64,000 nt of DNA from Thermoplasmata archaeon (GTDB taxonomy: Archaea > Thermoplasmatota > Thermoplasmata > UBA10834), in assembly GCA_029864565.1 (NCBI GenBank), contig JAOTTD010000006.1, positions 2,415 to 66,414 of the forward strand, read 5' to 3'. The notes beneath the pieces are model-generated. The model was not told the origin of the DNA and did not search any database. It saw only the letters and a list, made by a program, of their open reading frames with translations. Positions within the stretch are counted from its first letter, which is position 1. The number at the start of each line of letters is the position of its first letter. Below, piece after piece: positions 1-64,000 of the stretch. A program made the position numbers and the translations under genes.

Positions 1-695
1 GTGGAGGCATATAACAGGTTGGCGTTCACAGCCTTCGCGCCCGTGCCACCCACGGTCTTGTTCAGCCCAACGAGGGAGACCTGCGTCATCTGCATGACCT
101 TCACACCGTTGTATTCCTTGACTGCAAGTGGGATGCCGGTGATGATAAACTCTCCGTCCGTCTGGTTGATGATGACAGCGCCCGCCTCATAGATGACATG
201 CTGCTCCACGAAATATCTGTTCGGACAGTACAGACGCAAAGAGCCGCCGGAATGGCCGTCATCCGCCTCCAGGTCGACTGTGTAGTTCGTGTTGAAAGAA
301 GGCCTTCCGACCATCGTCTCGGGGATGAAGGATAAGATGCCCGAAGTCGGAGCCGCGAAGACGGGTATGCCTGTCGCGCTCAGCATCACAGGCACAACGA
401 TAGGTGTCGGAGCTATGAGGCTGTTCGCGTAGTCGACAATGAGGCCGTCGATGTCAGACTTGAGAGATATCATCTGCTGTACGGCCTGAGTCATGTGAGC
501 ACTCTCGTTGTCGCTCATCCAAGCGGGAACTATCTGACTCGTGAACACTCCCATGAACGTTAGAAACACAAGAATCGTCATTATCGTTCCGACGGTAGCG
601 GCGACCCCTTCGTCATCGTCCCAACGCGGTGACTTTCTTACCTTTCTCTGCCTAGAGTTAGCACAGTATACAAAGTGTGAGGGTGACAAATCCAT
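1..695 (-). CDS. Archaeal type IV pilin-like protein, truncated by the window edge
   Basis: Not in the ORF track because it has no stop in the window. Manual translation from ATG 695: MDLSPSHFVYCANSRQRKVRKSPRWDDDEG/VAATVGTIMTILVFLTFMGVFTSQIVPAWMSDNE..., a class III-like prepilin cleavage site followed by a hydrophobic helix; frame open to the edge. Confidence 0.7.
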   Translation of the reverse strand, partial: MDLSPSHFVYCANSRQRKVRKSPRWDDDEGVAATVGTIMTILVFLTFMGVFTSQIVPAWMSDNESAHMTQAVQQMISLKSDIDGLIVDYANSLIAPTPIVVPVMLSATGIPVFAAPTSGILSFIPETMVGRPSFNTNYTVDLEADDGHSGGSLRLYCPNRYFVEQHVIYEAGAVIINQTDGEFIITGIPLAVKEYNGVKVMQMTQVSLVGLNKTVGGTGAKAVNANLLYAS

Positions 696-898
696 CCTAC
701 CACCGAAACTGGGGTGCCGAAGCAACCTAATCAGCACCTGGAACATATTTAAAAGTGTCGTTACTGGTATCGGACAAAATACGGTTCTGAAAAGACGCTT
801 GAATCGGCCCATTCTAGGGCCGTGTTGTAGACCGTCGCGGAGCATGAGAAATGCCGCCCGCAATCGTATAGTTTCTGTCGACGCGGCTACTCCCCCCA

Positions 899-909
899 AG
901 GTTTAATAC
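899..909 (+). promoter_or_regulatory. Putative TATA box for tRNA-Phe
   Basis: aaggTTTAATAc about 40 nt upstream of the tRNA. Confidence 0.45.
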
Positions 910-944
910 GGAGGTTTGCCTAACAGCATTCCCGCCCGACAGAA

Positions 945-1017
945 GCCGTGGTAACTCAGTTGGGAGAGTGCAAGACTGAAGATCTTGAAGTCGCCGGTTC
1001 AAGTCCGGCCCACGGCA
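945..1017 (+). tRNA. tRNA-Phe(GAA)
   Basis: Acceptor GCCGTGG/CCACGGC, anticodon arm CAAGA-CT-GAA-GA-TCTTG, T-loop GGTTCAAGTCC. Confidence 0.97.
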
Positions 1018-1125
1018 CCTTCGCACTCTCTCTTCTAACCGAATCGCAAGCGGACTATTCGCGCGTGCGGTGCATAGTTTAAAGTCGATGCAAGCTGTTC
1101 GAGCGGATAATAGGGGGACAACGAA

Positions 1126-1566
1126 GTGCCTATCAAGTCATTCGAGCTCAGCTCTATGGACGCCAAGAGGTTCACCAAACTCGGCGAGAGGGTCCCTCAC
1201 CTGAGGGTGGACCAGAACACGGCGATTACCAGCATAACTGCGCTTTCCGATCGGGAGGCGATGATGGAGTTCAGATTTATCGTTAACTACGTCGGCGTGG
1301 GCGTCATAAAGCTCGAGGGGAAGCTCGTGTGGGATGGTGAGGCGAAGGCGATCGCCGCTCAGTGGTCAGAGAAGCACACACTTCCCAACGAGGTGTTCGG
1401 TCCGGTTCTCGCGGCAGCGTATGCGAACTGCATGCCTGCGACTGTGACCGCAGCCAGGGACATAGGCCTTCCACCACCGCTCCCGCCGCCGCCCATGGCA
1501 GGACGGATGGCAGGGAGTACCCAGGGCAAGGGCAAGGACCACCGCTCGTCGATGGAAGTCGCTTGA
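1126..1566 (+). CDS. Conserved archaeal hypothetical protein, possibly SecB-like fold, with Pro-rich C-terminus
   Basis: GTG start after GGGGG SD; beta-rich N-terminus, then helix and GLPPPLPPPP motif. Confidence 0.7.
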   Translation: MPIKSFELSSMDAKRFTKLGERVPHLRVDQNTAITSITALSDREAMMEFRFIVNYVGVGVIKLEGKLVWDGEAKAIAAQWSEKHTLPNEVFGPVLAAAYANCMPATVTAARDIGLPPPLPPPPMAGRMAGSTQGKGKDHRSSMEVA

Positions 1567-1597
1567 AGAATACGCGCCTGCGGACCCAGCTTTCCGC

Positions 1598-4021
1598 TCA
1601 TCTTATGTGGTCGAGTGAGAAAGATCCGATGTTGACGCCCTGCTTGGTCGCCGAGTACCTTATGAACGCCCTCGACTGGACATCCGATATGCCCCTCACG
1701 GCGAGGAACGTGTTCAGATTCTCCACCTTGAACTCTATCATGCCGTCCATCAGCGACCCCAGCATCTGTATCTCCTGTTCTCCGTGGACACCCTTCTCTA
1801 TCGTGTACATCGCGACAGCGCGGTCCCTCTTCCTCCGACCAGCTATTGGGCTGAGGAATCTGAATGCGGTATTCGGGTCGAGATAGGCGATCATGGTGGA
1901 TATTGACCGGAATGCGAGCCTGTAGTACTGATGCGACTCCTTGAAAGTCTTCGCCGCTTTCTCCACAGCTCTCTGTATGGCTTCGTAGTCCGTCGGCGCA
2001 TCGACGAACTCCGTGTACTCGTCGACCGTGTCGTCGCCCATGCTCCGGGAGTACGAGTCGACGTACCTCACTAGCCCCTTCTTCTCGTACTCCTCGTATC
2101 CCGAGAGGAGATACATCATCTCGTCTCTGATGTCCTTGGGCGGCTTCTCCGTGATGACCCATATGACTGGCACACCCATCTTGAGCCCCTCAGCGACGAA
2201 GGCGTTCACCAGGACCTCCTTGCCGGTGAACGGAGGCCCGTAGATGAGCACGTTTGTGCCGAACGGTATGCCTCCGAGGAGCAGGTCGTCAAGCCTCGAT
2301 GTCCCCGACTTGACCTTCTCCAATTTCAGCTCGGCCATCCGGTCCAGGTCGCGCTTTTCGATCTCCTCGTCTATGAGGCCCTGCTCCCTTACGCGCAGCT
2401 CCTCCTCCTTCAGGTGGAGGTACTTCTCTTTGTTCCGTATCTCCTCCTCCTTGGCGGTCACCTGACCCTGGAGTTCCTCGAGCCTCTTCTTGAGCGTTAT
2501 CTCATCCTGGCTTCCCATCTCATTCTGCATCTGAGTGAGCCTGCGGTTCTCCTCCGTCAGCAGCTTCTCGCGGTACATGAGGTCCTCCTCGCGGCGCAGC
2601 AACTCTTCCTCCTTGTAAGCGAGCGGCTCTTTGAGGCGCTTCGCCTCCTCTTCCCGGATCTTCAAATCCTCCCTGAGCCGTGCGACCTCCTGCTCCCTTA
2701 GGACAAGGTTCCTCTCAACTCTTTGTGCCTCCTCCAGCTTGTCCATGACCTCTCTCTCAATATCCTTCGACGAGCCCTTTGACATCTCCGTCTTCTCGCT
2801 CATCTGCTTGAGATTTATCTGCGCCTGTGAAAGGTCCTTCTCGAGATCGTCGATCTTGGCACGCAGCTCGCGCTCTTTCGATATATATTCCTCAGTGATG
2901 TCCGCGGACGCCACAGCGTCGCTATGGACCGGCGTGGCGTAGCTAATAAGCCCGTCGGCGAAGGTTTCCTCCTTGATCCTCAGCTGCCTCTCCATCACGT
3001 CCAGCTTGGCCTGTCGCTCAGCTATCTCCATCTCCTTGCGCTTGAGCTCCTGTGCCTCCGGAGGCATGTCAGAGAGGCCGCTCTCGGCCTTCTCCCTGAG
3101 CGAGGTCAGTATGCTCTCCAGCTCGTTCACCTTGTGCTGCAGGGTCTCCTTCGTGGCCATCTCCTGTGCGAGTTTGTCCGCAAGGTTCTCGCCCTGAATC
3201 CCCGCCTCTTGCTGCTTCTTGATGAACTTGATAACGGCTATGCTGCCTCTCTTGACGTTCTCGAGCTCATCCTCCAAAATCGCGGACTTCCTGCGCTCCG
3301 CTTCGAGCTCGGACTTCGCCTGAGTGATCTCGTCTAAGAGGGCCTTGGGGTCGAACTCCCCAGAGTCAATCTGTTTGATCTTCTCCAACAGGAAGTCGCG
3401 TAGTTGGCTGACCTCTGCCTCTCGACTCCTCAATTCCTTCTTGGAGACCGCCTTCTCCGGCCTCGCCATCTCGACGGTGTCATCGAGCCAGCTGTCTATG
3501 GACTCCTCCTCGCCAGCGAGCCATCTTGCGATGGTGGGATCGGACTTGACCTCGGGTGCCGCCACCGCTTCCGCAGGGGTGGACTCCACGCGGTCCTTCC
3601 CTGACAGCCATGCCGACAGATCGCCCTCCTCCCCCGAGAGCCAGTCAGCGAGATTCTTGTCACCACCAGCCGGCGCGCTGTCACGCGCATTATCGATGAT
3701 TTTCTGGGCGAGGATCTGGCCTATTCCCTTGACGTTCGCGAGTTGGCCTGCATCCGCGTTCTGAATGTCCTCAATGGTACGGAAGCCCGCCTCGTGAAGC
3801 AGCTCGGCTTTCGCCCTCTTTATGCCAGGTAGCGTCATCAGCTCCTCGAGCTCCATGTCGGTCCTGGGCATCGGCTCGGGACCATTGGCTGCCTCAACCC
3901 TCTCATCCCCCTCTGGGCGAAGAGGCCGTCCGCACTGATCGCACTTTTCGGAATCAGCTGGGGATACGTGGTCGCAGACGGGGCAGGTGATGGTCTCGGC
4001 TTGCGTCCTCTTCTTTGTCAT
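1598..4021 (-). CDS. Multidomain KaiC/RAD55-like protein: Zn ribbon + HhH + long coiled coil + KaiC-like domain
   Basis: CPVC..CDQCG; LPGIKRAKAELL..VKGIG HhH; about 350 aa E/K/R/L-rich region; SGTSRLDDLLLGGIPFGTNVLIYGPPFTGKE. Confidence 0.85.
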   Translation of the reverse strand: MTKKRTQAETITCPVCDHVSPADSEKCDQCGRPLRPEGDERVEAANGPEPMPRTDMELEELMTLPGIKRAKAELLHEAGFRTIEDIQNADAGQLANVKGIGQILAQKIIDNARDSAPAGGDKNLADWLSGEEGDLSAWLSGKDRVESTPAEAVAAPEVKSDPTIARWLAGEEESIDSWLDDTVEMARPEKAVSKKELRSREAEVSQLRDFLLEKIKQIDSGEFDPKALLDEITQAKSELEAERRKSAILEDELENVKRGSIAVIKFIKKQQEAGIQGENLADKLAQEMATKETLQHKVNELESILTSLREKAESGLSDMPPEAQELKRKEMEIAERQAKLDVMERQLRIKEETFADGLISYATPVHSDAVASADITEEYISKERELRAKIDDLEKDLSQAQINLKQMSEKTEMSKGSSKDIEREVMDKLEEAQRVERNLVLREQEVARLREDLKIREEEAKRLKEPLAYKEEELLRREEDLMYREKLLTEENRRLTQMQNEMGSQDEITLKKRLEELQGQVTAKEEEIRNKEKYLHLKEEELRVREQGLIDEEIEKRDLDRMAELKLEKVKSGTSRLDDLLLGGIPFGTNVLIYGPPFTGKEVLVNAFVAEGLKMGVPVIWVITEKPPKDIRDEMMYLLSGYEEYEKKGLVRYVDSYSRSMGDDTVDEYTEFVDAPTDYEAIQRAVEKAAKTFKESHQYYRLAFRSISTMIAYLDPNTAFRFLSPIAGRRKRDRAVAMYTIEKGVHGEQEIQMLGSLMDGMIEFKVENLNTFLAVRGISDVQSRAFIRYSATKQGVNIGSFSLDHIR

Positions 4022-4287
4022 CGGGGCTCTCCGTTTATGCGGTCACACATGACAGTCAATTACAGATGGAGTGTCGCAATTTCTGTGGACATAGCATGAT
4101 GCCCGAAGCCACACATTCGGCGTCGGAGCGCGTAGCTCCGATACTGGCCTGAGCGCTCTTAATAGCCTAACTGGGATATATATAATTACTCGGCTCATTG
4201 TGCGGGTGTGTAAAGCCTCTTCACGAATGGCTCAGCCGCCGCTCACCAAAAAGAAGAATTACCGTGCGGTTCATCTTACTTCATCTC

Positions 4288-6690
4288 ATGGGTGAAGAAT
4301 CTAAGAAGTCCAAGGAGGAACGAGTGGGCGTTTTCGTATGCCACTGCGGCACCAACATAGCAGGCACGGTGGACTGCAAGGCGGTGACGGAGAGCTCTCT
4401 CGACATACCAGGCGTGGTCGTCAGCCGAGACAATGTCTACACGTGCTCAGAACCTGGTCAGAATGAGATAGTCGAGGAGATTAGGAAACACAACCTGACC
4501 AAGGTCGTCATCGCGTCATGTTCTCCGAAGATGCACGAACGCACTTTCAGGAAGACCCTGGAGAAGGCCGGACTGAACCCCTATCTGCTGGAAGTGGTGA
4601 ACCTCAGGGAGCAGTGTTCCTGGGTTCACAAGGACAAGGCGGCGGCGACAAGGAAGGCGAAGGCACTCGTAAGGGGAGGCGTGCAGAGGGCGATCAATCT
4701 GGAGCCACTGCACCCCACAGAGATGGCCCTCTCCAAGGATGCCCTTGTGATTGGGGGTGGGATCGCAGGCATATCGGCGGCACTGCAGCTGGCCAACTCA
4801 GGTTACAAGGTCCACCTGGTGGAGCGAGAGGCCAGCATCGGAGGCAGGATGGCCCAGCTGAGCAAGACCTTCCCAACGCTGGATTGCGCACCATGCATCC
4901 TCAGCCCCAGGATGGTCGAGGCCGGCGCTCATCCAAACGTCGAACTCCTCACGAGGAGCGAGGTGATTCGAGTGACTGGTACCCCCGGCAATTACGAGGT
5001 CAGCGTCCGCGTGTCACCGAGAGGAGTGGACCCGAGCAAATGCACAGGTTGTGCGAAATGCGAGAAGGTCTGCAAGGTGATTGTGCCAAATGAGTTTGAA
5101 GAGGGGCTGTACGAGCGCAAGGCAATCCACAAGCCATTCCCTCAGGCAGTCCCCGCATCCCACGTGATTGATTTCGAGAGCTGCGATGACTGTGGCCGCT
5201 GCGAGAAGGTCTGCGCTGCGAAGGCCATCAATTTCGATGAGGAGGAGAAGGTCGTCGACGTCAATGTGGGCGCCATTGTCATCGCAACGGGCTTCGACGT
5301 CTTCGACGTGAATGCCCTCCGCGAGTACGACTTCTCACTTCCCGACGTCATAACCGGGACACAAATGGAGCGGCTGATGATCAACGAGTGCGGGGCGGGC
5401 ATGGTTCTGAAGCGCAAGGCGGATGGCAAGCGGGTCAAGAAGGTAGCGTTCGTACTCTGCGCGGGCTCTAGAACGAGGAAGGTCGGCATGCCTTACTGCA
5501 GCAAGATATGCTGCAACTACGCCACCAAACAGGCGGTGATTCTGCGCAAGACATTCCCGTACATGCAGGTCTACGTTTACTACATCGACATGCGCACAGC
5601 GGGAAGGGGGTTCGAGGAGTTCTACGCTAGAGCCCAAGAGGAGTTCGGAGTGCGGTTCATCAACGGAAAGGTGGCGTCGATCCAGGCTGGCAAGAGCGGT
5701 GTCCTCCTGAGAGCTGAGGATGTGCCGCTGGGTGAGGTGATCGAGAACGAGTACGACCTCGTCGTGTTGTGTGCTGCCATGGTCCCCTCCAGAGGCACCG
5801 AGGAGCTGGCCAAGACGCTGAAGGTCCCGCTCGGCGAGGATGGTTTCATATCAGAGAAGCATCCGAAGCTAGACCCCGTCTCCACACACAGGTCAGGGAT
5901 ATTCGCCGCGGGGGCGATCATGGGTCCCAAGGATGTCAGGGATAGCGTCGTTGACGGCCGCGGCACCGCATCGCATGTTATGGAGTTCCTGGGAGCCGGC
6001 AAGATGCTGCTCGACCCGGTGAAGGCGCAGGTGGTGAACGGTTCGAGATGCACGAAGTGCATGGCGTGCGAGGCGGTCTGCCCTGTCAGAGCGATATCTG
6101 TGGATCAGATGCCGATCATCGACCAGATCGCCTGCATCGGCTGTGGCGCGTGTGTTTCCGAGTGTCCCGTCGATGTGTTCGACTTGGCGCACTACACTGA
6201 CCGACAGCTAAAAGCCGAGATAGAGGGCGTGCTTAGCGAGGAATCGGACGAGATAAGGACAATCGGCTTTTTCGGAGACATCCTCTCATATGTCGCTGCG
6301 GACTCGGCCGGGACTGCCAGGATGGAGTATCCACCGAGCATACACATCGTCCGTGTTCCGTCAGCCGCTCGCATCGCTAGGGCGGAGATACTGCTGGCAT
6401 TCGCGGCGGGGGCGGACGGCGTTGTACTATCCGACGAGGAGGGAGGAGAGGCAGCACTCGTCGTTGAGAAGCGGATTGAAGCGATGGCCGACGAGTTGGA
6501 TGCATTGGGCATCGGCAAGGACAGGTTGATATTCATACCGATGCTCCTGCCGATCTACAAGGTCCTGCCGAAGCGGATTGAGGCATTCGAGAAGAAAGTA
6601 AAGCGCCTCGGCAAGCTCGGATCCGACGCTATTGCCAAGGCCCGTGAGGCGGCGGAGAAGCAGACGGACCCAGTCTTCGGGGCTGCATGA
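4288..6690 (+). CDS. hdrA: Heterodisulfide reductase subunit A-like flavoprotein with fused C-terminal MvhD-like domain
   Basis: VGVFVCHCGTNI, GGGIAG FAD motif, TFPTLDCAPC, inserted and C-terminal ferredoxin motifs, CSKICC; start trimmed to ATG 4288. Confidence 0.92.
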   Translation: MGEESKKSKEERVGVFVCHCGTNIAGTVDCKAVTESSLDIPGVVVSRDNVYTCSEPGQNEIVEEIRKHNLTKVVIASCSPKMHERTFRKTLEKAGLNPYLLEVVNLREQCSWVHKDKAAATRKAKALVRGGVQRAINLEPLHPTEMALSKDALVIGGGIAGISAALQLANSGYKVHLVEREASIGGRMAQLSKTFPTLDCAPCILSPRMVEAGAHPNVELLTRSEVIRVTGTPGNYEVSVRVSPRGVDPSKCTGCAKCEKVCKVIVPNEFEEGLYERKAIHKPFPQAVPASHVIDFESCDDCGRCEKVCAAKAINFDEEEKVVDVNVGAIVIATGFDVFDVNALREYDFSLPDVITGTQMERLMINECGAGMVLKRKADGKRVKKVAFVLCAGSRTRKVGMPYCSKICCNYATKQAVILRKTFPYMQVYVYYIDMRTAGRGFEEFYARAQEEFGVRFINGKVASIQAGKSGVLLRAEDVPLGEVIENEYDLVVLCAAMVPSRGTEELAKTLKVPLGEDGFISEKHPKLDPVSTHRSGIFAAGAIMGPKDVRDSVVDGRGTASHVMEFLGAGKMLLDPVKAQVVNGSRCTKCMACEAVCPVRAISVDQMPIIDQIACIGCGACVSECPVDVFDLAHYTDRQLKAEIEGVLSEESDEIRTIGFFGDILSYVAADSAGTARMEYPPSIHIVRVPSAARIARAEILLAFAAGADGVVLSDEEGGEAALVVEKRIEAMADELDALGIGKDRLIFIPMLLPIYKVLPKRIEAFEKKVKRLGKLGSDAIAKAREAAEKQTDPVFGAA

Positions 6691-6830
6691 TGGTTCGCGC
6701 CTGCGACAGTTGCGGGCGCATGCGCTGGCACACGCCCGCGCGTGTGGCTCGACCCTCGTGTAAACATATTTATACGGATATGTCGCATTTGAAGACGTAT
6801 CGTGCGCCTGGCTCGGGAATGTGGTTTGCG

Positions 6831-6998
6831 ATGCAGAAGAGAGTTCTTGTCAAGATAAAGAAGGACCACACTGAACTGAGCTTGCGTGAGGTTCTCGAGA
6901 AGATACAGGAGCTACAGGCCCAGCATCCCGACGAGGACGTCTTCTTCGACGGCGACGAGTACGCGATTTGCGTCCGTCCGAGAAAGGCATCGCCGTAG
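6831..6998 (+). CDS. Small hypothetical protein (55 aa)
   Basis: MQKRVLVKIKKDHTELSLREVLEKIQELQAQHPDEDVFFDGDEYAIC; typical codon usage; TATA-like TTTATA upstream. Confidence 0.7.
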   Translation: MQKRVLVKIKKDHTELSLREVLEKIQELQAQHPDEDVFFDGDEYAICVRPRKASP

Positions 6999-7042
6999 CT
7001 CGAGGATGCCGATACGATTTGTCCACGAGGTGGTTTCCGCCG

Positions 7043-7573
7043 ATGCCTGGAAGAGCGACCATAGGCCTCTACAACTCTTACGATCCTGTGAAGTTCCACG
7101 AGGCGCATCGCAGGGCGATCGCCCGTGCCGGCCCCATCGCATTGGCGTTCGGCTGCAACCTCGCGACGTTCGGTTTCCCGTTCGACAGAGTTCTGTCGAC
7201 CCCAGCAGAAATATCACGCTGGGTCGCGTCCACAACCAGCATTGGGGAGAGTGGCAAGTACTTCATCGAGTTGGCCGAAAAGGGCCGATATTCCCGCTTC
7301 GACTTTCCGAAAAAGGGGTTCCCGCCCCAACTGGGCCATCCGGTCGTGACGACTCGCAAGCCAGACCCATCGAAGCGGGTCACCGCCGATGAGCTCAGGG
7401 AGATGTTGGATTCGGGCCGGTCTATACTCCTTGTTTTCGGCCTGGGACCACACGGTCTGCCCAAGGAATTGTTTCTTATGAGCAAGCAGCACTTGGACAT
7501 ATCTGGGCAGGGATTGTCGCTGGAGACATGCACCGCCATGGGCGCGGTCGTCGGCTCGATACTGGGAAGGTAA
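7043..7573 (+). CDS. DUF531 family SPOUT-like RNA methyltransferase
   Basis: TIGLYNSYDP..HEAHRRAIARA N-terminal motif; GLGPHGLP..SLETCTAMG SPOUT knot motifs. Confidence 0.8.
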   Translation: MPGRATIGLYNSYDPVKFHEAHRRAIARAGPIALAFGCNLATFGFPFDRVLSTPAEISRWVASTTSIGESGKYFIELAEKGRYSRFDFPKKGFPPQLGHPVVTTRKPDPSKRVTADELREMLDSGRSILLVFGLGPHGLPKELFLMSKQHLDISGQGLSLETCTAMGAVVGSILGR

Positions 7574-7581
7574 TCCTGGCG

Positions 7582-8604
7582 TCAGTATCGATTGTATTCG
7601 ATTGACAGTGACGGCACCTTCACGCACCCGCCTTTCACTGCGCGCCCTATAACCTTGGCACCTTTTCCAAGGGCCTTCACCACATCGTCGGAGTCCGTAT
7701 CGCTCGCAACGATCGAGAACCCCATCCCCATGTTGAAGGTCTGATACATCTCCTTGTCCGAGATCCCTCCGAGCTCCTGCAGGACTCCGAAGACAGGGTG
7801 CGGGCGCATCGGAGCGTCGATCTCGAACCCAGTCCCCTTCCTCAATCTGAGTAGATTTCTCAACCCTCCCCCCGTGATGTTCGCCATCCCGTGCACGTCG
7901 AAATCGTCGAGGATGTCCAATACTCGCCCCACGTAGATTTCCGTGGGCTGCAGCAATTCCGCGCCTATCGAGCGCCGCAGTCCCTTCACCCTGCTTTTCA
8001 TGGTGAGGCCGTTGGCGCATACCACCTTCCGTGCGAGCGTCAGGCCGTTCGAATGCACGCCCGTGCTCGGAAGGCCTATAAGCACATCGCCCGGCCCGAC
8101 GTCCTTCCCGGTGATGAGTCTCTTCTTCTCCACGACTCCTAGGCAGGTGCCTGCAAGGTCCAAACCGTTGACTATCTCAGGGAGGACGGCTATCTCGCCA
8201 CCCACAATCGTCATATTCGCCATGCGAGCGCCAGTCTCTAGGCCAGCACCTATCTGAGCGGTCACTTTGCTGTCCGGTTTGTCCATCGCGATATAATCCA
8301 CGAAGGCTATAGGCTCCGCCCCGGCACAAATCGTGTCGTTGACGTTCATGGCTATGCAGTCGATTCCTACGGTATCCCATTTCCTCATCTCGCCGGCCAC
8401 GATCAATTTCGTGCCCACGCCGTCCGTGCACAGCGTCAGAGCCATATCGCCGAAGTCGATTAGCCCCGCGAAGTGCCCCTCGAGTTTCAGAGGTTTTCCG
8501 AACCCCTTCCTCCTGAAGGCCAACTGCCCCACGAGAGCGGCTATGCTGTCAGACTTCTTGTCTATGTCTACTCCCGCTTTGGCATAGGTCATTTGCTTCG
8601 GCAT
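7582..8604 (-). CDS. purM: Phosphoribosylformylglycinamidine cyclo-ligase
   Basis: TYAKAGVDI, DGVGTKL, AMNVND, GVHSNG, TFNMGMG. Confidence 0.97.
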   Translation of the reverse strand: MPKQMTYAKAGVDIDKKSDSIAALVGQLAFRRKGFGKPLKLEGHFAGLIDFGDMALTLCTDGVGTKLIVAGEMRKWDTVGIDCIAMNVNDTICAGAEPIAFVDYIAMDKPDSKVTAQIGAGLETGARMANMTIVGGEIAVLPEIVNGLDLAGTCLGVVEKKRLITGKDVGPGDVLIGLPSTGVHSNGLTLARKVVCANGLTMKSRVKGLRRSIGAELLQPTEIYVGRVLDILDDFDVHGMANITGGGLRNLLRLRKGTGFEIDAPMRPHPVFGVLQELGGISDKEMYQTFNMGMGFSIVASDTDSDDVVKALGKGAKVIGRAVKGGCVKVPSLSIEYNRY

Positions 8605-8714
8605 GCTGCACCACCTCGGACGCGTCTGGTCGATGGATGAGGCAGCCCTTTACCTTTTGCGTGCGCGTGCCCGGGCGAAACAAGTATATCTGTGTGCGCG
8701 CGCATTGGCGGGTC

Positions 8715-9350
8715 GTGACAAAGAGCTGGCGGTCGGCGAGACGGAAGGACCGTTACTATCGCAAGGCCAAGAGGGAGGACTACAGGAGCAGGGCTGCATA
8801 CAAGCTGCAGCAGCTCGACTTCAAGTACGACATCATCAGTTCTGGCAATATAGTGGTCGATCTCGGCGCCTCGCCAGGAGGATGGTCTCAGATAGCGCTG
8901 GAACAGGTGGGGAAGGGAGGCAAGGTCGTCGCACTCGACATCGATCGGTTCCCGCCCATCGAGGGCGTGACCTTCATCAGAGGCGACATCAGGAAGGAAG
9001 AGGTCATGGCGAAGCTTCTGGAGCTGCTGCCCGAAGGGGCCGATGTGGTCATTTCAGACATGTCGCCCAACATAAGCGGCAACTACTCCTACGATCACGC
9101 GCTCTCCATCGACCTCTGTGAGAACGCCCTGAGGTTCGCCTCCAAGGTCTTGAAACCAGGCGGCAACTTCGTCGTAAAGATGTTCTACGGTGATATGAGC
9201 AAGGGGTTCGTGTCGTTGGCGAGGAGAAGCTTCCACGAGGTCCACGTGACACATCCCGAAGCCAGCCGTCCAACGAGCTCGGAAGTGTACGTGATAGGAC
9301 TCGGCTTCAAGACAAGCCGTCAGTCCCAGAAACGCTTCGTCCTCGCGTAG
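8715..9350 (+). CDS. rlmE: 23S rRNA 2'-O-methyltransferase (FtsJ/RlmE)
   Basis: YRSRAAYKL, DLGASPGGWSQ, SDMSPN, SSEVY; likely GTG start at 8715. Confidence 0.95.
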   Translation: MTKSWRSARRKDRYYRKAKREDYRSRAAYKLQQLDFKYDIISSGNIVVDLGASPGGWSQIALEQVGKGGKVVALDIDRFPPIEGVTFIRGDIRKEEVMAKLLELLPEGADVVISDMSPNISGNYSYDHALSIDLCENALRFASKVLKPGGNFVVKMFYGDMSKGFVSLARRSFHEVHVTHPEASRPTSSEVYVIGLGFKTSRQSQKRFVLA

Positions 9351-12064
9351 TTCACTTCCGCTTCGAGGATGTCCTTTAGGAACTCGTATTCCTCGACGTG
9401 ATACCTCGCCAGTATCCTTCCGGCCGTGTCGGGGCCGACTCCTCTTCCGACCAGGGCCATCACCGCCTTTCGCCCGTGCGCCATGACCAGATTCGCGTTC
9501 TTGTAGACCCTCTTCAGGATTTTCATGTCGTCCTCGCTCGCGGCGCCTTTCCTGAGGACGGCGAGTTCCTGCTTGGCATATGGCCGTATTGCCGCTATGA
9601 CGACTCCTCCGCACTTAGCGCAATTGACGCGCTCCGAGAGGCTTCCGACACTCTCCCTCTTCCGAGTCCTGCAGTTCATGCAAACGAGTACGATGTCCTC
9701 GGCCATCAGCCTCGCCTTCAGTGCAGACAGTATCGTTTTGTCCGCTCTTCGAGGCTGCATAAGTTCCTGTCTCTTGCCGATCGCCTGGTCGCCCATCGGC
9801 GATAGTGGTCCGGTAGTTACCTCTATCGCGCCCTCCTGAATCCTCCGCAGGACGGCCGCGGTCGTGTCGACGTCCATATTCTCCCATAATGTCTTCGCGA
9901 TGGCCTCCTCGAAGATGGGCGTGTGCTCGAACACGTCCATCAGACGTGAGATGTTGAGCATCTTGTAGTCCGCGTCCTTACGGACCGCACCGAACTTCTT
10001 GGCGACGTGGATGAATTGCCAGCGCAGGTACGACGAGTTGCGCAGCACGATTCTCATGAGCTGCCCGAGCGTCTCTGGTTCCGTTTCTTTTAGCACCTTC
10101 AGAACATCCGCACCCCTCAGTCCTCTCGGGGTTTCGAGGACGATGTGGTACGGCTCGGTCTGAACACCGATGCTCTCTCCGAACCGAGCAGTCAGGAGCG
10201 AGGTTATGAGCTTCGACAGGGTCTCGTTCACCTTCGACCCGAAGCAGCAGTTGATTACAATGACTCCATCACCCTGTTCGATGGTCATGCGTTTGTCGGT
10301 AGGCAACGGGAGCCCATTCTGTGAGTCTATCCAGCGGATCACCTCCTCCTTCGCGTTATCGTCAGCAGGATACATGTCCAACGTTCGAAGCCTTCGCATC
10401 GCGCCGACCTCCTGGGCGACCTCGAACGGCACGGGTATTTCCTCCCCCACCCACGATGGTGTCGCTCCTATCTCCAAAATCTCTTCCACGAGGACTTCGT
10501 CCTCCTCCACCTCGACCACTCGCCATGTCCTTCCACGTGCCACGAAGGCCGCGTACGGCTCGGCGTAGGATGCAACGAAGCTCTCGTCAAGAGTGCCGAT
10601 AATCCCGCGCGAGGAGACTTCGCGTATCTTGTAGGTCCTCTCGTCGGGTATCATCGAGATGTTGTCGTAGAAGTACTTCCTTCCACTGGTCTTCCGTCTG
10701 AATGTGTCATCGTCGTTCCATACCATGTGCAGCTCCGATAGGAGCCTGAGCACTTCGTCGAAGTCCGCCCTCTTCAAGTGCCTGAATGGATAGGCCCTGG
10801 TGACGGTGTCGAACGCAGAGTCCTTGTCGACCAAGGGCTGCGTCAAGGCCATCGCGACGAGTTGGTTCGCCAGCACGCCTAGGGGGTTGTCCCGGATGAT
10901 GAACTTCTCCAGCTCCTCCACCATCGCCCGTCGGGATATGACGAGGCTTTCCGCCGTCTCCGCGGGTGCAGTATTGATTATGGTGCCGTAGGAGACCGCA
11001 TCGTATCTGTGGCCTGACCGCCCCACCCTTTGGATTAGCCGCGTCACCTGTCTCGGGGAGTTGAACTGTATTGTGAAATCCGCCGACCCGACGTCTATGC
11101 CCAATTCCAACGAGGACGTGCAGATCAATGCCTTCAATTGTTGCGACTTGAAATCGTCCTCCATCTGCACTCTGATGGCTTTTGACAGCGACCCGTGATG
11201 TACGCCTACCGGAAACGAATCGTCCCAGAGATGATATCGAACGCCCAGTGCCTCTGCTGAATCACGAGTGTTAACGAAGAATAGAGTCGATTGGTGCGAT
11301 TCGATGAGCTCCCTGCATCTACTCATGCATGCGAGGTGCTTAGTGTCTGTCTGGAGGTGGTTGGCGAGCTTCTGATCATTCGTCTTCGCGGGAGGACTCT
11401 CCACACCTATCCTCATGTCTTTGACCGCGGACACCTTCAGAGTCGTGACTTCACGACCTCTGCCTGCGAGGTAACCGGATATCTCACCAACAGAGCCAAC
11501 AGTGGCCGACAGACCCACCCTTTGATACTCGCCAGCTGTGTTTGCCAGTCTTTCGAGAGCGATAGACAATTGTGCCCCACGCTCGTCCTCTGCTAGCTCA
11601 TGTATCTCATCAATGACCACATGCCGGACGTGCGAGAGGTGCCTTCGCAGATTCTTCCCAGTGAACATGATTTGGAGCGTCTCCGGAGTCGTGATGATGA
11701 CATCCGGGGGATTCTTCGATTGCGCGGTCCGCTCGGCCTGAGGCGTGTCTCCGTGCCTGACGGCCACTTTGAGGTCCAGTGCATCGCAGAGCTCATGCAG
11801 CCTGAGGAGCAGGTCTCGATTGAGCGCCCTCAGCGGAGTCACGTAGACGCATCTTATGCCATCCGGGTTCGCCTCGCTGAGACGATGAAGGATCGGGAGC
11901 ATCGCAGCTTCGGTCTTCCCGATGCCCGTCGGTGCGACTAGTAGGACGTGCTTTCCGGAAAGGATTGCAGGTATGGCCATGCGCTGCGGTTCGGTCGGTT
12001 CGGTGATGTTTCTATTGGATAGGCAGCTCCGCAATCGAGCGTCCAGGTTATCGAATTCGTTCAT
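9320..12064 (-). CDS. lhr: Lhr-like ATP-dependent DEAD/DEAH helicase with C-terminal Zn ribbon
   Basis: APTGIGKT, DEIH, SAT, QRVGRSGH; start at ATG 12064 after GGAGGA SD (the ORF-track extension is probably spurious). Confidence 0.93.
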   Translation of the reverse strand: MNEFDNLDARLRSCLSNRNITEPTEPQRMAIPAILSGKHVLLVAPTGIGKTEAAMLPILHRLSEANPDGIRCVYVTPLRALNRDLLLRLHELCDALDLKVAVRHGDTPQAERTAQSKNPPDVIITTPETLQIMFTGKNLRRHLSHVRHVVIDEIHELAEDERGAQLSIALERLANTAGEYQRVGLSATVGSVGEISGYLAGRGREVTTLKVSAVKDMRIGVESPPAKTNDQKLANHLQTDTKHLACMSRCRELIESHQSTLFFVNTRDSAEALGVRYHLWDDSFPVGVHHGSLSKAIRVQMEDDFKSQQLKALICTSSLELGIDVGSADFTIQFNSPRQVTRLIQRVGRSGHRYDAVSYGTIINTAPAETAESLVISRRAMVEELEKFIIRDNPLGVLANQLVAMALTQPLVDKDSAFDTVTRAYPFRHLKRADFDEVLRLLSELHMVWNDDDTFRRKTSGRKYFYDNISMIPDERTYKIREVSSRGIIGTLDESFVASYAEPYAAFVARGRTWRVVEVEEDEVLVEEILEIGATPSWVGEEIPVPFEVAQEVGAMRRLRTLDMYPADDNAKEEVIRWIDSQNGLPLPTDKRMTIEQGDGVIVINCCFGSKVNETLSKLITSLLTARFGESIGVQTEPYHIVLETPRGLRGADVLKVLKETEPETLGQLMRIVLRNSSYLRWQFIHVAKKFGAVRKDADYKMLNISRLMDVFEHTPIFEEAIAKTLWENMDVDTTAAVLRRIQEGAIEVTTGPLSPMGDQAIGKRQELMQPRRADKTILSALKARLMAEDIVLVCMNCRTRKRESVGSLSERVNCAKCGGVVIAAIRPYAKQELAVLRKGAASEDDMKILKRVYKNANLVMAHGRKAVMALVGRGVGPDTAGRILARYHVEEYEFLKDILEAEVNYARTKRFWD

Positions 12065-12499
12065 TCCTCCACATTGCAGAAAGAGAATCGTATTAATCCT
12101 TTGGGCTTGGGAGTTCCCTTGAGGTGAGTATGATTCAGGCAAGTCCTCCGTGATGGGCGTCTGGCAGAATCCGTGGTCAATGGCTCGCCACTTCCTTGGA
12201 GTGGCCCACAATGGCGAAAACCATGCATTACGGTTGAAATAGGCTCGAAACACATCACCTGGCCAGAGCGGAGGATGGGATGATGGTCGACGCTGGCCTG
12301 TATGTCCACCCTTGCGCTTTGCTCGATTGCCATGTCCATTGCTTGTTGTGCTCATAGTCTAATATCGACACTCGAATCATCAGTCTGCGGCTTCCGGCTA
12401 AGCATTCTCTTAAGCATGTCAAGCGATTCCAGGTTCCTCCGTTCTGTCCGCGCCTCTGCGCAATTTCATCCTCGTCGCTCTCCTTCTCTTCTGGCATAA

Positions 12500-13933
<1,434 letters not shown>

Positions 13934-14093
13934 CATGTCCAGAGCAAAGGCGATACGCGGGAAGGTCGGCCACACATCGAGCGGATAAATGGTCAATTGA
14001 CCAGTATACGAGTCATAAATGAGACACACTCGCGGAACATAGTCCGAAATGGAACACAATGATGATTTAGGGCCGCGTGAATTGTAACATAGT

Positions 14094-14195
14094 CGATGGT
14101 GGATGGTTGGCGGGGCACGTCGTTTCGAAACTTACACTGCATGCACTCGGATCGCCTTTCGTGAGTCGTGCCTGCCGAAGCCGTCCTCCCCATCG
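14094..14195 (+). promoter_or_regulatory. Long stem-loop in the 5' region of the synthase-aconitase-icd operon
   Basis: CGATGG..GGATGGTT..GGCGGGGCACG pairs with CGTGCCTGCC..AGCCGTCC..CCATCG; ends about 10 nt before the first ATG. Confidence 0.5.
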
Positions 14196-14205
14196 TAAAT
14201 AGTCA

Positions 14206-15513
14206 ATGGTGATTCCAATGAACCTACGTTACAACGAAACGGCTCTTTATCCAATCCAGATGGACGAGGAATTCGCTGATTTGGATGCAGCCGCGAGCGA
14301 CAGGAAGACGCTGGGAGATGTGCGTTTGGTCGATACGACCTGCAGGGACGGCGAACAGATGCCCGGCATCTCGTTCAACGTTGAAGAGAAGTTGGAGATC
14401 GCGCGCATGCTGGACGACATGGGCGTGGAGCAACTCGAGACATTCGCCACCTATAACGAAAGCGACAGGAGGTGTGCCCGACTTCTTGCCCAGAGGCGTC
14501 GCGACATCTCCATAATGGGATGGAACCGAATGGTCAATAAGGACGTCGAGGACTCCATCACCAGCAACATCGATGCAGTGTCCGTCTCAACCGACACATC
14601 CGACCTGGCGCTTGAGCAGAAACTAAAGATGTCCAGGGAGAAACAGATCGAGAAGCTGATCGACTGCGTCGAGTTCGCAAAATCTCACGGCTTGTACGTT
14701 TGTTTTAACGCAGGGGATGCGACCAGGACCGATGTGGACTACCTCGTGAGGTTCGCCCAAGCCGGGAAGGACGCCGGGGCAGACAGATTCAGGATATGCG
14801 ACACGGTCGGCGTGCTCACTCCGTCCGCGTCATCGAAGCTCATAGGCACGGTCATGTCAAACGTGGACATCGATGTCGAGTTCCACGCGCACAACGACTT
14901 CGGACTGGCAGTCGCAAATGCCCTGGCCGCGTGTGAGGCGGCTGCGCCCTTCGAGAACAGAGCCCTTTGGGTATCGACCACTATTAACGGCCTCGGGGAG
15001 AGGGCGGGGAACGTCCCACTCGAGGTGCTCGTCATGAACCTGCACACTCACTACGGCGTCGACAAGTACGAGACGAAGAAGATTCTCACTCTGTCGAAAC
15101 TCGTGGAGGCAGCGTCGGGCCAGACGATACCGCTCAACTATCCTGTCGTCGGCGGGAATGTGTTCACCCACAAGTCGGGAATCCATGTCGATGGTGTGTT
15201 GAAGAATCCGAAGCTGTACGAAGCGATAGACCCTGAGAAGATAGGCGCTGTCCGGAAGATAGCGCTGGGAAAACACTCGGGGAAGGCCGCTATCAAGCAC
15301 AAGTTGGATCAGATGAACCTCATTGCAGGCGCGGAGAAGATAGAGATTCTCAGGCTGGAGATCAACAAGATCGCCGAAAACAGGAAATCGGACCTTTCCG
15401 ATGACGATTTCATGAATTTGTACAACAGGGTGGCAGGCTCACCCGAGATGTCTAAGAAGACCATTGTAGGAGACGCTGGACTGCTCGGTGGCGGCAAATC
15501 GTCGGGTCACTGA
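14206..15513 (+). CDS. DRE-TIM metallolyase (homocitrate/isopropylmalate synthase family), candidate Re-citrate synthase
   Basis: DTTCRDGEQ, HAHNDFG, NGLGERAGN, HKSGIHVDG, GKHSG; no LeuA regulatory domain. Confidence 0.85.
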   Translation: MVIPMNLRYNETALYPIQMDEEFADLDAAASDRKTLGDVRLVDTTCRDGEQMPGISFNVEEKLEIARMLDDMGVEQLETFATYNESDRRCARLLAQRRRDISIMGWNRMVNKDVEDSITSNIDAVSVSTDTSDLALEQKLKMSREKQIEKLIDCVEFAKSHGLYVCFNAGDATRTDVDYLVRFAQAGKDAGADRFRICDTVGVLTPSASSKLIGTVMSNVDIDVEFHAHNDFGLAVANALAACEAAAPFENRALWVSTTINGLGERAGNVPLEVLVMNLHTHYGVDKYETKKILTLSKLVEAASGQTIPLNYPVVGGNVFTHKSGIHVDGVLKNPKLYEAIDPEKIGAVRKIALGKHSGKAAIKHKLDQMNLIAGAEKIEILRLEINKIAENRKSDLSDDDFMNLYNRVAGSPEMSKKTIVGDAGLLGGGKSSGH

Positions 15514-15525
15514 GGAGGCCAGTCA

Positions 15526-16779
15526 ATGGGCAAGACGATCGTCGAGAAGATATTATCATACAATTCGTGCTCCGATTGTTGGGCCGGCGACGTAGTCGTC
15601 GCTTCCGTGGATTACTGCATGGCTCAAGATGGGACAAGCAAGCTTATGATTGGCGATCTGGACACTCTGGGATTCGAGACACCGAAGACAAGGAATGGTA
15701 TGGCGGTGGTTCTGGACCACAGTTCGCCGAGCCCGTCAGCAGAGGTATCGAGAATACACGGGGAGATTCGTCGGTTCGCCAACAATCATGGCATCACCGT
15801 CCACGACGTGGGCGACGGCGTGTGCCATCAGCTTGTGCCAGAGTCCGGTCTCATACTCCCGGGCAACCTTGTGGTCGGGGCGGACTCGCATACCTGCACT
15901 TATGGCGCTCTCAACCTTTGCTCCACCGGATTAGGCTCAGCGGATGTCGCCGCCGCCGCCCATACGGGCAAGTTGTGGTTCAGGGTACCAGAGACGCACA
16001 AGATACGGATAGATGGGTCCCTCGGAAAGTGCACTGGTGCGAAGGACTTGATATTGGCTCTGATCGGCGGGATCGGCGCAGACGGCGCAACATACAAATC
16101 GACCGAGTTCTGCGGGGAGACGATATCATCGATGAGCATGGACGGCAGGATGACCATGGCGAACATGGTAGTGGAGATGGGCGCGAAGTTCGGCCCATTT
16201 CCATATGATGGCGTGACTGCCAGCTGGTACAAGTCCATCGGCATCACCTCCGATGGCGGTGTCGACAGCGATGACGATGCTCAATTCGAGAAGGGAATGG
16301 ACGTCGACGCCTCAGATGTTGTCCCGAAGGTCGCCGCCCCGCACCGGGTGGACAACGTGAGCGATGTGTCCGAGTATTCGGGTGTTGAGGTTCAGCAGGC
16401 GTTCCTGGGAACGTGCACGAATGGGCGTCTCGAAGATCTCACCGTCGCGGCGAAGATGCTCAAGGGAAGGCATGTGAGCCGGGGAGTTAGAATGATCGTG
16501 GCGCCAGCATCCCGGCGAATACTCATCGAGGCTGTGAAGGCGGGGGTCGCAGAGTCGTTGTTGTCGGCGGGGGCGGTGATTGTAGTTCCAGGCTGTGGCC
16601 CCTGCGTAGGCACGCACGCGGGCGTTCCATCCGATGGCGAGAACGTCGTATCCACGGCCAACAGGAACTTCATGGGACGCATGGGCAACAACAAGGATGT
16701 GTCGATATACTTGGCATCTCCACAGACGGTCGCCGCGTCGGCGATTTGCGGGCGAATAACAGACCCGAGGGAATTGTGA
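15526..16779 (+). CDS. Aconitase-family (LeuC/HacA-type) large subunit
   Basis: DHSSP, GADSHTCTYG, GTCTNGR, GCGPCVG, STANRNF. Confidence 0.93.
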   Translation: MGKTIVEKILSYNSCSDCWAGDVVVASVDYCMAQDGTSKLMIGDLDTLGFETPKTRNGMAVVLDHSSPSPSAEVSRIHGEIRRFANNHGITVHDVGDGVCHQLVPESGLILPGNLVVGADSHTCTYGALNLCSTGLGSADVAAAAHTGKLWFRVPETHKIRIDGSLGKCTGAKDLILALIGGIGADGATYKSTEFCGETISSMSMDGRMTMANMVVEMGAKFGPFPYDGVTASWYKSIGITSDGGVDSDDDAQFEKGMDVDASDVVPKVAAPHRVDNVSDVSEYSGVEVQQAFLGTCTNGRLEDLTVAAKMLKGRHVSRGVRMIVAPASRRILIEAVKAGVAESLLSAGAVIVVPGCGPCVGTHAGVPSDGENVVSTANRNFMGRMGNNKDVSIYLASPQTVAASAICGRITDPREL

Positions 16780-16789
16780 GGTAACGGTC

Positions 16790-17296
16790 ATGAGATTGGA
16801 GGGGCGCGCTCACAGGTTCAAACCCAACGACGACATCAACACGGACTATATCATCTCGGGGAGGTACAAGTTCAAGATCAGCGACATGGACGAGCTAGCG
16901 AAGCACGTGATGGAAGACATCTCTCCGGACTTCGCCATCAGAGTTCGAGAGGGAGATATGGTCATTGCGGGATACAACTTCGGCTGCGGTTCGAGTCGCG
17001 AGCAGGCGCCAAGAGCTTTGAAGGCTGCCGGAATCGCAGCGATTGTCGCGAAATCATACGCGAGGATATTCTATCGGAACTCGTTCAACATCGGCCTGCC
17101 GCTTGTCACATGTGACACTGACTGGATAATCGACGGGGAGGTCGTAACTGTCGACTTCGAGAACGGCAAGGTATCCGGAGCTGGTTCCGGAGGAAGCGCC
17201 GAATTCCGCCCTTTGCCCAAGACGATGCAAGTCCTTCTTGAGGACGGAGGACTGATTCCACATATCAAGAAGCATGGAGGTTTCTCCTTCGAATGA
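16790..17296 (+). CDS. Aconitase-family (LeuD/HacB-type) small subunit
   Basis: DINTDYII, NFGCGSSREQAP, SYARIFYRN. Confidence 0.93.
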   Translation: MRLEGRAHRFKPNDDINTDYIISGRYKFKISDMDELAKHVMEDISPDFAIRVREGDMVIAGYNFGCGSSREQAPRALKAAGIAAIVAKSYARIFYRNSFNIGLPLVTCDTDWIIDGEVVTVDFENGKVSGAGSGGSAEFRPLPKTMQVLLEDGGLIPHIKKHGGFSFE

Positions 17297-17311
17297 TGGG
17301 AGGTGAGATGT

Positions 17312-18496
17312 ATGGGTGACATTGCCAAGGAGATCTTGATACCCTACATTCCAGGGGACGGAATTGGGCCAGACATCATGTCCGCGACCGTGCGCGTCCT
17401 CGACGTTGCGATGAGGGCTGCAACTGCCGGAGGCGTGAAGCTTCACTGGGAGGAGGTGCTTGCCGGGGAGAAGGCGTTCAAGAAGACGGGTTGCTGGCTG
17501 CCCGAAGAGACGCTATCGGTCATCGAGCAGCGAGGCGTCGCCATCAAAGGCCCATTGACCACACCTGTTGGTGGGGGCATACGCAGCCTCAACGTCACCA
17601 TACGACAGTCCCTAGATTTGTACGCATCTGTCAGACCAGCGAGGCATTATGCTGGCGTTCCGAGTCCTGTCAAGCACCCAGAGAAGCTGAATGTCGTGAT
17701 ATTCCGTGAGAACACCGAGGACGTGTACAAAGGCATCGAATGGAAGAGGGGCTCAGAGGAGGCAAAAAGCCTCATCGCGTATCTACGCTCCGAGTTTGGT
17801 GTGGAACTCGGATCTGACTGCGGACTCGGATTGAAGCCTATTTCGGAGTCAGCCACGAAACGCTTGGTTCGATCAGCCATGGAATATGCAGTGCGCAAAG
17901 GCAGAAAAGTCGTGACTTTCGTTCACAAGGGCAACATAATGAAGCACACCGAGGGGGCGTTCAGGGAATGGGGCTACGAGTTGGTTCGAGATGAATTCTC
18001 AGACCACGTCGTGTTCGAGAGCGAAATGCCACAGAAGGATTTGGCCTCGATTCCGAAAGGCATGATAATGGTCAACGACAGAATCGCCGACAACATGCTT
18101 CAGCAGATACTGACTCGACCCGAGGAGTACTCGGTGCTCGTCGCGCCGAATCTGAACGGCGATTACCTGGCGGATGCATGCGCTGCACAGGTCGGCGGAC
18201 TGGGGTTCGCCCCCGGAGCGAACATAGGAGATGGCGTTGCGGTATTCGAACCCGTCCACGGCACTGCCCCCAAGTACGCAGGCAGGAACATTGCGAACCC
18301 TTGCGCCTTGATTCTGTCGGGGTCGATGATGCTCGAGTATCTGGGTTATACCAACGCGTCCTCGCTGGTTGAAAAGGCGGTCGAGGGCGCCTTGGCGCAT
18401 GGCGTGATGACGAGGGACTTTGCGAAATTGGCGGGGTTGCAGTCACACGTCGGCACGAGTGAGTTCGCGGATGCAGTCATCGATAGGATGGCCTGA
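17312..18496 (+). CDS. icd: NADP-dependent isocitrate dehydrogenase
   Basis: GDGIG, KGPLTTPVGGGIRSLNV, RENTED, HKGNIMK, NLNGDY, HGTAPKYAG; GGAGGTGA SD. Confidence 0.95.
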   Translation: MGDIAKEILIPYIPGDGIGPDIMSATVRVLDVAMRAATAGGVKLHWEEVLAGEKAFKKTGCWLPEETLSVIEQRGVAIKGPLTTPVGGGIRSLNVTIRQSLDLYASVRPARHYAGVPSPVKHPEKLNVVIFRENTEDVYKGIEWKRGSEEAKSLIAYLRSEFGVELGSDCGLGLKPISESATKRLVRSAMEYAVRKGRKVVTFVHKGNIMKHTEGAFREWGYELVRDEFSDHVVFESEMPQKDLASIPKGMIMVNDRIADNMLQQILTRPEEYSVLVAPNLNGDYLADACAAQVGGLGFAPGANIGDGVAVFEPVHGTAPKYAGRNIANPCALILSGSMMLEYLGYTNASSLVEKAVEGALAHGVMTRDFAKLAGLQSHVGTSEFADAVIDRMA

Positions 18497-19817
18497 GGTC
18501 TTCGATGTCATCGACATCCTTCTGCAGGTTGTTCATGAGGCTATCTCTCAAGTCGGTTCTCTGCTTTCGGTCGATCTTTCTCTCCGTCATGAAGCTGAAT
18601 ATCGTCGCGAGAAGAGTCGTTCCAAGAATGACGACCAGGGTGGTGTTGAGGAACAGAAGGCCAAGGTCATCGCTCCAAACATCCAATCCAGCGAGCTGGA
18701 CCGCAGGCAATGTTGCCAGGACCGCGGCTGCAAGTCCCCGAGGCATCAACGCGAAAACGGCAGACTCCTCTGATTTTTCGAGTTCTCCCATCCTGGAGGC
18801 CAAGCTCGCCGTCAGTTTCCTTGCCAGGACTGCGAGGCTGATGACGAATACGCCGACAACCAGATGCTCTGCGGTGAATGTGGAGAACCTGAATGACAGC
18901 CCGAGATACACGAAGAAGAAGGTCCTGACGAAGAATGTGATCTCCGAGTGGAAGTAGTGGATATGCTCGTCGGAGAGAGTTGTAAGCGAGAGGGACGTTA
19001 GGCGCCTCTTCACGAAGCGACGGTTGCCCATGGCGAGGCCGAACGCGAGGGCAGCGACAGCCCCTGAACTGCTGATGGGTGGCAGTTCCACAACCGCCGC
19101 GATTATGAACAACGCTGCAACTGTGATCATGTAGGACAGAGGCTGGTTTCTGAGCTTCTCCAGCACAAAAAGCCATCCAATGCCCGCAGCAAACCCCACA
19201 GCTCCGCCGACCAAGAATTTAACCGACAACTCTCGGATGATCGCCCATATGCTGAACTCGTCGAGTTTTATGACAGAGATGAGGCTCAGAGTCGCGACTA
19301 TGACGAGGACGTCCGTGATGACGCTCTCCATGATCAGCATCGTCTTCGTGCGTTCCTTTATCCTCATCCTCCTAGCGATGGGTATCACGACAGCTCCAGT
19401 CGTACCGCCCACGATCGAGCCGAGGGCGAGTGCTACGAGGAAGTCTATGCCCATGATGAAGTGGAGAGATGCTCCCACCGCGAGCGCGAGAAGTACGAAG
19501 TTACTCACCGCGAGCAGGACTGAGATTTTCATCGACGCGGCGACGGTCTTCAGATCCAGCGAGAGTCCCCCGTCAAAGAGAATTATCACGAGGGCCGCAG
19601 AGAGGAATATGTCCTTGAACCGGTCGATATCCGCCATGGCGTTGTAGGTGACTATGTCGAATCTGGTACCTAGTATCTCGGGGCCGATAATCATGCCCAG
19701 AGCAATGAGCAGCAGGACATCGGGGATTCTGAACTTGTTGAAGATAGTGTTCCCAAAGAACCCGATGAATATGATAGAACCTATCGCCAGGAAGGCCGTT
19801 ATCGTATCCGGTTCCAT
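18477..19817 (-). CDS. Na+/H+ antiporter, CPA1/NhaP family
   Basis: About 12 hydrophobic segments; ILFDGG, MESVITD, FFFVYLG, PRGLAAAVLA. Confidence 0.9.
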   Translation of the reverse strand: MEPDTITAFLAIGSIIFIGFFGNTIFNKFRIPDVLLLIALGMIIGPEILGTRFDIVTYNAMADIDRFKDIFLSAALVIILFDGGLSLDLKTVAASMKISVLLAVSNFVLLALAVGASLHFIMGIDFLVALALGSIVGGTTGAVVIPIARRMRIKERTKTMLIMESVITDVLVIVATLSLISVIKLDEFSIWAIIRELSVKFLVGGAVGFAAGIGWLFVLEKLRNQPLSYMITVAALFIIAAVVELPPISSSGAVAALAFGLAMGNRRFVKRRLTSLSLTTLSDEHIHYFHSEITFFVRTFFFVYLGLSFRFSTFTAEHLVVGVFVISLAVLARKLTASLASRMGELEKSEESAVFALMPRGLAAAVLATLPAVQLAGLDVWSDDLGLLFLNTTLVVILGTTLLATIFSFMTERKIDRKQRTDLRDSLMNNLQKDVDDIEDLRPSYR

Positions 19818-19993
19818 CTACTCGCGCACCCCATCCATCTTAACGCCGCCAGCTAGGCAAAGATGCCCATCTGAGGTGAGCGGCGTCACTTTGAGATTGA
19901 CCGGACACTATTTCATAATATTGTATGTAGAATTGGCCCAAAGCCGGCCCTTTAACTAATTGTTTATACGACCTTTGCGGATTTCCCTGTGCG

Positions 19994-20971
19994 ATGGCTA
20001 TCACGGATGACACTGGTGGCTCCGGTGAGGCGAGTTCACATGGAGACTACGACCTCATTATCGTCGGAGCCGGTCCAGCGGGTCTGTCAGCGGGTATATA
20101 TGCCCGGAGAGCGGGGCTGTCGTGCGTGATTCTCGAGAAGGGGGTGCCTGGCGGCCAGGTGCTGACCAGTCCAAAGATAGAGAACTACCCCGGCTTCCAA
20201 GAGATCGAGGGCATGAAGTTGATGGAGGTCATGGCTGAGCACGCCCGGGCATATGTCGACATTCGCGAGGGCGAGGAAGTCATCCGAGTCACGAGAGTGG
20301 ACGACCGGTTCGAGCTCGCCACAACGACCGGCAAGTTCTCCTCAAGGGCAATAATCCTGGCGACGGGATCGTACCACAGGCATCTCGGAGTCCCAGGAGA
20401 AAACAGACTCTCTGGACGGGGGGTGAGCTATTGTGCGACATGCGACGGATTCTTCTTCAAGAAGCGTGCTGTGGTCGTCGTGGGCGGCGGAAACACTGCG
20501 CTCACGGACGCCCTATATCTGCACTCCATAGGATGCACCGTCACAATCGTTCACAGGAGGGACGCGTTCAGGGCAGACAAGCATCTTCAGGACAGCATTT
20601 CTGAGAGAGGGGCGGAAGTTCTATTCGATACGGTCGTGGACGAGATCATGGGGGCAGAGGAGGTCGACGCCGTAAAGCTCAGGAACGTCAAGACCGGCGC
20701 TGTCGACACGAAAGCTGTGAGCGGTGTCTTCGTAGCCGTGGGCGAGGTCCCGAGCAGCCAGCTTGCGGCTGAGCTCGGGGTTAAGATGGATCCCGGAGGA
20801 TTCGTCACGGTCGACATGTCGTTCAGGACCAACGTTCCATATGTCTACGCAGCCGGCGACGTCGCGGGAGGTATTAGACAGATTGTCGCCGCGGTCCATG
20901 GAGGCGCCGCTGCCGCGTTGTCAGCCTTCGAGGACTTGGCGAAGCCGTATTTCTCCCGCTACAGCGGATAA
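19994..20971 (+). CDS. trxB: Thioredoxin reductase
   Basis: GAGPAG, GVSYCATCDG, GGGNTA, AAGD. Confidence 0.96.
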   Translation: MAITDDTGGSGEASSHGDYDLIIVGAGPAGLSAGIYARRAGLSCVILEKGVPGGQVLTSPKIENYPGFQEIEGMKLMEVMAEHARAYVDIREGEEVIRVTRVDDRFELATTTGKFSSRAIILATGSYHRHLGVPGENRLSGRGVSYCATCDGFFFKKRAVVVVGGGNTALTDALYLHSIGCTVTIVHRRDAFRADKHLQDSISERGAEVLFDTVVDEIMGAEEVDAVKLRNVKTGAVDTKAVSGVFVAVGEVPSSQLAAELGVKMDPGGFVTVDMSFRTNVPYVYAAGDVAGGIRQIVAAVHGGAAAALSAFEDLAKPYFSRYSG

Positions 20972-22765
20972 TCACTCCGCTATGCGCTTGTCTAGGAATC
21001 GCACGGATCTCTCGTACAGGTCTCTCAGGTTCTTTCGCTTACGCGGCCAGTGGCCCTCGTCCTTGTACTCGTGATACTCGTAGTCCTTCCCCATCTTCTC
21101 GAGCCTCCGCACGACCTCCCTTGTCTCCGTAGGCGGGCACCTCACATCGCGCGCGGACGCAGTAAGCAGGATCGGTGCTCTGAGGTTTTCCATGAAGTTT
21201 ATAGGAGACCTATCCCAGTATAGCTCAGGGTTGTCCTTCGGATCTCCCATCTTGCTCAGGTCATACGCTTTGAGATAACCTCTCTCGCTCTCGAACTCTG
21301 TTACGCAATCGAAATAGCCAACGATTGACACTCCAGCGGCCCACATGTCAGGAGCCTTCGTAAGCGCAAGCATGCACAAATATCCGCCATAGCTCGCTCC
21401 CCAGAATCCCAACTTGTCCTCGTCCGCGAAGCCGGTTCTCACCAGATACCTTCCGCCGTGTATGACGTCTTTGAGGTCTCCTCCTCCAAGGTCCTTGTTG
21501 TGCAGGTGAAGAAACTCCCGGCCGTATCCAGTGGAGCCGCGGTAGTTGGGCAGGATCACCGAGAACCCCTTTATGACAAACATCTGGACGATCTGGTCCC
21601 AGAGGTTCAGCGACTGCATCTCTGGCCCTCCATGAGGTATCACAACCCCGCGTCCTGTGGGACCGCCTTTAGGAAGGAAGAGCATGGCCGATATCCGTCT
21701 TCCATCGAATGAACGATACTTAACGACTCTCGGCTGTGCGAACGCATGTGTTGGGAGGTCGGTGCTCTGAAACCTCGTCAGGCGCTTTGGTCTGCCTCTC
21801 CTGACGATGAACATCTCCTCCGGTCTCATGGATGATCCGTTGATGAAGACAATGCCCGAGTCATCAGGCAGCCAATGGTGGCTTCTCGAGACGCCGGTCT
21901 TGTTTGAGACCGTGTGCGTCCTACCTTTCTCCTTCACCTTGACGACTATGTTCGGATCCTCAACCTCCAGATAGGCCAGCTTCGCCCCATCACTGGACCA
22001 CTGGGGGCTGTATTTGTCGTTCGCCGAGCGCGCCAACCAACGTTGTCTCCTGGTGACAATCTCTAGCATGCCTATGTCATTGGAGTCGTATTCGTTGGAC
22101 ACGAACAGCAGCTTTGAGCCATCGGCGGACCATTGCATGGGTTTGGCGCCGTAGCCCCAGATGCCGTAGTCGACGTTCTTCTTGGACAGAATGCGCTTCG
22201 TCTTGCGGTTCAACGCGTCTACGGTCGAGATGTAGTCTCCATCGCTTATGCCTGCTCCATACGCGATTGTGCGCCCATCGGGAGACCATGCGAATTCTCT
22301 GACGGGCAGTTCTTCGTCAGTGAGACGCGTAAGCTCTCCGCCCTCAGAGTCCACGACGTAGAGGTTCTCCATATCGTCCTTGCGGTTGGAGATGAACGCG
22401 ATTCTCTTGCCATCGGGGGAGAACTGGGGGCTCTCGTTGTCAGCGACACTGTCCGTGACCTTCTTCGGATTCCTTCCATTGCCATCGACGACGAAAACAT
22501 CGTAGTCTTCGTCCCCCTCGAAGTCCGCTTGATAAGCAATCCTCGTTCCGCATGGTGAGTATGTAGGAGACAGAAGGGCCTGATCTCCGGACATGATCCT
22601 CCTGATCTTCCCGTCCGTGAGGTTCATGATCGCGAGTTCGTAGTTGTGACCCTTGTTCACGGAACATACCGCTTTCGCGCCGTCCGGGTGTATGCTGTAC
22701 TCCTGCACCTCTATGGCCTTGAACAGCCCAGAAGTGTTGACTCGGTCCACTCGTCTGGATGACAT
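20972..22765 (-). CDS. S9 family peptidase with beta-propeller (PD40-like) repeats
   Basis: SPDG repeats, HGGP, GASYGG nucleophile, DVRC, EGH; start trimmed to ATG 22765. Confidence 0.92.
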   Translation of the reverse strand: MSSRRVDRVNTSGLFKAIEVQEYSIHPDGAKAVCSVNKGHNYELAIMNLTDGKIRRIMSGDQALLSPTYSPCGTRIAYQADFEGDEDYDVFVVDGNGRNPKKVTDSVADNESPQFSPDGKRIAFISNRKDDMENLYVVDSEGGELTRLTDEELPVREFAWSPDGRTIAYGAGISDGDYISTVDALNRKTKRILSKKNVDYGIWGYGAKPMQWSADGSKLLFVSNEYDSNDIGMLEIVTRRQRWLARSANDKYSPQWSSDGAKLAYLEVEDPNIVVKVKEKGRTHTVSNKTGVSRSHHWLPDDSGIVFINGSSMRPEEMFIVRRGRPKRLTRFQSTDLPTHAFAQPRVVKYRSFDGRRISAMLFLPKGGPTGRGVVIPHGGPEMQSLNLWDQIVQMFVIKGFSVILPNYRGSTGYGREFLHLHNKDLGGGDLKDVIHGGRYLVRTGFADEDKLGFWGASYGGYLCMLALTKAPDMWAAGVSIVGYFDCVTEFESERGYLKAYDLSKMGDPKDNPELYWDRSPINFMENLRAPILLTASARDVRCPPTETREVVRRLEKMGKDYEYHEYKDEGHWPRKRKNLRDLYERSVRFLDKRIAE

Positions 22766-22833
22766 TTCAATCGACCCTGTTCGACGGAAGGCTCTCTTTC
22801 GATTTGAGACTTTTGGCCGGGCGGAAGCTGCGG

Positions 22834-23613
22834 TCACAACCGTAGTTGCAGAAGCTGTATCTCGGATCTCGGGAGCTGCTCGGATGCTAAGATTCCGCAG
22901 CCGACGAATCCCTTTTCCAAGAACCACTTCGACGGGCCGTTCGGGAAGGTGAGTTCGTCGGACGATGCTACGGAGAGGGTATCGTACCCACTCTCTCGAA
23001 GATGCTCCACCAGCGCATTGAGAGGATGCGTCCGATAGTCGTGCTCGTCGTCAGAAGCGAACGAACATGTAAGAAATGCGTTCTTATCCCTCTTGTTTGG
23101 GATGGGATATGGCACCTTCGTGGATGGGAGATATTCAGCTCCGCCTACGCATCCACCATCGACCATGTGCAGAAAGCCCAGATGGTCTGCGTTGATGTCC
23201 TCCAGCATCTCTTTCACCCATTCGGCCTTCCCGCGACATATGCCCGTGTCGCATGATCTCAAACACGGCTCGCAGGTAGACAACACGCTGTCTGGCGTGA
23301 TCGGAACGAGATCGCCCTTCACGACTTTGCCGCCAATATTTGCTCTGCTCTGTCTGGGTGCGAAGTCCTCGTCGTAGAGCATCGCCAGGACCTCCTCGTT
23401 GGAGAATGGCCCCTGCCATCTGTATCTATCGTTGACGATCAACATTGTTGGCGAGAATATGGCATACTCTTCACATGCACTATCGTCGACGGAGACGTCG
23501 TGCAGATGAAGGGTCACCGACTCCTTCCATGCAATCGTCTTGATCCGCGCCAGGAGGTAGACATTGTGCAGGCACTGATAGCCGAAGTAGAAGAACCTGA
23601 AACTGCGGGGCAT
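22834..23613 (-). CDS. Thioredoxin-like (YoaP-like) domain plus GNAT-like domain protein
   Basis: YFGYQC..IFSPTMLIVND N-terminal domain; CRGKAEW..GGAEYLP..FLTC..PNGPSKWFLEKGF GNAT-like domain. Confidence 0.6.
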   Translation of the reverse strand: MPRSFRFFYFGYQCLHNVYLLARIKTIAWKESVTLHLHDVSVDDSACEEYAIFSPTMLIVNDRYRWQGPFSNEEVLAMLYDEDFAPRQSRANIGGKVVKGDLVPITPDSVLSTCEPCLRSCDTGICRGKAEWVKEMLEDINADHLGFLHMVDGGCVGGAEYLPSTKVPYPIPNKRDKNAFLTCSFASDDEHDYRTHPLNALVEHLRESGYDTLSVASSDELTFPNGPSKWFLEKGFVGCGILASEQLPRSEIQLLQLRL

Positions 23614-23722
23614 ATCTCTCGGAAGGAAAGCCAATCGAACGCGCTTATGGTTTTCGCCATTCTCGTTTGGGACAAGTATTAATTCGCTTCAATCAATCTG
23701 GACCTCGGAGGAGGTGAGCTGT

Positions 23723-23842
23723 TTGGTCAAAGGTATGCTCGGCAAGACCTATCATTGCGACATCTGCGGTCAAGAGGTTAACGTGACCGAGGAAGGTGTC
23801 GGAGTTCTCGTGTGCTGCAACAAGCCAATGAGGGTGCTGTGA
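23723..23842 (+). CDS. Desulforedoxin-like small FeS4 iron-binding protein (39 aa)
   Basis: Below the ORF-track cutoff; GGAGGTGA SD then TTG; MVKGMLGKTYHCDICGQEVNVTEEGVGVLVCCNKPMRVL with CxxC...CC ligands. Confidence 0.9.
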   Translation: MVKGMLGKTYHCDICGQEVNVTEEGVGVLVCCNKPMRVL

Positions 23843-23880
23843 ACAGATTGTGCGACGCGCCCTATTCCGATCAGAAGGAG

Positions 23881-23977
23881 TGGGCCCGATCGGATTCGAA
23901 CCGATGACCAATTGGTCACTCAGGGGCGAGATCACCCCATATGAGCCAATCGCTCCGCCGGACTAAGCTACGGGCCC
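23881..23977 (-). tRNA. tRNA with CAU anticodon, probably tRNA-Ile2, with a 23-nt canonical intron (23917-23939)
   Basis: Acceptor GGGCCCG/CGGGCCC (Ile type); ATTGG-CT-CAT-A[intron]A-CCAAT; BHB motif with CTCA/TGAG helix and TAT/TGA bulges. Confidence 0.93.
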
Positions 23978-24057
23978 GTGTGAAATCTCCTAAACACCCG
24001 AGGTCTTATTAGGGTTTCTGTTTCTCTCGCAGGATCGAGGTCTGGACCAGCGGACTC

Positions 24058-24615
24058 TCAGTATCTGTAGGTTCTAGACTTCCCCTTCTCCAATTCCACG
24101 CCGAGCCCGAGGGAGATTCGGTTGGACAGGTTGAAATACGCTGCAATGAGGTTAGCCCTCAATATCTCCTTATCCGTGAGACCTGCATCCCGCAGGTCGT
24201 TTATGTCTTCCTCGGTGATGTCCTTCGGGTCGAGTGTGAGCTTCGCGGAGTATGCCAGTAGCGCTTTGTTCCTCGGTGTCTCGTGCTTCGACAGATATTC
24301 CTCGAGGAGCTGTCTGAGCGCCTCGGGGTCGTTCCCTACGAATTCCAGGGCTTCGGAGTGGTGCACCACACCATAGGCGCATTTGTTCGCTGCGGAGACA
24401 ACTACCGCAATCATCTCGCGCTCGCCTCTCGACAGAGGGCCGGCCCCCATCATCAGGTGTTCGTATATGTCGACCTGTCGGTCTAGGACATCGGGCTCCA
24501 TGCCCTCCGCCACGAAGACATTGGCAATGTGTCCGCGCTCTCTGTCGATCCGCTCAAAGACTTCCTTTGTCCTGCCAGTTGCCGTTTCCGGGTCTGTTGT
24601 TTTTATCCAGGTCAT
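24058..24615 (-). CDS. AhpD/CMD-like peroxidase-related protein
   Basis: LSRGEREMIAVVVSAANKCAYGVVHH; AYFNLSNR..GLG. Confidence 0.85.
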   Translation of the reverse strand: MTWIKTTDPETATGRTKEVFERIDRERGHIANVFVAEGMEPDVLDRQVDIYEHLMMGAGPLSRGEREMIAVVVSAANKCAYGVVHHSEALEFVGNDPEALRQLLEEYLSKHETPRNKALLAYSAKLTLDPKDITEEDINDLRDAGLTDKEILRANLIAAYFNLSNRISLGLGVELEKGKSRTYRY

Positions 24616-24812
24616 CTTGCTCTGCCTCAAACGACGTTGGGTCAGATGGTACAGAAGTGCGCAGGCTAAAAGCCTTGTCGTTCGACATTCAGCGAGCCGC
24701 TCCGACTGTGAGCGTGACCGGAGCGCTCAATACTCGAACACGCTCAGTATTCCGAGAATGCCTTCCGTCACTCGAACCGCCCCAACCATGAGCGGGTCGA
24801 TTTGAGAATGAT

Positions 24813-24888
24813 TGGCGCCGTCGAACGGGTTCGAACCGTTGACCTTCCGCTTAACAGGCGGACGCTCTACCGACTGAGCTACGACGGC
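24813..24888 (-). tRNA. tRNA-Asn(GTT) with encoded CCA
   Basis: GCCGTCG/CGACGGC acceptor, TCCGC-CT-GTT-AA-GCGGA anticodon arm, GTTCGAACC, GCCA end. Confidence 0.97.
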
Positions 24889-24981
24889 ATAGGGGTGCGA
24901 GCCGCAGTTAATCTGAGGTGGATAATAAGCCTTTTGCAGGTCCCTTCGCACTTCTGGCCAGAACTATGGTGGCGGGGGCGT

Positions 24982-25299
24982 CTACTCCAGCGACCCCCGC
25001 AGCTCGTTGACAGTATTGCTCATGCTCTCAAGCGTTTCCTTCAGGCCGTCCAGGAACTCCTGTATCTTCTCCGTGGTCACGGCACCATCTGGCGACGGCT
25101 CGATCAGTTCCTCCTGTTCCAGTATTCTCAGGGAATACCGAACCTTGTGCTGAGGGTACTGCAACATCTCGGAGAGTCTTATGATGCCGATGGGCTCGTT
25201 GTCCATGATTGCCTTGAGCATCTCGACGTGTCTCTGCAGAAGCTCCATCTCAGCTTCTATCTTGCTCGTGAGAATCGATCTGCCTATCTTCGCTGTCAT
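24982..25299 (-). CDS. Conserved archaeal winged-helix protein (predicted transcriptional regulator)
   Basis: EPIGIIRLSEML.YPQHKVRYSLRILEQEELIEPSPDGA. Confidence 0.8.
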   Translation of the reverse strand: MTAKIGRSILTSKIEAEMELLQRHVEMLKAIMDNEPIGIIRLSEMLQYPQHKVRYSLRILEQEELIEPSPDGAVTTEKIQEFLDGLKETLESMSNTVNELRGSLE

Positions 25300-25452
25300 C
25301 TCTGATTCCTTCTTGTGATCTCGGCTATGGTCCGTCAGGTCGTGCTACTTGATAGCACTCGGTCCTATATAACCCGAAAGGCCGAACCAACTCGCTGGTA
25401 GCCTCTCGACCAGACAAGCTTAAAATAACATCTCGGGATAGTGTCTCTCCTA

Positions 25453-26184
25453 ATGCCCGTCATTGAAGCGAAGGACATCATCAAGGATTTTGGGGCGATT
25501 AGGGCGCTTGACGACGTGTCGCTCGAAGTGCGTGAAGGAGACTTCTTCGGGTTCTTCGGGCCGAACGGCGCAGGAAAGACCACTCTTCTGAGGATCCTGA
25601 CCGGGCAGCTGCAGCCGTCATCGGGCTCCGTCCGGGTCATGGGTACTGACGCCGTTGAGGACCCCATCGGCGTAAAGGAACTCGTTGGTATCGTCCCTGA
25701 GGTTGAGAGCCCGCCGACGTACCTGACTGGATATGAGTATCTGTATTTCGTCGGCAAGGTGAGGAAGCTGGAGAACCTGGAGAACAGGATCGATAAATGG
25801 CTCAAGTTCTTCGATCTCGAGAGCAAGAAGGGAGTCATATGCAAGGACCTGTCGAAGGGGATGAGGCAGAAATTGATGATAGCATCCGCCTTTATACATG
25901 ACCCTCAGCTGGTATTCCTGGACGAGCCTTTCATCAATCTCGACCCGATATACCAGAAGATCCTTAGAGAGTTCCTACAGGACTACGTTTCTAACGGGGG
26001 CACTGTGTTCATGTGCTCCCACATACTCGAGATATCCGAGAGGCTCTGTAACCGCCTCGCCATTGTCGATTCTGGCAGGGTCGTCGCCTCCGGCGACAAG
26101 AGCGCCCTCGTCAAGGATGGTGAGGGGCTCGAGGAGTTCTTCCTCAGGTCAATAGGGGGCGGTCGTAAACGAGAACGCTTCTGA
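25453..26184 (+). CDS. ABC exporter ATP-binding protein
   Basis: GPNGAGKTT, LSKGMRQK, FLDEP, SH switch. Confidence 0.95.
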   Translation: MPVIEAKDIIKDFGAIRALDDVSLEVREGDFFGFFGPNGAGKTTLLRILTGQLQPSSGSVRVMGTDAVEDPIGVKELVGIVPEVESPPTYLTGYEYLYFVGKVRKLENLENRIDKWLKFFDLESKKGVICKDLSKGMRQKLMIASAFIHDPQLVFLDEPFINLDPIYQKILREFLQDYVSNGGTVFMCSHILEISERLCNRLAIVDSGRVVASGDKSALVKDGEGLEEFFLRSIGGGRKRERF

Positions 26185-26186
26185 GT

Positions 26187-27638
26187 ATGATGCTGAGGGA
26201 GGAGTTCAGAAGCCACGCTGCCTACTCGGGCAAGGAGCGTTTCCTGACCTTCCCCGTGTTCGTCTTCTTTCTCTCCACAATCGTAGGGCTGACACTCGAA
26301 AGGATATCTGAGACCGTCACCCTCGAGGAGCTGGCCACGTTCGCCCACTTGTCGGCGTTCATCTATGGGCTAAGCGTCGGAGCGTTCGGGCTGATGGGAC
26401 GCCAGTACTTGGAGAGGCGATATGGGAGAAACAACTATCTCGTGACCCTGCCGTACTTGCTGCCGTTCTCGTTCCGGTCTGCCTTCTTGGGGATATTCCT
26501 GAGGGATGCGCTTTTCTATGTAGTCCTCCTTCTTGTCCCCGCCACTATCGGGCTCGTGGTGGTCATCCCGGTCATGGGCTTCTCGCTCGTCAGCATACTC
26601 CTGTTCTTCGTCGCTGTCCTGGCCACTTTCATGATGGGCTTGTCGTTGAGCTTCTTCGCGTCGGTGCTGTACATCCGAAGTTCTCTGCTGTTCCTCGGCC
26701 TCACCGGAGCTGTCGCCGGGGCATTCCTAATGCATCTCATCACGGGCGTGCCCTCTCTCGCCACTCTCATACCGCCGCTCGAGTTCCAGATGAACGTGAG
26801 GCCTTTCGGCGGGGATGCGTCCGCAGCGTTAGCGAGCATCGCGTTGGCAATAGCCGCGATCGTCGCGATGACATGCGCCGCCTGCGCCGCGGTCTCCGTT
26901 CACATAGAGACATCGAGCCAGATGCACCCAGTTAGGCTCCCTTCATACATCGCCCGCGTCCCAATCATAAAGGGACTGAGCCTTGTGCTCGTGTCAAAAG
27001 AGCTGGTCGACCTGCGCAGGAGTGGTACTGTGGCGAAGATGTTCTTCTCATTGGTGCTTCCGTTGCTATTTCTGTCGTTTGCAGCCTGGTTCATCAACAA
27101 CGGCCTGGCGATCCCGGTCGGGTTCAACACCGTGTTCTATGCGGCGATGGTGGGATTCGTCGGCATACTGATGTACTCCTGGCTGAACAACATCGACCTC
27201 TCCGAGTACTACTCGTTGATACCGGTCACGGTCCCACAACTAATCAGGGTGAGGGTCATCATCTTCCTGATGCTCACGCTGGGAATCTCCGCGTTCTTCG
27301 TGGTCGGCATCTCAATCATAAACGGCGACACCGATCTGCTTTGGCTTGCTCTAATCGTCATGTTCGTGACGTCGTTATACATGGCGGCGCTGACCGCCTA
27401 TCTCACAGGGCTCAAGACGAACACCTTTCTGTTCGACACCAGCGTACTAGCCAAGTTCAGCGTCATGTCGTTCCTGCCGGATGTCTGCCTGACGATCCTA
27501 TCCTTCAGCCTTCTGTCTGATTGGCTCGCTGCATTGGTCGGAATCCTGATAGTGCTCTTCGTGATGCTGCTCACAACAATGATACTCTACCGAGGGATTG
27601 AGACTAAGTGGTCAGGGTTCAGTTTCGCGGCCGCTTGA
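26187..27638 (+). CDS. ABC-2 type permease, multi-pass membrane protein
   Basis: About 12 hydrophobic segments, internally duplicated; adjacent to the ABC ATPase. Confidence 0.8.
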   Translation: MMLREEFRSHAAYSGKERFLTFPVFVFFLSTIVGLTLERISETVTLEELATFAHLSAFIYGLSVGAFGLMGRQYLERRYGRNNYLVTLPYLLPFSFRSAFLGIFLRDALFYVVLLLVPATIGLVVVIPVMGFSLVSILLFFVAVLATFMMGLSLSFFASVLYIRSSLLFLGLTGAVAGAFLMHLITGVPSLATLIPPLEFQMNVRPFGGDASAALASIALAIAAIVAMTCAACAAVSVHIETSSQMHPVRLPSYIARVPIIKGLSLVLVSKELVDLRRSGTVAKMFFSLVLPLLFLSFAAWFINNGLAIPVGFNTVFYAAMVGFVGILMYSWLNNIDLSEYYSLIPVTVPQLIRVRVIIFLMLTLGISAFFVVGISIINGDTDLLWLALIVMFVTSLYMAALTAYLTGLKTNTFLFDTSVLAKFSVMSFLPDVCLTILSFSLLSDWLAALVGILIVLFVMLLTTMILYRGIETKWSGFSFAAA

Positions 27639-27678
27639 CGCGAGCGCGCGAGGTCATCGGATGTGACGTATTGAGGAG

Positions 27679-28263
27679 GTGCAGGACACGGACCGGGGCA
27701 TCGTGCTGAGAAGAATGGCGCACTCACTCATAGCGCTGGCGCCTCTGTACTATCTACTCCCGGTGGAGATGCCAGTCTCCCCCATCAGGAGGTGGCATCT
27801 CCTGATAGCGTTTTTCATCATCATCATGATCTTAGAGGCGGTGCGACTGCGGAGAGGCATCACATTCCTCGGCCTCCGCCCACACGAAGCCCACTCGATA
27901 GCCTCATTTGTCTGGGCCGCGGCGGGGATTACCTTCGCGCTTTGGCTCATGCCGATGGACATCGCCGTGCCCGTCCTAATCGGAATGGGCCTCGTGGATC
28001 CGCTCGTGGGCGAGTTGAGGCGAACAGGCGCACGTCCGGCGGCCTCGATATCGGCGCCGCTGCTGGTGTATGCCTTGATATGTGTCGCAACGCTGCTTAT
28101 GATGACGGAAAAAGACCTCGTTACGATTCTGGCAGTATCCTGTTTCGGCGCGTTCCTCGCAGTCGGAGCAGAGCGGCTCGATTTGCCCGTGATTGACGAC
28201 GATTTCCTCATGATCGTCGTGCCCGGCAGTCTCATGAGCTTCATGTGGCTCTATGCACTGTAG
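27679..28263 (+). CDS. Dolichol/phytol kinase-like membrane protein
   Basis: RRMAH, VDPLVGELR, AE..IDDDFL motifs; multiple TM segments. Confidence 0.7.
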   Translation: MQDTDRGIVLRRMAHSLIALAPLYYLLPVEMPVSPIRRWHLLIAFFIIIMILEAVRLRRGITFLGLRPHEAHSIASFVWAAAGITFALWLMPMDIAVPVLIGMGLVDPLVGELRRTGARPAASISAPLLVYALICVATLLMMTEKDLVTILAVSCFGAFLAVGAERLDLPVIDDDFLMIVVPGSLMSFMWLYAL

Positions 28264-28282
28264 AGCACATCATCCGTGCGGT

Positions 28283-28582
28283 TTACTGGTCGAGCAATTC
28301 GAGTTTGCCGTACTTCCCGGTGCTCACCTGGAGCTGGTTCTTGAAAGACGACACCCACCCGTTGGTGATCTTGATCTTCGCGTTGACTTCGACTCTGTCT
28401 ATGTCTTCGTTCCATAGGGTGAGGTTCACATTCTCGCCTTCCTCGTCCTGTCCAAGTGCGTCGCAGACCCTTCCGGAAGCGCCGCTCCATTTGGATTGGA
28501 ATTCTCTCGGCTCGCTTTTCTCCACGATCGTCAGAACGATCTCCTCGATTTTCGACCGGTCCTTGAGGTCCTTGGCCAACAT
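28283..28582 (-). CDS. Single OB-fold ssDNA-binding protein (SSB/RPA-like)
   Basis: GRVCDALGQDEEG..VNLTLWNE..KITNGWV..GKYG. Confidence 0.85.
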   Translation of the reverse strand: MLAKDLKDRSKIEEIVLTIVEKSEPREFQSKWSGASGRVCDALGQDEEGENVNLTLWNEDIDRVEVNAKIKITNGWVSSFKNQLQVSTGKYGKLELLDQ

Positions 28583-28767
28583 AGTTATCGCCTGTGGTCG
28601 CCCCCAAGGAACTCCTCTTACTAAAAAGCCTTTCCCTCTCGCGGACGCCCGCGCGCAGTGTCGAAGAGCGACTCCAAACCCTGATTTTCGTACCGAGCCA
28701 GACCTTCGCACGATGATGATTTCCCCCCAATTAGTCTTATATTCTCACACTCAGATAGGGGCCGTCT

Positions 28768-29265
28768 ATGACCAGGATTAAGGTTATCACTGAGCCGGCT
28801 GAACTCGTTCCAATGTTTCGGGCGGTGGACACTAAAGTCAAACGTGAGGTCCTTAAACTGGTCACACTCGAGTGGCACACGGTGCGAGACATCGAGAAGC
28901 AATTCGGGTCCGAGGGAAAGGAGGCACTCTTGTTTTTCGAGAAGATGAAGTTGGTCGAAACGCGATGGCAGACATCCGTTGATCAACAACCTGAGAAGGC
29001 GTATCACACGTATTACACATCCTTTCACATCAACGCCTCATGGCCTGTTTATGAGATCAGCGATGTCCTCGCAGCCGCCGTAATGCCTGAGAAGGACTTC
29101 TTGAAGGTGGAGAAGCAGACCTACGACCTCGTTGGCACATCTGGCAAGTTCGCCGGTGACGTGGCAGAGGTCCTCGGTGTGACGTTCACAATGTTGAAGA
29201 GCCTGGTCAAGAGGAGCACCAGGCTCGACTACCGTGGCCACAGAATCGAGCGCGTCAAGGATTGA
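28768..29265 (+). CDS. Conserved archaeal ArsR-like HTH protein
   Basis: ALLFFEKMKLVETRWQ..PEKAYHTYYTSFHIN. Confidence 0.7.
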   Translation: MTRIKVITEPAELVPMFRAVDTKVKREVLKLVTLEWHTVRDIEKQFGSEGKEALLFFEKMKLVETRWQTSVDQQPEKAYHTYYTSFHINASWPVYEISDVLAAAVMPEKDFLKVEKQTYDLVGTSGKFAGDVAEVLGVTFTMLKSLVKRSTRLDYRGHRIERVKD

Positions 29266-29272
29266 GTGATGT

Positions 29273-29827
29273 GTGGGTGAGTTCCTTTTGATAGTCGTTC
29301 TGAGGCTCGGCCATCGCCCGTCGAGAGACAAACGGGTCACAACGCATGTGGCGCTTACCGCACGCGCCTTCGGCGCCCAAGAGGTCTGGGTGTCGACAAA
29401 GGACGCTGCCTTGGAGAAGACGGTCGAGTCGATAGTGACGCGGTTCGGAGGGGAATTCGCGATCAAGACCGGCATGAAGTGGCGGGAGGCCATCCGATCC
29501 TGGAAAGGGAAGGTCGTTCACCTGACGATGTATGGTGAACGCCTAGACGACGTGTTGCCGTCAATCGCGAAGGAGGACCTGCTCATCGTCGTGGGGGCTG
29601 AGAAGGTTCCGCGGGAGGTCTATGAGCTCGCTGACGTAAACGTCTCAGTTGGGAACCAGCCGCATTCAGAGATTGCCGCCCTGGCCGTATTGATGGACCG
29701 AATTGCTGACGATGATACACTTTACATGAATCTGGATGGTCGATTGACCGTGTTGCCGAACCCCAGGGGGAAGACCGTAATTGACAACACCAAAGAGAAA
29801 GGGCAAGGCCGTGCCCGACCACGATGA
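29273..29827 (+). CDS. trm56: tRNA (cytidine(56)-2'-O)-methyltransferase
   Basis: LRLGHRPSRDKRVTTHVALTARAFGA, HLTMYG, GAEKVP, NQPHSE. Confidence 0.96.
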   Translation: MGEFLLIVVLRLGHRPSRDKRVTTHVALTARAFGAQEVWVSTKDAALEKTVESIVTRFGGEFAIKTGMKWREAIRSWKGKVVHLTMYGERLDDVLPSIAKEDLLIVVGAEKVPREVYELADVNVSVGNQPHSEIAALAVLMDRIADDDTLYMNLDGRLTVLPNPRGKTVIDNTKEKGQGRARPR

Positions 29828-30323
29828 ATGCATCCGCATCCTTAGAGAATGCGGGTGTGACGAGGGCGTGATAGCGCATTGCGAAGCTGTCTGCCAGGCG
29901 GCTTTGAGCATCGGCCGCCGTTGCGGGGCAAGGCTGCCTCTCGTGGAGGCGGGTTCGCTCCTGCATGATTTGGGCAGATGCAGAACGCATTCGATTCGTC
30001 ACGCGGTCGAGGGAGCGGCCATCGCCAGGGAGCTCGGCCTCCCTGATGAGATAGCTCTCATCATCGAACGGCACGTAGGTGCTGGCATCGCAGAGGCAGA
30101 AGCTGTTGCCCTTGGCCTGCCAACGAGGAATTACCTCCCTGAGACGTTGGAAGAGAAAGTCGTCGCCCACGCTGATAACCTCGTGGACAACATAAACAGG
30201 GTCAGTGTCAATAAAGCGGTGGCTGATTTCGCCAGACAGGGGCTGAACGAAGCGGCCAAGAGGACCATCAACTTGCACGACGAGCTCTCAAGAATTGCCG
30301 GCGTCGATCTGGATGCACTGTGA
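29811..30323 (+). CDS. HD (HDIG) domain phosphohydrolase
   Basis: H..LLHDLG..HAVEG..HVGAG..EEKVVAHADNL; GTG start overlapping the trm56 end. Confidence 0.9.
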   Translation: MPDHDECIRILRECGCDEGVIAHCEAVCQAALSIGRRCGARLPLVEAGSLLHDLGRCRTHSIRHAVEGAAIARELGLPDEIALIIERHVGAGIAEAEAVALGLPTRNYLPETLEEKVVAHADNLVDNINRVSVNKAVADFARQGLNEAAKRTINLHDELSRIAGVDLDAL

Positions 30324-30334
30324 TAGTATACTCA

Positions 30335-30862
30335 TCACTTTTCGTAGGAATCAGTCGGGCGGAATCGCTTGAATTCCCCTCTCTTGTGAGCCTGAGCAAG
30401 TGCAATGTATTCCTCCGCATTTGTCTTCGCGGCATCGGCAAGAGACGGATCGCCTTGCCTGATGACTTTGGCAGGAACCCCGACCACGAGGCTGCCTTCA
30501 GGGACGACCATACCTTCCTTGACGAGCGCGTTAGCACCGATTATTGAACCGTTGCCTATTTGGGCGCCGTCCAGAACGGATGCGTTCATGCCAACAATCA
30601 CGTAATCACCTATCCAGGCTGCGTGGACGATTGCACCGTGCCCAAGCGTAACGAACTTGCCGATGACCGTGGGTTTGCCCGGATTGCCGTGAATCTGGCA
30701 GTGCTCCTGGATGCTTGTCCCCTCACCGATCCTGACCTCAGACAGATCGGCCCTTATCACGGCGAACGGCCAAACGCTGCTATCCCGCTCGACGACGACG
30801 TCGCCGACCACTATCGCCTCAGGGGCAACGTAGCAGCTGGGATCCACTGATGGTTCGGTCAC
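30335..30862 (-). CDS. Gamma-carbonic anhydrase-like hexapeptide repeat protein
   Basis: Hexapeptide repeats, IRAD, QE..IH, GHGAIVH, GVPAK. Confidence 0.92.
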   Translation of the reverse strand: MTEPSVDPSCYVAPEAIVVGDVVVERDSSVWPFAVIRADLSEVRIGEGTSIQEHCQIHGNPGKPTVIGKFVTLGHGAIVHAAWIGDYVIVGMNASVLDGAQIGNGSIIGANALVKEGMVVPEGSLVVGVPAKVIRQGDPSLADAAKTNAEEYIALAQAHKRGEFKRFRPTDSYEK

Positions 30863-30898
30863 AAAGCGCAGGAGCGAGAGACCGGGTAAAAACCTTTG

Positions 30899-31186
30899 CT
30901 ACTCATCTGCTGGCTTCTGGGCCTTCTTCGGCTTGGCGCCCTTCTTCAAAGCCACTCTCTTCGGGAAGTACTTGAGGATGATCACATCCCCTATAGCTCC
31001 GATCCATCTGTACGGGACGTTGACAGATTTCGATCCTTCGACCAGCATCGGATTCGTGTTGCTGATGAACAATCCCTGGACCTTATTGTCGTCGACTTCG
31101 ACGACCAAGTTCGATACATTCCCCAAGAATATCGCTTGGTTAGTGTAAACCTGCATACCTATCATTTCAGAAGCTTCTTCGAGCAT
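30899..31186 (-). CDS. PRC-barrel protein (CdpB-like)
   Basis: GMQVYTNQAIFLGNVSNLVVEVD..VPYRWIGAIGDVIILK. Confidence 0.88.
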   Translation of the reverse strand: MLEEASEMIGMQVYTNQAIFLGNVSNLVVEVDDNKVQGLFISNTNPMLVEGSKSVNVPYRWIGAIGDVIILKYFPKRVALKKGAKPKKAQKPADE

Positions 31187-31370
31187 CCGGCATCCCTGCC
31201 GACCGTATCGCAATCAAATCTTTAAATAATTTGTCTTGTCCAGTATTTCGCTCGAGCGCACGTGCATGGGCGTGACAACCCCCGTCGGGGTTCGTCGTTA
31301 TACTTAAGTATCGAGAGCGCAATCGATAATGCGGAAATAATGCACAATCGTGCAGAAACGGCGATGAGAA

Positions 31371-31781
31371 ATGCCAGACGAGATTGAGGAGATAAGGCAG
31401 AAGAAGCTCGACAAGATGATAGCCGGCAGCAGCTCTGGCGCCCCATCAAATGAATTCCCTGACGCCCCCGTCAAGGTGACGGACTCTGATTTCGAGAAGT
31501 TCATAGGCCGATACGAGAACGTTGTGGTGGATTGTTGGGCACCTTGGTGTGCTCCATGCCGCGTGTTGTCCACGACGATTGACACTATGGCGAAGGAACA
31601 CAAGGGCAAGATCGTGTTCGGCAAGTTGAACACAGACGAGAACTTTGAGACTGCAAGCAAGTTCGGTATCATGAGCATCCCCACACTACTGTATTTCCGG
31701 AAAGGCGATCTGGTAAGCAAAACGATCGGCGCCCTTCCGCGCGACGCAATCGAGGAGCATATCCAATCCTTGAAATCATGA
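31371..31781 (+). CDS. trxA: Thioredoxin
   Basis: WAPWCAPC, SIPT; N-terminal DEIEEIRQKKL extension. Confidence 0.95.
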   Translation: MPDEIEEIRQKKLDKMIAGSSSGAPSNEFPDAPVKVTDSDFEKFIGRYENVVVDCWAPWCAPCRVLSTTIDTMAKEHKGKIVFGKLNTDENFETASKFGIMSIPTLLYFRKGDLVSKTIGALPRDAIEEHIQSLKS

Positions 31782-31952
31782 TGAAGTGAGACTTCCCTCT
31801 CACCGCCCACTTTTCGTCTTTCCTTCCTCTTGCGGCTCGCTGCACTTCGCATATTCCTGCGAAATGCAACCTATAAATCGCCAGACATCTCTCCACGCGC
31901 AATGCCTATGGATTTCGAGACAGCACTCGATTAGGTCAGGAGAGCTCTTACT

Positions 31953-32693
31953 ATGTGCAGAATGGTCGGCGTGGTGTTCAAGGGCGCGTTTCCAATGCGT
32001 TCACTCATGGACCTGAGGCATTTCGCAGAGATTGGCAAAGTGCCAGACCAAGGGATCGAATTGGACGGTCACAGGGACGGATGGGGGATGGTATCTTTTA
32101 GCAACGGCTCACCGTACTACCTTGGAAGGAGCCCTCGCCCGATCCACATGGACCCGTCGTTCGATTCCGCGTTGACCGGCATAGCCGGATTGGAACGTCC
32201 TAATGTGTTGATTTGCCATGCCAGACGAGGGTCGGAGGGCGAGGTGAACCTCCAAAACACCCATCCATTCATCAGCTCCGGGGTAACCTTTGCGCACAAC
32301 GGCGGGGTCAAGGAGTTCCATCCTCGAACGTCGTATATTCCGAGAGGAACCACCGATAGCGAGAGGCTTTTCGCCCTCTTCATTGACAGATATGAGCGGC
32401 TGGGCGATGTCGGAACCGCGATCGAGTCGATTCTCGAGGACGACGTTCGCAAGCACGAGTTCACAGGCCTGATCTTCCTGGTCTCCGATGGCAGGCATCT
32501 GTATGGCTACAGGGAACATGGCAAAGGTCGCGACAGCAGCTACTACAACTTGAAGTATCTCGTCGGCGACGATAACGTGGTGGTTTATCAGGAATCCTGC
32601 TCTGATGACGATGGCAGAGCCATCCAAGTGGACAACGGCTCTCTGATCAAGGTTGGTATGGACTTAGAAGTCGATACTAAGAAGCTGAACTAG
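31953..32693 (+). CDS. Class II glutamine amidotransferase (YafJ/EgtC-like)
   Basis: N-terminal MCRM, HRDGWG, HAR, NTHPF, HNG, TDSE. Confidence 0.92.
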   Translation: MCRMVGVVFKGAFPMRSLMDLRHFAEIGKVPDQGIELDGHRDGWGMVSFSNGSPYYLGRSPRPIHMDPSFDSALTGIAGLERPNVLICHARRGSEGEVNLQNTHPFISSGVTFAHNGGVKEFHPRTSYIPRGTTDSERLFALFIDRYERLGDVGTAIESILEDDVRKHEFTGLIFLVSDGRHLYGYREHGKGRDSSYYNLKYLVGDDNVVVYQESCSDDDGRAIQVDNGSLIKVGMDLEVDTKKLN

Positions 32694-33211
32694 ATCCCCG
32701 ACTTCCGCGCTGCCAGCCTGATGGCCTCCGTAACACTATCCCTTGGCATGATCGTGGCTATTGGAATGTCGACCACTCGCTCGATGGTGGCGCTCACGAT
32801 GGGCGCGCAGACGATTGCCTTCGCGCCGTCTCTCTCTGCACGAACCGATGCTACAATCGCATCCTCCAGCGTCGTCGCGGGATACTCGATAGTCAGGATC
32901 TCCTTTCCTTCTATCGTAATCGACCGCTCCACAACTTCCGCCAACACATGTCTGGCTGCTATGACAGCAATGAAATCGCCTGGTTCGCTCCTTTCGATTC
33001 CTCCTACGGCTCTAAGAATCCTCCTAAGTACATCCAGGCTTGGCGAACGTTCTCCCCCGATCATCTTGTAGAGGGTGCTAGGGGATATTCCGGAACTCTC
33101 CGCGAACTCCTTTATGGTCATGCCCAGGTCTGACAACACCAGTCTCAGAGTCTTGCTGAACGCTTCGTCGGATTGGGCGGCAGCCCGCAGCAATTTTCCG
33201 CTATTGTCCAT
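32690..33211 (-). CDS. XRE-type HTH regulator with C-terminal ligand-binding domain
   Basis: TIKEFAESSGISPSTLYK; AERDGAKAIVCAPIVS. Confidence 0.88.
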   Translation of the reverse strand: MDNSGKLLRAAAQSDEAFSKTLRLVLSDLGMTIKEFAESSGISPSTLYKMIGGERSPSLDVLRRILRAVGGIERSEPGDFIAVIAARHVLAEVVERSITIEGKEILTIEYPATTLEDAIVASVRAERDGAKAIVCAPIVSATIERVVDIPIATIMPRDSVTEAIRLAARKSGI

Positions 33212-33245
33212 TCAATTGCCCTCAATAGGCAAATGAAGGGGCCAA

Positions 33246-33298
33246 TATTTATACAATTGTGCAATCGATTGCGCGTTTATGTGGTAAGACTTATTATA
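33246..33298. promoter_or_regulatory. Divergent promoter region with palindromic candidate operator
   Basis: TATA-like boxes on both strands flank ACAATTGT (33253-33260) and a perfect GCAATCGATTGC palindrome (33261-33272). Confidence 0.5.
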
Positions 33299-33332
33299 CG
33301 CTTCAGACTAACCGATTGATAGGGCTGAGACG

Positions 33333-34460
33333 ATGGAGAGGATGACTGTCATAGTCGCAATAGCGATGGCCGTTGCACTCGTGGTCGGCGTTTTTGCCGT
33401 CTATGTTGTGCTCGATTCGAATGATGGGGACGGGGCCACCAATGTGGTCTATTACACAGTGGTGCCACCGGCGAGCATGAAGGGAGCACTCGCGGCCGGC
33501 CAGATCGACGGTTACATTGCCTGGGAACCGTTTGTCTCGGATTCCGTCGTCGGCGGAGTGGGCAAGGTTCTGGAGTGGTCAGAAGAGATAGCCCCGAACC
33601 ACCCGTGCTGCGTCGTGGCGGTGCACAACCCGTTCGTGTCTGATCAGGAAGGGCAGGAGCTGGCAGCGCGCTTCATGAGGGCACACATGGACGCGACGGA
33701 TTGGATCAACGCGGCAATGGCGGACAAGGAAAGCGCTGAGTACGACCTGTTGAAGAACATCTCAGTCGAATTCACGATGAGGAACGAATCGGTTGTCGAG
33801 GAAGCGCTACAGCATATGCAGTTCAGATACGTCATGGACGACCAATTTTCAACCGCCCTCGAGAACTTCACCGGGATGTACATGGATATAGGTGTCGTTG
33901 ATGAGGAGAAGATTGCCGGTGGTGGTTACGAGAACGTAACGGATTTCATCGACCACTACGTGAATGAGAGCTACCTTGGGCTGGCCACTTCCGTGGAGCC
34001 GAGCGACACGATATTGAACCCGGATTCTGCGATACGGCTTGGCTTCCTGCTGGGAGACATTCACCAATTGGCTCAGGCAGTGGCCAGCAGCACCGATGTT
34101 TTGGTCAACGGCAAGAGCATGTTCGAGGATTACGGCCTGAATGTCGAGAACGCGATCGGAGCCCCGTTCGCTAACGGTGGAGCCGTCATGGACGCATTCG
34201 CCGGAGGCTATGTCGATATCGGCTACCTCGGGAGCCCACCCGCAATCCTCAAGCACCTGAACGCCGAGATTGATACCACCATCGTCGCCCAAGCCAACAG
34301 CGAGGGGAGCGCGATCGTGGTGGAGGCCGGCTCTGGGATCACGAGCCTCGAAGGCCTCGCTGGGAAGACAGTTGCCACTCCTGGCGAGAGCTCGATACAA
34401 TTCCTGCTCCTGAAGATGGCTCTTCAGTGGGAGGGCATGGAGCTGAAGATCAAGACCTGA
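33333..34460 (+). CDS. NitT/TauT-family ABC substrate-binding protein, circularly permuted
   Basis: N-terminal TM anchor; IAWEPF and HPCCVV come before RLGFL..DIHQLA, DIGYLGSPP, EGSAIVV, GKTVATPG..SIQ. Confidence 0.88.
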   Translation: MERMTVIVAIAMAVALVVGVFAVYVVLDSNDGDGATNVVYYTVVPPASMKGALAAGQIDGYIAWEPFVSDSVVGGVGKVLEWSEEIAPNHPCCVVAVHNPFVSDQEGQELAARFMRAHMDATDWINAAMADKESAEYDLLKNISVEFTMRNESVVEEALQHMQFRYVMDDQFSTALENFTGMYMDIGVVDEEKIAGGGYENVTDFIDHYVNESYLGLATSVEPSDTILNPDSAIRLGFLLGDIHQLAQAVASSTDVLVNGKSMFEDYGLNVENAIGAPFANGGAVMDAFAGGYVDIGYLGSPPAILKHLNAEIDTTIVAQANSEGSAIVVEAGSGITSLEGLAGKTVATPGESSIQFLLLKMALQWEGMELKIKT

Positions 34461-34514
34461 CCTTCTCTCCAAACATCTAATCCTGTTCCGCGCCATCCAG
34501 GTTGAGGAGAATGC

Positions 34515-35336
34515 ATGAAGTCGATTGTTCGATTGGCCAGGGGAGTCATGAGCCGCAACTGGAGGCGTGTGCTCCTTGGCGGTCTCTCGATTGCGGTGTT
34601 CATCGGCGCGTGGCAGGCGTACTCCTGGTACCTGAATGCGAACGATTACGGATACGCTGCCTACATCCCCTATCCCGGAGAGGTCGCTGAAGCCTTCCTC
34701 GATTCGTTCGTGACAACAGACGCAACGGGCCTACTGATGATGGACCACATCTTCGCAAGCCTCAAGAGGATATTCCTGGGATTCACGCTCGCATTCGTCA
34801 TCGCTCTTCCGGCTGGGTTGTTGATGGGCAGCTATCAGACCTCCGAAGGTCTCGGGATGCCTATCGTCGAGATATTCAGGCCCATACCCCCGCTCGCTTG
34901 GATACCGATATTCCTCGTGGTTCTTGGCCACCTTTGGGGGCCAGTAGCTATTGTCTTTTTCGGGATATTCTTCCCCATACTGTTCAACGTTATGCTCGGC
35001 GTCAAGAGGGTGGATCCGATCCTTATCGACGCGGCCAAGACGCTGGGCGCAGGAAGACAGCACATCTTCTTCAAGGTGGTCCTGCCTTTCACCACACCCT
35101 ACCTGATGACGGGAATCAAGGTCGGCCTCGGCATCGGGTGGATGTGTATCGTGGCCGCGGAAATGGTCGGCCAGTATGGCGGTGGCGTGGGCTATTACAT
35201 CTGGGCCATGAACGAGTTCTCCCTTTACGATTACGTCTTCGCGGGCATAGCGGTGATCGCCATACTGGGTATACTGACCACCGGCGTCGCCGGTCAAATC
35301 GAGAGGAGGTTGTACATTTGGATGGGGATGAAGTAA
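34515..35336 (+). CDS. NitT/TauT ABC permease
   Basis: [27 protein letters not shown]. Confidence 0.95.
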
Positions 35337-35344
35337 ACATTCGA

Positions 35345-36130
35345 ATGGAGAACCTCCTCAAGGTGTTCAAGGAGGACACCAGGGAGATAGTCGCACTCAA
35401 GGGATTCAGTCTGGACGTGGTCGATGGTGAGTTAGTCTGCTTACTGGGCCCATCGGGCTGCGGAAAGACAACGGTTCTCAGGATTGCGGCGGGCCTCGAG
35501 ACCAAAAGCGGTGGACACGTTTCCGTGAGCGGCGAGGAAGTCTCTGGCGCCGGGCCGAACAGAGGAGTGGTGTTCCAGGAATTCGCCCTCTTCCCTTGGC
35601 GCACCGTGAGAAAGAACATCGAGTTCGGCCTTGAGATTAAGAAGATGTCAGCGGACGAGAGAGAGGCGATATCGTCGAAGTACATCGACCTCGTGAATCT
35701 CGAGGGGTTCGAGAACGTTCATCCCCAAAAGCTCTCTGGTGGGATGAAGCAGCGCGTCGGAATCGCAAGAGCGTTGGCGAACGACCCTGCGGTTCTGCTC
35801 ATGGATGAGCCTTTTGGCGCCCTCGACGCACAGACCAGGAACCTAATGCAGAAGGAGTTGTTGAGGATTTGGTCGGCGACCAAGAAGACGGTGCTGTTCG
35901 TGACACACTCCGTCGACGAGGCGGTGTTCCTTGCAGATAGAATAGTCGTGATGACCGCGAGACCGGGGATGGTCAAGAAGATCATCTCTGTGGCCCTCCC
36001 GCGCCCTCGCGAGAGGACGAGCGCCGACTTCATCACCATCCGAAGCGAGGTCCTGCAGGTCCTCGAAGCCGAGTTCAAGAAGACGATGATGCGGGAAATG
36101 TCTGATGGCGGAGTGGAGCACAAGGCTTAA
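35345..36130 (+). CDS. NitT/TauT ABC ATP-binding protein
   Basis: [25 protein letters not shown]; true start near 35318-35345. Confidence 0.95.
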
Positions 36131-36144
36131 TTCTTCTATACTCG

Positions 36145-36636
36145 ATGCAGAAATTCATGAGCTTCGAGCTAAATGTAGTCAATAATACGCCACTGACGCC
36201 GCTATCCGACATCGAGGAGGTGGCCATCCTGTTTCTGAACCAGATAGGCTACTTCCCGAAGGGCTACGATCCAAAGACGGAGGCGACCGACATTCGCGAC
36301 AGCGTGCCCTACAGACTCGTAATAGACAATTTCCTGGGCAGGCCCGACAAGGCGTGGGTCGTCGAGGACCTCGCCGCTTCCCTCGGGACGACGAAGACGA
36401 CCGTGTACAGGCACATAAACAAGCTGAAGGGCTTCGACTTGTTGGAGGAGGCTAGCGTCGATAGGCCAGGCGGCTCCTCCAAGAAGGGGTATAGGATCAG
36501 GTACGGCAATCTGAGCAAGGCCTGGAACTTCACCGAGGCTCACGTACAAGTGGCGATGGAGAACTATCGCAAGACCGTCGACCATATGCAGGAACTCATT
36601 CAGAAGAAGGGGTATAAACATGCCAAAAAAAGGTGA
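36145..36636 (+). CDS. HTH-domain protein
   Basis: VEDLAASLGTTKTTVYRHINKL winged helix. Confidence 0.75.
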   Translation: MQKFMSFELNVVNNTPLTPLSDIEEVAILFLNQIGYFPKGYDPKTEATDIRDSVPYRLVIDNFLGRPDKAWVVEDLAASLGTTKTTVYRHINKLKGFDLLEEASVDRPGGSSKKGYRIRYGNLSKAWNFTEAHVQVAMENYRKTVDHMQELIQKKGYKHAKKR

Positions 36637-36904
36637 AGCGATCACCCTTACGGAAGGGTCTGAGTACAGGATTAAAAGCCTCGAGGCGAGGGACAAACCG
36701 ATGGAGACCATAGGGTTCTTCAAGGGATATGCGGCGATCGCACACGACACCGCCATGGTCATGGAGATCGAGTCCCCCGTAGGCGAGCACAAGTCGATGT
36801 TGAGGTTGATACCGTCTCACATGGTCATATCTATAGACGTGCTCAAGGCGGGAGAGGAGAAGAAGGAGAAAGGCCCAGAAGGAGACCCAATCTACTTCGG
36901 ATGA
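36620..36904 (+). CDS. Small hypothetical beta-barrel protein with acidic tail ending IYFG
   Basis: GFFKGY..RLIPSHMVISIDV; overlaps both neighbours. Confidence 0.7.
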   Translation: MPKKGEAITLTEGSEYRIKSLEARDKPMETIGFFKGYAAIAHDTAMVMEIESPVGEHKSMLRLIPSHMVISIDVLKAGEEKKEKGPEGDPIYFG

Positions 36905-37200
36905 GAGCGGCGCGTGAAATGACCGTCAGATTGAACACGATTGAGGCCCGCATTGTGGAGATACTCAGGCGGCGATATCCAATCACCGTTGAGGAGCTTC
37001 GCGAGGAGATGTCCATCAGACGCGACACGCTTAGACTAGCGCTCAAGTCTCTCGAATCGAAAGGAGTGCTCGCCCTAGAGCCACTTCCGGATAAGACGTA
37101 TGTACGCTTGTTGACAGGCGTGGTGGAGTCCGGGACTGTGCCCCAGCAAGCAGAAGGCTGGACGCGTGACCAAGATGACATCGACATGGCGTATCGGTGA
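36901..37200 (+). CDS. Winged-helix protein ending DDIDMAYR
   Basis: YPITVEELREEM..LKSLESKGVLALEPLPDKTYVRL; ATGA coupling to the upstream gene. Confidence 0.75.
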   Translation: MRAAREMTVRLNTIEARIVEILRRRYPITVEELREEMSIRRDTLRLALKSLESKGVLALEPLPDKTYVRLLTGVVESGTVPQQAEGWTRDQDDIDMAYR

Positions 37201-37272
37201 AGGTGGGCAAAGGGGCGTGTTTGACTGACAGAAACGGAAGCAGACGCCTTACCTATCGCTTATATCGACGAT

Positions 37273-38811
37273 TTGCTGGAAATGCTCGCGCGAGGCGAGA
37301 TAGTCAGCAGAGACGGCGTTCTCAGGGCCAAGGCCGCTCTGTGCAAGAAGTACGGGTTGTCGCAGGTACCGACCAATTACGAGATCCTCGAACATGTTCC
37401 GGATGACCTGAGGATGTCGGTGGCCCCACTACTGCGAAACAAGCCGGGAAGGACCATCAGCGGCGTAGCTCCTGTGGCGGTAATGACGAGCCCGTTCGAC
37501 TGCCCTCACGGGCGGTGCTCCTACTGCCCCGGTGGCGTGTCCAACGATAGCCCTCAATCGTACACTGGAAGAGAGCCAGCGGCGTTGAGGGCATCCATGT
37601 ACGAATACGATCCTTACAGACAGACCAGTGCCCGTCTCAAGCAGTTGACGGCGATTGGCCACCGAACGGACAAGGTCGACTTGATAATCATGGGTGGGAC
37701 GTTCACAGCTCGCCCGTCGGAGTACCAGGAACAGTTCGTCAAGAGATGTTTCGACGCCATGAACTCACGGGAGTCTCCTGATCTCCAGTCCGCCCACAGT
37801 GTGAACGAGAGTGCACCGTCTCGATGCGTGGGACTGACGGTTGAGACGCGGCCTGATTGGTTCCTGGACGAACACGTTGTCCGTTCGATGTCAATGGGGG
37901 CAACGAAGGTCGAACTCGGGGTTCAGATACTTGACGATGACGTGCTCGATGGCGTCAAGCGAGGGCACCATGTGAGGGACATCGCTGACGCTACAGCCCG
38001 TGCGAGGAAGGCCGGTCTGAAGGTGTGCTATCATGTGATGCCTGGGCTACCTGGTAGTAGCGCGGACAACGATCTCCGGTCGTTCTCGTTGATGTTCGAG
38101 GACGAGAGGTTCAGGCCCGACATGCTCAAGATTTACCCCACCTTGGTCGTCAAAGGGACAGAGTTGTATGATTGGTGGAGGGCGGGAGATTACGTGCCCA
38201 TGTCCCTCGAGGAGACAACCGCCCTTGTGGTGAAGATGAAGGAACGCGTTCCTCCATGGGTGCGCATACTCAGAGTGCAGAGGGATATCCCTGTCCAGCT
38301 GATAGAAGCTGGCGTGCGCAAGAGTCATCTCAGAGAGCTCGCATCGTGGAAGCTCAAGCGCGGCGGCCATAGATGTGCCTGCATCCGCTGTCGGGAGGTG
38401 GGGCGCATGGGAGTCCGCCGAGACATGGTGGAGGAGGATGTCAGGCTCTCCGAACTCTCTTACAGGGCGGGCGGTGGCACCGAGTTCTTCTTCAGCTACT
38501 CTACGACGGAGAGCGATAGCCTTATCGGATATGCCCGGTTGAGATGTGCTGACGACCCGTCAAGGCATCCTGCCAGGGTCAGGGAGTTGCATGTCTACGG
38601 TGAGATGGCTCCCATCGACGAGAATCCCGTAAGCGCTTGGCAGCACAAAGGGTTTGGAGAGGGCCTGCTGTCCCATTGTGAAGCAAAGGCCGCCTCCCTT
38701 GGGCACGGGTCTGTGAGCGTCACAAGCGGTGTCGGCGCGAGGAACTACTACAGACGCCTTGGCTACGAGCTGACGGATATGTACATGTCGAAAGTGGTTG
38801 GAAGAGCATAA
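37273..38811 (+). CDS. elp3: Elp3 radical SAM/KAT tRNA U34 carboxymethyltransferase
   Basis: CPHGRCSYCPGG, GGTF, ETRPD, LKIYPTLV, RVQRDIP, QHKGFG, GARNYYRRLGY. Confidence 0.96.
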   Translation: MLEMLARGEIVSRDGVLRAKAALCKKYGLSQVPTNYEILEHVPDDLRMSVAPLLRNKPGRTISGVAPVAVMTSPFDCPHGRCSYCPGGVSNDSPQSYTGREPAALRASMYEYDPYRQTSARLKQLTAIGHRTDKVDLIIMGGTFTARPSEYQEQFVKRCFDAMNSRESPDLQSAHSVNESAPSRCVGLTVETRPDWFLDEHVVRSMSMGATKVELGVQILDDDVLDGVKRGHHVRDIADATARARKAGLKVCYHVMPGLPGSSADNDLRSFSLMFEDERFRPDMLKIYPTLVVKGTELYDWWRAGDYVPMSLEETTALVVKMKERVPPWVRILRVQRDIPVQLIEAGVRKSHLRELASWKLKRGGHRCACIRCREVGRMGVRRDMVEEDVRLSELSYRAGGGTEFFFSYSTTESDSLIGYARLRCADDPSRHPARVRELHVYGEMAPIDENPVSAWQHKGFGEGLLSHCEAKAASLGHGSVSVTSGVGARNYYRRLGYELTDMYMSKVVGRA

Positions 38812-38872
38812 ACTCCCGGCGGTATGATTATATCAAAAAACCCATATCGGTTTCCGTCGGAGGAGACACGGG

Positions 38873-40759
38873 TTGTCATGCCTCAAGTGTGAGAGTGAAT
38901 GCGAAGAGGGCGCGCTTATATGCGGAGATTGCGCCGATGTGTGCTTCAGGGAAGCGCGGTTCTTCTTGACCCCTGTTCTAATCGGCCCGAGCCTCTACGC
39001 TAGACTCAGGTCCGAAGGGTCTATTGCCAGCATGTTGGGACCGACTGCCGATCGGGATGTTTCGCTCATCGCCTCTGCAGATGTCAGGAGGACCCTTCTG
39101 GACACGGCTATAGAGGGGCTGACCAAAGATGAGGCGAGGACTCTCGTAGATCTGTGCAACCGTACGCTCGCGCACATGGGCGTACCGCTCAAATACGAAC
39201 CTCCAATGATGGCGTTGACAGAGGATGCTGCAGACACTATAATGACAGTGATTCGTCTGATTGATGCACTGTCCGAAAGCGATGCCGATTTGCTGTCCAG
39301 CGATATCTGCCTGCGCCTGGGCGTCGTCTATTGGACCGCGTCGCACGGGGTATTGCTCAGGACCGCGAGCCGGTCATGGAGGGCTGAGAAGAAGGCCTAT
39401 CTTGTAGGTCGCGCGAAGGACTACTTCTCGAGGGTCGATGAGCGCGACGACCTCTTCTCCATCGCTGTCTGGAATCTAGGGATGCTGTGTTCTGAGAACG
39501 ACGACTGGGAAGAGGCCAAGCAGTATCTCGAGAAGACGCGGATGCACTTCCCGAGCGACAACAAGATTGCGGAGCGCTTGGTTAAGGCCGAACTCGAGCT
39601 CGGCAACCCTGTCGAAGCGTTGTCAATGGTGGACGAGATACTGGTCCAGTCAGTTTCAGCGCAGCTTTGGCTGCTGAAAGGGGACATACTGCTTAAGGTC
39701 GGCAGGAGCGAAGAGGCGCTCGAGTGCTTCAATCAGTCTCTCTCCTTGGACCCAGGTCTCATTGATGCTCACAACAGGCTGATTGCATCCCTCAGAACGA
39801 TGGGCAGGGACGAGGAGGCGACGTTGGCGGAGAGGCAGAGGATGATTTCGAGGACGCCTGGCATCGAAGAGAAGGTTCTGGACGTCATCGGAGAGCTCAC
39901 CCGCGCCCCCTCTCAGCCCACGCTGGCAAGGGCGCACATCAGGCAGATGGCCCGCGTCAAGAAGGACCTGGATGAGCCTATTGCCCCCCCTGTCACGGAA
40001 TCACCGTTGTCTCTGGCAATCGCCGCCCTCGAAGCGAAGGATTACGACCTCGCGATTCAACGCTCTCAGCATATTGTGGACGCCGATCCGAGCTCGAGGG
40101 AGGCAAACCTCCTGCTCATCGAGGCCATGGTGGAGGTTGGAGACTTATCTGGCGCTTCCGAACGTGTCCATGCGTTCTACGAGAGGAATCGAAACGACCC
40201 GTACGCATGGTACTGGCGCGGAATTGTAGCGGAGAAGGAGAGCAAGTGGGGCGCGGCGGTGCAGTACTTCAGCAAGGCCGTGACCATTGACCCTGAGCTG
40301 GCAGAGGCGTGGGCCGCCATGGGCGACACTTTGTTGGCCAACGAGAAGTACAACGGCGCAGATGAGAGCTACTCAAGAGCCTTGCAGATCGACGCCGACA
40401 ACGCGAAGGCATGGCTGGGAAAAGGGAAGACTATGCGCGCTCTCGGGAGATGGGGCGCGGCGATACAGTGTCTCGACAAGTACAACTCGATAGTGCCCAA
40501 CGACAGACAGGCATGGCTGCTCAAGGCGGACACACTCTTGGAGAAGGAGAAGTACCGTAGGGCTATTGACGCCTACAACAAGTACCTTGAGCTTTACCAG
40601 GACGACTCATATGCACTTGGACGAAAGGGGGCCGCTCTGAACTCAGTCGGCATGGTCGATGAGGCCATAGCCTGCCTGGAAGAGAGTGTGCGACTTGACC
40701 CGAACAACAAGGACGCGCTGAAGTTGCTCCGCGCGATAACCGACGGGGGGAGTGTGTAA
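38873..40759 (+). CDS. TPR repeat protein with N-terminal Zn ribbon
   Basis: CLKC..ICGDC; multiple TPRs (AW..KG..L..LG...EA); TTG start after GGAGG. Confidence 0.85.
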   Translation: MSCLKCESECEEGALICGDCADVCFREARFFLTPVLIGPSLYARLRSEGSIASMLGPTADRDVSLIASADVRRTLLDTAIEGLTKDEARTLVDLCNRTLAHMGVPLKYEPPMMALTEDAADTIMTVIRLIDALSESDADLLSSDICLRLGVVYWTASHGVLLRTASRSWRAEKKAYLVGRAKDYFSRVDERDDLFSIAVWNLGMLCSENDDWEEAKQYLEKTRMHFPSDNKIAERLVKAELELGNPVEALSMVDEILVQSVSAQLWLLKGDILLKVGRSEEALECFNQSLSLDPGLIDAHNRLIASLRTMGRDEEATLAERQRMISRTPGIEEKVLDVIGELTRAPSQPTLARAHIRQMARVKKDLDEPIAPPVTESPLSLAIAALEAKDYDLAIQRSQHIVDADPSSREANLLLIEAMVEVGDLSGASERVHAFYERNRNDPYAWYWRGIVAEKESKWGAAVQYFSKAVTIDPELAEAWAAMGDTLLANEKYNGADESYSRALQIDADNAKAWLGKGKTMRALGRWGAAIQCLDKYNSIVPNDRQAWLLKADTLLEKEKYRRAIDAYNKYLELYQDDSYALGRKGAALNSVGMVDEAIACLEESVRLDPNNKDALKLLRAITDGGSV

Positions 40760-43362
40760 TGGTCGAGTTGGACCGCATTCTGAGCGAACGGTCTGACGAG
40801 CGAATACTGGCGGCCCTGCACGCCGTCTCCGATTCGGAGTTCTACAGATTCGCCGAGCGCGTGCTAGGCTACATCGGCCTCAAGATAATGAAGAAACGCA
40901 CCAAAGGGGATTTCATCATCGCGGATTGCGTACACAGGCCGGATGGCGAAAACTACGTGGCATTCCTGTCCAGGCGCCACGAGCCGGTCTCGAAACAGTC
41001 CGTCGAAAGCCTCGTCTCCTACATGAAGAGAGTGGGCGCCTCGAAGGGATTGGTTTTGTCATCCTCGTCGATAGTGAGCGGCGCGGTCAAGGTGGCCGAG
41101 GCAAATGACGTAGAGGTCGCCGACGGGCCAAAACTCGCGGCTCTGATACGCCGGTTCGATCTGGACCGGGAGTTGGCTAAGGGGGCGGAGATAGCTAGCG
41201 AGCACAGCGCGAGGTTTGGGGAATCAGAGGATTTGGAGGAATCGGTCGCCCAGAAGATGGCAGACGGCTTTGACGCACTGTCCAACAAGAATTTCCTCAA
41301 GGCATTGGAGTACGTCGACCAAGTGATTCTATCCAACGATGATCTCGATACGGCTTGGCGATTCAAGGCAACCGTCCTGGACGAGATGGGTTATCACGAG
41401 CAGGCACTTGAATGCTACAGACACGCCCTGGACATCAATAGGGACAGCGACGAGACCTGGTTCGCGCTGGCCAACTGCCTCTTCTCCCTGTCAAGACACG
41501 AGGAGGAGCTGAAATGCTACAGCCGAGCGCTCGCGCTCAACCCTCTCAACCTCAAAGCGCTAATCAACAAAGGATTTACCCTTCATAGACTCGGCAGATA
41601 CCAGGAGGCGCTGGACGTATATGACGAGGTGCTCAGGAGGAACTATCGCCTGGAGAAGGTCCACAACAACCGAGGAGTCACCCTTCATAGACTGGGCCGT
41701 CTAGATGACTCATTGGAGGCCTACGATCACGCCCTGGCGCTTCGCCATGGGTATGTCGAAGCGCTTGTGAACCGGGGCAACCTGCTGGTCGAAATGGAGC
41801 GATTCGAAGACGCTTTGGCCGCATTCACTCAGGTGACAGAGGTCCAGCCAGACATGCCAAGAGGATGGCGCTTGCGAGGAGCCGTCGCGCTCAAGCTCGA
41901 AAGGAAGTCCGATGCGAAGAGATCTTTCGAGGAGGCGCTCAGACTCGACGAGGGCGACGCAGAGGCCAAGATGGCGCTCGAGGAGCTCAAGAGCACCGCC
42001 GATGGCAGGTTCGTGGAAGCACCGAGGCTCGTGGAAGAGATATTCTCACTGAAGGCGGAAGAGGCTTCTTCCGAACCTTTGGAGCCCGAGCCAGCAGCCG
42101 AGGACTTGCTGTTAGATGAGAAGACCGGACCGATTGAGCAGCTCGTCGAGGAGCTCTATGGCGACCGCGCGGAACTTCTACTTCTTCTTGGAAGATTGGA
42201 CGAGGCTCACGATTACCTGAGCAAATCATTGAGGCTGGAGGGAGAGAATCCACGTCTTTTGACCGCAGCCGGAAACGTGCTCTTCAGGCAGGGCAGGTTC
42301 GAGGCGGCGATAAAGACCTACGAGCAAGCATACGCGGCAGATCATGGCTTCGTACCCGCCCTCTACAACCTTCATATGGCCCTTCTAGTCGCGGGTGAGA
42401 GTGAGTGGGCCGTCAGGGTGAGCAAGTCGCTTAGGGAGTCTTCCCGGGGATGGCAGGCCCGCGCGGCGTCGGCGATAGAGGCTGTGAAGCGCAAGGACTA
42501 CAATCGCGCCATCGAGGATGTCGAAGTGGCCCTCGCAATTGAGAATCTGTCCACGTTGCGCAATTTCAAAGGAGTGCTGCAACTCCTCTCGGATGATTAT
42601 GATGGCGCCATCGAGACATTCACAAGGCTCACAACCGGGGCCTTCGATCCATCAGAAGCCCACAACAACCTTGGAGTCGTGATTCTCAAGAAGGGTGATT
42701 GGGAGGACGCAGGTGCGCAATTCGAAAGGTCCATGAAGCTGCGCAAGGGCAACCCCACGGCGTGGAACAACCGTGGGTGTGTGCTGTACAAGGAGGAGCG
42801 ACTCAGGGAGGCGATAGCGTGCTTTGAGGAGTCTCTCGTGATCAACCCGACGACGGTCGCGATGAACAACAAGGGCTTCACGCAGCTGTCGTTGGACATG
42901 CTCGAGGACGCAGTCAGATCGTTCGAGCAGTCCCTCAAGATAATGGAGACTCCAGAGGCGTTCAACAGCAAAGGAATCGCCCTCGTTAGACTGAACCGTT
43001 TCGACGAAGCCATAGTGGCGTTTAGGGAGGCTCTCAGGATCGCACCTGAGTTCGATGATGCGAATGCAAATCTCCGTGACGCGCTCGTGCAGAGGTCGGC
43101 GCCAATTCCCGAGGTGAAGGAACCCCTTCCGCCTCCACCTCCGCCCCCGCCGCTCCCAGCACCCGTTAGGGTTAAGAAGCGCGTGGACTACAACAAGGCG
43201 AAGATGGAGCTACTGAGATATGAAAACGCGAAGACCCTGAAGGATAAGAAGAAGTCCGAGCTCGAGGCCATGTGCATAGCGGTCGATGCGAGCTCAAGAG
43301 GGACCAAGAAGGAGCTAGTAGGGCGCCTGCTGAAAGAGAAGAGGCGACTGCTAAAGAGGTAG
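40759..43362 (+). CDS. Mrr-like (degenerate) domain + TPR repeats + polyproline + SAP-like domain protein
   Basis: N-terminal GASKGLVLSSS..VADGPKLAALI Mrr-type C-terminal motif; many TPRs; LPPPPPPPPLP; SELEAMC..SSRGTKKELVGRL. Confidence 0.82.
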   Translation: MVELDRILSERSDERILAALHAVSDSEFYRFAERVLGYIGLKIMKKRTKGDFIIADCVHRPDGENYVAFLSRRHEPVSKQSVESLVSYMKRVGASKGLVLSSSSIVSGAVKVAEANDVEVADGPKLAALIRRFDLDRELAKGAEIASEHSARFGESEDLEESVAQKMADGFDALSNKNFLKALEYVDQVILSNDDLDTAWRFKATVLDEMGYHEQALECYRHALDINRDSDETWFALANCLFSLSRHEEELKCYSRALALNPLNLKALINKGFTLHRLGRYQEALDVYDEVLRRNYRLEKVHNNRGVTLHRLGRLDDSLEAYDHALALRHGYVEALVNRGNLLVEMERFEDALAAFTQVTEVQPDMPRGWRLRGAVALKLERKSDAKRSFEEALRLDEGDAEAKMALEELKSTADGRFVEAPRLVEEIFSLKAEEASSEPLEPEPAAEDLLLDEKTGPIEQLVEELYGDRAELLLLLGRLDEAHDYLSKSLRLEGENPRLLTAAGNVLFRQGRFEAAIKTYEQAYAADHGFVPALYNLHMALLVAGESEWAVRVSKSLRESSRGWQARAASAIEAVKRKDYNRAIEDVEVALAIENLSTLRNFKGVLQLLSDDYDGAIETFTRLTTGAFDPSEAHNNLGVVILKKGDWEDAGAQFERSMKLRKGNPTAWNNRGCVLYKEERLREAIACFEESLVINPTTVAMNNKGFTQLSLDMLEDAVRSFEQSLKIMETPEAFNSKGIALVRLNRFDEAIVAFREALRIAPEFDDANANLRDALVQRSAPIPEVKEPLPPPPPPPPLPAPVRVKKRVDYNKAKMELLRYENAKTLKDKKKSELEAMCIAVDASSRGTKKELVGRLLKEKRRLLKR

Positions 43363-43396
43363 CCGAAATCGCCCGCTCGTCAAAACGGCGAAAGTC

Positions 43397-43642
43397 CTAC
43401 GCGATGTTCATAACGACGACGTCTCGCACCGCCCTCATTTCGCTGAAAGGCAGCACGAGTCTACCGTCGGAATCCGTCTTGAACAGTCTCGGCTCTATCT
43501 CCTCGGCCGGAATGACGAGAACGTTCTGCAGCTCGCCCGTCTTCGTGTCTATGAGGAAATTCTCTATCATGCCGAGTATCTGGCCATCGTTTGTCATCAC
43601 TGTCTTGCCCTTCAGCTCGGTAATGAACTTGCGCATTGTCAT
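43397..43642 (-). CDS. PRC-barrel protein (CdpB-like)
   Basis: LKGKTVMTNDGQILGMIENFLIDTKTGEL..LPFSEMRAVRDVVVM. Confidence 0.9.
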   Translation of the reverse strand: MTMRKFITELKGKTVMTNDGQILGMIENFLIDTKTGELQNVLVIPAEEIEPRLFKTDSDGRLVLPFSEMRAVRDVVVMNIA

Positions 43643-43654
43643 CCCATCTCCAAA

Positions 43655-45877
43655 CTACCTGTAGTAGCCAAGGCTGTTATCATCTTTGGCCCTCTTAGAC
43701 ATTGCGGTCGTCATCTCCTGGACGAGTGATTCGTAGATTTTGGCGGTCTCCTTGTCCGTTGAAGCTCTAACGAGCTTCATGGCTCCCTCGAAGTGATCCG
43801 GTGTCACAGTCTTCGCCTCTCTGTTCTCTCGCAGAGAGATCATAGCCGCCTCGCGGCAGAGATTCTCTATGTCCGCGCCCACGTATCCTTCGAGGCGGCT
43901 TGCGAGGGATTTCAGGTCCACATTCTTCAGGGGCATGTCTCGAGTATGTACTTCGAGTATCTTCAGCCTCGTCTCCTCCTCAGGGAGCGGCGTCAGAAGC
44001 AGCTTGTCGAACCTTCCAGGGCGCAGGAGCGCCTTGTCGAGTATGTCTGGCCTGTTCGTGGCCGCTATGACGAACACCCCGCTCATCGTTTCCAGTCCGT
44101 CCATGGAGGTCAGCAGTTGGTTGACCACTCGCTCGGTCGCGCCCGAATCGAAATGGCTTCCGCGTCGTGGGGCGATTGCGTCGATCTCGTCCAGGAACAC
44201 AATGGATGGGGCCACTTGCTTGGCCTTCTTGAATATCATCCTTATTGCCTTCTCACTCTCCCCGACCCATTTGGACATCATCTCCGGACCTTTGATCGAG
44301 ATGAAGTTCGCCTTAGACTCGTTTGCCACTGCGCGGGCGATCAAGGTCTTGCCAGTTCCAGGTGCGCCGAAGAGCAAGATTCCGCTGGGCGGCCGTATCC
44401 CAAGGCGGGAGAACGCCTCTGGGTCTTCGAGGGGCAGCTCTATAGCCTCGTTCAGCGCCTCCTTCACGCTGCCCAGACCGCCAACGTCTTCCCACGACAC
44501 CTTTGGTATCTCAACCAGGACTTCGCGCATTGCACTCGGCTCTATCTCCCTGAGGGCGTCCATGAAGTCCTGAGCGGTCACCCGCATCTTCTCCAGTATC
44601 TCGGTAGATATGGGTTTGCCGAATTCGATATCAGGGAGATAACGCCTCAGCGCGCGCATGGCGCTCTCCCGGGCTAGCGCTGCCAGGTCCGCACCAACGA
44701 ATCCGTGTGTGATCTCAGCAATCCTGTCCAGCTTCACATCCTTCTCGAGCGGCATGCCTCTAGTGTGAATCATAAGGATCTCCAGTCGTCCTTCCGCCGT
44801 GGGCACACCTATTTCGATTTCTCTGTCGAATCTTCCGGGCCTTCTCAGGGCCGGATCGATCGCACCCTCTCTGTTTGTCGCAGCTATGACTATCACATTG
44901 CCTCTCGATGTGAGGCCGTCCATGAGCGTCAGCAGCTGAGCCACCACGCGGCGTTCAACCTCGCCTTGGACCTCGTCTCTCTTGGGCGCGATCGAGTCCA
45001 CCTCATCGATGAATATCACTGACGGCGCGTTCTTCTCCGCCTCCGCGAACATCTCGCGGAGCCGTTCCTCGCTTTGGCCGTAAAATTTCGACATTATCTC
45101 CGGACCCTGTATTGCGTGGAAGTTGGCCCCCGCCTCGCTTGCGACAGCCCTGGCGATGAGCGTCTTGCCTGTCCCCGGAGAGCCGTAGAGCAGAATTCCC
45201 TTCGGAGGATCGATACCGAGTCTGGAGAATATCTCAGGGTGCTTGAGCGGGAGCTCGATCATCTCCCTTATCCTGAGCAGCTCACCCTCGAGTCCTCCCA
45301 CGTCCTCGTATGTGACAGAGGGTCTTGTGAGTTCGGAGACCTCGATTGGCTCGGTTCGCACGGACAGTTCCGTGAAATCTCCAATCTGGACGATTCCATT
45401 TGGCGTCGTCGAAGCCACGACAAACGGCAGGAATCCTCCCATCAACGCTATGTTGGGGATTATGATCTCGTCGCCTTTCACAACCGCACGGTTGAGAAGC
45501 CCTTTCTTGAAGAGCCCTTCGACACCCTGTCCGAATCTGACCCTCTTGCCGTGCGGTATCTTCGGTGCAACTATGACCTTCTTCGCTGAGTTTGCATCCG
45601 CCTTCTTCACAGCGACCTTCTCACCAATGGACACGCCGGCGTTGCCTCGAATCATGCCGTCGATCCTTATGATGCTCTTCCCCTCGTCCTCGTGCGCCGC
45701 GCGGAAGACCTTCGCTGCCGTCTTCTTCTTGCCGATTATCTCGATGATCTCTCCGACGTCGATATTGAGAACCTTTCTCGTATCGCCGTCAATACGTGCA
45801 CGCCCAAGGCCGACTTCCGATTGATGATGTGCACGCGCCACCTTCAACGTGACAGCGTCCACGGGTTTCTTCGTCAT
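43655..45877 (-). CDS. cdc48: Cdc48/VAT AAA+ ATPase
   Basis: Two AAA domains ([16 protein letters not shown]), RPGRFD twice, C-terminal YYR HbYX motif; start ATG 45877. Confidence 0.96.
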
Positions 45878-46122
45878 CTGACGCGTAATCCTTCGGCCTG
45901 TCCAAAAACCTTTGGATGTCTCGCAGCCTAGCGATGGACGGTCGTAGGGGCGTAGTTTGCCGCCCTCCGATGCCCGCATTTCGTCGATATTGGTGCACCA
46001 TTTTGCCGCAGTATGTCGCAGACATCCGTGGCCGTTTAACTTCCTAATCCATCAGCTTGTTCAGGGTTGGTTAGAAAGTCTTAAAATGCCACCACCTATT
46101 CGAAAGGTAACGAGGCTTTAGG

Positions 46123-47007
46123 ATGTACGAGGTTCGTTTCCACGGCCGAGGCGGCCAAGGGGCGGTGATGGCCGCACAGGCGCTCGCAAGTGCGGCGCAC
46201 GCGGAGGGGGGATATGCAACTGCCTTTCCCTTCTTCGGTGCTGAGAGACGCGGAGCACCAGTTCTTGCCTTCACACGGATAGATGAGAAGAGGATCTATC
46301 GGAAGACACAGGTCTACGAACCTGATTTCGTGGTGGTATTGGACGAAGGCCTTCTCGAATCTGTCAATGTGGTCGAGGGGCTCAAAAAGGGCGGTGTGGT
46401 CCTCGTCAATTCCACTAGAAAACCAGAAGAGATCGATGTGGGAATCGACACGAAACTCGCTACCGTTGACGCGACTAGTGTCGCGCTCGAGGTCCTCAAG
46501 CAGCCGGCGACCAACTCCTCCATTCTTGGAGCATTGGCAAAGGCGACCGGTCTGGTCAAGATAGAGTCCATAGAGATGGGGATAATGCAGGTCTTCGGCG
46601 ACAGACTAGGACCGAAGATAGGGGAAAAGAACGCCAGAGCCGCACGCGTCGCTTTTGAGAGGACTGTCGTCGGAGAGTCTCATGGAAAGCGAGTCCTGAA
46701 AACCGCTGAGAAGTGGCTCCCTGACGTGAACAATCTCCCAATGGGCGTCGCGGGCGTCGCAATGAAGACGACCGCCGGAGCGGTCGGCCCTGGTTCGTTC
46801 TTGGAGAACAAGACGGGCAGTTGGAAGGTGTTCAAGCCTGAATACGACGAGGAGAAGTGCACCATGTGCAACTTCTGCTGGTTCTACTGCCCTGAGGGGT
46901 GCATATACAGGAAAGACGACCGGATGGAGTTCGATATGGATTACTGCAAGGGCTGCGGAATCTGTGCGAACGAGTGCCCAGCCGAGGCAATCAATATGGT
47001 GAGGTGA
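46123..47007 (+). CDS. Pyruvate/2-oxoacid:ferredoxin oxidoreductase, fused gamma-delta subunit
   Basis: [18 protein letters not shown]; KTGSW + two CxxCxxCxxxCP motifs. Confidence 0.93.
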
Positions 47008-47009
47008 GG

Positions 47010-48194
47010 TTGGTGGTATCTAAGATATGCACCGGTAACTACGCAGCTGCCTACGGGTCAATGCGGTCCAGGGCCAGAACCGTAGCGGCATATCCAATCA
47101 CGCCTCAGACGTTCATAGTTGAGCACATATCAGAGTTCATAAACAACGGAGAGATGGACTGCGAGTATATCGAGGTGGAAAGCGAACACTCCGCCATGAG
47201 CGCTTGCGTGTCTGCGAGCGCCTCTGGAGTGCGGACATTCACGGCGACTTCCTCTCAGGGACTCGCGCTGATGCACGAGATTCTCCCGATAGCTAGCGGC
47301 ATGAGGTTGCCCGTGGTTATGGCCGTCGTCAACCGGGCCATCGCCGCGCCTATCAACATCTGGGTCGAGCACAACGACATCATGCCCGAGAGGGACTCAG
47401 GATGGATCCAGGTGTTCTGCGACAACAACCAAGAAGTCCAGGACATGGTCCTACAAGCTTATCGGATTGCGGAGGACAAGCGCGTGTCACTACCTATGGC
47501 AGTCTGTCTGGATGCGTTCATATTGTCGCATACGGTCGAGCCGGTCCATCTGATCGACCAGGATGCGGCCGACAAGTTCGTGCCTCAGTACAAACCCACA
47601 GGACCGATACTGGATCCTGATGATGTTGCCGCCGTCGGCGTCTTCACTCCGCCAGATTACATGATGGAATGCAGGTGGCAGACGGACAAGGCAATGAGGG
47701 ACGCGGTTGCGGTTATCAAGGAAGTCAACGACACGTTCGCAAAGCAGTTCGGCCGGGATCACGGTGGCATGATAGACCCGTACTTGGTCGACGACGCTGA
47801 GGTGGTGCTGATTACCATGGGCACAGCGAGTTCGACGGCTCACGAAGTCGTGGACGATCTGAGGGCAGAGGGAAAGAAGGTCGGCCTCGTCAAACTGCGG
47901 TTCTGGCGCCCCTATCCTACGGACGATCTCAGAAAGATCGCCGAGAAGGTCAAGGCGGTCGGTGTGTTCGATCGGGCTGTTTCATACGGCGTAGGTGGCC
48001 CTTCATTCGTGGAGTTCAAGAGTGCCGCGTTCGGCTTAAACCTGCCAGTTATGAACTTCATAGGCGGGTTGGGCGGCAGAGACGTGTCGTTGCAGGACGT
48101 TCGGTTCATGTACGAACAGCTGCTTGAAGCGGCGAAGACCGGTAAGGCCAAACGCGATATCACTTGGATCGGAACGCGGGGGGTGGAGCAGTGA
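47010..48194 (+). CDS. porA: Pyruvate/2-oxoacid:ferredoxin oxidoreductase alpha subunit
   Basis: AAYPITPQT, ESEHSA, TATSSQGL, GLGGRD. Confidence 0.93.
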   Translation: MVVSKICTGNYAAAYGSMRSRARTVAAYPITPQTFIVEHISEFINNGEMDCEYIEVESEHSAMSACVSASASGVRTFTATSSQGLALMHEILPIASGMRLPVVMAVVNRAIAAPINIWVEHNDIMPERDSGWIQVFCDNNQEVQDMVLQAYRIAEDKRVSLPMAVCLDAFILSHTVEPVHLIDQDAADKFVPQYKPTGPILDPDDVAAVGVFTPPDYMMECRWQTDKAMRDAVAVIKEVNDTFAKQFGRDHGGMIDPYLVDDAEVVLITMGTASSTAHEVVDDLRAEGKKVGLVKLRFWRPYPTDDLRKIAEKVKAVGVFDRAVSYGVGGPSFVEFKSAAFGLNLPVMNFIGGLGGRDVSLQDVRFMYEQLLEAAKTGKAKRDITWIGTRGVEQ

Positions 48195-49081
48195 AGCTCA
48201 AGGAATTGCCCGATGAGGAACTGTTCACGCGCGGACACACCGCTTGCGCGGGCTGTGGGGCGGCAACCGCCGTCCGCAACCTCATGAAGATTCTCGGAAA
48301 GAACACGATGGTCGTCAATCCCGCCTGTTGCCTGCTCATATTCGGCGCGACTTATCCGTACCTCGCTTGGAAGGTTCCGTTCCATCACGTAGCGTTCGAG
48401 AACACCGCGGCATGCGCGACTGGCATGACCAGGGCCTTGAGGGTGAGAGGAAAGGAAGACACGTTGGTGATGGGCATCGCTGGCGACGGCGGGACTGCAG
48501 ACATCGGGATACAGGCGCTTTCAGGAGCAGCAGAGAGAAATGAGGACATGTTGTACGTCATGTACGACAACGAGGCCTACATGAACACTGGGATTCAGCG
48601 TTCCGGCTCGACACCGTTCGGCGCATGGACGACCACGACCCCTGTTGGCAAGGTCAAGGCTGGAAAAGCCGATTTCAAGAAGGATATGCCCCTGATCATG
48701 ATGGCCCACAATGTGCCCTATGTCGCGACGGCCTCCGTAGGCAACATACAGGATTTCATCAACAAGTTCGAGAAGGCCAAGAAGATGAAGGGTTTCAGAT
48801 ACATCCAGATCTTCACGCCGTGTCCCACGGGATGGAGGCACGACACCGCCAAGACGATAGAGATAGCCAAGCTGGCGGTCGAAACCGGCATGTGGACTCT
48901 GTATGAGTGCGAGAACGGCAAGGTCAAGATAAACCGCAAGCCGAAGATGACTCCGATATCGGAGTATCTGAAGCTCCAGGGTCGTTTCAGACACATGAAG
49001 GAGGACGACATCAAGAAGCTGCAGGACTGGGTCACTCGCAAGTGGGAAGCGGACGAGAAGTACGCACAATGTAGACAGTAG
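48191..49081 (+). CDS. porB: Pyruvate/2-oxoacid:ferredoxin oxidoreductase beta subunit
   Basis: GHTACAGCG, GDGG..DIG, YDNEAYMNTGIQ, PCPTGW. Confidence 0.93.
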   Translation: MKLKELPDEELFTRGHTACAGCGAATAVRNLMKILGKNTMVVNPACCLLIFGATYPYLAWKVPFHHVAFENTAACATGMTRALRVRGKEDTLVMGIAGDGGTADIGIQALSGAAERNEDMLYVMYDNEAYMNTGIQRSGSTPFGAWTTTTPVGKVKAGKADFKKDMPLIMMAHNVPYVATASVGNIQDFINKFEKAKKMKGFRYIQIFTPCPTGWRHDTAKTIEIAKLAVETGMWTLYECENGKVKINRKPKMTPISEYLKLQGRFRHMKEDDIKKLQDWVTRKWEADEKYAQCRQ

Positions 49082-49107
49082 AAACCAGTCAATCGCCTCG
49101 GCCGATA

Positions 49108-49968
49108 TCAACGTATGGACTTCTTCATCTCAAATTGCTTCAGAGTGACTGCGAAGTCAAACTTATCGAGCATCCTACGCGTAGCCATGTCATCGTTCAC
49201 GTTGTATATCGCGATCTTGAAAGCACCAAGCTCCCATAGCCTGTTGATAGCGAACTTGGCCAGTGATGTGCCCACGCCTCGCCGTCTCATGTCGGGCAGA
49301 ACCCCTATGAATGGTATGAACCCCGTCGTTCCTGCCCGTCTCAGCATGACGAACCCGCCATCGACGGCATAGGTTTCGCAAGTCCTGCCAGACTCTGCCA
49401 GTGCTGCAGACTTTCTCCTCTGCCAGCAATTATCGGTGTAGATGAGCCTGTGGCTCTCCTCTACGTCTTCGAGTCTGCCCCTCTCCGGCGCCGGGCCGAA
49501 TCCAGCAAACCGGGCCGATTGCCCCTCTGCAGATAGATAGGTTCTTCGTTCCGTGTATCCCAAGTTGTGATACAGGTTCAAGGCCGGTGTGTTTCCGTCG
49601 ATGACCTCAAGGAGTATTTCTTCCGCGCCCCTTTCGCGGACGTCCTCCTCGGCGGCACGCATCAGTCGCTTGCCGATGCCAGATCCGCGGTACTCGGGAA
49701 TCACTCCCAGCCCGCCTATCCAGGCCTCCTTGTCATCGACGATGGGGTTGACATAACCGACGATTGCCCCGTTGTGAACTGCAACAATCACATCCTCAAT
49801 ATTGCCCCCGACTGAACGAGTGAAATCCTGGAAGAACTGCACCGAAGACTTCAGGGGGATGATGTAGTCTGCGAAGATCTTGTTCTGAGCGTCTACGAGG
49901 TCCTCCAGTGGCCTTTTGTCGAGATGAGAGATCTCCAGATTATCCACTTTGATGTCGCGAGCAATCAT
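49108..49968 (-). CDS. Tandem GNAT acetyltransferase
   Basis: VIPEYRGSGIG and VLPDMRRRGVG acetyl-CoA motifs. Confidence 0.9.
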   Translation of the reverse strand: MIARDIKVDNLEISHLDKRPLEDLVDAQNKIFADYIIPLKSSVQFFQDFTRSVGGNIEDVIVAVHNGAIVGYVNPIVDDKEAWIGGLGVIPEYRGSGIGKRLMRAAEEDVRERGAEEILLEVIDGNTPALNLYHNLGYTERRTYLSAEGQSARFAGFGPAPERGRLEDVEESHRLIYTDNCWQRRKSAALAESGRTCETYAVDGGFVMLRRAGTTGFIPFIGVLPDMRRRGVGTSLAKFAINRLWELGAFKIAIYNVNDDMATRRMLDKFDFAVTLKQFEMKKSIR

Positions 49969-51449
49969 GCGATGTCCGGCCTCATGTGGGGGAACAGGAT
50001 GACTTCTTTGATTGACGGAGCGTTAGTCACGATCATGGCGAACCTGTCGATGCCAATGCCCAACCCTCCGGTCGGCGGCAGGCCATATTCCAGCGCCCGC
50101 ACGTAGTCCGTATCTATGGGATGAGTCTCCTCGTCACCTCCCTTCTTTAGACGGTCCTGCTCCCTGAACCTCTGCTCCTGCTCGACCGGGTCGTTGAGTT
50201 CGGAGAATGCATTTGCGAATTCCCAGCCGTTGATGAACAACTCGAACCGTTCCACAAGGTGTGGCGCGCCCCTCTTCCTCTTGGCTAGAGGCGACACCTC
50301 TATCGGATGGTCTATGATGAATACCGGGTTTATGAGTTCGGGCTGGACCTTCTGGTCGAATATCTGCGAGACTACCTTGCCGGCGTCCAAGCAATCATCG
50401 ATGTCCCTGACTCCGAGTCCTCGAGCGGCCTCCTTCGCCTTGTCAACGGTGTCTAGCGTGGAGACATCCAGACCGGTGTACTTCTCTATAGCCTCACCCA
50501 TGGTTATCCTGGGCCATGGCTTCGCGAAGTTCAGGGTTCTCTCCCCGTACTCGAACATCTCGGTTCCCACGATATGCATCGCTGTGTCGTAGAGAAGCGA
50601 TTCCGTCAGGTCCATTATGTCGTTGTAGTCTACATAGGCCTGATAGAGCTCCATCGAAGTGTATTCTGGATAGTGCTGGGCGTCGATGTCCTCGTTCCTG
50701 AAGTTCTTCCCTATCTCGTACACGGCCTCGAGCGTGCCAACGATGCATCTTTTGTGATAGAGTTCTGGCGCTATCCTGAGATACAGGTCTATGTCGAGGT
50801 AGTTGTGGTGTGTGACAAAGGGTTTGGCCAACGCTCCGCCGTATAACGGTTGGAGGATCGGCGTCTCGACCTCTATGAATCCCTTCTCATTGAGCCAGTC
50901 ACGAATGAAAGCTATCATCCTGCTCCTCTTGATGAACCGCGAGCGGACATCTTCGTTCATGAGGAGGTCCAAGTACCGCTGTCTGTACCTCATCTGGACA
51001 TCCTGAAGTCCATGGAACTTCTCAGGCAAAGGTGTCAGCGCCTTGCTGAGGACCTGGAACTCCGTGACGGCCACGGTAATCTCACCAGTCTTGGTCCTGA
51101 ACACATTGCCCTTGGAACCTACGATGTCGCCTCGATCCATGGTCTGGAAGAGTTTCCACTGCTTGTCGCCGATGTCGTTCATGCGGAAGTAGAGCTGGAT
51201 TTTCCCGTTTCGGTCCACCAGGTCGGCGAAGCCGGCCTTCCCATGAATCCTCTTCGCCATGATCCTTCCCGCAACAGAGACGACATCCGTGCTCCTTTCG
51301 GAACCCATGTCGGCGTACTCCTCCGCGACCTTCGCTGAGGAGTGGGTGCGGTCATATCTGTAGATCTTGTAGGGGTCGAATCCCTCTCTCTGCATGTTCT
51401 CAAGGTTCTTCCTCAATTGGGCCTTGAGGTCGCTATCCTGCTCTGGCAT
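49965..51449 (-). CDS. lysS: Lysyl-tRNA synthetase, class II
   Basis: OB-fold N-terminus, RYRQRYLDL, LRIAPELY, FRNE, ELNDP, GLGIGIDR. Confidence 0.98.
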   Translation of the reverse strand: MPEQDSDLKAQLRKNLENMQREGFDPYKIYRYDRTHSSAKVAEEYADMGSERSTDVVSVAGRIMAKRIHGKAGFADLVDRNGKIQLYFRMNDIGDKQWKLFQTMDRGDIVGSKGNVFRTKTGEITVAVTEFQVLSKALTPLPEKFHGLQDVQMRYRQRYLDLLMNEDVRSRFIKRSRMIAFIRDWLNEKGFIEVETPILQPLYGGALAKPFVTHHNYLDIDLYLRIAPELYHKRCIVGTLEAVYEIGKNFRNEDIDAQHYPEYTSMELYQAYVDYNDIMDLTESLLYDTAMHIVGTEMFEYGERTLNFAKPWPRITMGEAIEKYTGLDVSTLDTVDKAKEAARGLGVRDIDDCLDAGKVVSQIFDQKVQPELINPVFIIDHPIEVSPLAKRKRGAPHLVERFELFINGWEFANAFSELNDPVEQEQRFREQDRLKKGGDEETHPIDTDYVRALEYGLPPTGGLGIGIDRFAMIVTNAPSIKEVILFPHMRPDIA

Positions 51450-51605
51450 CAGGCATCTCCTCCGCTGGGTACGCTCTCATATCCTGAGGGCGTACTTAAA
51501 AGTAATCGCCCTCTGTCTCCTGCCGACGTCCACAACACTCTCCGTGTGACTGACATTCCACTCACCAGAACTCCGTCGAAACCCGTGCAATGCGCGCGGG
51601 TCTCG

Positions 51606-51980
51606 CTAAGGCTTCTTCCTTTTCTTCTCAGCATCCTCGATTGCCGCGAGAAGTTCTTCGATTCTGAACGGCTTCAGCAAGAAACCTTTGGCACCAGCAG
51701 CAAGAGCCTCCTTTTCTATGTGGAGATCCGCGCTTCCGAAGAAGATGGCGGCATCGGGGTTGATGCGGAGAATCTCCTGCGTCGCGCTCACGCCATCCCT
51801 GACAGGCATTCTCTGGTCCATGATGATTACTACCGGCTTCTCCTTCATCTTCTTGTACTTTCGGACGGCTTCCTCACCGTCAGAAGCCACATCAATGACC
51901 TCGTGACCGTGGGCTTCGAGGATGTCCCTGTACAATTCGACGATGAACTTTTCGTCGTCTACAAGAAACACGGTCGCGAT
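51606..51980 (-). CDS. Single-domain CheY-like response regulator
   Basis: FLVDD, MDQRMP..DG, SA, KPF; likely ATC start at 51980 (ORF track uses GTG 51971). Confidence 0.92.
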   Translation of the reverse strand: MATVFLVDDEKFIVELYRDILEAHGHEVIDVASDGEEAVRKYKKMKEKPVVIIMDQRMPVRDGVSATQEILRINPDAAIFFGSADLHIEKEALAAGAKGFLLKPFRIEELLAAIEDAEKKRKKP

Positions 51981-52214
51981 GATATAACCTCCAATCGTAC
52001 TCCCTCAAACGGCAGAGTTTGCGATGTCCCGGCGACGACGCTGATTACAGACCGTTAACAGGCACGGGTAGCCAGGCAGGAATACGCTAATTATACTGTG
52101 ACTTATATAATGATTTTCCTAAAGTCGCAGATGGCGCTGGACTCGATTCGGCCTAAGCGCTGACGCAGCTAAACACTTAAATACAAAAACCTGCAATTGA
52201 GCATGCGAGCATCC

Positions 52215-52382
52215 ATGGCGAAGAACAAGAAGAACGAGGGCTTCCACTCGGCCGCGGGGCTGATTCGATACTTCGATTCCGAGGACGACAAGGCACTCAA
52301 GGTTAACCCTTGGATCGTTGTGGGCCTCTGTATCGGCGTGTCTGCTCTAGTACTCGTGCTCGGGGCTATCTACCCGACCTGA
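52215..52382 (+). CDS. secG: Preprotein translocase Sec61beta subunit
   Basis: SAAGLIRYFD..KVNP + C-terminal TM helix. Confidence 0.93.
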   Translation: MAKNKKNEGFHSAAGLIRYFDSEDDKALKVNPWIVVGLCIGVSALVLVLGAIYPT

Positions 52383-52521
52383 ATCAGTCAGGGGTCGGAT
52401 AGCTGCGAATCATTTGTTGCCTAGTCCATTTACCGCTCACTTGTGTACATCAAATGTCCGAAATCTGACGAAATCAATAAATATCATCTTTGCCCTCGCT
52501 CGGTCGCTCGAGGAATCGAAC

Positions 52522-52563
52522 ATGGTGCAACACAAAGCCGTGTTTGGTAGTCTTCATGCGTAA
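52522..52563 (+). promoter_or_regulatory. Putative his-operon leader peptide MVQHKAVFGSLHA
   Basis: GAGG SD, ATG..TAA, two His codons each in a hairpin arm, downstream of an AATAAATA TATA-like box. Confidence 0.5.
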
Positions 52564-52671
52564 TCTCGCATGTGCCAGTTTGACTCCTAGAGATTTTGCA
52601 GACCCACAGACGCAGCTTAGCGAAGGCTACGTTGAGGAGTTCAGTGCGGTCGCCGCCGAACCAGAGGAGGA

Positions 52672-53544
52672 ATGTTGTTGACTCTGCTGAGAATAGCTAT
52701 ACCAAACAAGGGGAGACTGAACCAGCCAGCTGTGCGCCTCATGAACCGAATAGGTTTTCCAGTGCCTGACTCCAACAGCCGGACGCTGATAGCCGAGTTC
52801 AGGAAAGGGAGATACCAAATACTCTTGGCGAGGGCTCAGGACATCCCTGAGTTTGTCGAGATGGGTGTCGCCGACCTGGGCATCACGGGGCTGGACCTAA
52901 TACTTGAAACGAAGCGAAATGTGGTCAAGATTCGCGAACTTGATTTCGGACGGTGCAGGCTGGTCGTGGCGGTTCCTGACGAATCCGATATCCAGAATGC
53001 ATCGGAAGTGCGGAGCGAGTCCACGGTCGCCACTTCGTTCCCGAAGCTTACGGAAGAGTACTTCAAAGGACTCGGGAAGGAAGTCAAGATAGCTACTGTC
53101 ACGGGGGCCACGGAGATGACCCCTCAGATCGGGCTTGCCGATGTCATCACCGACCTCACCGAGACTGGGTCGACCCTGAAGCTCAACCACCTCAGAGAGG
53201 TAGGAGTGGTTCTCGAGTCTACCGCTGTTCTGGTCGCGAACAGCGGGTCTCTGTCCAGCAAGGGCAGCCGCATAAAAGAGATAACGAGCGCGATTGACAG
53301 CGTCATCGGAGCGTCGCGAAAGAGATATCTGATGGCCAACGTCCCGAGGACCACATTGTCCAACCTTGAGAGCCTCCTGCCCGGCATCTCAGGCCCGACC
53401 ATCATGAATATCATAGGGCGCGAGGACATCGTGGCAATACACGCCGTCGTCAACGATGACGAGGTCAACGGGATCATCGCGGTGCTCAAGGACATTGGAG
53501 GAACAGGCATACTAATCTGCCCGATCGAAAGGATGGTACTCTGA
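52672..53544 (+). CDS. hisG: ATP phosphoribosyltransferase, long form
   Basis: IAIPNKGRL, RAQDIP, GATE, DLTETGSTL; C-terminal regulatory domain. Confidence 0.97.
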   Translation: MLLTLLRIAIPNKGRLNQPAVRLMNRIGFPVPDSNSRTLIAEFRKGRYQILLARAQDIPEFVEMGVADLGITGLDLILETKRNVVKIRELDFGRCRLVVAVPDESDIQNASEVRSESTVATSFPKLTEEYFKGLGKEVKIATVTGATEMTPQIGLADVITDLTETGSTLKLNHLREVGVVLESTAVLVANSGSLSSKGSRIKEITSAIDSVIGASRKRYLMANVPRTTLSNLESLLPGISGPTIMNIIGREDIVAIHAVVNDDEVNGIIAVLKDIGGTGILICPIERMVL

Positions 53545-53545
53545 C

Positions 53546-54832
53546 ATGCTGTCATATGACATCGAGACGGTCACGCCAGAGGAGATCAAACAGATAGTCA
53601 ACAGAGGAGAGGCAGCGCTTGAATCGTCTCTCGAGCGAGCACGCCCGATAGTCGAGACAGTTCGCAAGGACGGAGACGCTGCTGTCATTCGATATGCCAA
53701 AGAGTTCGACGGGTTCGGAGGCGGCTCGTTCACTGTTCCACCAAGTACCATCAGGAGCGCCCCGTCTCGCATACCGTCGGCGTTGCTGTCCGCAATCAAG
53801 GATAGCAGGCGACGGATCGAGGCCTATCACATCAAGCAGAAGCTGAAAGGGTTCGAGTTCAAAGATTCATGCGGCGTGTTCGGGCAGAAGGTGGTCCCGT
53901 TGGAGCGGGTGGGGATATACGCCCCTGGCGGGACAGCCAGCTATGCATCATCTGTGTTGATGACAGCCGTCCCCGCGAGAGTGGCGGGGGTAGAGGAGAT
54001 CGTTCTCTGCACGCCGTCCAAGAACGGCGTTGTTGACGATGTCGTGTTGGCCGCAGCGAGTATTGTGGGCATCGAAGAGGTATATGCCATCGGAGGTGCC
54101 CAGGCGATTGGAGCAATGGCATACGGCACAGAAACCGTGCGGCGAGTCGCGAAGATGGTAGGTCCTGGCGGTGCGATCGTCACGGCTGCGAAGCTCCTCG
54201 TCAGGAAAGACTGCGAAATCGATTTCCTCGCCGGGCCTTCGGAAGTTCTGATAATTACAGACAGTAGCACCGATCCGGCGCTCGTCGCGGTGGAGATGCT
54301 AGCCCAGCTCGAACACGACCCCAACGCCATCGCTCTGGCAATCTCCACATCGAACAAGGTGATTGGAGAATCGATGAATCTGTTGGGCGGGATGATACAG
54401 AAGGCCGAGAGGAAGGATGTGATCGAAGTGGCCGCAAAGAAGGGTGCTATATTCATTAAGGTCCGCAACCTCCGACAGGCCTTGCAGATATCCAACGATT
54501 TCGCCCCAGAACACTTGGTGATAGATACAAGGGATCCCGAGGCTCTACTGGATGAGGTCCGAGCCGCCGGATCGGTGTTCTTGGGCAAATGGTCGTCCGT
54601 CGCCTTCGGAGACTACTGTGCGGGCACGAACCATGTCCTGCCGACGATGGGCATGGCTCGGTCGCGATCGGCTCTATCAGTCTACGACTTTGTCAGGACA
54701 ATTCCATATCAAGAACTGACCCGGAAGGGCGCGGAGAGGTTGGCCCCTGTTGCGGCTAAGATGGCCGAGGCCGAGGGATTGCCAGCTCACGCGTCAGCGG
54801 CAAATGCGAGAACTGGTGGTGATGACAGGTGA
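53546..54832 (+). CDS. hisD: Histidinol dehydrogenase
   Basis: GIYAPGG, GGAQAI, AGPSE, QLEH, APEHL, GDY.AGTNHVLPT. Confidence 0.97.
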   Translation: MLSYDIETVTPEEIKQIVNRGEAALESSLERARPIVETVRKDGDAAVIRYAKEFDGFGGGSFTVPPSTIRSAPSRIPSALLSAIKDSRRRIEAYHIKQKLKGFEFKDSCGVFGQKVVPLERVGIYAPGGTASYASSVLMTAVPARVAGVEEIVLCTPSKNGVVDDVVLAAASIVGIEEVYAIGGAQAIGAMAYGTETVRRVAKMVGPGGAIVTAAKLLVRKDCEIDFLAGPSEVLIITDSSTDPALVAVEMLAQLEHDPNAIALAISTSNKVIGESMNLLGGMIQKAERKDVIEVAAKKGAIFIKVRNLRQALQISNDFAPEHLVIDTRDPEALLDEVRAAGSVFLGKWSSVAFGDYCAGTNHVLPTMGMARSRSALSVYDFVRTIPYQELTRKGAERLAPVAAKMAEAEGLPAHASAANARTGGDDR

Positions 54833-55893
54833 CGTCAATGGGCGAGTTGAGGAGGCGGTCGCTCGAGCTGCTGAGCCGCCCGTCATATTGCCTCGTCGAC
54901 AAGGAACTGTTGATACTGAACAACAACGCGAATCTGTTCGGCATGAACCCTGCCGTTCAAGAGGTGGCGGACTCTTTCGATTTCGGCAAGCTGTGGTCGT
55001 ACCCGAGCGAGAACTCCGACCTCCTGAGAGAACGCATCGCATCCGAGTTGTCAACCTCGCCTGACGAGGTCATCGTCGGAAACGGGTCCGACGAGCTTCT
55101 GGATATCGTGTCGAAGACGTTCATCAACCCCGGAGATACGTTCTGTCAAGCCATTCCGACGTTCCGTATGTACAAATTCTACGCCATGGTGAATATGGCG
55201 ACCGTCGAGGAGAAGATGTTGCTCGGAGATTTCGCCTTGCCTACAGAGGATATCTTGAACGAAGAGGCGAAGATGGTCGCGCTCTGTCAACCCAACAACC
55301 CGACGGGCAATCTGCTCGACAGAGATGATGTCGAACGGATATTGGCGGAATCCGATGGCATAGTGCTTCTGGATGAGGCATACAGCGACTTCTGCGATTC
55401 GAACATGCTCAGTGAGGTGCTGGCGTCAGAGCACGGCATCGATGTCAGAACCTTTTCCAAGGCCTACGGGATCGCGGGCCTCAGGGCAGGCTTCGCAATA
55501 GCCAGGAAAGAGATTGTGGACGAATTGAGACACGTCCGCACACCGTTTGGACTGAATTCGCTCACGGAGGCCGTCGCCGTGGCAGCGTTGGATCACAAGG
55601 ACTGGGTGGATGCCAAGGTGGCGGAGATGAAGTCCGAACGTGAATTCCTCACAAACAAGATGCGTGCGCTCGGCTTCAAGGTGTATCCCTCGGAATGCAA
55701 CTTCATACTGTGCAAGGCTCCGGTCAGCAGCGCGGGTCTCGTTAGTGCCCTTATTGAGAAGGGGATTGCCATCAGAGATTTCGGAGCTTATCCTCTTCTT
55801 GAGGACCATGTCAGAGTGACTATCGGACCGAGAGAATACATGAACATGCTGTTGGAGGCCGTCGCGCCTCTGGTCAACGGAGAACCATCATGA
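54829..55893 (+). CDS. hisC: Histidinol-phosphate aminotransferase
   Basis: GNGSDE, PNNPTG, DEAY, RTFSKAYG.AGLR. Confidence 0.96.
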   Translation: MTSMGELRRRSLELLSRPSYCLVDKELLILNNNANLFGMNPAVQEVADSFDFGKLWSYPSENSDLLRERIASELSTSPDEVIVGNGSDELLDIVSKTFINPGDTFCQAIPTFRMYKFYAMVNMATVEEKMLLGDFALPTEDILNEEAKMVALCQPNNPTGNLLDRDDVERILAESDGIVLLDEAYSDFCDSNMLSEVLASEHGIDVRTFSKAYGIAGLRAGFAIARKEIVDELRHVRTPFGLNSLTEAVAVAALDHKDWVDAKVAEMKSEREFLTNKMRALGFKVYPSECNFILCKAPVSSAGLVSALIEKGIAIRDFGAYPLLEDHVRVTIGPREYMNMLLEAVAPLVNGEPS

Positions 55894-56489
55894 AGATCAC
55901 AGTTGTCGACTACGGAGTAGGAAACCTGCACAGCATATCGAAGGGGCTTGAGCGTGCGGGGGCGAGCGTGCAGGTATCATCCTCACCTAGAGAGATTGCC
56001 GAGGCGCGATGCATCGTCTTCCCCGGTGTCGGGGCATTCGGTGCGGCGATGGAAGTACTCCGTCCGGGAATCGACGAGCTACGATCGGCCATCTCCGGAG
56101 GCGTTCCCACGCTAGGCATATGTCTTGGCATGCAGGTTCTCTTCGAACGGAGTGAGGAGTCGCATGGTGACGGCCTTGCAGTGCTCGGAGGGTCAGCCGT
56201 GCGATTGAACGCCCCGCGAGTCCCGCACATGGGCTGGAACAATGTGTCGGACTCAGACGACGGACTCTTCGAAGGAATCAACCCCGATGATCAGTTCTAC
56301 TTCGCAAATTCATACGTGTGCCGTCCGACCGAAAGAGTCACAATCTCGGAAACTGAATACGGTGAGAGGTTCCCTGCTGCAGTCAGGAAGGGCGCTATAT
56401 GCGGAACGCAGTTCCACCCGGAGAAGAGCAGCGCTCCAGGCCTTAGGCTGCTTTCGAACTTCATCAGGATCTCGGAGGAGACAGCATGA
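55890..56489 (+). CDS. hisH: Imidazole glycerol phosphate synthase glutaminase subunit
   Basis: DYGVGN, PGVG, GICLGMQ, QFHPEKS. Confidence 0.97.
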   Translation: MKITVVDYGVGNLHSISKGLERAGASVQVSSSPREIAEARCIVFPGVGAFGAAMEVLRPGIDELRSAISGGVPTLGICLGMQVLFERSEESHGDGLAVLGGSAVRLNAPRVPHMGWNNVSDSDDGLFEGINPDDQFYFANSYVCRPTERVTISETEYGERFPAAVRKGAICGTQFHPEKSSAPGLRLLSNFIRISEETA

Positions 56490-57196
56490 AAGTGATACCG
56501 GCGATTGACGTGAAGGGCGGTAAAACCGTCCAACTCATAGGTGGCAAACCAGGGACGGAGCGCTTCGAGATTAAGGACGTGACTGGGATTGCCCGCAGGT
56601 GGCAAGACGAGGGCGCTGAGATGATCCACATCATCGACCTCGATTCCGCAATGGGAGTCGGCAGCAACGAGGAACTGATTGAGAACATCATCGGAGCTCT
56701 GTCGGTCCCGGTTCAGGTAGGAGGTGGCATCAGAACCCCGGAGAAGATTCACAGGCTCTTCGAGATAGGCTGTGAGAGGGTGATCGTGGGCACACGGGCC
56801 ATTCAAGAAAGATCCTTTGTCGAGGACATGTCGCAACAGTACACTGACGGAATTGTGGTGGCGTTGGATTCAGCCGACGACAAGGTATTGATAAAGGGCT
56901 GGCAGGAAAGCTCAGGGAAGGACATATACGATGTAGCCAAGAACCTCGAGTCCCTCCCTATCTGGGGCTTCCTGTACACGAACGTTGAAGTCGAGGGGCG
57001 TCTCGAAGGGATAAACCCCGCCCCCATAGAGAAGCTAATCAAGGCCACGAGCAAGCCCGTCATCGTGTCTGGCGGCATAACCACTCCAGCAGATCTGATG
57101 ACGCTCCAGCGGATGGGCGTGGATTCCGTCGTGGTTGGTACTGCGATATACACAGGACGCATCCATTTCAAGAGGGCCGTGAGGGAATTCTCATGA
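56486..57196 (+). CDS. hisA: ProFAR isomerase
   Basis: IPAIDVKGG, HIIDLD, VGGGIR, SGG. Confidence 0.96.
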   Translation: MKVIPAIDVKGGKTVQLIGGKPGTERFEIKDVTGIARRWQDEGAEMIHIIDLDSAMGVGSNEELIENIIGALSVPVQVGGGIRTPEKIHRLFEIGCERVIVGTRAIQERSFVEDMSQQYTDGIVVALDSADDKVLIKGWQESSGKDIYDVAKNLESLPIWGFLYTNVEVEGRLEGINPAPIEKLIKATSKPVIVSGGITTPADLMTLQRMGVDSVVVGTAIYTGRIHFKRAVREFS

Positions 57197-57759
57197 GCCA
57201 AACCGGCCAAGTGCGCTGCGCGAACGTCACTAGGGAGACCGGGGAAACCGAGGTGCGTGTCAGACTAGGCATCGACGGCCCCAGTAGAACTGAGTGTGAC
57301 ATAACCGATGAGTTCCTTCGCCACATGGTCGAAACACTGGCGAGGTATTCAGGCGTGGATCTTGAGATATCGGCGAGAGGGGACATCGACCACCATCTCA
57401 TCGAGGACGTGGCGATTACACTCGGCCGAGCCTACAGGGAAGCCATCGGGGAATCACCCATCATGCGAATCGCCAGCGCAGTCGTGCCGATGGACGAAGC
57501 GCTCGTCCAAGCGACGGTCGATTTGATAGATCGCCCGTTCGTGCACTTGGAGCTCCCGGATGAGATGTACACCCACTTCGTTAGATCGTTCGCGATGGAG
57601 TTGAGGGCGACGGTCCACACGATAGTCCTGAGAGGAAAGAACAATCACCACATCGTGGAGGCGACGTTCAAAGCCCTTGGTACGGCGCTGGGTCAGGCAA
57701 TGTTGCGGACAGGTTCGGCCTTGTCCACAAAATCGTCTGTAAAATGGGGTGTCGAGTGA
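57193..57759 (+). CDS. hisB: Imidazoleglycerol-phosphate dehydratase (monofunctional)
   Basis: RETGET, DHHLIED, PMDEA, NHHIVE. Confidence 0.96.
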   Translation: MSQTGQVRCANVTRETGETEVRVRLGIDGPSRTECDITDEFLRHMVETLARYSGVDLEISARGDIDHHLIEDVAITLGRAYREAIGESPIMRIASAVVPMDEALVQATVDLIDRPFVHLELPDEMYTHFVRSFAMELRATVHTIVLRGKNNHHIVEATFKALGTALGQAMLRTGSALSTKSSVKWGVE

Positions 57760-58523
57760 TGCCTCTGACCAAGAGGATTATACCCTGCCTCGACGTGAAA
57801 GGCGGCGTGGTGGTGAAGGGAGTGCGTTTTAAGGGACTGACGGATGTGGGAGATCCTCCAACACTCGCAGTTAGGTACCAGGAACAAGGGGCGGATGAGA
57901 TCGTGTTCCTGGATGTCAATGCCTCAGTCGCGGGAGCGGAGACGCTGAGAGCAGCTGTCCAGAAGACCGCCGAGCAGCTGTTCATTCCTCTTACCGTGGG
58001 CGGCGGCGTCAGGACGTTCGAGGATGTTAGAAGGATGCTGAGAGTGGGAGCGGACAAGGTATCGATCAACACCGCTGCAGTAGCGAAACCTTCGCTCATT
58101 ACAGAGTGTGCGAATGCTTTTGGAAGCCAGTGTGTGGTGGTTGCGATAGACGCCAAACGGTCCGATGACGGATGGAAGGTGCACACACACTCCGGAACGC
58201 AACCCGCTCAGAGGGACGTTGTCGAGTGGGCAAGAGAGGTCTGCGAGCTAGGAGCCGGGGAGATATTGCTCACGAGCATGGACTGCGACGGCGTCAAGGA
58301 AGGCTACGATCTCGACCTGACACGACGAGTGGTCAGGGAAGTGGGTGTTCCAGTGATAGCGTCAGGTGGATGCGGCAGCTTAGACCACATCGTCAAGGTG
58401 CTTTCCGATGGCGAGGCGGACGCCGCTTTGGCCGCGTCGATTTTCCATTTCGACGAGCATACGGTCAGAGACGTCAAGAAAGAACTAGTAGCGAAGGGTA
58501 TACCTGTGAGGTGGTGCGGATGA
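57759..58523 (+). CDS. hisF: Imidazole glycerol phosphate synthase cyclase subunit
   Basis: RIIPCLDV, GADE, VGGG, GADKVSIN, ASGG, AASIFH. Confidence 0.97.
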   Translation: MPLTKRIIPCLDVKGGVVVKGVRFKGLTDVGDPPTLAVRYQEQGADEIVFLDVNASVAGAETLRAAVQKTAEQLFIPLTVGGGVRTFEDVRRMLRVGADKVSINTAAVAKPSLITECANAFGSQCVVVAIDAKRSDDGWKVHTHSGTQPAQRDVVEWAREVCELGAGEILLTSMDCDGVKEGYDLDLTRRVVREVGVPVIASGGCGSLDHIVKVLSDGEADAALAASIFHFDEHTVRDVKKELVAKGIPVRWCG

Positions 58524-59098
58524 ATCCAGAAAATGCGCTGATACCGGTCGTGGTCCAGGATGTGAAGAACAACAATGTGTTGATGGTAGCGTTCACGAAC
58601 GACGAGGCGCTCGAGCTGACCAAGAAGACTGGATACATGCATTATTGGAGCCGTTCTAGGCAGAAGATATGGAAGAAAGGCGAGACCTCCGGCAACGTCC
58701 AGAAGGTAATCGAGCTGCTGACCGATTGCGATGATGACGCGATACTCGCGAGAGTGGAACAGGCCGGCGTCGCTTGCCACCAGGGTACATACTCCTGTTT
58801 CCTGGACCGCCCCGTAGCCGCGAACGACATCATCTCCGAGCTGTGGCGTGTGTTCGAGGAGCGGAAGCAGGGACAGAGCGAATCATCGTACACGTGCCGT
58901 CTCTTCAACAATCGCAACCTCCTGCTAAAGAAGATCGCCGAGGAGAGTTCGGAGGTTATCATCGCCGCCAAGGATAAGAAGCGCGAGGAGATTGTCTACG
59001 AGGCAGCGGATCTCATGTTTCACCTCATGGTGTTGCTGTTCGACGAGGGTGTTCTTATGCAGGACATCTACAAGGAACTGGAGGGCAGGAGGAAATGA
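58520..59098 (+). CDS. hisIE: Bifunctional PR-AMP cyclohydrolase / PR-ATP pyrophosphatase
   Basis: YWSRSR, GETSGN, DCDDD, ACHQG..SCF; KKIAEE, YEAADL; start ATG 58520. Confidence 0.96.
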   Translation: MNPENALIPVVVQDVKNNNVLMVAFTNDEALELTKKTGYMHYWSRSRQKIWKKGETSGNVQKVIELLTDCDDDAILARVEQAGVACHQGTYSCFLDRPVAANDIISELWRVFEERKQGQSESSYTCRLFNNRNLLLKKIAEESSEVIIAAKDKKREEIVYEAADLMFHLMVLLFDEGVLMQDIYKELEGRRK

Positions 59099-59763
59099 GG
59101 GCTAGACGCAGCGATTTCCACACTCACACGGTGTTCAGCGATGGCGAGCTGCTGCCGATGGAGCTGATACGCCGCGCGGCAGTCGCAGACCATCGTGCGA
59201 TTGCGATTACCGATCACGCTTCGTTCTCGAACATCGATTGGTTAGTGCGTAATGTTGCGAAGGACTGTGCCAAAGCTGACGCATGGGGAATTGAAGCCAT
59301 TACCGGCGTAGAGATTACCCACGTGCCCGTAAAATACATCGACGAAGCAGTGAAGTTGGCAAGGGACTCTGGGGCCGAACTCGTGGTGGTTCACGGTGAG
59401 ACTACGGCGGAGCCAGTAGAACAGGGAACCAACAATGCCGCTGTCTCGAACCCTGACGTAGACATTCTGGCCCATCCAGGCATGATATCCGAGGAGGACG
59501 CGAGGAAGGCGGCGGAGAACGGCGTTTACCTTGAGATATCCTGCAGAAGAGGACACTCAGCCGCGAACGGACATGTCTCTTCAGTTGCGAAGGCGGCAGG
59601 GGCGAGGATGCTTGTTAACACAGACGCGCACTCTCCGGAGGACCTCAGTAGCATGGCAATTGCCACTAACATTGCCAGGGGCTCTGGCCTGGACGCGGAC
59701 GCCATCAGGATGGCCCTTGTGACCAACCCGGAATCGCTGCTGGGCAAGCTCGGAAGGCTATGA
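59095..59763 (+). CDS. PHP-domain protein, probable histidinol-phosphate phosphatase
   Basis: DFHTHT..SDG, AITDH, VHGET, AHPG, DAH; last gene of the his operon, where HisB lacks a phosphatase domain. Confidence 0.85.
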   Translation: MRARRSDFHTHTVFSDGELLPMELIRRAAVADHRAIAITDHASFSNIDWLVRNVAKDCAKADAWGIEAITGVEITHVPVKYIDEAVKLARDSGAELVVVHGETTAEPVEQGTNNAAVSNPDVDILAHPGMISEEDARKAAENGVYLEISCRRGHSAANGHVSSVAKAAGARMLVNTDAHSPEDLSSMAIATNIARGSGLDADAIRMALVTNPESLLGKLGRL

Positions 59764-59840
59764 GGTATGAATCATCACAGCTAGCGAAAAGAGTTGATAA
59801 CTGAGATATAGCGCATCGGCAGATACCAGTATCGAAATAC

Positions 59841-60233
59841 ATGATCGTGAGTCTGTCAATCCCCGAGGAGCTGCTGGTCCGGTTCGACGAGGTGCTGACC
59901 TCCAAAGGCTTCAATTCGCGATCCGACGCGATGAGGGAGGCGATGCGCTCCTTTGTCGACGAGGCTGAGTGGGAGAGCATGGACGGTGACAATCAGCTCG
60001 TCATAACCGCTATATACAGCGAGCATGGGCCCAGGGGGGAGCTGTCAGTTCTTCAGCACAGGTACGAGGAGATACAGATGATGCTACATCTTCACCTCGA
60101 ACGTGGGCAGTGCATGGAGCTGATAATCGCCAGGGGTCCCAATACTGTTCTCAGGGAGATACTCGGCAAGGTGAGAAAGGTCAGGGGCATCCGCTCCATC
60201 CGCTTCATATCGACCTCTCGCCCGATAGGGTAG
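59841..60233 (+). CDS. nikR: NikR-family ribbon-helix-helix metal-responsive regulator
   Basis: VSLSIP..SRSDAMR RHH; QH..HLH..C metal ligands. Confidence 0.8.
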   Translation: MIVSLSIPEELLVRFDEVLTSKGFNSRSDAMREAMRSFVDEAEWESMDGDNQLVITAIYSEHGPRGELSVLQHRYEEIQMMLHLHLERGQCMELIIARGPNTVLREILGKVRKVRGIRSIRFISTSRPIG

Positions 60234-60253
60234 GCGAGTATACGCGCTGCACA

Positions 60254-61459
60254 TCACTTCGTTGGGAACCAACCGCACGTGACGCGGTTGTACTCGTACA
60301 GGAAATCTCCCCAAGCCGTCTCGGTCGCGAATGGGACGTTGTTCATGTAGTCCATCCAGTACAACCTCCATTCCCAATTGTGATAGCCCCAATACATTGA
60401 GACCCCCGCGCAGGCGGCCTTCGTATCCGGGTTGTACATGGCGACGACAGAGTTCGAGACGGCCTCCATCATGTCCTCGGTGGCTGCAACGAACTCCTGG
60501 TCATCGGCGATGGTCGGGCTCGACATCAGTTGTCTGCCAAGGTCGACCATGTCGAATTGATAGTGCGCTATGCACGATACCCACTCACAGTCTCTCAGGG
60601 CCTTTCGGTACTCGTAGCGGTAGGATGGCAACCTGTCAAGCATCAGCTCCGTCCAGTGGGCGATCTCATCGACGTTGTTATGAATCGCGCCGGCATCGAC
60701 CGCACTGAGGGTCGCATACCATCCCCAGGTGATCTCGGAGTAGTATGCCTCCCATCCGTCAATCATGTCGGAGGCGACCTGGAGGGGCGTTCTACTTGCA
60801 TCCTCGGCGAGTGGAGCAAACATCAGGTCGTACGGGAACCCATCGCCAGCTACCAGCTCTTCCGACCCCACTACAAGGTCTACAAGTCCCGTCGTCGCCA
60901 CAGAGTAGATCGTCTCGACGCTCGCCATGGCGCAGGCGTCGAACCCTATTATGTCGATGTGAACATTGGCCGCAACGATGGCCGCATACAGCTCATCGAG
61001 ATACATCCAGTCATCCGACGTGTCGTCGCCACAGAAACCATTCCACGCACTTCCGTGGTCCCACGCGATCATCGCGAGGTGCTCCGACGGATATCTCGTT
61101 GAGACATCGCTGAGCGCCCATTGCAGAGTCTCATCATCGGCAAAGTTCTTCTCCTCCAGAGTCTCGACCGCCTCCCATTCCCCGCCGTCAATCTCGACAA
61201 TCTGCGTACCCAGAGTGCTGAAGAGGTCTACGTAGGCGACGAAGTTGACCGCGTCAGTGCTAGGCAAGTCCAGAAGCATCGCAAGGCTCGCGCCTTCCCA
61301 ATAACTCTCAAGATTGTTATCCGCGGCCGCATATATCATGACGGTCCATGTGCCCGTGTCGTTGGCTGGCGGACCATTCATTCCCTGAACCATGCTCGTA
61401 GAGATCAATGTACAGACCGCAATCACGGCTGCGAGACTGAGGCTCCTCTTCATTTGCAT
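60254..61459 (-). CDS. Secreted clostripain-family (C11) cysteine peptidase
   Basis: Signal peptide; WTVMIYAAADNNL, WDHG, GFDAC, GSEE. Confidence 0.92.
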   Translation of the reverse strand: MQMKRSLSLAAVIAVCTLISTSMVQGMNGPPANDTGTWTVMIYAAADNNLESYWEGASLAMLLDLPSTDAVNFVAYVDLFSTLGTQIVEIDGGEWEAVETLEEKNFADDETLQWALSDVSTRYPSEHLAMIAWDHGSAWNGFCGDDTSDDWMYLDELYAAIVAANVHIDIIGFDACAMASVETIYSVATTGLVDLVVGSEELVAGDGFPYDLMFAPLAEDASRTPLQVASDMIDGWEAYYSEITWGWYATLSAVDAGAIHNNVDEIAHWTELMLDRLPSYRYEYRKALRDCEWVSCIAHYQFDMVDLGRQLMSSPTIADDQEFVAATEDMMEAVSNSVVAMYNPDTKAACAGVSMYWGYHNWEWRLYWMDYMNNVPFATETAWGDFLYEYNRVTCGWFPTK

Positions 61460-61609
61460 TTGCCTCCCCCCTGAGTGATGTATCAGTTCTAGATACTGAC
61501 CTCTTCTATGATGACAAAGGTCGTAGAAAATACTTGCCCATGCATCGAGAGATGGAAAATAGGAAAGGATGGGGCAGGTCTGCCCCGTTTGCCTCGTGCC
61601 CGCTTGGTA

Positions 61610-62773
61610 TCACGAGTTGTAGTCTGCCAGGAAATCCGCCCAGCCCATGTCTATCGCGAATGCGACCTCGGTGGAATAGGCCTCTTCGCTGTATGGCCAG
61701 TCACCACCAGTTCCCCAGTAGATAGAGATCCCACCGCACGCTGCAGCGTAGGGGCCGTTCCAGTACGTGATGACCGAGGAATCGACCAGAGCAATCACAT
61801 CCTCCGCTGCTGCTCTCAGTGTGGCATCTTTGATCTTCGAGTTCGCCAGGAGCTTCTCGCACAGGTCTTCCATATCGAGGTGCTTGCTCGTAGCGTACAT
61901 GACATAGGTGTCCCGGATTACTTTCTTGTATTCCCTTTCGTAGGCTGCAAGGTTGGCATGCATTGCCGAGCACCAGTCCTCGAGCGCTGATACCTGCTGG
62001 CTTACACTCGAGATGTCCGTTGCCGAGAGGCATACGGATTGAGCCCAGTTTAGGGGCCCGTAGTACTCACCCCAGCCGACCACCATGTCCGTTGCCACCT
62101 GCACGGGCGTCCGGGCCGGATCATTGGCGACAGGCGTGAGCATCAAATCGTACGGAAACCCGTTCATCGGTATCGTCTCTTCAGAGCCAACGAGGATTCC
62201 TACGAGCCCTGTCAGCGATATCTGGTAGGCAACCTCTATCGCCGCCATATTGCAGGCGTCAAAGGCAAGTATGTCTATGTACACACCAGCGTTCTCGATC
62301 GCAGCCTGCAGTTCAGGCATGATTATCTTGTCACCAGAGGTCTGGTCGTTGCTGAAGTATCTCCAGGCGTAGCCGTGATCCCATCCGATGACAGCGAGAT
62401 TGTCAGATGGGTACAGCGTGGACGTCTCAGTGATGAACCATTCGAACGTGGCTCCATCGCCAAAGTTCTTCTCCTCGTATGTCGCAGCTATGGTCGTCAC
62501 TCCGCCGGAAATCTCGTAGAGCGTCGTCCCGTTCTGCGCCACCCAGTCCATCATGGCGACGATGGTCACATCCGAGCTCGCGGGTATGTTTTCAAGCGCT
62601 GGAAGGCTATAGTCGAACCAATATCGCTCGAGGTCGTTGTCTCCATTGACATAAATGGCGACGGTCCACGATGTTCCCTCTCCCCTTGCATGCTGAACGA
62701 CTGTTACGCTCGGCACAAGCAAGAGGGCAGCCACAAAGACACCTAGGCACAACTTGGTGTAAAGTCCCCTCAA
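61610..62773 (-). CDS. Secreted clostripain-family (C11) cysteine peptidase, paralog
   Basis: Signal peptide; WTVAIYVNGDNDL, WDHG, AFDAC, GSEE. Confidence 0.92.
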   Translation of the reverse strand: MRGLYTKLCLGVFVAALLLVPSVTVVQHARGEGTSWTVAIYVNGDNDLERYWFDYSLPALENIPASSDVTIVAMMDWVAQNGTTLYEISGGVTTIAATYEEKNFGDGATFEWFITETSTLYPSDNLAVIGWDHGYAWRYFSNDQTSGDKIIMPELQAAIENAGVYIDILAFDACNMAAIEVAYQISLTGLVGILVGSEETIPMNGFPYDLMLTPVANDPARTPVQVATDMVVGWGEYYGPLNWAQSVCLSATDISSVSQQVSALEDWCSAMHANLAAYEREYKKVIRDTYVMYATSKHLDMEDLCEKLLANSKIKDATLRAAAEDVIALVDSSVITYWNGPYAAACGGISIYWGTGGDWPYSEEAYSTEVAFAIDMGWADFLADYNS

Positions 62774-63105
62774 TTTCTTCTACCCCCTTGGGAGCCAACC
62801 GTGTTTACAGTTGTCAGAGGCTCCCACGCCAGGGTCATGGGCCACATCGTATTAGAATCTACTTTTGGCTATTCGCCAGCCGTAAGATTCAACCAGACTG
62901 CAGGTATAAATACACGAACTTCGAAGAATCATGACGTAGTTGGCAGACGGTTAATTCCATTTTCGATGTTGCATAAAAATCGCCAGGAGGTATGAGGGCC
63001 AATGACCATTTGTGGTCGTCGACTGCGAACTGGCTGAGAAGTACCGAATTGGGCAGGCACAAGTGTTATAGCCGTATATCAGCTTGTGAAGAACAGGTGG
63101 ACGAA

Positions 63106-63396
63106 ATGATGGACATTTCAAAAATGAACGGAGTGAAAGTGATTGCAGCCGATTCGTTCACGTTGGGCGAGGTTGACGGCGCTAACGTGGACACCAAACA
63201 GTGGCGGATAACACATCTGAAGATTGGGCTGAACGATGATGCATCGCGTGAACTCGGATTCAGCAAGCCTCTCTTCGGGTCCGTGAAGATATGTCTCCCG
63301 GTCGAGAGCGTTTCGGGCTACGGTGATGTCGTCACTCTGAAGAAGTCGCTTATGGAGTTGAAGGGATCGGACGAGTGCAAGACCAAGCGCAAGTAA
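63106..63396 (+). CDS. PRC-barrel protein
   Basis: GVKVIAADSFTLGEVDGANVDTKQWRITHL..LPVESVSGYGDVVTLK. Confidence 0.85.
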   Translation: MMDISKMNGVKVIAADSFTLGEVDGANVDTKQWRITHLKIGLNDDASRELGFSKPLFGSVKICLPVESVSGYGDVVTLKKSLMELKGSDECKTKRK

Positions 63397-63444
63397 TCCT
63401 TCTTGCCGGTTGTTTCGCACGCGATTGGCTCAAGATTCCCACGA

Positions 63445-64000
63445 TTACAGAGAGTACGACTTGAATTCTCCCTCGCAAGGATTGCCCACACAGAGCAACA
63501 TCTTCTTCCTGGTGAGGTCAATCACGGTCGCGTAGGTCGTCTTGCACCGATCGTGTTCGGCCTCCTCTTTCAGAGGGTGTCTGCAGATAGAGGCTGGGTA
63601 GTTGAAGTGGTCTCGAAGGAGCTCCATCAGGGTATCTGCCGTTATGGATCCGAGGCTTGCCCTCACAAGCCTCCGCGCTCTGTGGTACCTTGTGATCGTG
63701 CTCGAGTTGGCTAGGGTCTTGGCGCCAACCACTCCGAACGCGGTCTCATACTGAGCCATGGCGGGGTGAATGTAATGGTTGGTGTGGACGAGATAGCCGT
63801 TCTCGGGATACATCAACGCGAAATCCGTCGCGGAGCCCTCGACGCAATACATCTCGCCGCTCGAGTGGCAGATGTTGTTATTGTAGCTCGACGCTCTGTG
63901 CGCAGGCGTTGCCGCTCCCAACGCGTCTCCCAACGTCTCAGATGCGAGTATCTTGGGCGCGACCATCAGCTTTGGCACGCCGAACCTCACATCGCTCTGA
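63445..64000 (-). CDS. C45 family peptidase/acyltransferase (Ntn hydrolase), 5' end outside the window
   Basis: SYNN, VHTNH, SSTITRY, DH..PASICRH, GNPC. Confidence 0.85.
   Translation of the reverse strand, partial: QSDVRFGVPKLMVAPKILASETLGDALGAATPAHRASSYNNNICHSSGEMYCVEGSATDFALMYPENGYLVHTNHYIHPAMAQYETAFGVVGAKTLANSSTITRYHRARRLVRASLGSITADTLMELLRDHFNYPASICRHPLKEEAEHDRCKTTYATVIDLTRKKMLLCVGNPCEGEFKSYSL

Follow-up and report, generated by a model that had tools for sequence, protein, structure and literature searches.

At positions 14206–18496 of the 64-kb window, the whole stretch of DNA analysed here, an uncultured anaerobic archaeon carries a block of four genes for a synthase (SYN), a LeuC-like and a LeuD-like subunit, and an NADP-type isocitrate dehydrogenase (ICDH). 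ORF calling places them co-directionally on the plus strand with gaps of 12, 10 and 6 bp (Table 1), and all four open reading frames coincide exactly with the tightly spaced genes of the initial annotation. The Shine-Dalgarno sequences that it had ascribed to the whole set are visible for three of the genes, and the synthase gene is without one. In the database the synthase has 431 aa (99% query coverage), as expected if the second ATG (14218) is used, so translation may begin there. For ICDH, ATG 17312, preceded by GGGAGGTGA, is a more probable start than GTG 17303. Upstream, a 272-bp gap separates the synthase from eno, whose membership in the four-gene transcription unit is putative. Both eno and the POR operon, which had been placed in the same window, were found. 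Peptidases are also encoded in the window.

Table 1 Features in the window and their coordinates
Feature	Position	Strand	Length or domains
Enolase (eno), conserved upstream neighbour	12521..13933	+	Pfam Enolase_N + Enolase_C
Short HCS/IPMS-family (DRE-TIM) acyl-CoA:2-oxoacid synthase, candidate Re-type citrate synthase	14206..15513	+	435 aa
LeuC/HacA-type large subunit, [4Fe-4S] hydro-lyase, candidate aconitase large subunit	15526..16779	+	417 aa
LeuD/HacB-type small subunit, loop SGRYKFK, candidate aconitase small subunit	16790..17296	+	168 aa
Homodimeric-type NADP isocitrate dehydrogenase, probable start ATG 17312	17303..18496	+	397 aa
POR operon	46123-49081		

Sequence features of the four proteins

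The synthase combines an HMGL-like domain (PF00682, 223.6 bits) with an HCS_D2 domain (PF22617, 80 bits) and has no Pfam match to LeuA_dimer (PF08502), in agreement with its first description as a homocitrate-synthase-like enzyme that lacks the LeuA regulatory domain. It reaches none of the NCBIfam cut-offs, not even those of the subfamily models. Its orthologs carry the source annotation "homocitrate synthase NifV". The NifV equivalog TIGR02660, its second-best NCBIfam match, is missed (385.8 < 462.9), as are the equivalogs for LysS homocitrate synthase (TIGR02146, 320.4 < 413.55) and all those for LeuA (2-isopropylmalate synthase), the dimer domain of which is absent. The best solved relative is the homocitrate synthase of Sulfolobus acidocaldarius (6ktq, 252 bits over residues 38–385), with the same barrel, subdomain, metal-binding HxH and SGIH. 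The window synthase reads RDGEQ, GWNR and AGDATR where 6ktq has REGEQ, AHSR and AEDATR, and the lysine pathway is absent from the window genome. GWNR is shared with a bacterial clade described below; DTTCRDGEQ and HKSGIH are specific to the order, and FNAGDATR to one of its families, f1. In the f1 synthases a Gly occupies the position at which 112 of ~147 family representatives have a Glu, which we take to be the proposed general base of HCS/IPMS enzymes.

The synthase clade stands apart, the next 50%-cluster representative being 44% identical. Our tree, built from family representatives other than the characterised Re-citrate synthases of Clostridium kluyveri, Syntrophus, Dehalococcoides and Heliomicrobium, places it, along with a bacterial clade whose neighbours are aconitase and ICDH genes, inside a 53-row clade (SH-aLRT 99). 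The archaeal clade is neither nested in this bacterial clade nor its exclusive sister, and 14 other representatives, with no assigned function, are closer to the bacterial clade than the archaeal one is. The synthase substrate therefore cannot be read from phylogeny alone.

The large subunit passes the NCBIfam subfamily cut-offs of PRK00402 (513.5 > 385) and hacA_fam (504 > 385.7), and the small subunit passes that of LEUD_arch (182.1 > 109). Three cluster cysteines are kept in the large subunit, in GTCTNGR and PGCGPCVG, and the small subunit contains GSSRE within GCGSSREQA. These features place the pair among the LeuCD/HacAB-type heterodimers of the aconitase superfamily. The more specific assignments failed, since the large subunit misses the equivalogs for LeuC (LEU2, 423 < 611) and HacA (HacA_Meth, 405 < 550), and the small subunit misses those for HacB (HacB2, 181 < 230) and LeuD (leud, 159 < 246) and has a YKFK loop in place of YLRT or YLVY. 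The latter two are the loops of the Methanocaldococcus jannaschii homoaconitase HacAB (2pkp) and isopropylmalate/citramalate isomerase LeuCD (3vba), for which PDB alignments give GPYLRTT and ARYLVYT, as had been quoted; the GRYKFK motif of the small subunit and the GIRSLN and APKYAG motifs of the dehydrogenase are likewise present. The M. jannaschii enzymes share the two-subunit build, GSSRE and the cluster cysteines (small subunits 132–135 bits), but differ in this loop and in their partner, which is AksF or LeuB rather than ICDH. The SGRYKF loop is invariant in 18 of 18 f1 small-subunit orthologs, and the pattern [KR][YH]KFK[TS] is found in both genomes of a second family, f2.

The dehydrogenase passes the equivalog model for NADP-isocitrate dehydrogenase (NF005425 of NCBIfam, 530.6 > 490) and lies just under the cut-off of TIGR00183 (564.7 vs 567.3). 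Its best PDB matches, both over the full length, are Archaeoglobus fulgidus 2iv0 (511 bits) and E. coli IDH (1ai2, 443 bits), compared with at most 185 bits for HICDH and IPMDH. Taking the roles of the E. coli residues in isocitrate, metal and NADP 2'-phosphate contacts to be as assigned, none of the ten substrate and metal residues is changed (S113, N115, R119, R129, R153, Y160, K230, D283, D307 and D311). K344, Y345 and R292 are also identical, whereas V351 is replaced by A, Y391 by R and R395 by K. Three of the six 2'-phosphate contacts are identical and two more remain basic; because three differ, the preference for NADP is predicted rather than certain. At the level of sequence, the equivalog score and the kept ligands identify the enzyme as an isocitrate dehydrogenase, and the original choice of ICDH over IPMDH or HICDH stands.

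Conservation, co-loss and genome content

The order eno-SYN-LeuC-LeuD-ICDH is kept in 17/17 sampled f1 genomes from four genera. SYN and ICDH lie on one contig less than 5 kb apart in 33 of the 40 f1 genomes that have both, which argues that the four-gene arrangement is not due to chance. Across the 49 genomes of the order, orthologs of SYN were found in 43, of LeuC in 41 and of ICDH in 40, and all three are absent from the same six genomes (G013, G018, G020, G022, G040 and G043). Where the block has been deleted, eno stays in place. The deletion in G022 (98% complete, a single contig) has left both flanks undamaged and 82 codons of ICDH as a remnant; eno and the exchanger gene are direct neighbours in G018. 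Family f2 shows no linkage between the synthase and LeuCD-ICDH.

Canonical enzymes for the same reactions are rare or missing in these genomes. The genome that contains the window (86% complete) gave no match for the gltA-type citrate synthase (PF00285), which occurs in 1/49 genomes of the order, the exception being a congener (G031), as against 154/217 in the remainder of the class sample. Synthases of the window type show the converse distribution, with 30/34 genomes of the order within the class sample and 0/217 elsewhere. The PF00330 search covered this genome alone; all matches in it are LeuC-type and lie at four loci, so AcnA and AcnB appear to be absent from it. Both absences had been proposed as checks on the initial annotation. 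The synthase is thus linked to aconitase- and ICDH-type genes in a genome with no Si-citrate synthase, which is the context expected of a Re-citrate synthase. The genome also has a separate leuA-leuC-leuD-leuB-like operon on another contig (C44), the synthase of which passes the LeuA equivalog NF002086 (535.1 > 532).

Bacterial counterparts and characterised relatives

The nearest well-populated bacterial clade is annotated "homocitrate synthase" and is 40–46% identical to the window synthase. In 80 named bacterial loci, the synthase is followed by a split LeuCD pair in 29 and by an aconitase-family protein, fused or monomeric, in 21; ICDH occurs in 41. When only the 61 loci with 4.5 kb or more of downstream sequence are counted, 50 carry at least one of the three. 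The split version carries the same loop, with [KR][YH]KFK[TS] in 21 of the 26 small subunits from these clusters that yielded a loop, the fused alternative is ~640 aa long, and ICDH follows. That the two versions fill the same slot beside the bacterial synthases points to a shared function, and this context suggests that the LeuCD-type pair of the window is a candidate aconitase (EC 4.2.1.3). The window large subunit is 53–57% identical to the bacterial LeuC-like proteins encoded between synthase and ICDH, and 44–45% identical to its own paralogs.

The window synthase differs from the sampled bacterial synthases in forming a separate clade, in an extra N-terminus of ~35 residues, and in having C, K and (in f1) G where they have L, E and E. 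The bacterial clade was matched to the Heliomicrobium/Thermoanaerobacter type by host families only. Re-citrate synthases of that type, exemplified by Heliomicrobium modesticaldum HM1_2993 and including Clostridioides-type enzymes, are described as annotated "homocitrate synthase" (PMC12016533). They are short (~380 aa) and have no regulatory domain; the sampled clade agrees with them in annotation and host families, and shares the [GA]WNR motif and the gene neighbours of the window synthase. HM1_2993 itself is reported as standing alone in its genome.

In Clostridium acetobutylicum the products of CA_C0970/0971/0972 (CitA-CitB-CitC) were purified and assayed as Re-citrate synthase, aconitase and ICDH (PMC4669385). 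As described there, adjacent genes encode the same three consecutive reactions in a strict anaerobe, which makes 2-oxoglutarate with them, and include one for an HCS/IPMS-family synthase. The aconitase is named there as a single gene product, compared with a 417 + 168 aa split in the window, and the ICDH as NADH-dependent, compared with an NADP motif in the window. The C. acetobutylicum synthase is assigned to the C. kluyveri-type clade (PMC12016533). The neighbours shared with the bacterial clade, together with the gene order, co-loss and displacement pattern of the block, suggest that the block is an archaeal counterpart of the known clostridial Re-citrate synthase/aconitase/ICDH cluster.

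A candidate route to 2-oxoglutarate and its alternatives

We consider it likely that the four-gene block makes 2-oxoglutarate from acetyl-CoA and oxaloacetate through a candidate citrate synthase, a two-piece candidate aconitase and ICDH, the first two bearing homocitrate or leucine labels in databases. The oxidative TCA branch originally read from the operon is well supported, by comparative genomics rather than biochemistry; apart from the phylogeny against characterised enzymes, the computational checks proposed with it turned out in its favour. Its gene order and small-subunit loop recur beside the bacterial synthases. The synthase would condense acetyl-CoA and oxaloacetate to citrate, with Re-face addition suggested solely by its HCS/IPMS fold. 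The LeuC/LeuD-type [4Fe-4S] heterodimer would then convert citrate via cis-aconitate to isocitrate, the basic KFK loop of its small subunit replacing the substrate-discriminating loop of the M. jannaschii enzymes. NADP-dependent ICDH would yield 2-oxoglutarate, which glutamate dehydrogenase (GDH) would link to glutamate, and the block would take over from gltA-type citrate synthase and AcnA/B, which are missing. Against this reading weigh the Gly of the f1 synthases, the position of the archaeal clade in the tree, the incompleteness of the window's own genome, the PF00285 gene of G031 and the lack of any route to oxaloacetate among the genes found.

The annotation of the orthologs, the 6ktq structure and the nifV_homocitr score all fit a different module, in which a homocitrate synthase and a homoaconitase elongate 2-oxoacids (AksA/HacAB, NifV or α-aminoadipate lysine) and the dehydrogenase is merely adjacent. 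The cluster nevertheless lies below the AksA/HacAB and NifV/LysS equivalog cut-offs, and the small-subunit loop is KFK rather than the LRT of HacB. The linked dehydrogenase is of an isocitrate-specific type, not an HICDH, and was lost along with the synthase. None of the known homocitrate consumers turned up in the genomes searched (86–98% complete), with Mcr (mcrA, PF02249) in 0/1, nitrogenase (PF00148) in 0/5 and LysX (TIGR02144) over its cut-off in 0/5; LysA over its cut-off was also found in 0/5. A homocitrate module is already disfavoured and seems highly improbable. The synthase might instead use another 2-oxoacid, such as pyruvate to give citramalate or glyoxylate to give malate, with the isomerase and ICDH handling imported tricarboxylates. 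The family is promiscuous, its substrate is not readable from sequence, the pocket substitutions are unusual and the f2 synthase is unlinked. In f1, however, the synthase is tightly linked to ICDH and lost with it, two other synthase paralogs in the genome are available for leucine and isoleucine, and the block's neighbours in the window are eno and a Na+/H+ exchanger, with no linked citrate transporter; we judge such a use very unlikely.

Alternatively, the three enzymes could run mainly in reverse, taking 2-oxoglutarate from glutamate through isocitrate and citrate to acetyl-CoA and oxaloacetate, so that a reversed oxidative TCA segment supplies oxaloacetate/aspartate and acetyl-CoA to a peptide fermenter. 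Both ICDH and aconitase catalyse reversible reactions, GDH is present in 5/5 genomes and the window's peptidases fit such a diet. A carboxylating route to oxaloacetate was not found in the genus, which also speaks for reversal. The position of eno had been taken to hint at PEP supply for oxaloacetate, and this hint found no backing: four families for PEP carboxylase/PEPCK gave 0 matches in the genus genomes, pyruvate carboxylase or PycB/OadA was not found and PF02866 gave 0/12. On the other side, citrate cleavage via the synthase is strongly unfavourable, and aspartate is available directly to peptide feeders. Layton et al. regard Re-citrate synthase as the cycle's only irreversible enzyme (PMC12016533), and labelling has shown the oxidative direction in hosts of the related bacterial clusters (PMC12016533, PMC6115520). 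Operation mainly in reverse appears unlikely.

Two elements of the block are newer: a candidate split aconitase subfamily, for which we found no description in the literature, and the archaeal synthases, which form a clade of their own and carry unusual substitutions in the active site. In peptide-fed relatives the block may be dispensable, which would be consistent with its deletion as a unit.

The four-gene block and its isocitrate dehydrogenase

[quoted passage not shown] Each gene ends in TGA, and the spacings are 12, 10 and 6 bp. Shine-Dalgarno sequences had been claimed for all four genes; they are present before genes 2–4 (GAGGAGG, GAGGT and GGGAGGTGA), and none was seen for the synthase. 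The position of the last site makes the ATG at 17312 the probable ICDH start.

Judged by its sequence, gene 4 is a real isocitrate dehydrogenase and the anchor of the block. It exceeds the NADP-isocitrate dehydrogenase equivalog cut-off (NF005425, 530.6 against 490), its closest solved relatives are the enzymes of A. fulgidus (511 bits) and E. coli (443 bits), and homoisocitrate and isopropylmalate dehydrogenases reach at most 185 bits against it. The E. coli IDH residues S113, N115, R119, R129, R153, Y160, K230, D283, D307 and D311, with positions counted along the alignment, are all retained, as are K344, Y345 and R292; V351 is replaced by A, Y391 by R and R395 by K.

Coordinates of the block genes and of other features discussed in the text
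Feature	Sequence	Positions	Strand	Length or content
Synthase (gene 1)	window	14206–15513	+	435 aa
LeuC-like (gene 2)	window	15526–16779	+	417 aa
LeuD-like (gene 3)	window	16790–17296	+	168 aa
ICDH (gene 4)	window	17303–18496	+	397 aa
HdrA-MvhD fusion	window	4198–6690	+	830 aa; HdrA-like flavoprotein (Pyr_redox_2), several 4Fe-4S ferredoxin domains, MvhD (FlpD)
S9 prolyl-oligopeptidase	window	20972–22927
Mrr-TPR protein	window	40759–43362	+	867 aa; N-terminal Mrr-type restriction-endonuclease domain, then long TPR array
his operon	window	52672–59763	+	hisG, hisD, hisC, hisH, hisA, hisB, hisF, hisIE, PHP-domain gene
Clostripain-family (C11) peptidase	window	60254–61459	-
Clostripain-family (C11) peptidase	window	61610–62773	-
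Extra LeuCD pair	own genome (G000), C4	62100–63930
Extra LeuCD pair	own genome (G000), C62	30–981
PF00285 gene (L026)	congener G031, C104	8156–9268
Locus with ICDH remnant (L131)	G022, C1	1393000–1404500
ICDH 3' remnant	L131	8796–9038		82 codons

Motifs of the synthase and the isomerase

The synthase was said to lack the LeuA regulatory domain, and Pfam bears this out: HMGL-like and HCS_D2 are present and LeuA_dimer is absent. The protein falls below every curated NCBIfam cut-off, with top scores to PRK00915.1-2 (subfamily, 412 against 517) and NifV (386 against 463). Metagenomic proteins that share more than 65% identity with it number in the thousands; in a library clustered at 50% identity its clade is a single representative, and the nearest other match is 44% identical. 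Trees were built with FastTree (159 rows) and in the quick mode of IQ-TREE (65 rows), characterised Re-CS sequences not being among the rows. In these the synthases of the archaeal order form one clade (support 99), which a few Lokiarchaeial and unnamed sequences join weakly (support 89–90), and a 53-row clade (support 99) holds all of these and a large bacterial clade.

The window's clade and the bacterial clade have [GA]WNR in common, where HCS reads AHSR and LeuA reads SLSR. DTTCRDGEQ is found only in the archaeal order, that C being L in 140 of about 147 family representatives, and so is HKSGIH, the K being E in the bacterial clade and in the paralogs. FNAGDATR is restricted to the window's own family (f1); at its Gly position the representatives carry E (112), Q (14), M (8) or T (6), and the synthase of a second family of the order (f2) retains E. 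In HCS and IPMS this Glu has been proposed to act as the general base. The net effect near the active-site motifs of the archaeal synthase is a loss of two acidic residues and a gain of one basic residue, which, speculatively, would be compatible with a shorter dicarboxylate substrate.

LeuC and LeuD are a textbook pair. Genes 2 and 3 exceed the broad LeuC/HacA and LeuD subfamily cut-offs of NCBIfam and stay under all of its LeuC, LeuD, HacA and HacB equivalog cut-offs. All 18 small subunits from f1 contain SGRYKF, followed by K (15), S (2) or R (1). PDB alignments set the KFK loop of the block against YLVY of M. jannaschii LeuD and YLRT of HacB, both as the initial annotation had given them, and against YNLT of the P. 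horikoshii subunit; in the M. jannaschii enzymes, substrate specificity is reported to depend on this loop. The large subunit of the window is 53–57% identical to the split, cluster-linked bacterial ones, 44–45% to its own paralogs and 33–35% to the fused form. In a large-subunit tree the archaeal and bacterial cluster-linked forms are sisters (support 87), with the paralogs of the window's genome outside.

A literature search for a heterodimeric or two-subunit aconitase (large subunit, small subunit) found no description. Re-citrate synthase combined with isopropylmalate isomerase turned up only coenzyme B work, and a search joining aconitase, 3-isopropylmalate dehydratase, archaea, ICDH and homocitrate synthase found nothing. 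The list given in a 2021 survey of the aconitase superfamily comprises AcnA, AcnB, mAcn, cAcn/IRP, AcnD, HACN, IPMI and AcnX; a heterodimeric aconitase is not among them (PMC8184944).

Conservation, loss and bacterial counterparts

The gene order eno–synthase–LeuC–LeuD–ICDH recurs in 17/17 sampled f1 genomes from four genera; the enolase gene (eno) is treated here as a conserved neighbour of the block and no more. Across the 49 genomes of the order, orthologs of the synthase are present in 43, of LeuC in 41 and of ICDH in 40. All three are missing from one and the same set of six f1 genomes; the remaining absences fall in f2 and in two genomes that are very incomplete. A 98%-complete, single-contig genome (G022) reads Lhr–eno–ICDH 3' remnant–Na+/H+ exchanger–TrxR–S9 peptidase, and the remnant, 60% identical to the ICDH 3' end, is a deletion scar. 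In another genome (G018) eno lies immediately beside the exchanger gene. The four genes behave as a unit, and their loss is a clean deletion. In f2 the synthase homolog (58–59% identical) is isolated among housekeeping genes, and a cluster of LeuC, LeuD and a short ICDH-like gene, with the small-subunit loop GKYKFKT and the dehydrogenase motifs RSVN and APKYAG, occupies a separate site.

Members of the bacterial clade are annotated as homocitrate synthase in Dictyoglomus, Desulfotomaculum-like Clostridia, Caldanaerobius, Thermacetogenium and others. Scanning named genomes with an alignment of twelve of them gave 80 loci, in Desulfovirgula, Dictyoglomota, Moorella, Desulfosporosinus, Thermincola, Caldanaerobacter, Thermoanaerobacterium, Clostridioides and other Peptostreptococcaceae, Clostridium, Syntrophomonas wolfei, Desulforudis, Thermoleophilia and others. 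Following the synthase gene, these loci have split LeuCD genes (20 loci with ICDH, 9 without), a fused or monomeric aconitase-family protein (8 with, 13 without), no aconitase-family gene (12 with ICDH, 16 without) or fragments only (2 loci). Where at least 4.5 kb of downstream sequence is available, 50 of the 61 loci have an aconitase-family gene and/or ICDH. The loop reads [KR][YH]KFK[TS] in 21 of the 26 bacterial small subunits where it was found and GR[LY]FHLR in the other five, from Thermoleophilia and Actinomycetota. These last belong to synthase–LeuCD–ICDH clusters (L057, L096, L100, L103, L111 and L113, with GR[LY]FHLR in the five loci where the loop was found), in which the LeuC-like and LeuD-like genes are spaced about 550 bp apart. 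Within this shared gene context, GR[LY]FHLR appears to be an alternative form of the loop.

Systems of this kind are already known from Clostridia. In C. acetobutylicum the purified products of CA_C0970, CA_C0971 and CA_C0972 are reported as Re-citrate synthase, aconitase and NADH-dependent ICDH (PMC4669385), and in C. thermocellum a Re-CS candidate is reported to adjoin an aconitase gene (PMC6115520). Layton et al., who made a deletion of HM1_2993 in Heliomicrobium, concluded that this gene encodes Re-CS; their account divides Re-CS into two clades that share only about 28% identity. C. kluyveri and Syntrophus fall in one of these; the other, whose members are all annotated as homocitrate synthase, takes in Heliomicrobium, Thermoanaerobacter, C. 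difficile and, at a greater distance, Dehalococcoides. The same account cites Re-CS activity in the archaeon Ignicoccus (PMC12016533). By host families and annotation, the bacterial clade sampled here would fit the second type. Our literature search for Re-citrate synthase with archaea returned, by titles among the matches listed, no archaeal lineage using one, and spelling variants of Re-type citrate synthase returned nothing archaeal.

Metabolic setting and interpretation

The window is contig C22 of a 1.93 Mb genome that is 86% complete and encodes three HMGL-like synthases, four LeuC-type loci and three Iso_dh genes. Contig C44 carries a leuA-leuC-leuD-leuB-like operon whose synthase exceeds the LeuA equivalog cut-off and whose small-subunit loop is AEYLVT, so the genome has provision for leucine synthesis outside the block. 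In two extra LeuCD pairs the loop reads G[RK]YLDNYD, which differs from the LeuD, HacB and KFK types, and the pair on C4 stands head to head with an indolepyruvate-oxidoreductase-like gene. Whether gltA and acnA are missing had been posed as a check: the genome, at its 86% completeness, gives no match to PF00285 (gltA-type citrate synthase), and since every match to PF00330 (aconitase family) is LeuC-type, it has no AcnA or AcnB. Nitrogenase was found in 0/5 genomes (this one and four relatives), LysX and LysA over cut-off each in 0/5, and glutamate dehydrogenase in 5/5. From its gene content, the genome appears to offer no other candidate for the citrate/aconitase role and nothing that requires homocitrate.

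PF00285 is present in 1/49 genomes of the order. In a class-level sample it occurs in 155/251 genomes (1/34 in the order, 154/217 elsewhere), and the window-type synthase has the opposite distribution (30/34 and 0/217). These tallies take in two genomes flagged unpublished (G233 and G136), both PF00285-positive and outside the order; PF00285 counts without them are 153/249 overall and 152/215 elsewhere. The only PF00285 gene found in the order belongs to a 75%-complete congener, which carries the four-gene block as well; the gene could reflect contamination, transfer or real redundancy.

The supply of oxaloacetate bears on the direction of the pathway. PEPC and PEPCK were each found in 0/12 and 0/5 genomes searched, PF02866 (Ldh/Mdh) was found in 0/12, and PycB/OadA is absent, because the HMGL-like search of the own genome yields just the three synthase genes. 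Malic enzyme (11/12 genomes) is the sole positive among the searches for an oxaloacetate source. The failure of the PEPC, PEPCK and PycB/OadA searches speaks for a minor alternative in which the block operates in reverse; for a peptide feeder, aspartate transamination is the obvious candidate source. Recent transfer of the block from bacteria was rejected as an origin: GC content is uniform across the region, the block matching its flanks, the archaeal synthase clusters with other archaeal sequences in the tree, and the closest solved relative of the ICDH is archaeal.

To the extent that sequence and comparative genomics can, they support the reading of the block as a route from acetyl-CoA and oxaloacetate through citrate to 2-oxoglutarate. 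What appears newer is the conserved operon in an archaeal order, the separate synthase clade with its remodelled motif set, and the recognition of a LeuCD-type heterodimer with a KFK loop as a putative aconitase partner in many anaerobes. With confidence falling a little short of even, we propose that the archaeal enzyme is a third citrate synthase lineage, evolved separately inside the HCS/IPMS family, with a remodelled pocket (Cys for Leu in DTTxRDGEQ, Lys for Glu in HxSGIH, Gly for the conserved Glu of the ED motif). Its partner would be a heterodimeric aconitase subfamily within the LeuCD/HacAB clade that has gone unrecognised until now. This subfamily, diagnosable by TDYIISG[KR][YH]KFK, is found in the archaeal order and in many bacteria that live anaerobically (Syntrophomonas, Desulforudis, Desulfotomaculum-like lineages, Dictyoglomota), and it would fill the aconitase gap in the TCA branches reconstructed for them.

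In reconstructions of uncultured anaerobic archaea and bacteria the TCA cycle is often called incomplete, lacking citrate synthase and aconitase, and genes of this type are often labelled as lysine, leucine or nitrogenase-cofactor genes. Should the reading of the block hold, oxidative formation of 2-oxoglutarate and glutamate by way of misannotated genes extends across an entire archaeal order and to many Clostridia, Dictyoglomota and others, and the small-subunit motif together with ICDH linkage would separate the split aconitase from homoaconitase and isopropylmalate isomerase in annotation. The odd active-site residues of the archaeal synthase provide a natural experiment on 2-oxoacid choice and acetyl-CoA activation.

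The window also encodes the pyruvate:ferredoxin oxidoreductase that the initial annotation had placed there, an HdrA-MvhD fusion, S9 and C11 peptidases and a his operon. No mcrA was found in the genome, and the fusion thus hints at electron bifurcation or at a disulfide reduction that does not serve methanogenesis. The S9 peptidase and the two adjacent C11 peptidases fit a protein-degrading lifestyle. The his operon is compact and contrasts with the apparent absence of both lysine pathways, LysA and LysX models staying under cut-off in 5/5 genomes. A second TPR protein of 628 aa is encoded next to the Mrr-TPR protein.

Follow-up and report, generated by a model that had tools for sequence, protein, structure and literature searches.

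A leader ORF with a single conserved His codon upstream of archaeal hisG: a possible frameshift-driven histidine switch

Attenuators of the hisL/trpL type from Proteobacteria have a short ORF with cognate codons in front of an amino-acid biosynthetic operon, and the ribosome that translates this ORF senses charged tRNA; the stop codon lies in or beside a hairpin, and a helix with a U-rich tract precedes the first structural gene. The hisL leader of E. coli has seven His codons. To our knowledge, RNA-level control of amino-acid biosynthesis in archaea is largely unknown territory and leader-peptide attenuation is regarded as bacterial; we also know of no case that has established hairpin-dependent termination in archaea.

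A second set of described systems relies on a change of reading frame. According to a 2016 review of recoding (PMC5009743), CUU is the P-site codon of both the prfB and the Ty1 +1 sites: in prfB (RF2, CUU UGA C), the 0-frame ORF is short and a slow A site is sensed while the tRNA-Leu on CUU re-pairs at +1, and at the Ty1/ABP140 site of yeast (CUU AGG C) the slow A-site codon is a sense codon and downstream structure is not needed. The same review describes the ermC leader, where frame-changed ribosomes translate into the spacer and switch on the downstream gene, and a +1 frameshift at CCC UGA in E. coli within pheL, which is the leader ORF of a biosynthetic operon for an amino acid (PMC5009743). 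It states that frameshifting induced by starvation had no known example in which it is utilised (PMC5009743); full-text literature searches found no later report of such a case and none of an archaeal his leader.

The window analysed here is a stretch of 64,000 nucleotides from a Thermoplasmata archaeon, and all features are on its forward strand. Its hisG gene (ATP phosphoribosyltransferase, long form, with the Pfam domains HisG and HisG_C) is preceded by a leader ORF of 13 codons plus TAA (uORF1, MVQHKAVFGSLHA, 52522..52563, with the ATG at 52522 and the stop at 52561-52563). An earlier note had suggested that this is a His-codon leader which reports histidine supply to the his operon; conservation and coding signatures strongly support this core idea, while its particulars had to be revised. 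The ORF is present upstream of all 27 hisG loci of this uncultured order, which were fetched by protein similarity alone, and all 27 keep the start, the length, the stop and a His codon third from the end; the conserved His-containing uORF that the note had proposed to look for in relatives was thus found. The length is 13 codons, or 14 in the sister family, where a 3-nt insertion preserves the frame. Of 49 genomes of the order, 47 have a single copy of the uORF motif (0 matches in the reversed control), and one genome (G019, 98% complete) has neither the motif nor a variant and no hisG match either. Among 185,579 species genomes, the motif scan returned 45 matches, namely 44 archaeal MAGs and one chance match, in which the frame closes after 5 codons. 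A covariance-model scan of 151 genomes of the class had matches only in the window's own family (14/15) and in genome G000; the 0/133 of the other families means not found rather than absent, as the model missed two leader-carrying genomes of the sister family. Judged by sequence comparison, the uORF is conserved and real.

All further comparisons were done with 48 distinct genome leaders and 63 further metagenome leaders, the latter all below 95% identity to the 48 and among themselves and retrieved with a search pattern that contained none of the tested downstream features; the leader sequences are related and all counts overstate independence. The stop codon of the 48 genome leaders is TGA in 32, TAG in 11 and TAA in 5 and never TGG, though the search pattern permitted TGG. 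Both His codons that were noticed earlier are present in the window, but the first occurs in just two of the 48 leaders (L001 and L002): codon 12 is the only conserved His, and it is followed by one codon and then the stop in 48/48. This is different from the hisL/trpL attenuators with their runs of tandem codons: there is one conserved His codon here, with a second in 2/48. The uORF peptide itself varies (F/S/Y, G/D, S/C/R, with a last residue of A, G, V, S or E among the 48 leaders), and arrest-peptide sensing of free histidine, as in TnaC, was rejected as the main reading because these positions vary non-conservatively.

Upstream of the uORF there is a BRE/TATA-like element (GAAATCAATAAATAT, 52470..52484). 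Its A/T box (AATAAATAT, 52476-52484), already recognised in the earlier note, ends about 38-39 nt before the uORF ATG, a distance that is constant across the displayed leaders, and from the consensus (TATA centred near -26) we take it to be an archaeal promoter. The transcription start predicted from the TATA position is at 52505..52508, and in alignment A1 sequence conservation starts at this point (GCTCGAGG). The GAGG Shine-Dalgarno sequence (SD) of the uORF, at 52510-52513, was likewise correctly identified. In a metatranscriptome of a relative, two short contigs, about 90-95% alike, cover 52435-52572 and 52658-52784; the sequencing runs were examined as contigs throughout, from which start, end, strand and level are not readable. 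The region is probably a transcribed his-operon leader with a translated sensor ORF, and we infer both the transcription start and the translation.

At the other end of the leader, hisG has a strong SD (GGAGG, 52666..52670) that lies 7 nt before the conserved NTG start of the relatives. Relatives keep an NTG at the start position, 9 nt ahead of the LRIA motif (TTG in 15, ATG in 15 and GTG in 12 of the 48 leaders). The ATG at 52672 is just 1 nt away from the SD, and TTG 52678 is the more likely start of hisG (52678..53544). The 108 nt previously given as the distance between uORF and hisG are correct from the uORF stop to ATG 52672, less so for the gene start that we favour.

The most pronounced feature of the spacer is an open reading frame at +1 to the uORF. 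In the window, this frame is entered at TTC, next to the conserved His codon, and runs for 42 codons to a TGA (52679-52681) that overlaps the hisG start (52553..52681). Among the genome leaders, the +1 frame entered at CUU|C is free of stops up to the hisG start in 47/48, while the other two frames are open in 17/48 and 14/48 and dinucleotide shuffles of the 48 spacers give an expectation of about 0.42-0.45; among the metagenome leaders it is open in 63/63, with 16 and 22 for the other frames. The length of the +1 frame is 32-51 codons in the 48 leaders. Its stop codon overlaps an ATG, GTG or TTG start of hisG as NTGA in 42 of the 48 genome and 55 of the 63 metagenome leaders, and in the remaining eight metagenome leaders it lies between -5 and +11 nt from the hisG start. 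The spacer length is a multiple of three in 46/48 spacers and in 12 of 14 distinct spacer lengths; uORF and hisG do not share a frame in two genome and nine metagenome leaders. A 0 frame that closes soon next to a +1 frame that is open under selection is typical of a frameshift site, and here the 0-frame stop lies two codons past the His in 48/48. The amino-acid sequence of the +1 frame is not conserved.

The +1 frame also avoids His codons. This avoidance was predicted at a later stage and then found, with the 63 metagenome leaders as the out-of-sample set. There are 12 His codons in 1822 codons of the +1 frame of the 48 leaders, versus 69 and 47 in the other frames (shuffles: 47.6 +/- 6.5). 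For the 27 spacers that are less than about 60% alike the numbers are 4 versus 27 and 17, and dinucleotide shuffles (17.0 +/- 3.5) were as low in 0/300. The metagenome leaders have 3 His codons in 1973 codons of the +1 frame versus 45 and 46 in the others, an about ten-fold depletion that was reached in 0/300 shuffles (37.3 +/- 5.5). To judge from these counts, the +1 frame is clearly selected to remain open and His-free up to the gene start.

The proposed slip site is CTT CAT G (52552..52558), with Leu in the P site and His in the A site. The Leu codon that precedes the conserved His is CTT in 48/48 leaders and the next base is C in 48/48; the His codon itself is CAC in 35 and CAT in 13. In hisG, none of 27 columns with an invariant residue uses one codon exclusively, the four columns of invariant Leu have 3-6 different codons each (CTT in 0-6/48), and CTT makes up 21 of 168 Leu codons of the operon. 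A tRNA-Leu(GAG) is present, and a single tRNA-His(GUG) gene was found. As at known +1 sites, the P-site codon can re-pair at +1 (CUU N). The uORF SD has two possible partners, P1 (described below) or YCUU. A GAGG-YCUU pairing could account for part of the CUU conservation, which counts against a slip; yet CUC would keep this pairing and cannot re-pair at +1, and thus the choice of CUU favours a slip. No prfB-type stimulator, that is an SD-like stretch before CUU, was recognised in the leader, and a search for the 16S 3' end in this MAG had no result.

Two helices of the leader are backed by covariation. P1 pairs the RNA 5' end including the uORF SD (CTCGAGGAATCG, 52507..52518) with a segment downstream of the uORF stop (TGACTCCTAGAG, 52581..52592); in most of the 48 leaders the 5' end forms its best duplex about 14-35 nt past the uORF stop, with duplex energies of -15 to -25 kcal/mol and a mean z of -1.49. 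In genus g1, 91.0% of cells are paired for P1 alone and three P1 pairs have changed on both sides. The second helix is a local hairpin (52555..52572; CATGCG at 52555-52560, CGCATG at 52567-52572) with the uORF stop codon in its TAATCT loop. This stop hairpin is predicted in 46/48 leaders and covaries: the pair at the middle base of the last sense codon is C-G in 22, G-C in 19, U-A in 3 and G-U in 1, and pair 58-69 of alignment A3 is GC in 19, CG in 4, UA in 2 and AU in 1. A further possible helix, H1' (52519..52544), in which AACATGG (52519-52525, including the start codon) pairs with CCGTGTT (52538-52544), was predicted by RNAalifold; it is 100% paired, but its pairs are invariant or changed on one side, and it is thus without covariation support. 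Taken jointly, P1, H1' and the stop hairpin have 95.7% of cells paired in genus g1, versus 25-48% when the partner is slid.

These structures differ from those proposed earlier. Both hairpins that were thought to hold a His codon in one arm can be found in the window and that around the stop codon covaries, but the first (AACAC/GTGTT, 52529-52533 and 52540-52544) is not conserved, its 5' arm lying in the variable part of the uORF with an unconserved His codon. ACTCCT (52583-52588), which had been paired with AGGAGT or with the hisG SD, belongs to P1, and the suggested pairings that would mask the SD are not conserved. The leader was also said to lack a U-tract, which is not quite right: TTTT (52594..52597), directly after P1, is at the position of a conserved T-rich tract and is a candidate site of attenuation or termination. 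The T-richest 7-mer of the spacer is found 27-35 nt past the uORF stop, after P1, in 33/48 leaders by our tally; runs of at least four T are present in only 12/48. A scan for bacterial-type promoters and terminators, which is unsuited to archaea, found none. Folded as a single sequence, 52490-52690 did not surpass shuffles (z = -0.36). Applied to all 48 leaders, RNAalifold recovered only invariant H1 pairs and missed P1 and the stop hairpin because registers differ between genera, and these helices were therefore tested per sequence and per group. Rfam searches of 51000-54000 on both strands returned three sub-threshold matches at chance level, none of them in the leader proper. The unpaired probability of the hisG SD was similar to shuffled-leader controls in the approximately 40 of 48 leaders computed; as this SD is strong and not detectably masked, an OFF state would rest on termination at the weak T-rich tract.

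The decisive combination, overlooked in the earlier note, of an invariant CUU-CAY, an open, His-free +1 frame that ends in NTGA, and a 5' helix with a U-rich tract points to a frameshift-driven switch rather than to classical stalling attenuation or to a purely translational RNA switch, the type of switch that the earlier note had favoured. In such a switch, a ribosome would load at the GAGG/AUG close to the RNA 5' end and translate uORF1. With plentiful His-tRNA(His), it would decode CAY and one further codon and terminate at the stop codon that the hairpin loop contains; P1 could then form between the 5' end and the segment about 20 nt downstream, and the U-rich tract behind P1 and/or the approximately 110 nt of untranslated RNA would cause transcription to end or leave hisG poorly served. 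With scarce His-tRNA(His), the ribosome would pause at CAY with its A site empty and peptidyl-tRNA-Leu paired to CUU, until the tRNA-Leu re-pairs one base forward on UUC. It would then proceed in the nearly His-free +1 frame across the P1 3' strand and the U-rich tract and terminate on the TGA that overlaps the hisG start, with read-through transcription of the operon and coupled translation of hisG as the result. The trans-frame peptide predicted for this genome would consist of 11 frame-0 residues followed by 41 of the +1 frame. We consider it rather probable that scarce His-tRNA acts in this way, by a CUU-to-UUC slip into the +1 frame that averts attenuation and couples translation; we infer the slip, its dependence on histidine and its output, which could be anti-termination, coupling or both. 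The logic of the switch speaks for a slip as well, since starvation can increase translation of the +1 frame only if ribosomes enter that frame by slipping at the His codon. In the literature searched, experiments that report a hungry-codon +1 shift were not found for any archaeon. The slip itself leaves the role of the conserved stop hairpin unaccounted for.

The alternative that survives best is classical ribosome-stalling attenuation without frameshifting, which we regard as unlikely. Here a ribosome stalled at the single His codon would melt H1' and the stop hairpin, and would either keep the uORF SD/AUG open for more ribosomes or free the 3' arm of the hairpin, which would prevent termination by P1 and the U-rich tract; when His is ample, the ribosome would terminate and depart, P1 would form and transcription would end. 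Such stalling fits the conserved uORF with its single His codon, the stop in the loop of a covarying hairpin that resembles bacterial 1:2 hairpins, and the position of the uORF SD within P1 followed by the T-rich tract. The geometry is suitable too: by the usual ribosome footprint sizes, a ribosome with CAY in its A site would leave the 3' arm of the hairpin free while a ribosome at the stop would cover it. However, stalling depends on one regulatory codon, no conserved antiterminator (2:3) pairing was found among the leaders, and it does not explain why 47/48 and 63/63 leaders have an open +1 frame, why this frame loses His codons and ends in an NTGA overlap, nor the exclusive use of CUU.

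Still less probable are two overlapping leader ORFs without any frameshift, in which a long +1 ORF has its own start and leads to hisG by termination-reinitiation, with the short ORF as a modulator. The +1 ORF would start three codons upstream of the slip site, at TTG, ATG or CTG, or else, in genus g1, at the AUG contained in CAUGCG. By our tally of codon counts, the +1 codon at the former position is TTG or ATG in 41/48 leaders, which may indicate independent initiation in the +1 frame; TTG starts are common in the lineage, as the hisG starts of the same leaders show (TTG 15, ATG 15, GTG 12 of 48), and the +1 ORF is open and ends in NTGA. This position is however CTG in six leaders and CGG in one, and the candidate start has no SD; upstream of it lies the variable part of the uORF. 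When starvation pauses a ribosome at the His codon, its P site would be 6-8 nt downstream of the candidate start and the ribosome would cover this start, which gives the wrong regulatory sign, and overlapping ORFs explain neither the invariance of CUU nor a 0-frame stop that is always two codons past the His. A structured RNA switch (a riboswitch or a binding site for protein or tRNA) with an incidental small ORF is hardly credible: conservation of TGTNTGRTNGNCTTCAY at the nucleotide level extends to third codon positions and P1 and the stop hairpin covary, but no Rfam family reaches threshold, the leader does not fold better than shuffles, the stop varies between TAA, TAG and TGA and is never TGG, the 3-nt insertion of the sister family keeps the frame, and structure alone cannot explain why stop and His codons are lost from one frame specifically along about 40 codons.

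Within the genome, a scan for sister leaders (promoter, SD and small ORF) had three matches; in two of them, the his leader and another on C27, the +1 frame is free of stops. A scan for CTT-N3-N3-stop followed by a +1 ORF also had three matches; the two outside his have no SD and look like chance, one of them, by our reading, preceding an Hsp20-like ORF. A looser scan was too noisy for use.

The frameshift-driven switch proposed here would share elements with each of the systems described at the outset. Like the hisL/trpL attenuators, it has a short ORF with a cognate codon, a stop in a hairpin, and a helix and U-rich tract before the first structural gene, and would have the ribosome sense charged tRNA, but the terminator-like helix is long-range, formed by the 5' end with a partner about 60 nt away, a 2:3 antiterminator was not found, a second, His-free frame leads to the gene start, and the host is an archaeon. 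With prfB it has in common the CUU in the P site, the short 0-frame ORF and, presumably, a slow A site as what is sensed; the A site is however a sense codon paced by His-tRNA, whereas that of prfB is a stop read by release factor, an SD-like stimulator was not recognised here, and the new frame yields no functional protein, its sequence being unconserved, but brings the ribosome to the next gene. The slow sense codon of Ty1 is constitutively rare and sets a fixed product ratio, while that of the leader is presumably slow in starvation only. The ermC leader responds to a ketolide drug rather than to charged tRNA, and its output is to unfold a start site that is masked; no masking of the hisG SD was detected, and the stop-start overlap and the U-rich tract are conserved instead. 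In pheL the frameshift was judged incidental, unlike here, where the new frame is clearly selected to be open and His-free to the gene start.

A switch by a one-base slip at a single His codon appears not to have been described before. On balance, we are inclined to see this leader as the first natural 'hungry-codon' frameshift switch, with a signal that would be carried over about 125 nt to the hisG start, and as the first well-supported ribosome-mediated amino-acid attenuator of archaea, in which one codon suffices as sensor. If true, hungry-codon frameshifting would be a selected sensor and not merely an error, and synonymous changes of CUU, stops in the +1 frame and His codons placed in the +1 frame should each break regulation. 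The signature, an open frame that is free of the codons of one amino acid and leads to a stop-start overlap, can be searched for before other operons. The leader may offer a compact and portable design for amino-acid-responsive switches, and for the archaea themselves it would be a handle on the coupling of transcription and translation and on termination.

The window carries a complete his operon (hisG, D, C, H, A, B, F and IE plus a PHP-family phosphatase gene), separated from sec61-beta (52197-52382) by a 289-nt gap. This gap contains an A/T box (52476-84), a GAGG motif (52510-13), a 13-codon small ORF with the sequence MVQHKAVFGSLHA (uORF; 52522-52563) and two small hairpins, all at the positions at which an earlier note, proposing attenuation by a His-codon leader, had described them. 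Within the order, sec61-beta sits directly upstream of the his leader at 20 of 27 loci (those in genera g1, g2 and g4); in genus g3 and the sister family the leader is kept beside other upstream neighbours. Further upstream in the window, a 238-codon forward-strand ORF (51342-52058) has no Pfam match, overlaps the 5' end of a class II aminoacyl-tRNA synthetase gene on the opposite strand (49965-51449) and may not be a gene.

HisG protein searches recovered hisG in 29 of 41 related genomes, including 23 of the 24 from the window's family and all three from the sister family. The conserved His-containing uORF that the earlier note had suggested looking for in relatives is present just upstream of hisG in all 27 loci of the order; the two hisG loci that belong to other families within the class lack it. 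The pattern TGTNTGRTNGNCTTCAYNNNTRR has exactly one match per genome in 47 of the 49 genomes of the order and its reversed control has none in these 49; of the two genomes left, one has a one-base variant (leader L013) and the other, G019 (98% complete), has neither a pattern match nor a hisG match. When the start context is included, the pattern matches 45 times among 185,579 species, in one genome each: 44 are archaeal MAGs labelled Thermoplasmata, Thermoplasmatota, Methanobacteriota or Euryarchaeota, and the remaining one is an Idiomarina site with a frame closed after five codons. The leader matches no Rfam family. Among 151 genomes of the class, the only matches of a covariance model to the element came from the window's family, a lower bound as the model also missed the sister family. 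Judged by comparison of these loci, the leader is a real and conserved element, and the general idea of a His-codon leader ahead of hisG holds.

Across the set of 48 distinct leaders, codons 2-6 of the uORF are freely variable, while the final seven positions follow the scheme [V/L/M]-[F/S/Y]-[G/D]-[S/C/R]-L-H-x-stop. TGA (32), TAG (11) and TAA (5) serve as stop, never TGG, which the search pattern permitted; in the sister family a 3-nt insertion lengthens the uORF by one codon and retains the frame. Of the two His codons originally proposed as the sensor, the second is found in 48/48 leaders (CAT 13, CAC 35), the first in only two. The Leu codon before the conserved His is CTT in all 48 leaders: as a control, none of the 27 invariant-residue columns within the first 85 hisG codons keeps one codon, the four invariant Leu columns of hisG use 3-6 codons each with CTT 0-6 times, and CTT accounts for 21 of 168 Leu codons across the his operon. 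This invariance is not made by the search pattern, because the element is present in every hisG-bearing genome of the order. The genome encodes tRNA-Leu(GAG) and one tRNA-His(GUG), and the anticodon GAG can pair with UUC as G-U, A-U and G-C. A 2016 review places CUU in the P site at the prfB and Ty1 frameshift sites and describes +1 shifts as driven by slow A sites (PMC5009743).

From the uORF stop to the LRIA motif of HisG, the distance is divisible by three in 46/48 leaders and for 12 of the 14 different lengths, because the +1 frame runs open to the hisG start. Three-frame translation shows this frame open from inside the uORF up to hisG; in the window it corresponds to a 63-codon ORF (52490-52681). 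Counted from the TTC that overlaps the invariant codon (CTT|C), it is 32-51 codons long in the 48 leaders, and in 42 of them its stop shares bases with an ATG, GTG or TTG as NTGA; the six remaining stops fall in a range from 18 nt upstream to 16 nt downstream of the hisG start. No stop interrupts the +1 frame of the spacer in 47 leaders, versus 17 and 14 for the other frames, and dinucleotide shuffles of the spacers are open in about 42-45% of cases.

The conserved NTGA overlap places the window's hisG start at TTG 52678, 7 nt after GGAGG, rather than at the ATG 52672 of the ORF listing, which is only 1 nt after this Shine-Dalgarno sequence (SD). Relatives start at an NTG 9 nt before LRIA, equivalent to TTG 52678, and use TTG (15), ATG (15) and GTG (12 of 48 leaders) at this position. 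Leaders L009 (genome G011) and L153 (metagenome contig) have CTG there behind a normal SD, with no in-frame ATG, GTG or TTG nearby; this fits reinitiation, but may also reflect use of CUG as the start or a sequence error.

A frame that is read under His-tRNA shortage would be expected to contain few His codons, and the +1 frame bears this out: CAY occurs 12 times in 1822 +1 codons versus 69 and 47 in the other frames (shuffles 47.6 +/- 6.5). With the hairpin arm left out, the counts are 9 versus 41 and 22 (dinucleotide shuffles 29.1 +/- 4.9), and among 27 spacers less than about 60% alike 4 versus 27 and 17 (17.0 +/- 3.5), in both cases with 0/300 shuffles as low.

A metagenome scan with the uORF pattern, which includes none of the downstream properties (open +1 frame, NTGA, spacing, His codons), returned 115 loci. 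In 13, a gap of 17 or 18 nt put the start in the wrong frame, and hisG followed none of these; hisG followed 92 of the 102 in-frame matches, and of the other ten, four reach a contig edge and six are chance-like. A chance-like in-frame match without a following hisG (metagenome contigs L135 and L137) encodes MVECLPLYGRLHI. After removal of 29 leaders at least 95% identical to one already in the set, 63 new ones remained, the majority sharing just 60-70% identity with any of the 48. All 63 have a stop-free +1 spacer (16 and 22 in the other frames), the +1 stop forms NTGA in 55 (the other eight lie -5 to +11 nt from the start) and multiple-of-three spacing is retained in 54. His codons number 3 in 1973 +1 codons versus 45 and 46 (shuffles 37.3 +/- 5.5, 0/300 as low).

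The whole-leader fold is no better than shuffles (z = -0.36). A hairpin with the uORF stop codon in its loop (52555-52572) is predicted in 46/48 leaders; at the last uORF codon the amino acid varies and pairing is kept (middle base C-G 22, G-C 19, U-A 3, G-U 1). Helix P1 (52507-18 with 52581-92) joins the 5'-terminal 12-18 nt of the predicted transcript, which contain the uORF SD, to a segment located 14-35 nt downstream of the stop, at -15 to -25 kcal/mol and a mean z of -1.49. In genus g1, P1, the stop hairpin and a possible helix H1' (52519-25/52538-44) together have 95.7% of cells paired versus 25-48% for slid partners, P1 alone having 91.0% with three pairs changed on both sides; in other genera the structure is 89.7% paired versus 27-43%. 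The T-richest spacer 7-mer directly follows P1 in 33/48 leaders (counted from rows), although the T runs are short (at least four T in only 12/48). H1', in which the start-codon region would pair with codons 6-8, is a possible but invariant pairing; masking of the hisG SD was not detectable in the about 40 of 48 leaders computed. By eye, a mid-spacer hairpin with a four-base loop preceded by CAG (52618-52629, TAGC-GAAG-GCTA) seems kept in relatives, with changed stems in other genera (GGC-GAAG/GGAG/UCCG-GCC). In the sister family (L025, L027), TTTTTT immediately follows the stop hairpin (CUCC/GGAG) and a second run, TTTTT, follows a P1-like pairing; nothing in the family of the window itself looks as similar to an intrinsic terminator of bacteria.

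Classical attenuation by ribosome stalling is compatible with the uORF, hairpin, P1 and T tract but explains neither the signals in the +1 frame nor the invariance of CUU. The +1 ORF could be initiated independently in the 41/48 leaders that have a candidate start. Stops close this frame upstream, the nearest four codons before TTC (L026), and its only possible start codon there is TTG (35), ATG (6), CTG (6) or CGG (1), as tallied from codon counts. This start, however, has no SD and fails in seven leaders, and a ribosome paused at His would block it. A switch made of RNA only could not give rise to the frame-specific loss of stop and His codons. The only route we see into the +1 frame that is present in every leader and would have the right regulatory sign is a +1 slip from CUU to UUC. 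For this slip we infer every step, from transcription onward, from sequence: while the A-site CAY waits for His-tRNA, peptidyl-tRNA-Leu would slip to UUC, after which the ribosome, now in the +1 frame, would cross both P1's 3' strand and the T-rich tract before terminating on the hisG start, its passage opposing attenuation and coupling hisG translation. A ribosome decoding His normally would stop two codons later, inside the hairpin loop.

In a search of a full-text library, neither a his leader in archaea nor an amino-acid sensor based on frameshifting was found. The 2016 review knows of no utilised case of starvation-specific frameshifting, considers frameshifting in pheL incidental and names the ermC leader, with its drug-induced frameshift, as the case in which translation in the new frame activates a downstream gene (PMC5009743). 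The his leader of this archaeal order points to a new variant, in which a leader-peptide sensor would be joined to a programmed +1 frameshift.
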